IMG/VR virus record: IMGVR_UViG_3300037605_000034
Span: 1-34,164 of that record
Strand: one strand, 5' to 3'
Length of the DNA: 34,164 bases
Source of the DNA: a virus
Taxonomy: Duplodnaviria > Caudoviricetes
Shown here: piece after piece, positions 1 through 34,164 of the stretch
How the letters are laid out: the number at the start of each line of letters is the position of its first letter
Numbering within the stretch: the first letter of the stretch is position 1
The notes under the pieces: model-generated
What the model was told of the DNA's origin: nothing
What the model saw: the letters and a program-made list of their open reading frames with translations, nothing else
The model's database searches: none
Program-made: the position numbers and the translations under genes

Positions 1-460
1 GCAAAGGCCTTAATCAGACGCCGGAAGACCGGCTCTGCAATTCGAGAACGCCGGTAGTAGCGGTTTTTCCTTGTATTCATAGGGCCAGCAGTAGTTTACT
101 GGCCGCTTAACTTCCTAAGACCCTTAGGTTTATAGATTAACATCGCATCACCAACCCGGCTAGAGAAAATTGTGCGGAAGTGACCCGATAATGCCACGTG
201 GACATCTCAGCAAATTGTTGCATCAGTGTAAGAGTGGCGTTGCGCGGAAAAAACCTTGCAGCAAAATTGATGTATGCTATGATCTCGTATCGGCTGTGCC
301 ACATATGTGTGGAACGTCGCATAAGAGGCCCACGGCTAATGCCGGGGCCTTTCCGTTTTTATAGAGATAAATCGATCAATGTGTCGGTCTTCGCGCAAGT
401 CACCATCAACACTTCCGGCGATCGTGAAAGCTTCGTAAACTTCGCAATAGACATGTACCG

Positions 461-778
461 ATGGTGTTGTTTTTGAGTTTTGTCTTGGCGTCTGTGGGCT
501 TAACGGTACTGATCGTTTGGCCTACGAACGGGCCCGGTGCTTTGCTTCGTGAAAAGGTTTTACGTCAGCTTCTGCCGCACCGCTCAAGAAGCGTGTTGGA
601 TTGCTATATCTGCTTTGGATTCTGGACGGGCCTTGCGCTGGGCGCTGTTTGGTGGGCTTTATTTGAGGCCGCTTGGGCCTGGTTTGGATGCCTGATGATT
701 CCCGCTGTCTTCTGGCTAGTCATGCTTCGTAGCAACGCTGCAGAAGCCCGTCCATCGCATGACGAAGGACCGCCATGA
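461..778 (+). CDS. Small membrane protein with CxxC motif (DUF1360-like)
   Basis: About three hydrophobic segments; LDCYICFGFW resembles the CPWCxSxW-type motif of DUF1360 proteins; ATGA overlap with the next gene. Confidence 0.6.
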   Translation: MVLFLSFVLASVGLTVLIVWPTNGPGALLREKVLRQLLPHRSRSVLDCYICFGFWTGLALGAVWWALFEAAWAWFGCLMIPAVFWLVMLRSNAAEARPSHDEGPP

Positions 779-1086
779 ACGAAATAACTTTTACCATCGA
801 CCAATTGCTTTCGATGGCTCGACCGGCCGACTATCTCGACCAGCTTGCTGCCTGTGCCATTTCGCGTAACGAGGAAGCAATGAGTTTTGATACTGACTCC
901 GATTGTTACCTCCAGCTCAAAACACAGTACGCGCACTATCGGCCGACCGAGGAAGATCAAGCGCGCGTCGCTGCCTACAAGCGCGGTGTGCTGAAAGGTA
1001 AACTGCCCTCCGAGTCGCTCGCGGCGCTGCTCGAGGCATACCGTGCGGGATGCAACGGCTGTCACGGCAGAAACATCACGGCTTGA
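775..1086 (+). CDS. Hypothetical protein with C-terminal GCxGC motif
   Basis: ATGA-coupled to 461..778; plausible composition; ends AGCNGCHGRNITA. Confidence 0.65.
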   Translation: MNEITFTIDQLLSMARPADYLDQLAACAISRNEEAMSFDTDSDCYLQLKTQYAHYRPTEEDQARVAAYKRGVLKGKLPSESLAALLEAYRAGCNGCHGRNITA

Positions 1087-1536
1087 GTCGCGAGTCTGTG
1101 ATCATTTTAACATAAACCTGCTTGTTCAACACGGTCCATATCGTTACTGTAAGTATAAGTCTGAGGACTTTTGTGTTGAGCAAGTAGCCGTCGGTATAAC
1201 GATCGATTCGGGAGGTCGCGTATTTTTCTGGGCGAACAACAGAAAACCGAAGCAGCCGATGCCGAGGGTGTTCTTCCGCATTTGGCGGCTCACGAGGCTG
1301 TTCTCACCGAGACGCGTTCGGCGGTGTGTCGAGCGTGCGACCAGAATCGCGGTCTGGACCCGCTATTTGTTCGGTGCCGTTCGTGCGGGTGCCCAGCTCT
1401 TTCGCTGTTGACCGGTTCCTGCCGTTTGCGCAAGTGGCCAAAAATCGAAAGCCCCCCATGAAGTAAATCGACACCTTCTATATGTTTGCGATTTGTAATT
1501 GTTTCTTTGTTACGGCTTTTACTGGTACTTAATATC

Positions 1537-4500
1537 ATGACGACTCCGGTTAATGAATCTTCTGGCGGACGCGGCTGCAGCCCTTACGAAAACGACTCGC
1601 CTTGCGAAAATCCCGAGTGCTGCGACGACCCGGGCGAAACCGCTAATCCGGTGCAATATTCCACTGGCACGATTAAGCTGATTGAGAGCGACACTTCGGC
1701 CAATGTGCCGGGGTTTTCACATCGTCGTGTCTGGCGTAATGCCATCGTCAACCATCAGGATTACGATGGCCCTAACGGCTATAACTGGGATATCGACGAG
1801 TGGCCGTATCTGGTCAGGCGAATTCTTGGCAGCAAGATCACGATCAACGCCCGAATCGGCAGCCTACAGATTCGGTTCGACAAGGTCGGAAGCGAATACG
1901 TTCCGCGGCATTCGAAACTCGGCATCTATCAGTTGATGCATGACTCGTCGAATCAGATATTCGTTCTCACCCGACGCGTAGGTCGCGGTATCGACACGAT
2001 CCAATTCCAGGACTTCGATCAGACTGCGAATCCGGTTGGCCTGCTTAAGAAGCGGATCGACCAAGACGGATACGTCACCGAGGTAACGTCTTATACGGTC
2101 GACGGCAACATCAACGGACTCGTCACCGAGCGCAGCGGTTCGGTGTTTGAGTTGGCGTACAGCTATCACAACAGCGGAACGCATCTCAATCGCCTAGAGC
2201 ACGTCACGCTTAACGAGTTGGACCAGTACCCGAGCCCGACAACGACTACGTCGATCCGGCGATCGCGTTACACCTACTACGACGGCAGCAACGGCTACGG
2301 GTTGGCGAACGACTTAAAGGCGTCGATTACTCAGAAATACGAGGGCAGCAGTTGGGTCGATATCGACGTTCAATACTATCGCTACTACACAACGGATAGC
2401 GGCATCGGCTACGAGCACGGGCTGAAATATGCGGTTGGCCCGGCGTCTTATGCAGAAATCGTGGAGGCGGGGCAAGACCCGTTGGCCGGTGTGCCCACCG
2501 GTAGCGATCAGGTGCCCAACTACGCGGATCATTACTTTGAGTATGACGCGAGTCGCAGGGTCACAAAAGAAGTAGCACGCGGCTGCGCGAGTTGCGGCAC
2601 TTCCGGCGGGACCAGTTCCACAGGCGACACCTTCTCCCGAATCAAAAATCCAGATTATCCCAGCAGCGTCGCTTCGGAGTACCGTTATAACATTTGGATG
2701 ACAAAAACGGTGAGCCGCAACCACGATGGCCGCGAAACCATCGTCTATACCAACCGCGTCAACCGTGTCATTTTCGAGGTCAAGCGAGAGCTCGATACGG
2801 CGGGTGCTCGCCGCGAGTGGTGCACTTACTACGAATACGACGATCAGGGCCGAGAGATCATGCGTGCCGAGCCGTCCGCGGTCATCGGGTACGACGAGAA
2901 GCTACCCGACTTGGTGGGTAAGCAGAGCGCGAGTTCGTACACCTATCTGCGTTCCGATGCGGGGATGGTCCACTTGAAAACGTGGTACACCTCAACGACC
3001 GCGACGCCGACGACCGCGGGCGGAGCCGAGGGGTACGCCGAGTCCATGTCAATTAAAAAGGGCATCCAGGGCACCGAGATCAAGACCGGTCTCTACACCT
3101 ATTTCGCTTCGGATAACACCAGCGGCGACAAGACGTACGTCGTGGCCGAGTCGATCGAATACCCTGACGAGACAAACCAGGACTCGACGCGCTTCACCAC
3201 AAGCTACGGCTATGCTTGGTATCCGCCGACGGGCGACAAGGCCGTCATGTTGAAAGAGCGGGTTACGACGCTGCCCGCGATTTCTGCGTCGCAGAACGGC
3301 GACGGCACTTCCGCGACGACCCGCGCGTACTTCGACCAAGACGGCAATCTCACCTGGACGATGGACGAACGCGGCATCATCACCAAGATGGTCTACGACG
3401 ACCCGCGCGATCTGATCACGCAGATGGTCGAGGACATCGGCACGGTCTCGGGAACCGGTGCGCCGAGTTGGACACCCACTGCAGGCGGTCACTTCGGCTA
3501 CACGACCGACTACGAATACGACAGCCTCGGCCGGCAGACCCAAGTCCTCGGCCCGGAACATGATGCCGACGTCGCTGGCGCTGCCACGACGCTGCGCACC
3601 GCGATGTATACCCTTCATGTCGAATCGCCCGTCGCCGACCAGGGCCTTGGCGAGCCGCCCATTGGCGATCAGGTCCGCACCGCCCAGGGCTACGCCACCG
3701 GCTCACCCGGCAGCTACGCCTACACGCTCATCGATCCCGTGGCGATCACCTTCGCCGATAAGCTCGGCCGAACGCTCAACCGCGTCATCTCCAAACGCAC
3801 GACGGGCACCGGCCGACTCGACGAAGCCGACACCTTCGATCGGGCCGACTGGTCCCGTTGGTCGATGACGCACTACAGCGCTAAGGGGCTGCTCGATTAC
3901 CAGCGCGACTATCACGTGATTCCGGTCCAGTCACCTGACAACGGCCTGGTCGGCGTAAACGATGACCCTGGCGTAGTCACCACGAACTTTAACGAAACAT
4001 TCCACGGCTACGATATCGACACCAATCTACGGGTCCGAACGAAGACGCCAGATGGCACGGTCCGCCGAACGATCTACGACAAAATGGACCGGGTGAGCAG
4101 CACATGGATCGGCACGAACGACGATCCCGACCCGCTGCCCACGCCCGATGCTCAATGGCCGCTCACCGATACGACGACCGACAGCTCGGCCGCGACGGAT
4201 GTCTCCGGCAAAGGCAACAGCGCGACGCCAGTCAGTTTCACCAGCATGGATTTTAAGACCGGGCCCGCTGGCTACGGCAACGCGGCCCTTTCGTTTGACG
4301 GTACCGGCTATCTCACCGCCCCGCACATCCTCGACCCTGCAGCGGGTGCGTTCTCCGCCTCGTGCTGGGTTCGCGCTGAACAGCTCGTCGAAAACCGGAT
4401 GATCCTCGATCAAGACGACGGAGGCGGCATCGGCCAACGCTGGTTATATCTACTCACCACCGGCCAACTCGCGACGGCCATCAGCGGAACGGCCTGGGCG

Positions 4501-7500
4501 ACGAGCGAGAGCCTCTCGCTCGACACCTGGTATCACATAACCCTAACGCACGATGGAGCGACAACACGCCTCTACATCAATGGCCAACAACGCGGCAGTA
4601 GGAGCGAGTCGGCCGCGGCGTGTACGTCCGGCGCGATGCTGATCGGCAGTCGAAAAAATCTGAATCCCAATATTCGATGGGACGGGCTCATGGCCGATAT
4701 GGCCATATACCCCGTCGCCCTCACCGACACCCAGATCGCCCAGCTCTACCAGGCCCGCACCCGGCAGATCGGCTGGGAAACTTGGACGCCCGACACCGTC
4801 GGCACGGACCTCAAGCAAGTCTCCGCCGTCGTGTACGACGACGGCAACGCCGGCGGCAACTCCAACGTCACGCAAACCATCCAATACGTCGACGACACCA
4901 CCTGCCGCGTCACCGACTACCAATACGACTTCCGCGATCGCCGAATCGTTGAGGACGGCGAGCTCACGCACTACACCGAACTCACTTACGACAACCTCGA
5001 TCGACAGACCCGCACAGACCAACGCGATTCGACCGCCTCGGGCAACCTCATCGCACGATCCGAAACGTTCTACGACAACCGGTCCCGCGTCTACCAAACG
5101 AAAACCTACGACGTCGATCCCGCGACCGGTACCGTCGGCGTCGCGCTGATCGGCAACAACACCTACGACCCCGCGTCGAATCTCGTCGAGTCGATCGCGC
5201 CCGGGGCCGGCGTCGTCGCCAATTACACCACCTACGACAACCTCGGCCGGGCCACCCTCGCCGAGACCGGCTACGACGACGCGTCCGCGACGAACGGCCG
5301 GGTCGTCGTCGAGTCGCTCGCCACGACGTACAACGCCGCCGGCCAGGCCACCGCCGCGACCACCCGACGCCTCGACGCCGGCGCGACGCCGACCGCGCAG
5401 ACCTACCGCACCGGCTACGCCTTCTCCTGGTTCGACGCGATCGGCCGGCCGATCGCCGCCGCCGACTACGGCGCGCTCGGCTCCGCGCCGGCCCGCCCCG
5501 CCGCCGCTCCCGCGCGGTCCGACACCGTGCTCGTCACCACCGCCGCCTACAACGACCGCGGCGAGGCCTTTTCCAACACCGATCCGCAGGGCGTCGAGTC
5601 CCGGACCGTCTACGACGACCTCGGCCGAACCACCCGGGCCATCGACAACTACCAGGCCTCCGGCTCCGGCCCGGACGTCAACCGCACCACCGACACCGCT
5701 TACACCCCCGACGGACAGGTCAAGACCCTCACCGCGGTCGTGGGCACTTCCGGGGGCGCGGATAACCAGGTCACGACCTACGTCTACGGCACCACGATCT
5801 CCGGCGGGGCCGGCGGACAAGACTCCGCGCTCGCCACCAAGAATCTCCTTTTCGAGATCGTGTACCCGGACGGGACGCTGGGGTCGGACTCGGTTCGTTT
5901 TTCGTACAACCGTCAGGGTCAGCTGACGCGGCGGATCGACCAGGCGGGGACGACGCACGCCTATCTTTACGACGGGCTGGGTCGTCTGCGTCACGACTGC
6001 GTGACGTCGCCGGTGCCGGACGATAACGCGGCGATCCATCTGGGGGTGCGTCGTCTGACGACGGAGTACGAGGTGCGTGGGCTCCCGAGTCGTTTGTCGT
6101 CGTGCATGACGGCGGAGCCGAACGGCTCGGGCTCGGGCGGGGGCGTGGCGAATCAGGTGTTGCTCGAGTACAACGGGTTCGGGCAGCTGGTGGCGGATAT
6201 GCAGGAGCACAACGGGCCGGTGGATGCTTCCGGGGGCGGGGGCGGTTCGTTGAAGGTGCAATACACGTATGCGGACGGTTCCGGGGGGACGAACCAGGTC
6301 CGGCCGACGGGGGTGACGTATCCGGACGGGCGCGTCGTGGGCTACGGCTACGACACCGCGGGAAGTATCAACAATACGCTGAACCGTATCTACGACTTGG
6401 CGATGGACAACGCTTCGGTCGATATGTCGATCCGCTACGATTATTTAGGCATGTCGACGATCGTGAAGCAATCCGACGCGGACGAGAACGCTCCGACGAT
6501 GGACCTGTGGGGCGGGACCCCCGGAAGTTATGCGGGTCTGGATCGGTTCGATCGGGTGACGGACTTGCACTGGAAGGACGACGCTGTGACCCCGAACACG
6601 CTCGTTCAACTGGAGTACGGCTACGACCGGGACAGCATGCCGGCGTATCGGAAGGACACGGTGGCGCACGCGCTGGGCGCGGGCCAAGACGAGTTGTACA
6701 GCCGCGACGGGCTGCGGCGGTTGAACGACTACCAGCGCGGGCAACTCAGCGGCAGCAACGATTCGATCGCCCCCGGAACGGCGACGTTTAGCCAGGGCTT
6801 CACCTTGGACGAGGTGGCGAACTGGACCGCCTTCAATCAAGACAACGACGGTTCCGGCACGAACAACCTCGTGCAGACCCGCACGAACAATCAAGCCAAC
6901 GAGATCACCGGCATCACGAACTCTGTGGGCGGGTCGTGGGGCATCCCGACGTACGACGCGGCGGGCAACACGACGCGCACGCCCTCACCCGACGCTCCCA
7001 CCGACGCGACAAAAGACCGCCAGATGACGTACGACGCGTGGAACCGGGTCGTGCGCGTGACCGATAGCAACACCACCTTCGCGACGCCCGAGCTGTTGGC
7101 GTACTACGAGTACGATGCGCGGGGGTTCCGCATCCTCGACCACACGTACGGCAGCACGGGCAAAGCCGAGACGGCGACGCACCACTACTACACCAATAGC
7201 TGGCAGTGCATCGAGGAAAGAACCGTCGATCTGACCATATCCCCGCTGCCCGCGGCGCAACTCAGCGCGCAATACGTGTGGGGCCTGCGGTATGTGGATG
7301 ACCTGATCCAACGCCAACGCGACACCACGGGCAACGGCACACTCGACGAAACGCTCTACGTGATCAACGACCGCCAGTTCAATGTCGTCGCGCTGACGGA
7401 CACGAGCCAGACGGTCGTCCAGAGGATGAGCTACCAGCCTTACGGCAAAGTGGAATTCCTTACAGCCAGCTACGGTTCAAGCACCAATACTTACAACTGG

Positions 7501-8301
7501 CAACACCTGTTCCAAGGCCTAAGTCTTGACGTGACCGGCTTTATCGACAACCGAAACCGCATGCTTGGCACCCTCACCGGGCGATTTGGGCAGAACGACC
7601 CGCTCGACTATCCCGATGGGATGAACAGGTACGCGGCCTACCATGTGATGTTTGGGGGGTTAGATCCAACGGGACTTCAGACTCAAGAAGAGGAAGAGCC
7701 TCCTACCCATAGAAGTCCGAGTAATAGGCAAAATACGCATTCAGGCCATCAAACTGGTCCAAGAACGAATCCTTCCCAACACCAACGACAAGCACCCGGA
7801 AGTCCAGCCACTGGACAAGGAGCAACGAATAATACTAGAGCCAATCCCGGTGGCAATCGCGCTAATCCACCAAGAACAAGGCCTTCAAGCACATCACCTG
7901 CAACAAAATTTAGTATCAAACAGGGTCTTGCTGCACGCGTGGCACTGACGGGATATAACTCATATCTTAAGCAGGCAGGTGCAGTTCAACGAAGGGCACT
8001 TGCAGTAGCGCTGTGTATATATTTGCAACAAAAATGTGCAAATGGCAGTCTCGCAAATGGCAGAAAAAGTTTTAATGTTGCGTTGTCAACCCCTGCTCGT
8101 ATTGTTGGCGTGTATCATGTAAATATTGTCAGGCATAATGGAACTTGGTATGCAAATGCAACACATGTAGAGCAACATAATGTAAGAGTTAAAGCGCTTG
8201 GTTTTATTCCACTTTGGACTTATAAAACTGTGACTAAAACATTTGATGATCTACGCCATAATAATCAAAATAAAAAATGTCCTTTGAATTGCCTTATATA
8301 G
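1537..8301 (+). CDS. rhs: RHS/YD-repeat polymorphic toxin with internal LamG domain and variable C-terminal tip
   Basis: N-terminal NPVxxxTG and GYNW motifs (DUF6531-like); many YD repeats (YEYDDQGR, YEYDSLGRQT, YLYDGLGRL, TYDAWNRV); RHS core (YQPYG...FQG...RNR...GRFGQNDP...DGMNRY...DPTGL). ATG at 1537 preferred over TTG at 1486. Confidence 0.95.
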   Translation: MTTPVNESSGGRGCSPYENDSPCENPECCDDPGETANPVQYSTGTIKLIESDTSANVPGFSHRRVWRNAIVNHQDYDGPNGYNWDIDEWPYLVRRILGSKITINARIGSLQIRFDKVGSEYVPRHSKLGIYQLMHDSSNQIFVLTRRVGRGIDTIQFQDFDQTANPVGLLKKRIDQDGYVTEVTSYTVDGNINGLVTERSGSVFELAYSYHNSGTHLNRLEHVTLNELDQYPSPTTTTSIRRSRYTYYDGSNGYGLANDLKASITQKYEGSSWVDIDVQYYRYYTTDSGIGYEHGLKYAVGPASYAEIVEAGQDPLAGVPTGSDQVPNYADHYFEYDASRRVTKEVARGCASCGTSGGTSSTGDTFSRIKNPDYPSSVASEYRYNIWMTKTVSRNHDGRETIVYTNRVNRVIFEVKRELDTAGARREWCTYYEYDDQGREIMRAEPSAVIGYDEKLPDLVGKQSASSYTYLRSDAGMVHLKTWYTSTTATPTTAGGAEGYAESMSIKKGIQGTEIKTGLYTYFASDNTSGDKTYVVAESIEYPDETNQDSTRFTTSYGYAWYPPTGDKAVMLKERVTTLPAISASQNGDGTSATTRAYFDQDGNLTWTMDERGIITKMVYDDPRDLITQMVEDIGTVSGTGAPSWTPTAGGHFGYTTDYEYDSLGRQTQVLGPEHDADVAGAATTLRTAMYTLHVESPVADQGLGEPPIGDQVRTAQGYATGSPGSYAYTLIDPVAITFADKLGRTLNRVISKRTTGTGRLDEADTFDRADWSRWSMTHYSAKGLLDYQRDYHVIPVQSPDNGLVGVNDDPGVVTTNFNETFHGYDIDTNLRVRTKTPDGTVRRTIYDKMDRVSSTWIGTNDDPDPLPTPDAQWPLTDTTTDSSAATDVSGKGNSATPVSFTSMDFKTGPAGYGNAALSFDGTGYLTAPHILDPAAGAFSASCWVRAEQLVENRMILDQDDGGGIGQRWLYLLTTGQLATAISGTAWATSESLSLDTWYHITLTHDGATTRLYINGQQRGSRSESAAACTSGAMLIGSRKNLNPNIRWDGLMADMAIYPVALTDTQIAQLYQARTRQIGWETWTPDTVGTDLKQVSAVVYDDGNAGGNSNVTQTIQYVDDTTCRVTDYQYDFRDRRIVEDGELTHYTELTYDNLDRQTRTDQRDSTASGNLIARSETFYDNRSRVYQTKTYDVDPATGTVGVALIGNNTYDPASNLVESIAPGAGVVANYTTYDNLGRATLAETGYDDASATNGRVVVESLATTYNAAGQATAATTRRLDAGATPTAQTYRTGYAFSWFDAIGRPIAAADYGALGSAPARPAAAPARSDTVLVTTAAYNDRGEAFSNTDPQGVESRTVYDDLGRTTRAIDNYQASGSGPDVNRTTDTAYTPDGQVKTLTAVVGTSGGADNQVTTYVYGTTISGGAGGQDSALATKNLLFEIVYPDGTLGSDSVRFSYNRQGQLTRRIDQAGTTHAYLYDGLGRLRHDCVTSPVPDDNAAIHLGVRRLTTEYEVRGLPSRLSSCMTAEPNGSGSGGGVANQVLLEYNGFGQLVADMQEHNGPVDASGGGGGSLKVQYTYADGSGGTNQVRPTGVTYPDGRVVGYGYDTAGSINNTLNRIYDLAMDNASVDMSIRYDYLGMSTIVKQSDADENAPTMDLWGGTPGSYAGLDRFDRVTDLHWKDDAVTPNTLVQLEYGYDRDSMPAYRKDTVAHALGAGQDELYSRDGLRRLNDYQRGQLSGSNDSIAPGTATFSQGFTLDEVANWTAFNQDNDGSGTNNLVQTRTNNQANEITGITNSVGGSWGIPTYDAAGNTTRTPSPDAPTDATKDRQMTYDAWNRVVRVTDSNTTFATPELLAYYEYDARGFRILDHTYGSTGKAETATHHYYTNSWQCIEERTVDLTISPLPAAQLSAQYVWGLRYVDDLIQRQRDTTGNGTLDETLYVINDRQFNVVALTDTSQTVVQRMSYQPYGKVEFLTASYGSSTNTYNWQHLFQGLSLDVTGFIDNRNRMLGTLTGRFGQNDPLDYPDGMNRYAAYHVMFGGLDPTGLQTQEEEEPPTHRSPSNRQNTHSGHQTGPRTNPSQHQRQAPGSPATGQGATNNTRANPGGNRANPPRTRPSSTSPATKFSIKQGLAARVALTGYNSYLKQAGAVQRRALAVALCIYLQQKCANGSLANGRKSFNVALSTPARIVGVYHVNIVRHNGTWYANATHVEQHNVRVKALGFIPLWTYKTVTKTFDDLRHNNQNKKCPLNCLI
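4144..4755 (+). other. LamG / concanavalin A-like lectin domain inside the RHS protein
   Basis: AQWPL..D.SGKGN...ALSFDG...FSASCWV...WYHITLTHDG..RLYING...IG...WDG.MADMAIY..ALT..QI.QLY matches the Laminin_G_3 pattern. Confidence 0.9.
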
Positions 8302-8330
8302 GAAACTTTAAACTTCATGGCTACTATATT

Positions 8331-8834
8331 ATGAGATATGTAAAAATAGCCCCCATCGTACTACTAATTCTTGCTGTTGGATTTACAATTGGCCGGATAA
8401 GCAAGAATCAAAAGCCAATTGATTCGGTATTAGATCATGAAAAATTATTTAGTGGGAGTATGAATTCTTCAGAATCGCAGCTATTGCTAGATAAATGGAT
8501 TGAAAATGAGCAAATGAGAATGATAAGTGTTTTGAATTCATTTGCAGACATGCCAGCAACAGACAAAATATCAGATGATATTAAGCTGAATATTTCACAT
8601 GCGATGTTAAGCCATCCTTATTTGACGGAAGGTATAGAAACGCTGTCATTAGCTTCAGCTACCGAACAAAAAATGGAAAATCGAGATGCCTGTCTTCAGG
8701 TAATCGAATACCTGATTTATGAGACTTTGCCAAGTGTGGCAAAGATATTAGAAAATACTATGCAAAATGAGACTGATCGAGGTTTGCTAGAAAGAAAGCA
8801 AGCAGTAGTTGATTCTATCGAAAAAGTTGAGTAA
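8331..8834 (+). CDS. Putative cognate immunity protein (N-terminal signal/TM anchor, helical body)
   Basis: Directly downstream of the toxin tip with the same AT-rich composition; MRYVKIAPIVLLILAVGFTIG signal/TM; ATG at 8331 preferred over the overlapping 8277. Confidence 0.75.
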   Translation: MRYVKIAPIVLLILAVGFTIGRISKNQKPIDSVLDHEKLFSGSMNSSESQLLLDKWIENEQMRMISVLNSFADMPATDKISDDIKLNISHAMLSHPYLTEGIETLSLASATEQKMENRDACLQVIEYLIYETLPSVAKILENTMQNETDRGLLERKQAVVDSIEKVE

Positions 8835-8871
8835 CAAAAAAGACCGCTAAAAGTGTCGGGCGATTGACGTA

Positions 8872-9291
8872 GGAGCCTTTCGATAAATCCCACTTGCATG
8901 CTGCCGCATCTGGCGCTACAAGGGTGTGATGGAACGAGCAAGCAAGGGACTGACGTTGGCCGACGGGCTTTTGGCGGATTTGGGTGGGCCTCGCACGGCT
9001 GGGTTGCTGGCGCGTTTGGACGCGGTGACGCCTTGGGATGAACTCGCTGCGGTGGTCAAGCTGTTGTACCGCAACGACACGGCCAAGGGAGGTCGGCCCA
9101 ACGTGCCGGTCGTCGTCATGCTCAAGGTCACGCTGATGCAGCGTTGGTTCGGCCTAAGTGATCCGGCGATGGAAGAGGCGGTCCTGGATCGGCTTAGCTT
9201 CCGTCGGTTCCTCGGGCTGGGCGCGGCGGACGAGGGCATCGACCATTCGACGATCGCGTTGTTCCGCGAGCGGCTGCACGACGCGGGGCTT
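8872..9291 (+). pseudogene. Truncated IS5-family element: candidate left end plus N-terminal transposase domain (DUF772/InsH-N)
   Basis: From ATG 8929: PW......LY......GRP...MLK...QRWFGLSDPAMEE...DRLSFRRFLGL.....DHSTI..FRERL. Similarity stops at ~9291 with no DDE domain. Candidate terminal repeat GGAGCCTTTCGATAAA at 8872; no partner seen. Confidence 0.85.
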
Positions 9292-9327
9292 CCGCATCCT
9301 CGAATACGCCAACGCAGGCCACGGCTA

Positions 9328-9357
9328 TTGACGTCGGCACTATGCCGCGTAGATACT
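9328..9357 (+). promoter_or_regulatory. Candidate sigma70 promoter for a leaderless transcript starting at ATG 9364
   Basis: TTGACG (9328-9333), 18-nt spacer, GATACT (9352-9357); the A of the ATG lies 7 nt after the -10; CGGCA-CTA-TGCCG palindrome in the spacer. Confidence 0.45.
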
Positions 9358-9363
9358 ATTTCG

Positions 9364-10455
9364 ATGAGTCAGGCATCCAGACGAGCATCAAGCCCAAGCC
9401 CGTATAAGCTACGCATTCACCGCGTGTTTGATCGCACGCCGATCAGCTACCTTGGGTTGCAAACGATTCAAAACGCGGCGGTGATGACGGAACCGATGTA
9501 TGAGTTGATGATGGCTCTGCGTGATAAGCGGCTGGACCAGATGATGCCGAGCTTGCCGCCGATCGAGGATTGGCTATCTCTATATCGGAATCACCGACGG
9601 ATCACGATCGGCTTAGGCGACGCATATCCGTCGCTTTTGGGAGTGGATGGTGAAGCGGCCCAATCGTTACTGGATGACGCCAGAGCAATTAGCCGCGAGT
9701 CGCGACTGAACCGAGACGCGTTGACACGAGCGATCTGCGGTGAGCTAAATCCTAGAAAGCTATCGCAGGTCATACGAATTGCGCACAAGGAGGCGCGACG
9801 AGATTACGCTCGACACTTGAACGAGTTGCGTTGTTTTCTACGGGATGACACTTACGACGAAGAGGAAAGCCGAGAGTTCGGAGTGGCGTTGGAGCAGTCC
9901 GCTGAGATTTATTTTTATGTGCGCGTGGTCTTGCCTGCGATGCTGCTTTGGCAGACGACGCCAACGCAGCTTCTACGCATGTCGAGGGGATCGCGAGGCG
10001 AGCAAGCCCAGGCTGTCGCGATCGAACGATTGTTGAGGCTTGATCCGATGGCCATCTATTTACGAGAAGTCCATCGCTGGGTCAATGTGTCCGACGGCAC
10101 AATCCGTACGCAGCGGTATGATCTTCAGAATCAGTGGCGGACGCAGGGTGTCGACAGCGGCCGAATCAGCAGAAGGCAATTCAAGCAGCTCATGGGGGCA
10201 ATGATTCAATCGACTGCGAGCCGTGTCGGGGCCTATTTCGATCTTGCTAAAGGGTGGCGGAAAACACAGCTGACTGCGGCCGACGTACGAGGTGTGTTTG
10301 ATGCGGTGGCTCAAGATCGGTCCAAGCGAGTGCGTGGTGTCGTTGACAAAGACATCGCGGACATACAAGCGGATTCGTGGAGCAAACAGATACGGCGGTA
10401 TAGAGACTGCTGGAATCAACTCCTACCCGAGGTACCCGGACCGAACGTGTCGTGA
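9364..10455 (+). CDS. Hypothetical protein (363 aa), helical, family not recognised
   Basis: 3' part of the 509-aa ORF; independent ATG at 9364 behind its own promoter-like sequence. Confidence 0.7.
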   Translation: MSQASRRASSPSPYKLRIHRVFDRTPISYLGLQTIQNAAVMTEPMYELMMALRDKRLDQMMPSLPPIEDWLSLYRNHRRITIGLGDAYPSLLGVDGEAAQSLLDDARAISRESRLNRDALTRAICGELNPRKLSQVIRIAHKEARRDYARHLNELRCFLRDDTYDEEESREFGVALEQSAEIYFYVRVVLPAMLLWQTTPTQLLRMSRGSRGEQAQAVAIERLLRLDPMAIYLREVHRWVNVSDGTIRTQRYDLQNQWRTQGVDSGRISRRQFKQLMGAMIQSTASRVGAYFDLAKGWRKTQLTAADVRGVFDAVAQDRSKRVRGVVDKDIADIQADSWSKQIRRYRDCWNQLLPEVPGPNVS

Positions 10456-10488
10456 CTTTTGTCCGGTGCTTGATGCTTGCGATGCAAG

Positions 10489-10779
10489 ATGCTGACATCC
10501 GTGAACACACGGAAAGAAACAGCACGAGTTGCGGCAACATGGGAAATCATCAAGACGCTTGAGCCGTTCGAGTCGAGCCGCATTCCGGCGGCCGACCGGC
10601 GGCGTCTTCTGGCGAGATTGATCGCACATGATCTGGTCGAAACGACTCGCCTTAATACGGTAGAGGCCCAAAGAGGCTCTGAGGACGCGAAGAACGCCGC
10701 CCGGCGGTGCGGAAACGCGCTTGCCGCGTGTTCCTCACCGCTGGGCGGCGAAGATTGCCCGAGTCAGGGGGGCAAGTGA
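10489..10779 (+). CDS. Small hypothetical protein
   Basis: ATG at 10489; its TGA overlaps the GTG of the rep gene (GTGA). Confidence 0.5.
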   Translation: MLTSVNTRKETARVAATWEIIKTLEPFESSRIPAADRRRLLARLIAHDLVETTRLNTVEAQRGSEDAKNAARRCGNALAACSSPLGGEDCPSQGGK

Positions 10780-10793
10780 CTAACAGCCCCCCT
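10766..10793 (+). other. Candidate double-strand origin / nick-site hairpin
   Basis: Perfect 8-bp inverted repeat AGGGGGGC / GCCCCCCT around loop AAGTGACTAACA; CTAACAGCC resembles the pT181-family nick sequence CT^AATAGCC and the CTAA nic of MOB-T origins; overlaps the rep start. Confidence 0.65.
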
Positions 10794-12008
10794 TCTAACG
10801 TGAAATTGTCACCCGATGAGTATGGGAGAGTCCTTGCTTCGGGCATTGACTCACTTGCCGTATCCATCCAGGTGGAGTGGTTGACCGAGATCCTGTTCAC
10901 CAAGCTTGCCGAATTGAAGCGAACCGCCAAGAGCGAGCATGAGGATCAACCGGGCGTCATCGATCCAGGCTTCGGCGCGGCCTCGTGGCTGTTCAGTGTG
11001 TCGCCTTCTGGCACGGATGGCTATGAATGGGTGCTCAAGGGTCGCGAGATGACAATGAAGATCGGAAATTGGAACGAGTTGAAGCAGCGCCCTAGCGTGC
11101 TGGCAGACATCCGGTCAGAGACTTTGTGGGCGCATGGGCCGGATGCGTGTATTCAGCGGCTGCACGATCTGATTCAAGCGATGCAGGGAAAAATCATCGC
11201 ACTCAAGCCGAGCCGGGTTGATCTGTGTGTTGACCTGCTGCTGCGTGAGATTGATTGGGTGCCGAGCCTCTTGGATGGCTTTGTGACGCGTGCCCGTGAT
11301 ATCGATCCGCATTACCAGAGCCGTCAGTTGTCCGGCTTCTCCATCGGTAAGGGTGCTGTTGCGGCTAGGCTCTACGACAAGCCGCGCGAGATCCGGGTGA
11401 AGTCTAAAAAATTCTGGATGTATGACATCTGGGGCATCGAGTCCGAAGCCGAGGATCACCGGGTCATCCGTGTTGAGTTTCAAACGCGGCGGGAGGCGCT
11501 GCATGAGATGGGCATCGAGACCTACCCTGACCTGGCCGAGCAGTTGCCCGCTCTCTGGGCTTACCTGACGCGGAAGTGGCTGAGGGTGGCGATGGATGCC
11601 AGCCTGCACCATACCCAGCAGATCATTCGGCCGTGGTGGCCAATCGTCGAGCGGGGCTTTGATGGCGCCCAGCAGGCCACGCCGATTGTTCGGGAGAAAG
11701 CCATCTCGACGGATCTCAATCGCCACAGTGCTCAACTCTTAGGGCTTGTGTCATCCATCACCGCGCTACAGCGGCAGGGAATCCTCGTCAGCAAAGATGA
11801 ATCACTCGATTTGGATTCGCATGTGGCGGTGATCGTTGACATGGTGAGGAAGAATGCCGCCATAGATGATGATCAGTTCACCGAACGGGTGAAACGTAAG
11901 CAGGTCAAACAACTGCGTGCGGGTGTGGATTTCTCTGATGCCCCTGGCGCGAAACCGGCCGGTGCGGTATCTTCAAGGCGAACAAATCGCCGGAGGCAAT
12001 CGCCATGA
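10776..12008 (+). CDS. Replication initiation factor, Rep_trans-like (rolling-circle initiator/relaxase)
   Basis: Motifs PPSN, SGIDSL, SRVDLCVD, GFSIG....ARLYDK..EI (candidate catalytic Tyr), RVEFQ.RRE.L; GTG start at 10776. Confidence 0.8.
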   Translation: MTNSPPSNVKLSPDEYGRVLASGIDSLAVSIQVEWLTEILFTKLAELKRTAKSEHEDQPGVIDPGFGAASWLFSVSPSGTDGYEWVLKGREMTMKIGNWNELKQRPSVLADIRSETLWAHGPDACIQRLHDLIQAMQGKIIALKPSRVDLCVDLLLREIDWVPSLLDGFVTRARDIDPHYQSRQLSGFSIGKGAVAARLYDKPREIRVKSKKFWMYDIWGIESEAEDHRVIRVEFQTRREALHEMGIETYPDLAEQLPALWAYLTRKWLRVAMDASLHHTQQIIRPWWPIVERGFDGAQQATPIVREKAISTDLNRHSAQLLGLVSSITALQRQGILVSKDESLDLDSHVAVIVDMVRKNAAIDDDQFTERVKRKQVKQLRAGVDFSDAPGAKPAGAVSSRRTNRRRQSP

Positions 12009-13729
12009 CGTCCGCTATTGGTTACATCCGCCGTTCAACTGACAAGCAGGAAGAATCCCTCGATCAGCAGCGGGCCAAGCTCGAAGCTTTCGCCAAGGGC
12101 AAGGGCTGGACGCTCACGGCGATCTACTGCGACGATGCGATCAGTGGTAGTGATATGAAACGGCCGGGCCTGGAACGCCTGATGTCTGACGCAACAAGCC
12201 GCGACGATATCGATGTTGTCCTAGCGTGGGACCGCAACCGGATCGCCAGGCCCAAAGATCCGCTCGATGGCATGATGTTAGAACGTCGATTGTCTGATGC
12301 GGGTAAGCGGGTGGTCTATGCGGGGACCGGGATCGAGACGGATCGCTCGTTCACCTCCGGCCTGATCGGTTACATCGAGCACCACCAGAACGGCGACTAC
12401 CTCCGCAAGCTCTCGCGCGACACGATGCGGGGGCTCGTTGAACGTGCCAAGCGTGGTCTTTGGCCCGGTGGTCCGATCCCCTTCGGCTATGACCGATTGA
12501 TACTCGACGGCGACAAGCCTCGGCGTATTGTTCGGGATATTGAGGATGGCGGGCAGGTCGTGCTTGATGCCGAGTCCGGGCGTGAACTGGAACGGTTGCC
12601 TAAGGGTAAAAGCCACCGCAAGCAGGATCACGAATCGTGCTCGCTAATTCCCTCTGAACCTCAACGGGTCCGAGCATTGCAAGGTATCTTCGAAGACTTC
12701 GCAGCAGGCAAGCCAACCCGTACACTCCGCGATGATCTGAACGCGGCGGGGTTCCGTACTTCTCGCGGTAGTTACTTCACGGTCCAGACGCTGCTGCCGA
12801 TCCTTGAGAATCAAGCCTATCTCGGTAGATGCGTCTACAACCAGCGGACTTTGAGCAAGTGGCACCGATACCGGGATGGGACCAGTGTCGAGCGAGTCGA
12901 TGAGGGTGTCGAGCATCGCGGGTCTGAGGATTGGGTGACCTGTGATGATGCCTGGCCCGCTCTCGTTTCGGATGAACTATTCAAGCAAGTTCAACAGCGG
13001 CGCAAAGATTCACGCGAACGCAACAGCCATCGACGCGGTCCCGCCATGCGTAGCGAGTACCTGCTGACCGGGCTGATGTTCTGCGGCGTCTGTGGCGGCA
13101 AGCTTGGCGGGCATACTTACAAGAACACAAAAGGGATTAAGACGCGTTACTACGTTTGCTCACGCAACTCGTCTGGCCATAAGCACGAATGCCCCAAGCG
13201 GTACACGGTGCCAGCCAAGTTGGTTGAAGGTCATATCCTCGGGCTGATTCGCCAGGACCTTGCCGCTCTGCGTGACGATGACCAGCTGCACCGGATGATC
13301 GCCAAGGAACTGGAACGCCTCGCTGGGGGCCAGTCGGATGCCCGCGATCAGTTAAGCCGACAACTCGCCAGCCTCGACCAGCAGGCCGCGACGGTACGCG
13401 AGCACCTCATGTCGATGGACGCTGATACGGCCAAGGCACTCGGCCTTTATGACAACGCCAAGACTCTATCCGAAGAGTACGCCCAGGTCGCAGAACAACT
13501 CGCCAAGCTGCCTGACACGTGTCCCGCCTTACCGTCGCCTGATCTGATCCGTGAACGTGCTGCAGCTGAGTTTGATCGCCTGGAACACGTTGTGAGTTCT
13601 GCAACGGTGGAAGAAAAGCGAGAGCTAATCGCCTGCTATGTCCAAAAGATAAAGGCTGATCCGGACCTTCAATCGGTCGAGATCAGCCTGTATCCAACTC
13701 TCTTGAGTCAAAAAATAGTGTGGTCGTAA
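12005..13729 (+). CDS. Large serine recombinase (resolvase + recombinase + Zn ribbon + coiled coil)
   Basis: YIRRSTDKQ (catalytic Ser), D..ISG...RPGL, DRNRIAR, GG..PFGY, LLTGL.FCGVCG...YYVC...C, C-terminal coiled coil. Confidence 0.95.
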   Translation: MTSAIGYIRRSTDKQEESLDQQRAKLEAFAKGKGWTLTAIYCDDAISGSDMKRPGLERLMSDATSRDDIDVVLAWDRNRIARPKDPLDGMMLERRLSDAGKRVVYAGTGIETDRSFTSGLIGYIEHHQNGDYLRKLSRDTMRGLVERAKRGLWPGGPIPFGYDRLILDGDKPRRIVRDIEDGGQVVLDAESGRELERLPKGKSHRKQDHESCSLIPSEPQRVRALQGIFEDFAAGKPTRTLRDDLNAAGFRTSRGSYFTVQTLLPILENQAYLGRCVYNQRTLSKWHRYRDGTSVERVDEGVEHRGSEDWVTCDDAWPALVSDELFKQVQQRRKDSRERNSHRRGPAMRSEYLLTGLMFCGVCGGKLGGHTYKNTKGIKTRYYVCSRNSSGHKHECPKRYTVPAKLVEGHILGLIRQDLAALRDDDQLHRMIAKELERLAGGQSDARDQLSRQLASLDQQAATVREHLMSMDADTAKALGLYDNAKTLSEEYAQVAEQLAKLPDTCPALPSPDLIRERAAAEFDRLEHVVSSATVEEKRELIACYVQKIKADPDLQSVEISLYPTLLSQKIVWS

Positions 13730-13909
13730 CCGTTGGCAGTGGCCTGTTTCCACTCCGGCTGCTTACATGCCAACTCCGCCCAGAAAATCCTGCCATCTGG
13801 CTGATATTTATGAATCAGAGACACCAACTTGCACTTTTGTAGTGGGCACCGCTCAATAGGAGCGTCCGGCCACAAGCGGCTATCAACGCAAAATTAGAGG
13901 TGCCAACAC

Positions 13910-14104
13910 ATGCTTAGAGACCCAGACAGGATGACCATGGAAGAACGAGATAAAGAAATTTCACATCTGCTTGGTAAGGGACTTCTCCGATGGCATAGAT
14001 TTAATAAGCGACTCAATAATCGACCGTCCGATGCGATGCCCAGAGGCAGCAAGGCAGAGGATATTGATGCCCCACCGACGAGTAATGACGAGACGAAGCA
14101 TTGA
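13910..14104 (+). CDS. Small hypothetical protein (MTxEERxxEI..LL.KG type)
   Basis: AGAGGTG RBS-like sequence upstream; resembles small genes I recall preceding DUF2924/serine-recombinase modules. Confidence 0.5.
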   Translation: MLRDPDRMTMEERDKEISHLLGKGLLRWHRFNKRLNNRPSDAMPRGSKAEDIDAPPTSNDETKH

Positions 14105-14129
14105 TTTTTTCAATAACGCCACTCCACGT

Positions 14130-15932
14130 CTACGCGTCTGAATGAATCACATCGTCACTTTCGATGGTAAGTACGCCGGCAATTTGCTTGAGACGCGCTT
14201 TAATCAGTTGTTCCCTGGCATCGAAGAACTCTAGAAAGTTTTCTTTTAGCCATAATCGAGGCTCCGCGGGGATCAGGTGGCGATCGAGAAAGCTCTTGTC
14301 TCGGGTCGCGAGCCACTCACCGAACGGCTGATCTGACTTGCCTTGATTCTCATTCGACATAAGGAGGGCCAGATTCCCTAATCGGTTTTTCCTACCAACC
14401 CATTTCCATCGTTGCTCAGACTCAAGGCCAAGGTCCTGCAACGACTTGTCACGGAACATAGCCTGGGGAAAAAGATGGTCGGTATGGTGCGGGATTGTTC
14501 CCCACCCGTTCTCGTCGTAGAGCAGCGTCAATGCCAAGAAGGTTAGCTTTCTGCCGTAATTCAGTTGAAGGACATTTTCAATAGCAAACTGATCGAATGC
14601 CGCAGTTCTGCCTGCCTTCGCGATAACACGGTTGAGATTCTCTGCTGGAAAGTTCGCCTCCGGATCGGGACTCCGTCCCAACTCGGTGCGCATATCACGG
14701 AGTATATTGTCTGAAGCGCCACCAAAAACCTGATTGAGTAATGAGGCGATCAGCCACCGCCTGATCAAGCCTGCGTTGCGAACTTCAAAGGCAGACGTGC
14801 CGCGTAGCGTCAAGCCTGGCCGCCGAAAGAGGTAGTAGATGACCGGAATAAGCGCATTAGCACTCGTCAGGTTGTCTCGGTCAATACCGTATGAGTTTGC
14901 GAGGTCAACGCCGCGCTCGATCGCGGATTTGATCTCAGGCCATGAAGTTTGAATAAGTCCAAGATTCTGATTGTTAAAGTTCTGGACTCGATAGGCCACG
15001 GGCAGGTCTGTCAAGACCAAGCAGGCTTTCATGATGAAGTCTTTGTCGAAGCTGTTATGCCGCGTCAGATCATCATTAATATGGTCCACGAATCCGAAAA
15101 TCTCGTCTCTTGCATTCATCGTGCCCCATTTTGAAGTGACCATCGATAACAAGAGGTCCGACTTGCTGAGCTTGGTTCCGCCCTCGTTGGCACGAACAAA
15201 AATGTCAAGGACACGGTCGTAGTTCTGATCACGCTCAGTGTAATAAGCCACGACCTCATCTTTAAAGATTGCCTCGTAGAGTCGTCTGAGGTTCCTCCTG
15301 AAAGTGCGTATTTGCCCTTTTGTAACAGACTCCGGCAAGCGATCTTCTTCTGCGTCGATGAAATCATCCAAGTTATCCTCGGTCTCGACATCCAAAATAC
15401 GTCCGACCCGAAACCAATATCGACCGTCTTCCTTGGGGGCCGGCTCGGCGAAGAAGTTGAAGTGGTAATAGAGTCCTGCTTCGGTATCCATCGCATCGTC
15501 ATCAGGCTCGATTGGATCTTTGAGAAGATCGAGAAACAATCGCTGCTTGACCCATGCAGATGGATCATCCCACCTTTTGTACTTTTTCTTCACCGTGTAG
15601 AAGCCACGTAGCCCAACAAGTAATGAAGTCAGCCTCTGCTGTCCATCAAGGATCAACGTAAGTCCATGAACACCATCAGTCGTTGCCACTTCGTTATGAC
15701 TGCCGCCTTGCTTGCCGTGTTCGAGGAACTTGTACGCCTCCCAGTTATCTCGATTCTCCGGATCAAGTTCCCAAAACAGAAATGAGCCAATGGGATAGCG
15801 CCGTAAAATTGAGTCGAAGAGTTGGATAATCTGTTCTGGCTTCCAGACGTACTCTCGCTGGATCGCGGGAAGGAAATACTGGTGGTTGAGTTTGGCGACG
15901 GTCGTCGCGACTGATTCTGAGCGATAGCTCAT
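14130..15932 (-). CDS. GmrSD-like type IV restriction protein (DUF262 + DUF1524/HNH-like)
   Basis: LPAIQREYVW, DS..RRYPIGS.L.W, LDGQQRLTSL, F.R.N.GG..LS; C-terminal HTDHLFPQ...NRLGNL.LL...N..KSD; ATG at 15932 preferred. Confidence 0.88.
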   Translation of the reverse strand: MSYRSESVATTVAKLNHQYFLPAIQREYVWKPEQIIQLFDSILRRYPIGSFLFWELDPENRDNWEAYKFLEHGKQGGSHNEVATTDGVHGLTLILDGQQRLTSLLVGLRGFYTVKKKYKRWDDPSAWVKQRLFLDLLKDPIEPDDDAMDTEAGLYYHFNFFAEPAPKEDGRYWFRVGRILDVETEDNLDDFIDAEEDRLPESVTKGQIRTFRRNLRRLYEAIFKDEVVAYYTERDQNYDRVLDIFVRANEGGTKLSKSDLLLSMVTSKWGTMNARDEIFGFVDHINDDLTRHNSFDKDFIMKACLVLTDLPVAYRVQNFNNQNLGLIQTSWPEIKSAIERGVDLANSYGIDRDNLTSANALIPVIYYLFRRPGLTLRGTSAFEVRNAGLIRRWLIASLLNQVFGGASDNILRDMRTELGRSPDPEANFPAENLNRVIAKAGRTAAFDQFAIENVLQLNYGRKLTFLALTLLYDENGWGTIPHHTDHLFPQAMFRDKSLQDLGLESEQRWKWVGRKNRLGNLALLMSNENQGKSDQPFGEWLATRDKSFLDRHLIPAEPRLWLKENFLEFFDAREQLIKARLKQIAGVLTIESDDVIHSDA

Positions 15933-16010
15933 GATGAGAGCCCCTAGAATGTGGCTGGGGATAAGTCGTGATGTACGTGTAGAGGATAACCGGGGCGATA
16001 GGAAGCAAGC

Positions 16011-16046
16011 AAAACGCCCGGCTGGCCGTAAGGCCGAGCCGAGCGC
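16011..16046 (-). terminator. Intrinsic terminator closing the prophage late operon
   Basis: Minus strand GCGCTCGGCT-C-GGCC-TTAC-GGCC-AGCCGGGCGT-TTT: long GC-rich stem with short U tract, ~27 nt after the stop at 16074. Confidence 0.6.
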
Positions 16047-16073
16047 TTCCGGGGGCATGGTTGACACGGAAGT

Positions 16074-16580
16074 TTACCCTGTTGAGTCGTCTGCGTGAAG
16101 CGATCCATCGGGCCACCAACCGAAAGGACAATCTTCCGCAAGATCGCGGGCCTTCTTCTCGAGGATGCATCCACATGTCCCATTGCCCGAACCTCGCATC
16201 GATTCGAGCATGGGACCGCAGGTGTGGAGCTCATTGTCTCGCCAGATGGCATGCCCACCCGGGCATTGCCGACACACATTGAGGCGGGCTTCAACCTGCT
16301 CGTTGCTGGCTCGCTCGATACCGAGGGTGGTTTTGGCCACGCTCTTGCTTGCGTGTGCCACCGCGCTGATGACATTGAGCGCCTGCCGCTTGGGGCTTAG
16401 CTTCAGAGCAGGCGTTGGGTCGTCGCCACGTAGGACCTGCTTCCAGGTCTCGGGCACAAAGCACCAGGCCGTCCCTTCTTCCTTAAGTCGGGCTCGCTTG
16501 GCGCGGTCGATCAGCGTCGGGTCACGGCGACGGCTGACCTGCTCGATGTATTCGATTGGGATTTTGATTTCGTCTGCCAT
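16074..16580 (-). CDS. Phage Cys-rich/Zn-binding protein (DUF6171-like C-terminus)
   Basis: R...CRQCP...TCG...TCGC....K......CP.G.W pattern typical of small phage Cys proteins. Confidence 0.7.
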   Translation of the reverse strand: MADEIKIPIEYIEQVSRRRDPTLIDRAKRARLKEEGTAWCFVPETWKQVLRGDDPTPALKLSPKRQALNVISAVAHASKSVAKTTLGIERASNEQVEARLNVCRQCPGGHAIWRDNELHTCGPMLESMRGSGNGTCGCILEKKARDLAEDCPFGWWPDGSLHADDSTG

Positions 16581-16600
16581 TTAGCCAAGGCAGGACCCTT

Positions 16601-16834
16601 CACGGTTGTTATCCCGCCGGCTCTTTATCCAGCGGTTCTACGGCTCTCGCCGCAGGTCGGACTATCTCTTCCCCCTTCCGGGGGTCGGGCGCTCGTGGAG
16701 GCGATTACTGTCCGGTCTGGACTCGGCCTCTAGTCTCTGCACCTTCCGAAGCGTTCCCGCCTCGGCTTGGCTCAGGGTTGCCCTCGTCTTTACGTTAGGG
16801 GTTTCCCTGAATTCACCCGATATGGCCAATGTTT
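16601..16834 (-). ncRNA. ORF-less group I intron/ribozyme (234 nt)
   Basis: Minus strand: P3 TCGGGTG(16820-14)/CGCCCGA(16691-85); P4 TCAGGG/CCCTGA; P5; P6 GCC/GGT with P6a closed by GGAA; P7 GAGACTA(16737-31)/TAGTCC(16664-59); P7.1 GAGGC/GCCTC; P8 CCCCC-GGAA-GGGGG; J8/7 AAGAGA; P9 CTGCGGC-GAGA-GCCGTAG; P9.1 CCGCTGG/CCGGCGG; P9.0 AC/GT before omega-G at 16601. P, Q, R and S elements resemble trnL/Azoarcus introns. 5' boundary less certain. Confidence 0.92.
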
Positions 16835-16851
16835 AGTTTCCAGTCTCCTTT

Positions 16852-19239
16852 CTATTCACAACAGTTGATATGGACGCCAAGCACATCTGCCCAGCCGTCG
16901 GACTCGGGGTATGCGCTGCCGTCGGCGTACTTGTCGTACGACGACAGCCGAACATGCACGATCAGCGTGAACGAAGTGCCCGGCGCGGGCAGCCCGCTTT
17001 GCACACACCCGTACAGCGTGGCGAGGTCTGGGGTAAACCATGTTGAGCCGGTTTCCCATCCACCGATTCCGCAGGCTTCGTACCAGAGCGGTTCATCATC
17101 AAGAAGCGATCCTTGTGGGCGATCGCATGCGGCGTATTGGTTTGCGTCGTATCCCGATCGGAACGGCCCATTCGTACAGGGGTTGCGGCCGACATGATTG
17201 GTCACGACCGTGACTTGGCCACCGACCTCAGTAAAGCCGGTGCCGTCGTGTGAGATGCAAGGCCAGGTGATCAATCGGTGACAAACGCGGTGGTCGGGCT
17301 TACGTGCCTTGTAGTCTTCGTAGGTTTCGCCGGGCTGGATCGGGATGTGGCCAGCCATGTTGCCCGATACGTTTGCGGCTGCGCAAGAGGCAGACGTGTG
17401 GCACTCGATACAGGGCTCGTCAGGTGGACAATCGTCCATGACTTCGGTCACGTTGACGGGATTGATCGGCCCGCCCGGATCGCCTTCAAAGACCTTCCAC
17501 CAGACACCGCTGTGCTTCACGGCCTTGCCAACGACTGCGGCCAAGTCTGTGCGCGTTGCCCCCCAGATCAATCCGGGGTCATCGCACCTGGCCAGGAAGT
17601 AGATCGGCCCGCATTCGTCGCGTCGGAAGAGACTGCACGCCGCGTTCGAGTTGGGTGCCCGCCTTTCTCTGGCATCAACGATCGCAACGGCTTGTCCAGC
17701 GGCGGGAAGTGTCAGCCTGCCGGGGTGACGCACGCGGTGGCATTTCCCGTCGTGCTTTCCCGCGATGATCTTGGTGTGCCTTGGCAACTGCACCCACTTG
17801 TTGGTGGTGCCTTGGCCGCACTCCCAGAGCCGGAACCAACGCTTGGATGGCGGCGGCGGGTTCTCGCCACCACCGGGCCCTCCACCACCGCCACCTCCAC
17901 CGGGCGGGTTCGGTGGGTTCCAGCCAAAGCATTCCGCGCAAGAGACAAACGCGGGGCCGATACGTTGGAGCACATCTGCATCGGCGGGGATGACGGTGCT
18001 TGCTTCAAACGGATCGATCCAGACGCAATACCCACGGTGCTCAAAGCGTGTGAGCTTGTCGGGGAGCTTGGAGTTGGGCACCCAGGTGTCGCGCCAGTTC
18101 CGGGCATCTTGTCCTGGGCACAAACGAACCGGAACCCCGGATAGGCCGGGGCAGTTGGGATTAAGTTGTCCGCCACAGATGCAGGCGAGGCAGGAATCGA
18201 ATTGGCATCGCGGCGTGATCTGGATGGCATCGGTGGGGATGCGATTCGCCGCAGTATTGAGATCAAGCCTGTGGCACGTCCCGGCGATACGCTGATAGAT
18301 CGTGGTCAGGCCGGGGTAGTCCAGTTGCAACGCATCGATCGCTTCCTTAGTTGCCCAATACGCAATCCCAGTATCCTTCGCGTCTGGGCACAAGACGAAC
18401 GGAACGCCGAGGTTGCAGGTGTTGCATGGCTGATCAACTGTTGGTCTAAGGAGTCTGGCGTCGTCGGGGATGACAGCAGAAGGAGCGGTTTGTTTTTCAT
18501 AGCACCAGCCGCTGTATTCAAATCCATCGGGTGTATCAGGCAGATCTGCTTGTCTGATCCAGACCTCGGGCGCATCGGCCGCATTGGGTAGCGCCTGGTC
18601 GGCCGGGCAAAGCGTTTGCTTAACACCGTGGGTACAGGTCGTGCAGTCGTCTTGAGGATTGCCCAGTCCGATCCAGAAGGCGGGGTCTGGATCAGACACC
18701 ACCGGCCCGGTGGGCACGTTGATGCAGATGCCGCCGTTATCAAAGACACCCTGCTGACCACGCTCGGTGTCGCTGGGTAAGTAGAGGTTGTTCACATCCC
18801 AGCCGCGGGCAATCGCCTTGGGTACGTGATCGGCACAGACGGTCGCCTTGATGCCTTGGGGCTGTTCATCGGGCCATGGCCACGCGCCTCCGCCGTCACC
18901 ACCACCAGCGCCGCCCCCGGCCCCACCCCCCGCGCCACCGCCGCCGGGGAATCCTTCACCTGCATCTTCGCTTGCACTCTCACAGCTGGTGCAGTCGTCC
19001 CATGGGAACGGCCCACGGTAGGCATAGATGCCATCGCCTTGCGGCATGCAGATGCGTTCACCGGCCGGATCGATGGTCCAGCAGTTACGGCTCTCATCGT
19101 CTTGCGTGTCGAGTTCAAAACGCTGAACTGCAGCAGGTAGATCGTCCTCGTGGACAAAGACGCGCAGGTCCGAGGTGTTGTTTGTGCACTTGGTCGCCTC
19201 AACCCAGACGGCACAGTTTTGGCAGCGTGGCCAACTCAT
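16852..19239 (-). CDS. Cys-repeat, Gly-linker protein (795 aa) at the tail-fibre/receptor-binding position
   Basis: ATG at 19239 overlaps the upstream TGA (ATGA); about seven degenerate ~55-65-aa units C...(W/F)...GxC...CxxC; two poly-Gly linkers. Confidence 0.8.
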   Translation of the reverse strand: MSWPRCQNCAVWVEATKCTNNTSDLRVFVHEDDLPAAVQRFELDTQDDESRNCWTIDPAGERICMPQGDGIYAYRGPFPWDDCTSCESASEDAGEGFPGGGGAGGGAGGGAGGGDGGGAWPWPDEQPQGIKATVCADHVPKAIARGWDVNNLYLPSDTERGQQGVFDNGGICINVPTGPVVSDPDPAFWIGLGNPQDDCTTCTHGVKQTLCPADQALPNAADAPEVWIRQADLPDTPDGFEYSGWCYEKQTAPSAVIPDDARLLRPTVDQPCNTCNLGVPFVLCPDAKDTGIAYWATKEAIDALQLDYPGLTTIYQRIAGTCHRLDLNTAANRIPTDAIQITPRCQFDSCLACICGGQLNPNCPGLSGVPVRLCPGQDARNWRDTWVPNSKLPDKLTRFEHRGYCVWIDPFEASTVIPADADVLQRIGPAFVSCAECFGWNPPNPPGGGGGGGGPGGGENPPPPSKRWFRLWECGQGTTNKWVQLPRHTKIIAGKHDGKCHRVRHPGRLTLPAAGQAVAIVDARERRAPNSNAACSLFRRDECGPIYFLARCDDPGLIWGATRTDLAAVVGKAVKHSGVWWKVFEGDPGGPINPVNVTEVMDDCPPDEPCIECHTSASCAAANVSGNMAGHIPIQPGETYEDYKARKPDHRVCHRLITWPCISHDGTGFTEVGGQVTVVTNHVGRNPCTNGPFRSGYDANQYAACDRPQGSLLDDEPLWYEACGIGGWETGSTWFTPDLATLYGCVQSGLPAPGTSFTLIVHVRLSSYDKYADGSAYPESDGWADVLGVHINCCE

Positions 19240-20147
19240 GGGCTGCCTCCCTCGCATGGGCCGTCCGCGTTGTTGATGGCCTGGAAGACATGCTCGACGG
19301 CTTGAGTCTCGCAGTTGATCTCGGGTGTGACCTGAACCACCGCACCCGCCCCGATCGGCTGGATCGAAACCCCTGCGGGCAGTTGGTCGACATTGATGCC
19401 GCAGCCTTGCACGCCCGTCGCGCTGTTGTTCGCTTCGATCGTGTTGTAGGCCGTCCCATTCAATCCGTCTGGAACTGCCGCCCAGGTCCCGGCCTGCTGG
19501 TACTTCATCTGCGTGAACGGGTACGACCACCGGTTATCGCCGATCGAGGTTGCTCCGCCCAGCATGGCCCAGAACCAATCACCCCCGGATGTTGTGCCGA
19601 GATTGACCAGTGCCCAAACGACCGTTGATCCAGATCCACTTCCGGGGTCGTGCCAGATGATTTGGGTGCCGGGCTTGCCGGATTCGAGTTTGGCGGTATC
19701 GCCGTCGATCACGCCGGCGGTCGTATGCGTGTCATCAAGCAGGTCGATCTGCACCGGGCAGATGCCGTTGACGTAGGCCCGGCCAATCCCCGAGGCGGGC
19801 AAGGGGTCGAGCAGGACCGCGAAGTGGCCCGCCGCTGCGTGCTGATCCTCTGTCGGCGTGACGACGGATAGCGCGACCTGACGCAGGAATTCATCAAGGT
19901 GATCGCCGGGCAGGATGATCGGGCCGTTGATCCCGACAACCGCGTTGCGGGCGAGATCAGCCCCGGAATCATTGCGGACCAGGACGATGCCGGTTTGTTT
20001 CGTCCCGGCGGTTGCGGGGATGGGGCCACGGCTGCCGGCCTGCTGCTCGTAGTAGGCGCGTGTCGCATCGACGATCTTGTTCCAATCGGTGGCTGGGATA
20101 CGAAGCGGGCTGCCGCTTTGGACGTGACGCAACTGTGTCATCGTCAC
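19236..20147 (-). CDS. Putative distal tail/tip protein
   Basis: Second gene after tape measure, overlap-coupled on both sides; beta-rich composition. Confidence 0.7.
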   Translation of the reverse strand: MTMTQLRHVQSGSPLRIPATDWNKIVDATRAYYEQQAGSRGPIPATAGTKQTGIVLVRNDSGADLARNAVVGINGPIILPGDHLDEFLRQVALSVVTPTEDQHAAAGHFAVLLDPLPASGIGRAYVNGICPVQIDLLDDTHTTAGVIDGDTAKLESGKPGTQIIWHDPGSGSGSTVVWALVNLGTTSGGDWFWAMLGGATSIGDNRWSYPFTQMKYQQAGTWAAVPDGLNGTAYNTIEANNSATGVQGCGINVDQLPAGVSIQPIGAGAVVQVTPEINCETQAVEHVFQAINNADGPCEGGSP

Positions 20148-20953
20148 GCTCCGATCCCAAGCGCCGCGAAATCCCCGTCGCGATAGACCTGCTCGACATA
20201 TGCCGCGATGGGCTTACGGATCAGCATCTTGGCGTTGGTGTCCTCGGCCTCCTGGTAGCGGACCCAGAGGTACTCCCAGCCTTTCTTAGCGATGCCTGCG
20301 ATCGTGCCGACGCTCAGGCCGGTCACGTTGGGCGAGCCCGCGAAGGCGAAGCTGATCTCCCAGAGGTCTTCAGGGTCGGTGCCGCGTCGCGAGCCTGCTG
20401 CACCGAGGAACAGACATTCGCCGCCAGCCAATCCTTTGAACGATCCGCTGTTGACACGTCCAGTCAATGAGAACAGTGCGCTCTTGTACGCCGTGGTTAC
20501 AACGGCGGGTGCGAGGTGGTGCGTTTCGGAGAAGGTGTAGACCGGCACGGTGATGTCCACGCCGTCGACGCCATCTTGCGTCACACCGATCGCGCCCTTG
20601 AAGTCCGGGGCCGCGCCGCCGGGGAAATCGGGGGCGACGTAGCTGCCTACGGTGGAGAGTGATTGGGTGATGTGCTGGGTGCCGCCGCGGGTCTCGAAGC
20701 TGAAGCTGGACTGGCCTGCCACGGGCGGAGCGCTGCCGGAACGGACATACCGCACGACCCCCAGCCACATACTCGGAGCAAGCTCCTCGACCTCTGCGTC
20801 ATCGCGCTTGAGGTTGTTGTGAATGGTGGGTGATTCGGTCAGGAGTTCAAGACGAGCGATCGCATCGCTATCGGTTCCGCGAACGACGTAGGTCAGCTCC
20901 GCCGATTCATCGGAGAGCACGCGACCGAACTTTTCTTCAACGATGACAGACAA
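20144..20953 (-). CDS. Putative tail protein downstream of tape measure (distal-tail/hub position)
   Basis: TTG start after GGAG; synteny only. Confidence 0.72.
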   Translation of the reverse strand: MSVIVEEKFGRVLSDESAELTYVVRGTDSDAIARLELLTESPTIHNNLKRDDAEVEELAPSMWLGVVRYVRSGSAPPVAGQSSFSFETRGGTQHITQSLSTVGSYVAPDFPGGAAPDFKGAIGVTQDGVDGVDITVPVYTFSETHHLAPAVVTTAYKSALFSLTGRVNSGSFKGLAGGECLFLGAAGSRRGTDPEDLWEISFAFAGSPNVTGLSVGTIAGIAKKGWEYLWVRYQEAEDTNAKMLIRKPIAAYVEQVYRDGDFAALGIGA

Positions 20954-20964
20954 CCCGGAATCTC

Positions 20965-22962
20965 CTATGCGAACGCAGCGCCGTTGTTGCGGACTTCACG
21001 TTCGATACGCTTGGCGACGCGGGCGGCTTCTTCAGCAGCGTCCGCAGCCCGCTCTGTCGCGTCATTTGAGAATGCCAGCCCGAGTAGCGCAGCCGGATTG
21101 AATGACCCCACCGAGCGAACGCGGTCTGCCTCTCGCTCAAGGACATCTTCGAATCCAGATAAGTCCGGCGGCTCGGGCGCTTCTGGTACATCAGCGCCGT
21201 TGTCTTGATCCTGAGCAGCGGCCCGGCGATCGCGGGCCTCAGCGAGGGCGTCTTCCCATTCCTTCCTTGCGTCGATCAGGGCCTGCTCGGCATCTTGTTC
21301 TGTATCAAGGCGCTGCTGCTCCTGCCGCTGTTGTTCGTCTTCGTATTGCTGACCGATGACGCCGAGGGTTTGCTCGTTGAGATCGTCGGCCTGCTGACGA
21401 CGGGTTTCGCGGCGGAGATCGATGCCGATTACGGCTTCGCCGGTCTGCTGATCAATCTCGGCAAGGCGCTGTTCCAGAGCACGGTCGATCTCGGCATTCG
21501 CCTGCGCCGGATCAATCGAATCGTCGAACAGGCTCTTGATATAATTCCACGCCTTGCTCGCCAGAGCCTTCATGCGTTCCCATGTGGCCGAGAAGATGTT
21601 GACGAACCCGTGCCACGCCGTGGCCAGGAACGCGGTTGTTTCGATCCATGCGACTTCCAGCGCGTGCCAGACGGTCTGCAATGCCGCCAGCGCACCGGTG
21701 AACGCGCCCACGAGCACATCTGCGATGAAGTGCTTGAAGCTCAGCCACAGGCCTTTGATGAAGTTGACCCCTTTGACCCACTCCATCTTCAGCGTGAGCC
21801 AGAGGATCTTCGCGGCCAGTCCGATGTCTCCCGCGGCCAGTGCGTCGGCGATCCCTTGGTAGGCCTTCAACGCAGTGTCTTTTAGCCCCCGGAACTTTTC
21901 GCCGAGCCAATCGAGGGCCTGACCCGCGATGCCGGTTGTCTGGACGAGATAGGCTCCGAGCACCCCCAGTGCGGTGATCACAATCCCGATGGGAGACACC
22001 AGGAACGCGATCGCGGTGGCGATCACCCCGAACGCTGCCGCCGCACCGGTCACGATCGAGGCGAGTAGGCCCATCGCCACACCCAACCCGGAGATCAGCA
22101 CGCCGAGTGTGATCAGCGCAAATCCAACGGCGGCAACGACCGCCGCGACCTTTAAGATCTGAACGATCAGTTCACGATTGGCCTTCACCCAGCTGCTGAT
22201 GGTGACCGCTAACCGCGTGATGGTGTCAGCCACTTTGCCCAAGAGCGGGGCCAAGGCGGCACCGATATTGAAGACCCCCATCCGGACGACTTTCCAGAGC
22301 TTGTCCAGCGCATCGGTGAATTCTTCGGCGGCAGCGGCATCCTCCCCGGACATCGTCAGGCCAAGGCGACGGGCTTCTTCTTGAAGTGCGCTAATGCCTG
22401 CGCTGCCCTGATTGAACATGGGGATGAGGTTGGTGCCCGTTCGCCCAAACAACGTCATCGCGATGGCGGCCTTGCGTGTGGGGTCTTCGATCTGACCGAT
22501 CCGATCTGCCAGCAGCTTGAACTGGTCTTCGGGCGATAGGCCGTCAAGGTCGGCAAAGGTCAAGCCCAGATCGGTGAGCGCATCGACCTGTGTCGAGAGG
22601 CCACGGCCGGCGTCATAGATGGACCGCTGCATCTTTCTAAAGCCCATCTCCAGCGAGCCGAACTCGGTGCCGGTCTGGCTGGCGACAAACTCCATCTCGC
22701 TTAAAGCCTCCACAGAGAGCCCGGTCCGCTTGGCCATCTTGGCGACTTGGTCCCCGTACCGGCCAAAGAGTTTGGTCGCTGCGGTGAGTGGCGCGATGAC
22801 CGCTGTACCAAGTCCCGCCACCCGCAGTCCGAGGTTGCGTACCGACTGTCCGAAGTTTTTGAGCTTGCCCTCGGCGCGGCGCAACCCGCGCACAAGCTTG
22901 CTGTCGTCGGCGAATAGCTCGACGAAGGCTCTGCCTGCTCGGATGCCTTGACTAGAGGGCAT
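20965..22962 (-). CDS. Phage tail tape measure protein (665 aa)
   Basis: Ala-rich helical; AMTLFGRTG..L.P motif; central hydrophobic stretch; W-periodic repeats; follows the tail chaperones. Confidence 0.92.
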   Translation of the reverse strand: MPSSQGIRAGRAFVELFADDSKLVRGLRRAEGKLKNFGQSVRNLGLRVAGLGTAVIAPLTAATKLFGRYGDQVAKMAKRTGLSVEALSEMEFVASQTGTEFGSLEMGFRKMQRSIYDAGRGLSTQVDALTDLGLTFADLDGLSPEDQFKLLADRIGQIEDPTRKAAIAMTLFGRTGTNLIPMFNQGSAGISALQEEARRLGLTMSGEDAAAAEEFTDALDKLWKVVRMGVFNIGAALAPLLGKVADTITRLAVTISSWVKANRELIVQILKVAAVVAAVGFALITLGVLISGLGVAMGLLASIVTGAAAAFGVIATAIAFLVSPIGIVITALGVLGAYLVQTTGIAGQALDWLGEKFRGLKDTALKAYQGIADALAAGDIGLAAKILWLTLKMEWVKGVNFIKGLWLSFKHFIADVLVGAFTGALAALQTVWHALEVAWIETTAFLATAWHGFVNIFSATWERMKALASKAWNYIKSLFDDSIDPAQANAEIDRALEQRLAEIDQQTGEAVIGIDLRRETRRQQADDLNEQTLGVIGQQYEDEQQRQEQQRLDTEQDAEQALIDARKEWEDALAEARDRRAAAQDQDNGADVPEAPEPPDLSGFEDVLEREADRVRSVGSFNPAALLGLAFSNDATERAADAAEEAARVAKRIEREVRNNGAAFA

Positions 22963-22983
22963 GGGTCACCTTTGCGTCGCGGT

Positions 22984-23370
22984 TTAATCGCGGCGGGATC
23001 GGGGTTTGGACAGCTCGCCGAACCGGTCGAGATCGGCGTGCTTGGTCTGGATGCCCTGCCGAAGCTGCTGGGCCAGCCTCTTGTTGGGTTTCTTTCCCCC
23101 GTTCGCATCGGCGTAGTCTTTGAGAACGTGATCTAGCGCTGCATTTAGCTTGGTGGCACCGGCATGAGGGGTCTCCCTCGGAACCTGCTTCTCAGCAAGC
23201 TTGATGGCGGTGATGATCGAACCCTCCCACTGACGCCACTTCTCGTTGAAGAGGTCGATCTTGCCGAGCATCCAGAACACGAGCACAAAGACCGAGGCCA
23301 TCCCAAGCATGAAGCCGAAGACAGAGTTGATTAGCGCGGCCAGGATTTCAGTCACAGATTCAAGGATCAT
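22984..23370 (-). CDS. Holin-like membrane protein (LL-H-type resemblance)
   Basis: N-terminal hydrophobic helix then I..AI..AEK......G..K...A..V, basic C-terminus. Confidence 0.55.
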   Translation of the reverse strand: MILESVTEILAALINSVFGFMLGMASVFVLVFWMLGKIDLFNEKWRQWEGSIITAIKLAEKQVPRETPHAGATKLNAALDHVLKDYADANGGKKPNKRLAQQLRQGIQTKHADLDRFGELSKPRSRRD

Positions 23371-23803
23371 GTCGTTTGCCTTTCTTGCCCGTTAGGGCTT
23401 CGCGGAGGAGTTGGAGATCGTCGGCTCCATACTGATTACCTATGCTTTGCGATTGCCTAGTTGTCTTGCGGTACGGATCGAAGTCAGATGTCTTGAACGG
23501 CCGATGCTTCTTGGGATCACGATTCGCGTTGGCGATCACCGCACAGACGAGTGATGTGCGCGACCACTGATCCTGGCCATGTCCTTCAGACATCCAGAGC
23601 AACTGGCGGAGCGTTAGTTCGAAGAGGTCGTTGGTTCCGAGTCCGAGGCTTCCTGCGATGCGCCAGACATCACCCCACGGATCGTTTCGTCGATGCTGAT
23701 TGCGTCGAGCTTGGTCTCGACCGCGCTCACCGCCGCGTCGATCATGGCCATCTGCTTGGCGACCGCCTTGGCCCGATCGTTGCGGCCGCGCCCTCGGAAA
23801 AAA
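23360..23803 (-). CDS. Tail assembly chaperone GT C-terminal portion, read by -1 frameshift
   Basis: The -1 frame is open from the slippery T TTT TTC (23803-23797) to the stop at 23360, encoding ...WGDVWRIAGSLG...LTLRQLLWMSEG...ANANRDPKKHRPF..DFDP. Confidence 0.7.
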   Translation of the reverse strand, partial: FFPRARPQRSGQGGRQADGHDRRGGERGRDQARRNQHRRNDPWGDVWRIAGSLGLGTNDLFELTLRQLLWMSEGHGQDQWSRTSLVCAVIANANRDPKKHRPFKTSDFDPYRKTTRQSQSIGNQYGADDLQLLREALTGKKGKRHDP

Positions 23804-24105
23804 TCAATCAGTTCCTCGTAGAACGCCTTCTGAGCGGCGAGCAGGGTTTGCCCGTCAAAGCAGTTGCGGACGTCTTCCTCGGTCACGCCGTGCTTGGTGA
23901 ACTGCCCCTCCAGCATCACACACAGCACTTCACCGAGCAGCATCTCGTCGGTGCCGAGTTGGGTCAGTACAGGCGGCCCTCCGGAATCATCACCTTGCTC
24001 GGGCTGAAGCAGGTCGATCTTCAAACGATCTTTGACCGTCATGGCGGTGCCGAGGTTCAACGTGAGCGTCCAGGATCGTCCGGTAGCATCGGTAAATGAT
24101 TTCAT
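23614..24105 (-). CDS. Tail assembly chaperone (gpG-like)
   Basis: Between tail tube and tape measure; ELIDFF codons carry the slippery heptamer. Confidence 0.8.
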   Translation of the reverse strand: MKSFTDATGRSWTLTLNLGTAMTVKDRLKIDLLQPEQGDDSGGPPVLTQLGTDEMLLGEVLCVMLEGQFTKHGVTEEDVRNCFDGQTLLAAQKAFYEELIDFFRGRGRNDRAKAVAKQMAMIDAAVSAVETKLDAISIDETIRGVMSGASQEASDSEPTTSSN

Positions 24106-24572
24106 TACGCGGCCTCCAATCCGTCTTCAATCCACTGGTCAAATACTGCGAGTTTGGCGGTCACCGAGACCATCACGCCTTCTTCAAGCGGTTCGCTGCG
24201 GCTGAAGTTGGTGATGGAGAAGTCCGCGAGCGGCCCCTCGCTCCCCGCGACCGTGGCGATGTCGTCCGGGCTCTTCTCCCCTGTAAGCACGGCCAGTCGG
24301 ATGGAACCCGCTGTGAGATAGGCGGTCTTGATCGCATCAAAGCCGGTGTCACCGGGCTTCCAGAGCATCTCGAATTCGGCGGTGCACTCGCGCAGGGTCG
24401 GCGCGGTGGCCCGCCAACCCTGGTTAGCGCGGGTGGTCACGTCTGCCTCGCCCGCTTCGAGGCTAAGCGTCACGTCCTTGACGTTGCCCATCTCGGTGAG
24501 GGAGGACAACGCGTTTCCGGCGGTGCCCTGGTAAATCTTCGCGTTCATGCCAAGCAGGAATTCTTGCGGCAT
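24105..24572 (-). CDS. Major tail tube protein
   Basis: GGAA/AAGGA RBS; V.DVTLSL.A.E.DVTTR...GW......LRE.T.EFE pattern of siphovirus tube proteins; synteny. Confidence 0.85.
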   Translation of the reverse strand: MPQEFLLGMNAKIYQGTAGNALSSLTEMGNVKDVTLSLEAGEADVTTRANQGWRATAPTLRECTAEFEMLWKPGDTGFDAIKTAYLTAGSIRLAVLTGEKSPDDIATVAGSEGPLADFSITNFSRSEPLEEGVMVSVTAKLAVFDQWIEDGLEAA

Positions 24573-24602
24573 TGGAGTGTTCCTTATGAATCAATTGCGG
24601 GG

Positions 24603-25037
24603 TCAATTCCGGGGGATGCTGTCGCGCCACATGGCGGGCAGCTTGGGTTGTTCTTTTGCAAAGGCTGGCCCCATAAAGGGCCGCTTACGGATGTTGGCGC
24701 GGACGCGTTTGCCTCGGCGCTGCAGGGTCGTGGTGCCGCCGTGTTCGAGGAGTTCGGGCGCTTCGCCACGCCCGTTCTGTGAAAGGCGGACCGGGCCGAT
24801 GACCACGCTGCGGTTCGACGGCTCGTAGCCGAAGTAGATGAACTTCTTGAGCAGACCGATATGGCTCGATGGCGGTGCACCGGGCGCACTGACCTTCTTG
24901 CGTTTGCGGATGCTGCTCCTCGCGCCGCGGCGCACGAAGGCCCCGAATCGCGAGAGCACACGCCGCGTTCCGCGATCGACCTTGTCGCGCACGGCCTTCT
25001 TATCGAAGAACATCTTGGTGATCTCAAAACCGATCAT
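24603..25037 (-). CDS. Virion morphogenesis / tail-completion protein (HK97 gp10-like)
   Basis: Basic; S.PG.PP....G.L, LE.GG, RPFMGPA motifs; ATG at 25037. Confidence 0.82.
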   Translation of the reverse strand: MIGFEITKMFFDKKAVRDKVDRGTRRVLSRFGAFVRRGARSSIRKRKKVSAPGAPPSSHIGLLKKFIYFGYEPSNRSVVIGPVRLSQNGRGEAPELLEHGGTTTLQRRGKRVRANIRKRPFMGPAFAKEQPKLPAMWRDSIPRN

Positions 25038-25135
25038 GGCGTGGTCTCTGACCCCGAAGGGTTTGTTCTTAAAAGTTCCCCAAACACGAAAAATGAAGTT
25101 GGGGAAAGAGCGGAAGCGGCGTTGGCCGCTGCCGA

Positions 25136-25534
25136 TCAAGTGTTGTCTTCCAATGAACCTTCACCGGTGATGCGGTAAACGACGCCTTCTCCAGCGGCGA
25201 CCGCTCTCAAATAAATCTTGCTGGCGTCATCGATCCGCACGACCACGCCGCGATAGTTGCCTTTGAGCAGTGGCATGTTCTGGCTCTCGGAATCACCGAG
25301 GAAGATTGGCTTGGTGTTCGTGGCGTTGCCGTCGTCATTGATGGGTGCAGCGACCCAAACAAAACGGCACGGTGTGGGCTCACTGACGAGCGGCTCAGCC
25401 ACACCGGCTTGGGCGATCGACTTTGATCCACCGGTGAAGATCGATGGCGCGGTGATGTCCACCAGCTGTGCCCCGTCGTCGGGGTCCACAGCGATTGTTG
25501 CCGTCTTGATCCATTGTTTGCGGGGTGTGGCCAT
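25136..25534 (-). CDS. Hypothetical phage protein (beta-rich)
   Basis: GAGG RBS, ATG, co-oriented within the operon. Confidence 0.7.
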   Translation of the reverse strand: MATPRKQWIKTATIAVDPDDGAQLVDITAPSIFTGGSKSIAQAGVAEPLVSEPTPCRFVWVAAPINDDGNATNTKPIFLGDSESQNMPLLKGNYRGVVVRIDDASKIYLRAVAAGEGVVYRITGEGSLEDNT

Positions 25535-25558
25535 GGGCTTGTTTCCTCTGGGCGCGTG

Positions 25559-25999
25559 CTATCGCATCGCCCGGTAGGTCAGTGTCAGGACGCTGGTGAA
25601 CACACGCTTCTCCAAGAGGTGCTCGGGTGCGTAGACCGGGTCATTGATCGTGTTCACCCACGCGGCGAAGGCCGCCCCCGGAAGTGGGCGTTGACGCAGG
25701 TACTCGGCGATCTGGTCCACGACATTGCCGAGCGATTCGACTTCCACTTCGAGTCCGCTGGGCGAACCAAGTTTTTTCTGGATGCCAATGTCGACCGTGA
25801 AGTCGTGTTGGCTTGCGCTACGGGTCGCGCCGGTGATCTCCACGGCTTTGGGCACGACAGTTACCGTCAGATCTGTGAGGTCCTGCAATTCATAGAACGG
25901 CAGTACTTTCCGCACGGCGGTGAACGACTGGGTGAAGGTCCCGGGCGTGGCGTTCAGTTCCGCAGTCACGGCATCGGCGATCTCGGTGATCAGGCTCAT
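25559..25999 (-). CDS. Putative tail terminator / head-tail connector
   Basis: ATG 25999 overlaps the upstream TGA; helix-sheet pattern ending LTLTYR; synteny. Confidence 0.7.
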   Translation of the reverse strand: MSLITEIADAVTAELNATPGTFTQSFTAVRKVLPFYELQDLTDLTVTVVPKAVEITGATRSASQHDFTVDIGIQKKLGSPSGLEVEVESLGNVVDQIAEYLRQRPLPGAAFAAWVNTINDPVYAPEHLLEKRVFTSVLTLTYRAMR

Positions 26000-26241
26000 A
26001 GCAACACCCCCGATCCGAGTAGCCAAGAAAGCAGGCTCGAGCCCGCAGCCGTGGCCGCACCGCCGAGGATCAGCCAGGTCAAACGCGACTGGCGCTTGGC
26101 GTTCTGCTCCAAGCGGTCCAGACGCAGTTGGATGCCGGGCTTACCGTTGCCACGGATGGCCTCATCCAAGCGATCGAGCTTCTTGTAGATCGCTTCGAGC
26201 GGGTTCTGACCGGGCTGAAATGGGCTGGTGTCGTTGCTCAA
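25996..26241 (-). CDS. Small coiled-coil protein with C-terminal TM (XhlA/holin-like)
   Basis: TTG 26241 overlaps the upstream TGA; KLDRLDEAIRGNGKPGIQLRLDRLEQ followed by a hydrophobic tail. Confidence 0.65.
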   Translation of the reverse strand: MSNDTSPFQPGQNPLEAIYKKLDRLDEAIRGNGKPGIQLRLDRLEQNAKRQSRLTWLILGGAATAAGSSLLSWLLGSGVLL

Positions 26242-26600
26242 GGGTTCGGGCCTGTGTCTTTGGTATGGATGCGGTAGGTCGTTCGGTACGGGTCGGACCA
26301 GCGCCATGCACCTTGGCCTTCGAAGTCCATGACCTCGAAGCGCCGGTCGTCTTCGACGATCACGTCACCGGCCTGGGGATCAAAGCCCAGCACCTCGGCG
26401 CTGATGAGGAAGTCGATCACATGGGCACGGAGAGTCGCGCCGCTGTACGACGCATCGCCGACCTCGTAGTCGGTCTTGCCCTTGGTGGCGGGCACGTTGG
26501 TGACCGGGCCGTCGGCACGCTCATAGATCACCAGGCTTGTGAGGTGATCCCCACGCTGCTGGGCCAGCCAGGTCGCGCTGTCTCTCAAAAGATCTGGCAT
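26238..26600 (-). CDS. Putative head-tail joining protein (gpFII-like)
   Basis: DFLI....L...P..GD.I......FEV pattern; position after capsid and DUF2190. Confidence 0.75.
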   Translation of the reverse strand: MPDLLRDSATWLAQQRGDHLTSLVIYERADGPVTNVPATKGKTDYEVGDASYSGATLRAHVIDFLISAEVLGFDPQAGDVIVEDDRRFEVMDFEGQGAWRWSDPYRTTYRIHTKDTGPNP

Positions 26601-26603
26601 CTG

Positions 26604-26945
26604 TCACTGCTCCAGCTTCACGCGGGTGGTGGTGTCGTTGTCGCCGGCGGCGAGGGTCGTCTTACCGAGGTACTTGTTGGCCCCGGCTTCGTCGTCTTCC
26701 TTGGCGACCTGGTCGGCGACATCCCAGTAGACCTTCGCGCCAGCGGGGATCGCCTCGCCGACGCCAGCGGTCTTGGGCACGTCGAAGACACCGGTGGTGG
26801 CCAACGCCCCGAGGGTGTTGGCGGGGATATCGATCTTGGCGATGCCGATGAGATCGCCGATGACGACCACGTCTCCGGCAGTCAGGTCGCTGCCCGGGGT
26901 ATGGTCGATATCGAGGCCGTCTTGGATGAACTGTGCGGTTGGCAT
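26604..26945 (-). CDS. DUF2190-family capsid decoration/cement protein
   Basis: F.QDG..IDHTP..D..AGDVVVIGDLIGIA..DI.A...G.L...GVF.VPK...G.KVYWD. Confidence 0.88.
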   Translation of the reverse strand: MPTAQFIQDGLDIDHTPGSDLTAGDVVVIGDLIGIAKIDIPANTLGALATTGVFDVPKTAGVGEAIPAGAKVYWDVADQVAKEDDEAGANKYLGKTTLAAGDNDTTTRVKLEQ

Positions 26946-27000
26946 AGGAGTTGTCCTTGTGTTGGTTCACGGTGCAGTGATTCCGGAGATTCCGGGGGGG

Positions 27001-29013
27001 TTAGGCTTCGCCCTTGACCTTCACTGCGCCGCGGTGGTCTTGTTCTTTCACACCGAAGTCGATGTAGCCCCGGAACTGGATGCCGAGGGTGTTGAAGTTG
27101 GCATCTGCGCGTTCGACGGTCGGGGTCTGCTTGCCATTGAGGAAAGCGACCTCGACCGCCGGGACCCGGTTGGGGTCGGCGAAGAGGTACCAGGCCTTGT
27201 TGCTGGAGCCTGTGAACGCAGGGTTTGAGAGATAGGCCGAGGTGACGACGTCGAACTTGCCCGCGTGGGGGTTGCTGGCGACCTTGGGCTTGTTGGCCGT
27301 GGTGGTCTCGTTCACTGCGGTATCTTTCATCAACTGCTGTGCCAGCACCTTGAGCGCAGGCGGGACGAACAGCTTCTGCGGCGCGACACTCAATGGTCTA
27401 CCGTTGGGCTTGGTCTGTTCGAGGAAGGTCAGTTCGGCTGCGGTGAGGCTCTCGATCGAGAGCGCCGTATTGGCACCGGTCAGGTAGTTCTTATTGCCCG
27501 CAGAGAAAAATCCCGCAGGGTTAGAGAGCAGCAGTTCGAATACCGCCTCGGCGATCGCCTCGGCCGAGCCCATGCCCAGCACCTGCGGGATCGCGGCGAA
27601 TGCGCCTAGGTCATCGTTGATGATGTCCTTGCGCTCGAGCGAGAACATGATCCCGAAGGTGTCAGCCTTCTGGGTGAAGTTCTCTTCGCCGAGCTTGCCG
27701 TGCTTCAGTTCCCCGCCCTTACCGACCGGCTGGAACTTCATGTCGTCGGTCAAGCGGTAACGCGTGTGCTCCTTGAAGTCGGACACCGAGCCGATCTTGC
27801 AGACCTGCCGCCACGCGTCCTCGACGTAGTTAAAGCCGTCGAGCAGCATCTTGTGGGCGACATTCGAGAGGATGCCCGGTAGAGACATAGTGCTGAACGC
27901 GGCCTGCAGCCAGCCCGAGGCGTCCTGTCGGTATCGCGGCAGACGCCTGCCCGCTGCGATTTCGCAGAACTCCTGGAAGCCGATGCCACGGAAGCGGTCA
28001 CTGGCTTCGAGGGTCTTCTCGCCAAACTGGGTCAGCGCCCGGTGGTCGGTCATCCCCGCCGCACGGCACGCGGCCGCAATCAGCACGCCTTGGTCGGGCG
28101 ACTTGTCGGTCGCGCCGCCCGGCGTGGGTGAGGACGGCCGCGAGGCTCGCAGCACTTCGAGTTCGGTCTTGGTTTCGTCCCACGCCTCTTCGATCGCTTG
28201 CGCGGCAATGGCCTGATGGGCACTGCCACAGACTTCGAGGATGCGCGACTGACGACGCAGTTCGCTTGCGGCCGAAGCACGCAGGCGCTGGGCGGGGTCT
28301 TCATCCTCATCCGCGACAGCGACGGATGTATCGGTGTCTTGCTGCTGCGCATCGAACGAAGCGCGGAGGGTCTTAGATTGATCGTCGGACAGTGCTTCGG
28401 GATCGAAGCCGCCTTCCTGTAGCCATTGGGTGAATTCCATAGGGAGTTCCTTGTTGGGTTGCTTGTTGGATTGATTGGCGATCAGCGCCGAGGTTTGGGT
28501 GTCTGCACCCAGCGGCACGAAGCTGATCTCACCGAGGAGGGATTGGCGGGCAACGTTGAGCGGGCCATCGAACGATCGGCCGTTGACGACCACGTTCTGC
28601 CCGGCCTTGATGAAGTCCACCTTCTGGGCCTGGGCACCGATGGATGCTTGCCAGCGGAAACCTTTGTCTGCTAAGGCGATCACACGCTGCACGCGGGGTG
28701 AGTCGCCGAGCACATCGCCGGATGCGACGAGTTGGCCCTCGACGATCTCGATGCGATCGGTCTGGCCGACCAGGTCGTCAACGTCTTGCTGATGCCCGAG
28801 GAAGATGGGGCGAGCGCTGTCGCCGGTGTTCAGACCCGCGAGGTCCACGACGACCGGGTAGCGCCAGCCTGCCAGCGTCATCGGTCCGCCGGTGTAGGCG
28901 GTCATGGAGAAGCGGCGTGGCCCCCCGGAAGTGGCATCAGTATCGCCCGCGGATTGTGCTGCGGTGATTTCGCACGGCGCGGTAAGCGTGAGGGTGTTTG
29001 GATGCTCAGGCAT
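27001..29013 (-). CDS. Prohead protease-scaffold-major capsid fusion (Mu gpT-like capsid domain)
   Basis: N-terminal AYTGG...H...VG...WQASIG...EISFV.LGAD..T protease; acidic helical scaffold; C-terminal capsid motifs SDFK, INDDLGAF, WYL.ADP, EVAFLNG..TP, DFGV...DHRG. Confidence 0.92.
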   Translation of the reverse strand: MPEHPNTLTLTAPCEITAAQSAGDTDATSGGPRRFSMTAYTGGPMTLAGWRYPVVVDLAGLNTGDSARPIFLGHQQDVDDLVGQTDRIEIVEGQLVASGDVLGDSPRVQRVIALADKGFRWQASIGAQAQKVDFIKAGQNVVVNGRSFDGPLNVARQSLLGEISFVPLGADTQTSALIANQSNKQPNKELPMEFTQWLQEGGFDPEALSDDQSKTLRASFDAQQQDTDTSVAVADEDEDPAQRLRASAASELRRQSRILEVCGSAHQAIAAQAIEEAWDETKTELEVLRASRPSSPTPGGATDKSPDQGVLIAAACRAAGMTDHRALTQFGEKTLEASDRFRGIGFQEFCEIAAGRRLPRYRQDASGWLQAAFSTMSLPGILSNVAHKMLLDGFNYVEDAWRQVCKIGSVSDFKEHTRYRLTDDMKFQPVGKGGELKHGKLGEENFTQKADTFGIMFSLERKDIINDDLGAFAAIPQVLGMGSAEAIAEAVFELLLSNPAGFFSAGNKNYLTGANTALSIESLTAAELTFLEQTKPNGRPLSVAPQKLFVPPALKVLAQQLMKDTAVNETTTANKPKVASNPHAGKFDVVTSAYLSNPAFTGSSNKAWYLFADPNRVPAVEVAFLNGKQTPTVERADANFNTLGIQFRGYIDFGVKEQDHRGAVKVKGEA

Positions 29014-30472
29014 CGTCTTCCTCCTCCATCTCTGGATCGAGTTCCGAGGCGACGCCTGCAGGCTGCGATTGGGCTTCTGTTAGACCCAGTTCACGAACGA
29101 GAGCCACTTCCTTCGCGCGTTGGCGAAGTTCAGTCTCCCAGTCGCGGCCCTGCTTGGCGTACTCGTTGGCGAGTGTGGTCGTGTGGCTGGTCAGGCGTGT
29201 GGATTGAGCGTTGGCTTCCTTGGCAGGGTCCACGTGCTCGGTGCCGTCCCAGAACCACTGGTGATCCAGGGTGTTGAAGTCGGCGGTGCGCATCCATCGC
29301 GGCAACAGGTTCGTGACGAGGATCGCTTCGTTTAGCCAGGCCCGGAAGATGGCATCAAGCACGTTTGAAGCGATGTGGGTTTGATCGACACGGATCGCCT
29401 TGTAATAGGTCTGGTGATCCAGCCGACCCGAAGCGTAGTTGTAGCCCGAGCTGTTGCCGGCCGCGACGTTGAACGGCATGTTCAGGCAGCGGGCGATCTC
29501 GGCCAGAATCGATTTCACGAACTCGACGTGGTTCGTACTCGGATGCTCGGCCTTGACCTGCCCGAGCTTCCAGCCCTGCGGCAACGTGGTTGCCATGCGA
29601 GCTTCGAGTTCGAACACGTCCATCGGCTCGACCGCATCCGGCTCGCCGTTGGGCGGCGCATCGGTGTAGAGCGTCAGTGCGAAGTCGGCGGCGGTCTCTG
29701 CCGCAGCAAGGACAGCCAATCGGTAACGTCGTAGCTGCGCGAACATCGGCAGCGCCGGGGTCAACTCAGGGACGCCTCGGCTCTGGCCCGGGCGCTCGAC
29801 GCGATAGAGGTGGATGACCGAGTCGGCCGACACACGATCCACTTCGTCATCAAAGCCGCCACCGCCGGGGTGCTGCTTGAGCACGTGGTAATGCGTGGGA
29901 TTGCCGAAGCGGTCGTGTTCGATGCCATCGACCGCGTCGTCTTCGAAGGAGCGGCGAGACGGGGGTGTGGTGACCTGGTCGGCCTCGACTAGCTTCACGT
30001 CCAGTTGGACCGGACCAGCGATCGAGGGATTGCGAGTCAGGATGGCGAAGGCTTCACCGGATTCGGCGCGGGCCATCCGCATGGTGCGGAGTTTTTCGGG
30101 GAGATTGATCGCGCGGGCCCAGCGCATGAACGATTGCTCGACGGCAGCGTTCGCGGCGGGGTCCTCGGTCAGCATCTGCAGACGCGGGCCGGTGCCGATC
30201 GTGTCGTTGGCCAGCGTGAGGACGATGCCCCGGGCATACGAGTTGTTGGCCACTTCGTAGCGCGTTCGGCTACGCAGGATCGCCCGCACATCCATTGACG
30301 CAGCGGCATCGGGGCTGAGCAGGTCCGCGTTGGCCCAGTGCCGACGGTTCTCGTCGGTCGTCTGCGCCGCGTCGAACTTGGCACGCACGACACGGTACGA
30401 CCGCTCATGCGATGCGTTCGCTTTGGCCTTGGACATCCGGGGGTTCCGGGGTGATCGCCAGCGCATCAGCAT
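29006..30472 (-). CDS. Phage portal protein, lambda family
   Basis: LRSR.R....NN.YA.G, GE.F, GIE.D.FG.P..Y, R.GQ.RG.P, NY.SGR, VDP.KEA.A. Confidence 0.95.
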   Translation of the reverse strand: MLMRWRSPRNPRMSKAKANASHERSYRVVRAKFDAAQTTDENRRHWANADLLSPDAAASMDVRAILRSRTRYEVANNSYARGIVLTLANDTIGTGPRLQMLTEDPAANAAVEQSFMRWARAINLPEKLRTMRMARAESGEAFAILTRNPSIAGPVQLDVKLVEADQVTTPPSRRSFEDDAVDGIEHDRFGNPTHYHVLKQHPGGGGFDDEVDRVSADSVIHLYRVERPGQSRGVPELTPALPMFAQLRRYRLAVLAAAETAADFALTLYTDAPPNGEPDAVEPMDVFELEARMATTLPQGWKLGQVKAEHPSTNHVEFVKSILAEIARCLNMPFNVAAGNSSGYNYASGRLDHQTYYKAIRVDQTHIASNVLDAIFRAWLNEAILVTNLLPRWMRTADFNTLDHQWFWDGTEHVDPAKEANAQSTRLTSHTTTLANEYAKQGRDWETELRQRAKEVALVRELGLTEAQSQPAGVASELDPEMEEEDDA

Positions 30473-30684
30473 TACGCGGCCCCCGGTGGAATGAGTTTGG
30501 TGGTCTTCATCCCCAAGCCCGCCTTGCGCGTGGCCTGCTTGGACGCGAGATAGCGGTCCGCCGCGATCTGGTCGGCAATACTGTGCTGCTCGACAGACTG
30601 GCCATCGACGCTCGCTTTGGCAGGGCCAGCGGCGTTGTCGTGGATGCTCTGATCCAGCGGATCGATTTGATTGGATTCAGGCAA
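30472..30684 (-). CDS. Small head-completion protein (gpW-like position)
   Basis: GP..A.VDG.SVEQHS..DQI.ADRYL; stop overlaps the portal start. Confidence 0.75.
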   Translation of the reverse strand: MPESNQIDPLDQSIHDNAAGPAKASVDGQSVEQHSIADQIAADRYLASKQATRKAGLGMKTTKLIPPGAA

Positions 30685-30800
30685 GGCGGTGTCCTAGAAG
30701 GGAGAAGTCCCTACAGGTCACCTATGCCGTCAATTTACAGATCACCCATGCAAGAAGTGCAAGGCTGAAAACGTATCCGTATATGGAACTTGCTGTCGCT

Positions 30801-31124
30801 TTAAGTGGCGTGCTCATCAGACGAGAACTGGCTGATGCTGACTCTCTTGCCGCCGGGAAGCTTCACCGTTAGCTCAAGCTCGCCTTCCAGGGCTTCGACA
30901 ATGCGGCGGAGCGTACTGATCTGCATGTCTTGCTGAGACTCAAGCTTTGATAGCGTCGGCTGGGTGACACCCAGTCGCTTAGCCAAGTCAATCTGAGTGA
31001 GCCCAGCTTGTTTACGAATCTCTGCAAGTAAGAGGTCTGCCATCATTTCACGCGCGATCGTTTCGGAGCGCTTCTGGCGTTTCGGGGACATCTGATCACG
31101 GAGCTCGTTGAATTTTCGTGCCAT
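30801..31124 (-). CDS. XRE-family HTH protein, HigA-like antitoxin
   Basis: LAEIRK..GLTQ..LA..LGVTQ..LSKLE...DMQISTLRR.VEAL.G.L; ATG at 31124. Confidence 0.9.
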   Translation of the reverse strand: MARKFNELRDQMSPKRQKRSETIAREMMADLLLAEIRKQAGLTQIDLAKRLGVTQPTLSKLESQQDMQISTLRRIVEALEGELELTVKLPGGKRVSISQFSSDEHAT

Positions 31125-31250
31125 GAGATCAAACCTTCCTCGGCAGTTTGTCTGCGACTGGGATCGTTCAGTCATCCTGCCTTGATTCACTCGGGCCTGT
31201 CGCCACGCTTCGTACTTGAACGTGAATTCGACCTGCCACACCCATGACAT
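31125..31250 (-). pseudogene. Probable remnant of a HigB/gp49-like toxin gene
   Basis: (V)WQVEFT..YEAW resembles the N-terminus of gp49/HigB toxins, but only ~40 codons remain before the antitoxin ATG. Confidence 0.55.
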
Positions 31251-31280
31251 AGCTTATAGGCTATATAGCTTATAAGCAAT
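31249..31280. promoter_or_regulatory. Tandem 16-bp near-palindromic operators over a minus-strand promoter
   Basis: ATAGCTTATAGGCTAT (31249-64) and ATAGCTTATAAGCAAT (31265-80); minus strand reads TTGCTT-N17-TAAGCT. Confidence 0.65.
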
Positions 31281-31399
31281 AATGTTTTTTGATAAATGCC
31301 TGCTGAAAGGCAATAAAGCGGGCTTTAGAGTCGCCTGAAGCATAGGGTAGACATATATGTATAGCTTGCCTAAAATGTTCACTAGAGAGGCCCGATGAC

Positions 31400-31960
31400 A
31401 TGACTGTGATCCCACCGTTTAACACCGACGGGCTTTTGCCACCCGCAGACTACGAGCTCACGCTCGATCAGCTGCGAGAGTCGCCGCTTGTCCTCGGGCA
31501 GGCAAACCCTGCCCTCGAGAGCCACTGGGACGCCGCTTGGCGAAACCGCCTGGTGAGCAATCTGGAGGTGCTGGTGAAACAGCTCTGGCAGGTTGGGATC
31601 ACTGATATTTTTGTGGATGGCTCCTTCGCCGAAGAAAAGGATCATCCCAATGACATCGACGGGTATTTCGTATGCGACATGAAACGGTTTGTTTCGGGCG
31701 ACCTTGAGCGGGAACTGAACTTGTTAGACCCGCACAAGGTTTGGACATGGGACCCCGATAGCCGACGCCCTTATCGCGGCTATCCGAAGAAGCAGCTTCC
31801 GATGTGGCACCACTACCGAGTGGAGTTGTATCCACACTTTGGTCAATTCAGCGGCATCAAAGACAAGCACGGCAACGAGCTTGAGTTTCCCGCCGCTTTC
31901 CGTCAGTGTCGTGCCGATGGCCAGCCCAAGGGCATTATTAAGATTGGAGTTCAATCATGA
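31400..31960 (+). CDS. Predicted nucleotidyltransferase (DUF6932-like)
   Basis: IPPF...GLLPP, IFVDGSF...K..PNDID (GS...DxD pol-beta motif), C-terminal KGII.I; AGAGAGG RBS-like sequence. Confidence 0.82.
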   Translation: MTVIPPFNTDGLLPPADYELTLDQLRESPLVLGQANPALESHWDAAWRNRLVSNLEVLVKQLWQVGITDIFVDGSFAEEKDHPNDIDGYFVCDMKRFVSGDLERELNLLDPHKVWTWDPDSRRPYRGYPKKQLPMWHHYRVELYPHFGQFSGIKDKHGNELEFPAAFRQCRADGQPKGIIKIGVQS

Positions 31961-32403
31961 TCCGCAATGAAAAGGAATACCGAGAAGCCGTCGAGCGGCT
32001 CGCTGAAGAGAAGAAGCGGATGGCTGCGCAAAAAGCCGAGCTTCAGAAGATGGGGCTTGCGCCAGATGAGGTCAAGCGTGCACTGGACCCGATGCGATCG
32101 TTCCACTTGCAGTTGCAGGAAGAGGTCGATAGTTATGAGCAGCTCAAGCGTGGCCAATTCCAAGAGCTCTCCAATCTGCGTGGTCTTGGCCATCTGTTGA
32201 TTGCGCTGCGCATCGCTAAGGGAATTAGCCAGCGTGAGCTTGCCCAGCGGCTTGACGTGCATGAAACTCAGATCTCTCGGGACGAACGCAACGAGTACCA
32301 CGGCATCACCCTCGACCGTGCCTCAAAGGTTCTTGATGCGCTCGGTGTCGAATTGCACAGCTCGGTGAGCGTCCCGGCCGAAGAGCTCGCCATCGCTGGA
32401 TAA
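31957..32403 (+). CDS. XRE-family HTH protein with HigA-like N-terminus
   Basis: MIRNEKEY..A; LIALRIAKGISQRELA.RL.V...QISRDE; ATGA-coupled to the nucleotidyltransferase. Confidence 0.88.
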   Translation: MIRNEKEYREAVERLAEEKKRMAAQKAELQKMGLAPDEVKRALDPMRSFHLQLQEEVDSYEQLKRGQFQELSNLRGLGHLLIALRIAKGISQRELAQRLDVHETQISRDERNEYHGITLDRASKVLDALGVELHSSVSVPAEELAIAG

Positions 32404-32417
32404 ACCCCGCGTGTCCA

Positions 32418-32600
32418 TCAGGCTCGTTCTCTTGTCGTGATACGCCGCCCGCAATGGCGGCATTTGCGGACTCGGAGGATGTGCCCGGGGCGGTTTCGGG
32501 TGTACCAGACCGGCAGGTGCCTACACCCGCATTTCGGGCACGTCAGCCCGGGGCCGGGGTCATCTGCTTCCTTATTGATAGATGGTGGGTCGGTTCTCAT
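32418..32600 (-). CDS. Small Zn-ribbon protein (NrdR-N/Ogr-Delta-like)
   Basis: CPKCG...V..TR......R.R.CRHCG.R.TT.E; ATGA overlap with the terminase stop. Confidence 0.78.
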   Translation of the reverse strand: MRTDPPSINKEADDPGPGLTCPKCGCRHLPVWYTRNRPGHILRVRKCRHCGRRITTRERA

Positions 32601-34164
32601 CGTCGGCTCGCCTGCATTTCTGAAAGCTTCATCCTGGGTTTACGCGGGGCACCAATCGTCTCAACGCCTAGCTTGACCCCGCCCATCGAAGCGGCGACGG
32701 CGCAACCGACCAGGCAGTCGAACCAGTGGTTGTCGGGCCGGCTCGGGCGGATCGCCCACTCCTGAACCATCCGACCGTGTCCTTGGGTGCGTGTCCAGAA
32801 CTCAGCACCCGCAACGTGGTCGGCAAACAGTCGGTGGGCCGATCCACGAGATGGTGTGTCGCCGAAGAGCGTCAACGCACCGCGATCACCCGGGGCTACC
32901 GCCAGTCGAGCATGAAGAAAACTCTTCCAGTAGTTCGTATCGATCTGCACGTGCCGGAACTCACTGGTCTTCGAGACGTTGGGGACGTACCAGTGATGAC
33001 CATGGCGTTCGCCGGGACGACGCCGGTAGGTGGCCATGGGCTTGTTGCCCGCCTTGATCCCCACACCCTTGGACGGCATGGCTGCGCCGGCACCGGGGAG
33101 TTTGTGGCAGACGTTGGCCACGACCCCCGGAAGGTAACCCGAGTCGATGAGCAAGCGTTCGATGCGGATCGCACCTTCACCTTGCGGGTAGTCCGTCGTG
33201 AGCAGCGTTGTCGCCAATTGGTCAAGCCCCGCCTGTACCGCGCCCTCCACCCCCGCGCCGGGCATCAGATCCCCCATCGTCTTCTTCGCATCGCGCAGCG
33301 AGAAGAGTGATCGCTTCTGGTCGGGGTAGGTGCCGTAGTCGATGACATAGCCGGTGAAGTCTTCTGCCCAGGCACACACCACATAGAACAACACCTTGTC
33401 ATGCACGTCGATAAACGCGGTGAGACGCGTGCATTCCAGCGGCACATGTTTCCGGGGCCGGCCGTTGATGCGCTCGGCGACCTGGTCGGGGGTGAGCACG
33501 TCCTCGTCGCTTTGCTCGGCGACGGGCTCGTTCTGATACTCGGCAAAGAACGCAGGCTCATCCCGCAGCTTGAGGTTCATCGCGTGCTGTAGCGCGCTGA
33601 CCTCGTCGTGGTTGAAGCGAACCGGCCAGGCCACGGCGATGCCTTCGTCCATCGCCTCGCGGTTTTCTTCGTAGTAGGCGGTGGCCTCCGAACCGTCGTT
33701 GCCTTCACGCAGGGACTGAGCACGGAGCTGCGCGTACTGATCCCAGTGTTTTTCGGCCTCGGGTGACTCGGGGAACTTGTAGACGAGCTTGGTGCACTCG
33801 CCTTGCCACTCGGGATTCTTGGTCCGGTCGAGGATCTGGTCGGCCAAGTCGTCGTGGTAAATCTTTGTGCAGGTCATGAAGCCCGCCATCTTCACCCCCG
33901 GACCCCCGAGGCCGAGTACATCGCCGTTGAGGATGGAGAGGCGGTGGCGGGTCTGCGCCGGCGAGTTCGCCGATTGCCTAGTCTGCGGGTCGTCGAGGAT
34001 GACCAGCGACGGGCGAATAATCGTGCCATCCATCCGCGTGTGCTGCTGACCACGGATATTCGAATCCAACCCCGCGACGGTGATGATCCCGCCCGATGAC
34101 GGAGAGCCATCAATCGTCGGCATCACCAGTCGGTCGGCTGACCAGGTGATGTACGTGGACTTGC
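32597..34164 (-). CDS. Terminase large subunit, gpA-like (5' end outside window)
   Basis: Walker B VILDDPQ; F..EYQN.P; nuclease motifs FIDV....LFY.V.AW, LIDSGY, DNHWFDC.V; frame open to the window edge. Confidence 0.92.
   Translation of the reverse strand, partial: KSTYITWSADRLVMPTIDGSPSSGGIITVAGLDSNIRGQQHTRMDGTIIRPSLVILDDPQTRQSANSPAQTRHRLSILNGDVLGLGGPGVKMAGFMTCTKIYHDDLADQILDRTKNPEWQGECTKLVYKFPESPEAEKHWDQYAQLRAQSLREGNDGSEATAYYEENREAMDEGIAVAWPVRFNHDEVSALQHAMNLKLRDEPAFFAEYQNEPVAEQSDEDVLTPDQVAERINGRPRKHVPLECTRLTAFIDVHDKVLFYVVCAWAEDFTGYVIDYGTYPDQKRSLFSLRDAKKTMGDLMPGAGVEGAVQAGLDQLATTLLTTDYPQGEGAIRIERLLIDSGYLPGVVANVCHKLPGAGAAMPSKGVGIKAGNKPMATYRRRPGERHGHHWYVPNVSKTSEFRHVQIDTNYWKSFLHARLAVAPGDRGALTLFGDTPSRGSAHRLFADHVAGAEFWTRTQGHGRMVQEWAIRPSRPDNHWFDCLVGCAVAASMGGVKLGVETIGAPRKPRMKLSEMQASRR

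Follow-up and report, generated by a model that had tools for sequence, protein, structure and literature searches.

The 34,164-nt window analysed here, which is a whole linear virus record (G000) estimated to be 72% complete, carries a group I ribozyme whose guide sequence pairs with a target downstream of the ribozyme, and the same permuted order recurs in other phage lineages. The permuted phage group I family is real and recurrent, it is apparently undescribed, and a function can be proposed for it from sequence. The core is intact, P2 is absent, pairing is downstream through a U.G wobble, guide and target covary, and the site is intergenic, past a stop codon. That the permuted guide-target pairing is real can be held with great confidence, and it is likely that these are natural group I ribozymes permuted in loop L1, which would add a G to the downstream RNA, split the operon message and circularise a mini-exon.

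The minus strand of the window encodes a lambda-like head and tail module in the order terminase, portal, protease-capsid, tail tube and tape measure, downstream of which lie three genes without assignment, an 892-aa gene reaching to 16852, a 271-nt gap and a 168-aa gene. The ribozyme sits between the last two genes, at the end of the phage tail module and between a stop and a start codon, and the gap carries the sole Rfam match of the record (RF00028). The 892-aa product has no Pfam or PHROG match, and its stop codon ends 24 nt ahead of the wobble G, while the AUG of the 168-aa gene stands 2 nt past the predicted cut. The 168-aa Cys-rich protein has 51 homologues among 102 candidates, and its matches in the protein atlas are hypothetical phage clusters only. 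A search for a sigma-70 promoter or a minus-strand terminator near the ribozyme found neither. Elsewhere in the window, HTH and DUF6932 genes, some on the opposite strand, are inserted between terminase and portal (30472-32600), and the stretch 1486-15929, in which a GmrSD-type restriction gene directly follows the phage genes and which also encodes a large serine recombinase, a DUF772 transposase and a 2271-aa laminin-G protein, is probably a prophage edge with host DNA. The features of the ribozyme region are as follows.

16852..19530, minus strand: gene ahead of the ribozyme, an open frame of 892 aa whose start is uncertain; the final long gene past the tape-measure and tail genes
16845..16851, minus strand: orphan SD-like sequence AAAGGAG, shared with L002 and L007
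16832..16836, minus strand: upstream CTAAA copy, without conservation and with no role in the mechanism
16823..16829, minus strand: internal guide sequence (IGS) UUGGCCA, wobble G at 16827, 7 nt ahead of P3
16601..16820, minus strand: group I ribozyme body without P2 (RF00028; helices read from the sequence)
16820-16814/16691-16685, minus strand: core helix P3
16810-16805/16777-16772, minus strand: core helix P4
16737-16731/16664-16659, minus strand: P7, with the guanosine-binding pair G16735-C16660
16601..16603, minus strand: omega-G (3' splice site) at 16601, with P9.0 pairing GU to AC 16657-16656 (family motif)
16583..16600, minus strand: 18-nt mini-exon between the reversed splice sites, a hairpin then GGCU; predicted circle
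16581..16587, minus strand: P1 target UGGCU|AA, guanosine attack predicted between 16583 and 16582
16572..16596, minus strand: alternative hairpin hiding the AUG, with a CUGCC/GGCAG core and the P1 target in its loop (computed folding)
16074..16580, minus strand: downstream gene, Cys-rich phage protein of 168 aa (phrog_13558, E 2.8e-6)

The RF00028 match scores 77 bits (cut-off 50; E 4.5e-18; model span 16879-16638). The core helices P3-P4-P6-P7-P8 and the conserved joining segments (J8-7) are present, and the body also shows an insertion between P7 and P3, P8 and P9-type hairpins; the core looks intact, and GTP-dependent activity is predicted. The Rfam 5' boundary at 16879 was rejected, as it builds P1/P2 from the last part of the upstream gene, and standard intron annotation overlooks a permuted layout because the model forces a 5' P1. 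With P2 missing, the guide leads straight into P3, and its wobble G, 7 nt ahead of P3, stands in the register in which the canonical P2-less introns L201 and L205 pair an upstream U. The rejoined exons of L201 and L205 form a T-arm-like stem-loop (judged by eye), and ARAGORN called no gene on either of the two spliced sequences. Omega-G at 16601 fits both the UAACA..G ending of canonical relatives and the P9.0 AC/GU pairing; with omega-G at 16591 or 16586, ordinary splicing would leave SD and AUG close together, and both placements were rejected because the relatives put omega-G after UAACA.

Guide and downstream target form 7 bp with U16583 opposite G16827 as the U.G wobble, and the two U's of the IGS serve P1 extension and P10. 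All coordinates of the first-pass annotation of this DNA, including those of the IGS, the target, the CTAAA copies, AAAGGAG and the 18-nt stretch 16600-16583, were read as given there, and its claim that the guide pairs best downstream was borne out: downstream pairing is computed at -8.6 kcal/mol (-10.0 when the bulged AUG extension is included), versus -2.9 upstream, where pairing is weak and without conservation. Within 60 nt, the best upstream helix has three pairs (-5.0 versus -11.8 downstream). A 7-mer match alone is only modestly unlikely because the 34-kb minus strand contains 19 wobble-tolerant and six exact matches to the guide; among 282 40-nt flank windows, none other pairs equally well (fraction 0.004, pseudocount included). 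The window shows neither a canonical upstream P1 with its U.G in the 5' exon nor a gene interruption that exon ligation would restore, the position being stop-to-start, and the order of sites is permuted, with omega-G preceding the U.G site by 18 nt. No homing endonuclease ORF lies within or beside the 220-nt body, and the flanking genes have no nuclease match.

Relatives were collected by several scans. A generic core scan, covering 122 of about 320 loci, gave three cores (L011, L099, and L122) with the short 5' end of the window ribozyme and a downstream match. A pattern scan for G-S-C-N-N-W-A ahead of P3, blind to the 3' flank, yielded 15 matches in viral, 37 in genome and 33 in metagenome sequences, and looser viral scans yielded 16 and 42. 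Two of the 37 genome-collection matches were ribozymes (L152 and L165) and the others chance; most of the non-ribozyme matches from the metagenome scan were removed for want of P4-P6 motifs, and the 42 loci of the looser viral scan were canonical P2-containing introns with no new permuted member. Core-less chance matches, duplicates, P2-containing introns and incomplete loci (L007/L140, L144, and L186) were left out, and 16 complete lineages were kept, among them the window and L133b, which was spotted by eye next to L133a. The first-pass annotation had named a lack of 3'-flank complementarity in homologues as evidence against its permuted intron-exon layout; the reverse was found, with a U.G-register helix 67-87 nt past P7 in 11 of the 16 lineages (window/L002, the L137 group, L132, L133a, L133b, L139/L145, L184, L187, L188, L191, and L221). 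Three lineages have an upstream site (L185, L201, and L205), and two fit neither arrangement (L152 and L196). The latter two are P2-less and show neither layout at the 7-nt register; L152, from a Tepidisphaeraceae genome, matches strongly upstream as well as 88 nt past P7 in an 8-nt register. In 152 genomes from one sample, an RNA model (R1) gave 11 matches, with the P2-less type only in L152.

Guide and target change together across these lineages. The +1 pair is A-U or C-G, with C-G in L139 and A-U in L145 at one gene junction; the -2 pair is C-G or G-C, plus A-U in L388; the -4 pair is G-C, A-U or U-A; and the -5 pair is U-A, G-C, A-U or C-G. Variable positions are Watson-Crick in 42 of 60 cases versus 26.3 +/- 3.2 with partners swapped, a value reached by none of 20,000 trials, and guide pairing ranked against the 40-nt windows of each locus gave p <=0.12 in 10/16 (Fisher P 7e-6 including five misses); these P values are optimistic because each target was selected for matching its guide best, the 40-nt window was chosen post hoc, the scan pattern fixed the guide letters G-S-C and the lineages share kinship. 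The covariation of IGS and downstream flank that had been proposed as a check is thus seen as compensatory changes at +1, -2, -4 and -5, and homologues with covarying guides and targets remove the reading, also raised earlier, of a 7-bp chance match. Action in trans on an invariant host target (tRNA T-loops) was also considered and discounted, since the guide tracks its own downstream site through three -2 states.

Further members came from a target-anchored scan (94 loci) and a re-scan of 109 distinct complete cores under looser criteria, the latter yielding L326, a third copy of the L139 junction, and L353. Both were chosen via their targets and excluded from the statistics, as was a member in Flavobacterium phage immuto (L388); with L353 and L388 as later lineages, the total is 13. 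The immuto member (L388 857-1080; vB_FspM_immuto_2-6A MW353175.1 about 145040-145260; also in MW353176.1 and MW353177.1) has a 6-bp helix with A-U at -2, no upstream helix and a wobble G 12 nt ahead of P3, and the fixed guide-to-P3 spacing of the scans must have missed members. The immuto member is flanked by gene 225 on one side and a terminator-like hairpin on the other, lies two genes past the tail fibre gene, and is unannotated, a spurious 44-aa "hypothetical protein" being called over it. In blastn searches of four members against cultured phages there was no full-length match, and immuto alone held up; a lead in Dor1 was rejected as a DNA polymerase intron. ORFs are absent from all of the aligned members.

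In group I chemistry, the bond 3' of the U.G pair is attacked by GTP, and the U released in this way then attacks after omega-G. Applied to the window, free GTP would in the first step attack past U16583, releasing a downstream RNA that consists of the added G, two A's and the AUG onward and that would be 5'-triphosphorylated where GTP is the cofactor. In the second step, the freed U-OH would attack past omega-G, giving a circle and an upstream RNA ending in the folded ribozyme. The passages of PMC11417360 on group I ribozymes summarise this two-step chemistry. Cutting in vivo is predicted with good confidence, and circle formation is predicted at somewhat better than even chances. Less firmly, the operon message would be divided, with the upstream cistrons gaining a structured 3' end, and in the window phage the cut would open the AUG-hiding hairpin, the last gene then being read as a near-leaderless message.

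Evidence on the second step comes from the mini-exons, which measure 15-28 nt across the lineages (omega-G called by eye) and may be too short for P1 and P10 to form together. In the window, AAGG 16600-16597 can pair with CCUU 16590-16587, and a hairpin that opens at exon base 1-3 and closes 2-6 nt ahead of the cut occurs in 8/12 lineages versus 2.7 expected (P about 0.0007, with the criterion fixed after inspection); single exon hairpins are no stronger than shuffles (p 0.02-1.0). Such a hairpin would draw the two splice sites together. The first P10 pair, between the first exon base and the guide base 5' of the wobble G, forms in 10/12 lineages, and P10 pairs total 19 versus 10.2 expected (182/20,000), with omega-G called by eye and twice placed at the second G of GG, a choice favouring P10. 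The window has two P10 pairs; in L137 and L221 there are four, and the 5' strand of the exon can switch from its hairpin partner to the guide. These pairs suggest that the ligation step is retained, which is the weaker part of the case. It is improbable, yet the most serious of the alternatives, that the reaction halts after G addition because the exon hairpin masks the start of the 3' exon, so that no circle forms and the element is a GTP-dependent mRNA-cutting ribozyme akin in spirit to the lariat-capping ribozyme. In favour of such a halt, the hairpin occupies the bases that P10 needs in the same 8/12 lineages, P10 has zero or one pair in 7/12, and the exons are very short; the retained omega-G and P9.0-like ends, the four P10 pairs of L137 and L221 and the tracking of the guide by the first pair argue against it.

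The surroundings of the cut are constant on one side only. A co-oriented upstream gene stops 0-43 nt ahead of the wobble G in 10/13 lineages, while a long ORF starts within 10 nt of the cut in only 6/13: 2 nt past it in the window, the L137 group and L191, 7 nt past it in L221, and 3, 7 and 10 nt past it at the shared junction of L326, L145 and L139, respectively. In L187, the sixth of these lineages, the predicted cut falls inside the UUG (1738-1741) that opens a Cys-rich gene. Two lineages (L188 and L388) have a terminator-like hairpin past the cut, one (L133b) has a convergent portal gene, and four (L132, L133a, L184, and L353) have no near start. Past the cut in L132, two candidate targets lie 7 nt apart and an open frame extends out of the exon into a Cys-rich gene that lacks a nearby AUG. 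Named genes downstream of permuted members encode a virion protein, a baseplate hub and a glycosyltransferase. Because the position past a stop, and not that ahead of a start, is constant, the shared role may be to divide the message and protect the upstream 3' end. The earlier proposal of a nearly leaderless mRNA would fit the window, with its start 2 nt past the cut, but extends to fewer than half of the lineages.

For the window phage itself, a switch-on of the last gene is given somewhat less than even chances. The AUG-hiding hairpin has a computed energy of -10.1 kcal/mol in context and -8.0 in another computation, and the unpaired fraction of the start region rises from 0.22 before the cut to 0.78 after it. 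L002 has such a hairpin too, but start accessibility gains at least 0.15 upon cutting at only 5/11 loci, and the lineages share no usable 5' splice site upstream, so that the switch between P1 and start-codon sequestration suggested in the first pass is local at most. In the parts of PMC4611024 that treat leaderless translation, a 5'-phosphorylated AUG end is required; G addition would supply a phosphorylated 5' end, which a small self-cleaving ribozyme would not. In L187, the cut within UUG would leave the added G as part of a 5'-terminal GUG, an idea weakened because the same parts state that GUG cannot replace AUG on leaderless mRNA in E. coli.

The closest relatives, L002 and L007, place the ribozyme behind the same upstream gene as the window and retain the IGS and AAAGGAG, whereas the intervening 8-10 nt vary and lack both CU|AA and CTAAA, the upstream side keeping AAA only. 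In L002, the downstream exon and target are identical to the window letter for letter; the L007 sequence ends ahead of the downstream target. Run X1, possibly the source of this record, contains two variants identical across 16552-16617 and differing at 16836 and 16840, and the RNA runs X23 and X24 (2 of 24 runs) each contain 0.04 of the words. A 49%-identical relative of the last gene, in L003, has no ribozyme and has an SD ahead of an overlapping stop/start, and the ribozyme was therefore probably inserted between the SD and AUG of the last gene; AAAGGAG is probably the ribosome site of the 168-aa gene from before the ribozyme arrived.

This SD bears on a second alternative, a switch resembling the c-di-GMP-II ribozyme in which splicing from an upstream site would join the orphan SD to the AUG (on) and G attack downstream would remove the SD (off). 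AAAGGAG is retained in 3/3 close relatives, a weak upstream helix (two pairs and a wobble) can be drawn in the window and L002, and the targets of L139 and L145 are themselves SD-like and stand 7-10 nt ahead of the AUG, so cutting could lower translation. The switch is nevertheless very unlikely, given that ligation at omega-G would leave about 23 nt from SD to AUG, that L007 lacks a U at the upstream position, that the window has no riboswitch match, RF00028 alone among Rfam models reaching its cut-off, and that 24 nt between stop codon and guide are all that would be available for an undescribed aptamer. An upstream helix of comparable strength within 60 nt is, moreover, absent in 10/11 permuted lineages, the exception, L133b, sharing the site of its tandem neighbour.

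Still less credible is a conventional intron whose 5' splice site is distant or encoded in trans, or else a relic in decay; in either case, the downstream match would be incidental. Equally good upstream matches within 1.5 kb do exist in 10 of 16 loci having a downstream site, four canonical P2-less sisters (L185, L186, L201, and L205) are known from the survey, and the permuted cores do not form one clade, monophyly being rejected (p-AU 0.0098) in a low-resolution tree of 56 rows and 171 columns that omits L133b, L326, L353 and L388. Those upstream matches, however, lie within genes at scattered, unrelated distances, with none in the window or L002, whereas the downstream site is confined to a 20-nt band and covaries; in the window, splicing could not fuse frames because an in-frame TAA precedes the AUG. 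Finally, the 252-bp DNA unit bounded by CTAAA repeats (the second copy at 16584-16580) that was proposed in the first pass, and that would turn the last gene on if it excised or circularised so as to join SD and ATG, finds its repeat in the window and an SD directly ahead of the overlapping stop/start in ribozyme-free L003, but is scarcely conceivable, as the upstream copy is absent from L002 and L007, the repeat is unseen in other lineages and no joint skipping the ribozyme was found in 4/4 DNA runs (contigs only, and contigs drop rare forms).

Returning to the permuted ribozyme, its layout, as read from the sequence, is that of a canonical intron opened in loop L1. The most likely origin is from canonical P2-less introns via tandem or circular intermediates, possibly more than once. 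In L133 (1000-1539, minus strand), two permuted ribozymes stand in tandem, 48 nt apart and abutting a convergent T4-like portal gene, and the second guide can pair with the upstream site of the first unit (-8.6) or with its own downstream site (-9.2); this pair illustrates from nature how canonical forms could turn into permuted ones and back.

Several other group I loci were noted during the survey. L133b, L144 and L185 share a TGTTCTTTAA motif immediately 5' of the guide, resembling the boxA antitermination element, together with promoter-like A/T hexamers, and these copies may be transcribed independently; the upstream match of L185 may fall in the promoter, so L185 is possibly not canonical. 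Group I introns of L186, L205, L201 and L006 occupy T-loop-like positions of tmRNA/tRNA-like genes; the L205 intron is long, with omega-G 621 nt past P7, and L006 overlaps an Rfam tmRNA match. Many loci between L010 and L131 represent one conserved phage gene (frames FPKxLGAELYRPHP) with group I introns at neighbouring sites in dozens of contigs.

Among these introns, L186, L201 and L205 share with the permuted members a compact 5' end, a G 7 nt ahead of P3 and G-CCC-type guides, and differ in having a 5' splice site 8-15 nt upstream of the guide. The C. difficile c-di-GMP-II ribozyme reportedly has an alternative attack site near the start codon. Like the window ribozyme, it is a group I element in an untranslated region, there controlling translation, and forms arising by GTP attack are mentioned in the relevant sections of PMC9495366 and PMC3649979; it differs in its working upstream 5' splice site and riboswitch, neither of which was found in the window. 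The lariat-capping ribozyme (GIR1), as outlined in a passage of PMC8637638, is likewise group I-derived and provides the mRNA that follows it with a new, protected 5' end. It does so by one-step branching with a divergent fold, whereas the window ribozyme has a standard core with a G-binding pair and a U.G site, and G addition is therefore expected.

Natural circular permutation has been described for group II introns and one coral mitochondrial group I intron permuted via a giant insertion. The group II examples are natural and bacterial, with reversed splice sites <100 nt apart, no encoded protein, a small circle as product and a role described as an open question in the main account of them (Roth et al., 2021, PMC8637638). 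The phage elements resemble them in their reversed, closely spaced sites, lack of an ORF and predicted circle, and differ in their group I chemistry, by which the RNA would be cut and gain a G, and in abutting stop and often start codons in operons. Chi et al. (2019, PMC6545197) present the mushroom-coral mitochondrial intron ND5-717 as the first group I intron found to back-splice naturally; like it, with its circular exon intermediate, the phage family is a natural group I intron on a permuted precursor. In ND5-717, an insertion of 18-19 kb interrupts P8, and the gene is made whole by back-splicing (PMC6545197), whereas the phage family is opened in L1, with a contiguous core and a non-coding 15-28-nt exon. 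A 2023 list of natural permutations has no group I entry in its relevant section (PMC10085705), and a phage or bacterial permuted group I family was not found in the literature searched (open-licence PMC and bioRxiv).

The order of intron, 3' splice site, exon and 5' splice site is also that of the PIE, CIRC and cis-splicing systems, as these are described in the pertinent parts of PMC12336344 and PMC11417360. An engineered intact intron ahead of a 3'-exon...5'-exon unit circularises (PMC12336344, in the same part), and the intact intron ahead of the exon in CIRC corresponds to the state predicted past step 1 in the phage family. PIE and CIRC are laboratory designs with large payloads, whereas the phage family is natural, has a mini-exon and is embedded in mRNA. 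It is conceivable, though held as less than an even chance, that the family is a widespread phage ribozyme class acting as an RNA-only operon processor, one that cuts polycistronic messages at gene boundaries and caps the downstream part with a triphosphorylated G, making it resemble a newly initiated, near-leaderless transcript, and that sheds circles and possibly acts in trans; if so, circles of 15-28 nt would be among the smallest natural circular RNAs, and the omega-G-ended ribozyme on the upstream RNA could act anew in trans. If the permuted reading is true, group I chemistry would serve gene-boundary cleavage with G addition, beyond intron removal, which would suggest a role for permuted ribozymes. 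The family is readily testable, with RNAs of about 260 nt and one member in a cultured phage, and would be a natural counterpart to the PIE and CIRC constructs for circular RNA.

What the first reader, a model, noticed from the sequence alone, without database searches (positions are those of the whole stretch)
16601..16834. Complete ORF-less group I ribozyme in an intergenic gap of a prophage tail operon
Seen: all catalytic-core helices (P3-P9.1) pair, three GNRA loops, intact G-binding pair in P7 and P9.0 before omega-G; no P2, no homing endonuclease, no tnpA/tnpB. It sits between the stop at 16852 and the ATG at 16580, interrupting no tRNA, rRNA or evident ORF. Established: bacterial and phage group I introns normally interrupt conserved genes; the C. 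difficile c-di-GMP-II ribozyme is a known UTR exception. Inference: intact pairing suggests activity or recent arrival, as an RNA-processing device or a minimal mobile unit.
Basis: partly seen in the sequence, partly recalled or inferred. Interest (0 to 1): 0.85.

Follow-up and report, generated by a model that had tools for sequence, protein, structure and literature searches.

The report
Back-to-front group I phage ribozyme
Between two genes of a phage tail region sits an intact self-splicing-type RNA whose guide sequence pairs best with a site behind its catalytic core rather than in front of it, so it likely cuts the message two bases before the next start codon and is predicted to release an 18-base RNA ring, a layout we found in print only as an engineered tool and that here follows an unknown protein domain.

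Summary
The group I ribozyme at 16834-16601 (minus strand) is real (Rfam RF00028, 77 bits), ORF-less, intergenic and conserved: 241 of 252 bases match a relative whose flanking genes are 80-84% identical, and no change breaks a pair. The bases in front of the ribozyme vary among close relatives. The guide (16829-16823) instead pairs, with the required U.G, to 16587-16581, downstream of omega-G (7 bp; -10.0 versus -2.9 kcal/mol). Ten other lineages share this order, with guide and target changing together. It is the layout of engineered STS/TRIC circularisers. Predicted, not shown: GTP cuts at 16583|16582, two bases before the next AUG, and the 18-base exon closes into a ring. The gene in front ends in an uncharacterised domain of about 170 residues; 3 of 3 genome loci found through that domain alone carry the ribozyme right behind the stop. 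Activity, the ring and the purpose are untested here. Four literature searches found no natural phage or bacterial case. This scan noted the same family earlier on other DNA (e1-8689258, e1-9799634, e1-10042646 and others).

The parts
16601..16834 (-). Group I ribozyme without P2, with P7.1/P7.1a and P9.1, from the guide region to omega-G
   Evidence: RF00028 77 bits; helices (and sequence); 5' edge from relatives
16823..16829 (-). Internal guide sequence (UUGGCCA); G16827 is the predicted wobble partner
   Evidence: Invariant in window, L002, L005; pairs with 16587-16581
16659..16737 (-). P7 with the guanosine-binding site (G16735-C16660, bulged A16736), enclosing P7.1, the P3 3' strand and P8
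   Evidence: numbering by analogy to the Tetrahymena G264-C311 pair is recalled
16601..16603 (-). P9.0 3' strand (GU) and omega-G at 16601, the predicted 3' splice site
   Evidence: Sequence; same motif spacing before the exon in gene-interrupting introns L140-L144
16583..16600 (-). 18-nt internal exon, predicted circle; begins with a 4-bp hairpin and ends in the P1 target; also nearly complementary to P6/P6a in this lineage
   Evidence: identical in L002
16581..16587 (-). Downstream P1 target UGGCU|AA; predicted cut between U16583 and A16582, two bases before the AUG
   Evidence: 7 bp with U.G; same layout in 10 other lineages
16748..16768 (-). P6/P6a stretch that can alternatively pair with almost the whole exon (possible off-state, this lineage only)
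   Evidence: Duplex -28.4 kcal/mol, p 0.002 against 500 shuffles; not seen in 9 other lineages
16835..16851 (-). Shine-Dalgarno-like AAAGGAG behind the stop plus a variable 8-10-nt spacer; has no start codon of its own
16852..17430 (-). C-terminal partner domain (about residues 700-892) of the 892-aa ORF; uncharacterised family, no known fold matched
16852..19530 (-). 892-aa Cys/Pro/Gly-rich ORF, third ORF behind the tape-measure gene; tail role inferred from position only
   Evidence: no PHROG or Pfam match
16074..16580 (-). 168-aa Cys-rich ORF of Phycisphaerae phages and prophages, whose start lies 2 nt behind the predicted cut

Best explanation
This is an intact group I ribozyme whose guide sequence pairs best with a site downstream of its omega-G, so its splice sites likely lie in reverse order: it is predicted to use GTP to cut the phage late transcript at 16583|16582 and then to close the 18-base exon 16600-16583 into a ring. 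Step 1 (inferred from group I chemistry): the guide docks on UGGCU|AA, free guanosine attacks after the U, and the downstream RNA leaves with a new 5' end, G plus two bases before the AUG of the 168-aa gene. Step 2 (inferred, less certain): the freed 3'-OH of U16583 attacks omega-G|A16600, giving the ring and leaving the upstream message ending in the whole ribozyme. The likely role is to divide the transcript between the partner-domain gene and the next gene and so reset translation of the latter. The partner domain is inferred to act with the RNA, but no contact is shown. Shown: core, downstream complementarity, conservation, co-variation across lineages, linkage to the domain. Not shown: any reaction, any product, any effect on expression.
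For: (1) Guide pairs with the downstream site by 7 bp including U.G, -10.0 kcal/mol, versus 4 bp and -2.9 upstream. (2) The upstream spacer differs in window, L002 and L005, while guide, exon and target are invariant where sequenced. (3) Ribozyme plus exon is 241 of 252 identical to L002; flanking codons are 84% and 80%, third positions 62% and 61%; none of the 11 changes breaks a pair, and one pair in P8 changes on both sides. Two P7.1 pairs change on both sides in a contig of run X3. (4) In 10 of 10 candidate lineages the best U.G helix is downstream rather than upstream; cognate guide-target pairs beat shuffled assignments (mean -8.4 versus -6.5, p 0.011), upstream ones do not (p 0.53). (5) Found through the protein alone: 3 of 3 genome loci with the partner domain have the ribozyme right behind the stop and their best helix downstream; L269 uses a wholly different guide and target (AUUGACGG with CCGUU|GAU, 8 bp, 75 nt after P7 against 76 here). 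(6) Conventional P2-less introns from the same scan show the opposite pattern, a 7-10 bp helix 8-13 nt upstream (L191, L180, L183, L219, L244, L256, L235). (7) The same order of parts circularises RNA in engineered form (PMC11394858 section 4; PMC12270912 passage).
Against: The window's downstream helix alone is not significant against shuffles (p 0.07). Eight of the 10 candidates were picked by eye for having such a helix, so p 0.011 is optimistic; the cognate target ranked first for only 2 of 10 guides because most share a GGCC core. The method gave one strong false downstream match (L205, p 0.03, anchor in P2). In L267, L268 and L269 an upstream helix comes close (-6.6 versus -7.1, -8.3 versus -12.8, -6.3 versus -7.2). 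Exon hairpins are not individually significant (p 0.08-0.56). In the minimum-energy fold the exon pairs with P6/P6a, which would block the active fold. The distance from cut to AUG varies (1, 2, 2, 2, 5, 7 and 14 nt in seven lineages; none nearby in four), so one fixed effect on translation is not general. An RNA-library contig of a relative (X19) runs uncut through the site; it may be precursor or DNA.
Confidence: 0.72

Rival explanations
1. First step only: the ribozyme acts as a GTP-dependent endonuclease at 16583|16582 and the ring does not form, or forms poorly because 18 nt is too short.
For: The exon is only 18 nt; its circular form has no favourable fold (+1.6 kcal/mol); P10 is only 2 bp here and absent in L194 (sequence).
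Against: P9.0 and omega-G are kept; exons of 15-25 nt begin with a hairpin within 3 nt of omega-G in 11 of 11 folds and in L269, which would bring the two sites together. Earlier scan notes report junction reads for relatives (unchecked here).
Confidence: 0.1
2. Two-site switch like the C. difficile ribozyme: the upstream site (16835|16834) and the downstream site are both used; cutting at both and re-ligating the upstream exon to the released RNA would place the orphan Shine-Dalgarno 12 nt before the AUG.
For: AAAGGAG has no start codon of its own; removing 16834-16583 gives a 12-nt spacing; both sites are followed by AA; the exon-P6a pairing could be a second state; L268 has a good in-gene upstream helix.
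Against: No aptamer in the window. L002 has C, not U, at the upstream site. L194, L200, L196, L212 and L177 have no such Shine-Dalgarno between stop and guide. The re-ligation is not a standard product.
Confidence: 0.08
3. Conventional intron in a non-coding gap, spliced from 16835 to 16600.
For: A local hairpin C-G, U.G, A-U, A-U can form at 16836-16826 and the 3' exon starts with AA, allowing a 2-bp P10.
Against: That hairpin is not the predicted fold of the stretch and is broken in L002 and weakened in L005. The product leaves 30 nt (or 23 nt from the alternative U) between Shine-Dalgarno and AUG and fuses no reading frames.
Confidence: 0.05
4. Inactive or purely structural RNA carried along with the tail-gene cassette.
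For: No activity data; uncut RNA-library contig X19; inhibitory exon-P6a pairing.
Against: All catalytic residues are kept, conservation exceeds the flanking genes, and the substrate helix co-varies across lineages whose partner domains are only about 20-35% identical.
Confidence: 0.05

Closest known systems
Engineered end-to-end self-targeting and splicing (STS) and TRIC circularisers (PMC11394858 parts 1-2 of 4 read; PMC12270912 passages; PMC10415121 search listing only)
   Same: Intact ribozyme first, guide at its 5' end, exon behind omega-G ending in the U target; product is a circular exon.
   Different: Natural, in phage DNA, kept by selection; cargo only 15-25 nt in the members seen; flanked by coding genes; linked to a protein domain.
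Natural circularly permuted (CP) group II ribozymes (Roth et al. 2021, PMC8637638, passages read)
   Same: Splice sites in reverse order, short linker excised as a small circle (15-86 nt there), ORF-less, often beside a partner ORF, role unknown.
   Different: Group I chemistry (free guanosine, no branch), so the transcript is predicted to be severed rather than left branched; the break lies in the P1 loop and the core order is normal.
ND5-717 back-splicing group I intron of corallimorpharian mitochondria (PMC6545197, abstract read)
   Same: Natural group I intron acting from a permuted precursor and giving a circular exon RNA.
   Different: There the intron is split in P8 around the genome and restores a protein-coding gene; here the ribozyme is contiguous, the exon is 18 nt and no gene is restored.
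C. difficile c-di-GMP-II allosteric group I ribozyme (PMC3984707, PMC9481103, PMC9495366 passages; Lee 2010 not held)
   Same: ORF-less group I ribozyme before a start codon that affects the ribosome-binding site. An alternative GTP-attack site a few bases before the start codon is recalled from Lee 2010 and Chen 2011, not read here.
   Different: No aptamer; the downstream site appears to be the main one; found in unrelated phages.
Conventional phage group I introns of IA type (for example in Bacillus phage DNA polymerase genes, 74-75% identity over 58% of the query)
   Same: Core sequence and P7.1 insertion; the IA label and the P9.1 comparison are recalled, not tested with subgroup models.
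   Different: They interrupt genes and have a local upstream P1; this one interrupts none.

Membership tests
Group I ribozyme (RF00028) | Covariance-model match above the gathering score | tested here: met
   77 bits against 50
Group I ribozyme (RF00028) | P3-P9 core, G-binding pair in P7, P9.0 and omega-G | tested here: met
   and sequence
Group I ribozyme (RF00028) | Guanosine-dependent transesterification | not testable with these tools
   Needs in vitro assay
Conventional cis-splicing group I intron | Conserved P1 with U.G formed with the upstream exon | tested here: not met
   4 bp, -2.9 kcal/mol, U replaced by C in L002, -2 pair lost in L002 and L005
Conventional cis-splicing group I intron | Interrupts a gene that splicing restores | tested here: not met
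   No tRNA, no other Rfam family, no fused frame
Mobile intron with homing endonuclease, or IStron | Endonuclease ORF inside, or tnpA/tnpB in the 3' part | tested here: not met
   234 nt without a credible ORF; flanking ORFs match no nuclease family
C. difficile-type allosteric ribozyme | c-di-GMP-II aptamer directly upstream | tested here: not met
   No such Rfam match in the window
STS/TRIC-type reverse-order group I ribozyme | Guide pairs with U.G to a site downstream of omega-G | tested here: met
   single-locus p 0.07, cross-lineage p 0.011 with selection bias
STS/TRIC-type reverse-order group I ribozyme | Circular exon product | not testable with these tools
   Only assembled contigs could be laid; an 18-nt ring cannot show in them
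CP group II ribozyme | Group II domains in the order D5-D6-D1-D4 | tested here: not met
   Group I core; no group II match. It works like it in outcome but is not a member
Subgroup IA2 or IA3 | Match to subgroup covariance models | not testable with these tools
   Only RF00028 is held; P7.1 and P9.1 are present
Partner domain as ATP-grasp or RNA-ligase fold | Significant structural match | tested here: inconclusive
   Best Z 4.5 over 73 residues, rmsd 3.1; no Foldseek match at E 0.001

The most novel reading that the evidence does not exclude
A widespread phage module of an unknown protein domain plus a reverse-order group I ribozyme: the ribozyme severs the late transcript, gives the next gene a fresh triphosphate 5' end and makes one of the smallest natural RNA circles, and the domain, often fused to a virion protein, binds the ring or controls the ribozyme. 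In this lineage the exon also switches the ribozyme off by pairing with P6a.
Probability: 0.3. Interest if true: 0.9.

Novelty: new variant of a known kind. Interest (0 to 1): 0.74.

Why it matters
Group I ribozymes in phages are known as gene-interrupting passengers. A natural family with reversed splice sites would be the group I counterpart of CP group II ribozymes, whose purpose is open. This one is small (252 nt), has an exact predicted cut and product, and a linked protein, so the question of what back-splicing ribozymes are for becomes directly testable. It would also show that the STS/TRIC circularisation design exists in nature and supply compact natural ribozymes for making RNA circles. 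Annotation that assumes an upstream P1 would misplace these elements.

Tried and rejected
Read-through or frame fusion across the element: no conserved frame. A later omega-G at 16586 or 16585 that would build a ribosome-binding site: P9.0 and the 3' motif of gene-interrupting relatives point to 16601. An intron-free close allele: none found. The pattern scans of genome and metagenome collections for the 5' end gave 0 hits. None of 20 more distant loci of the 168-aa gene has a group I match at gathering score, and several of these genes are directly coupled to a different upstream gene, so they do not define an empty site. Loose pattern scan: 3 of 119 loci had a core, 2 of them already known. 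Five Phycisphaeraceae genomes had no RF00028 match. DNA search of 401 class genomes gave 1 hit, in a tRNA-like context. Domain search of 401 phylum-level genomes gave 0; one search repeated one search's 141 genomes. Cultured phages and plasmids: no record covering 80% of the ribozyme or three relatives and no tblastn match to the domain. Partner domain: no Pfam family for the domain in 17 proteins, no PDB sequence match, no Atlas hit, no significant fold match; this is not evidence of a new fold. RNA runs X19 and X21 hold short contigs of relatives without any joint; X21 ends at 16596 in one study only; no conclusion drawn. Promoter and terminator scan: nothing above chance. I first read L147's first ribozyme as conventional; its downstream helix is the stronger. 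Model R1 was built but not used.

Full report
Observation. The window is a linear virus record of 34,164 bases with lambda-like portal, capsid-protease, tail tube and tape-measure genes on the minus strand. Relatives of the 168-aa gene lie mostly in Phycisphaeraceae genomes (11 of 13 loci), which points to a planctomycete host. RF00028 matches at 16879->16638, 77 bits, the only Rfam match at gathering score. There is no tRNA, no credible internal ORF and no P2.

Conservation. Two related phage contigs (L002, L005) carry the ribozyme at the same place, as do contigs of runs X1, X2, X3, X5 and X9 (X1 may be the source sample). Against L002, 241 of 252 bases from 16834 to 16583 are identical, whereas the flanking 597 and 450 coding bases are 84% and 80% identical and third codon positions 62% and 61%. 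None of the 11 changes breaks a pair. This indicates selection on the fold, not a recent or decaying insertion.

Where the substrate is. The guide UUGGCCA (16829-16823) instead pairs with UGGCUAA (16587-16581), 7 bp with U16583.G16827, duplex -10.0 against -2.9 kcal/mol upstream. That site is 18 nt downstream of omega-G and 2 nt before the AUG. On its own it is not significant (p 0.07). Conventional splicing would leave 30 or 23 nt between Shine-Dalgarno and AUG and fuse no frames. I recorded this reading, before seeing earlier scan notes on it.

Other lineages. A scan for P2-less 5' ends gave 84 viral loci. With one genome locus added, 85 were examined and 24 distinct cores found. I tested 24 sequences: the window, L002 and 22 of those cores; the copy of L005 is cut off before the target. 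Eight had their best U.G helix downstream and no local upstream one (window, L002, L194, L200, L196, L212, L177, L185 = first ribozyme of L147). Seven had a conventional 7-10 bp helix 8-13 nt upstream (L191, L180, L183, L219, L244, L256, L235). In eight the anchor fell in a P2 hairpin and the test says nothing about P1 (L241, L234, L216, L178, L184, L205, L214, L223; L205 gave a false downstream match), and L213 was unclear. In the reversed group the ribozyme starts 0-30 nt behind a stop codon, and guide and target change together: GGCCAC with GUGGCU (L194), GGCCCC with GGGGU|C (L200), GGCCAGU with ACUGGU|C (L196), UGCCCGU with GUGGGU|A (second ribozyme of L147). Over 10 lineages, cognate pairs averaged -8.4 kcal/mol against -6.5 for shuffled assignments (p 0.011), with no upstream signal (p 0.53); ten controls showed the reverse (upstream p 1e-5, downstream p 0.99), but three of them measure P2, not P1. 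Eight of the ten candidates were chosen by eye, and the cognate target ranked first for only 2 of 10 guides.

Partner domain. Earlier scan notes mentioned a partner protein. I tested this: the last 170-190 residues of the 892-aa ORF are homologous to the ORFs in front of L194, L212 and L177 (E 1e-8 to 1e-11) and to the ORF two genes in front of L196; L200 is weak (E 0.03) and L147 has none. A profile found 41 cluster representatives, mostly 200-250 aa stand-alone proteins and some fusions. The domain folds confidently (pLDDT 89) but matched no family or fold. Searching genomes with the protein profile alone gave 2 of 401 class-level genomes, 0 of 401 phylum-level and 3 of 141 family-level, one of them new. 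All 3 loci have a group I match right behind the stop (52.4, 46 and 44.7 bits; two are under the cut-off of 50 but have E about 1e-9), and in all 3 the best helix is downstream, though narrowly in L267 and L269. L269 is the clearest case: a different guide, AUUGACGG, pairs over 8 bp with CCGUU|GAU at the same distance from P7, with an AUG 1 nt behind the cut. L267's downstream gene is a relative of the 168-aa gene (E 8e-9). None of the conventional introns had the domain within the roughly 1.2 kb fetched on each side.

Mechanism. By established group I chemistry the U.G pair in P1 marks the site of guanosine attack, and the freed 3'-OH then attacks after omega-G. With the sites in this order the predicted products are the downstream RNA with an added 5' G, an 18-nt ring, and the upstream message ending in the ribozyme. 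The exons of all members are 15-25 nt and fold into a hairpin that starts within 3 nt of omega-G (11 of 11; also L269), though no hairpin is significant by energy. The AUG follows the cut by 1-14 nt in seven lineages and is not nearby in four, so dividing the transcript is general but the effect on the next gene may not be. In this lineage alone the exon is nearly complementary to P6/P6a (p 0.002), a possible off-state or a local duplication. No reaction or product was observed; only assembled contigs could be laid.

Known systems. The order of parts is that of engineered STS and TRIC circularisers (PMC11394858, parts 1-2 of 4 read; PMC12270912, passages). Natural parallels are CP group II ribozymes (PMC8637638, passages) and the mitochondrial ND5-717 intron, described as the first natural back-splicing group I intron (PMC6545197, abstract). 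A 2023 list of natural permuted RNAs names no group I case (PMC10085705, passages). The C. difficile ribozyme needs an aptamer that is absent here (PMC3984707, PMC9481103, PMC9495366, passages); its alternative GTP site is recalled, since the original paper is not held. Searches found no natural phage or bacterial reverse-order group I ribozyme; searches were on intergenic and UTR introns. Passages of PMC11835236, PMC4615214 and two 2026 preprints did not mention one; the preprints' supplements are closed and could hold such clusters, and subscription papers are not searched.

Verdict. Real and conserved. It is a group I ribozyme but not a conventional intron; it works like STS/TRIC and CP group II systems. 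New variant of a known kind, interest 0.74. My odds: reversed P1 about 0.85, cleavage in vivo about 0.75, ring about 0.6, a functional tie to the partner domain about 0.4. The scan has noted this family on other DNA; those notes are leads, not independent proof.

Noticed in passing
window 16785-16794: The P5 loop is a variable site: 71 other letters replace these 8 in contigs of runs X3 and X9, and other extensions appear in X2 and X19.
   Followed up: no
run X3, record matching window 16653-16834: A diverged copy of the ribozyme with different flanks, again just behind an AAAGGAGG motif; its 3' part could not be read.
   Followed up: partly
L147:1879-2430: Two reverse-order ribozymes in tandem behind a 228-aa gene and facing a T4-like portal gene, without the partner domain; 8 near-identical records.
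   Followed up: partly
L268 (G322:C3): Besides the downstream P1 there is an 8-bp upstream helix inside the end of the partner gene; possible two-site member.
   Followed up: partly
L194 (527-kb record): The same domain-plus-ribozyme module occurs in a jumbo phage record with the same UGGCU|AAAUG target as the window.
   Followed up: partly
window 1486-16067: Left part holds a 2271-aa laminin-G protein, a DUF772 transposase, an endonuclease-like ORF, a large serine recombinase and a GmrSD-type restriction gene directly behind the 168-aa gene.
   Followed up: no
L159:1478-1541 and L165:1816-1879: Fluoride riboswitch directly behind a relative of the 168-aa gene.
   Followed up: no
L013:1337-1931; L010, L012, L014, L019: A group I intron overlapping a phage tmRNA gene, and four loci with two group I introns each in what looks like one gene.
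   Followed up: no
P0062: A partner-domain protein whose first 48 residues match ketopantoate reductase (ApbA); insertion into a host gene or a mis-assembly.
   Followed up: no
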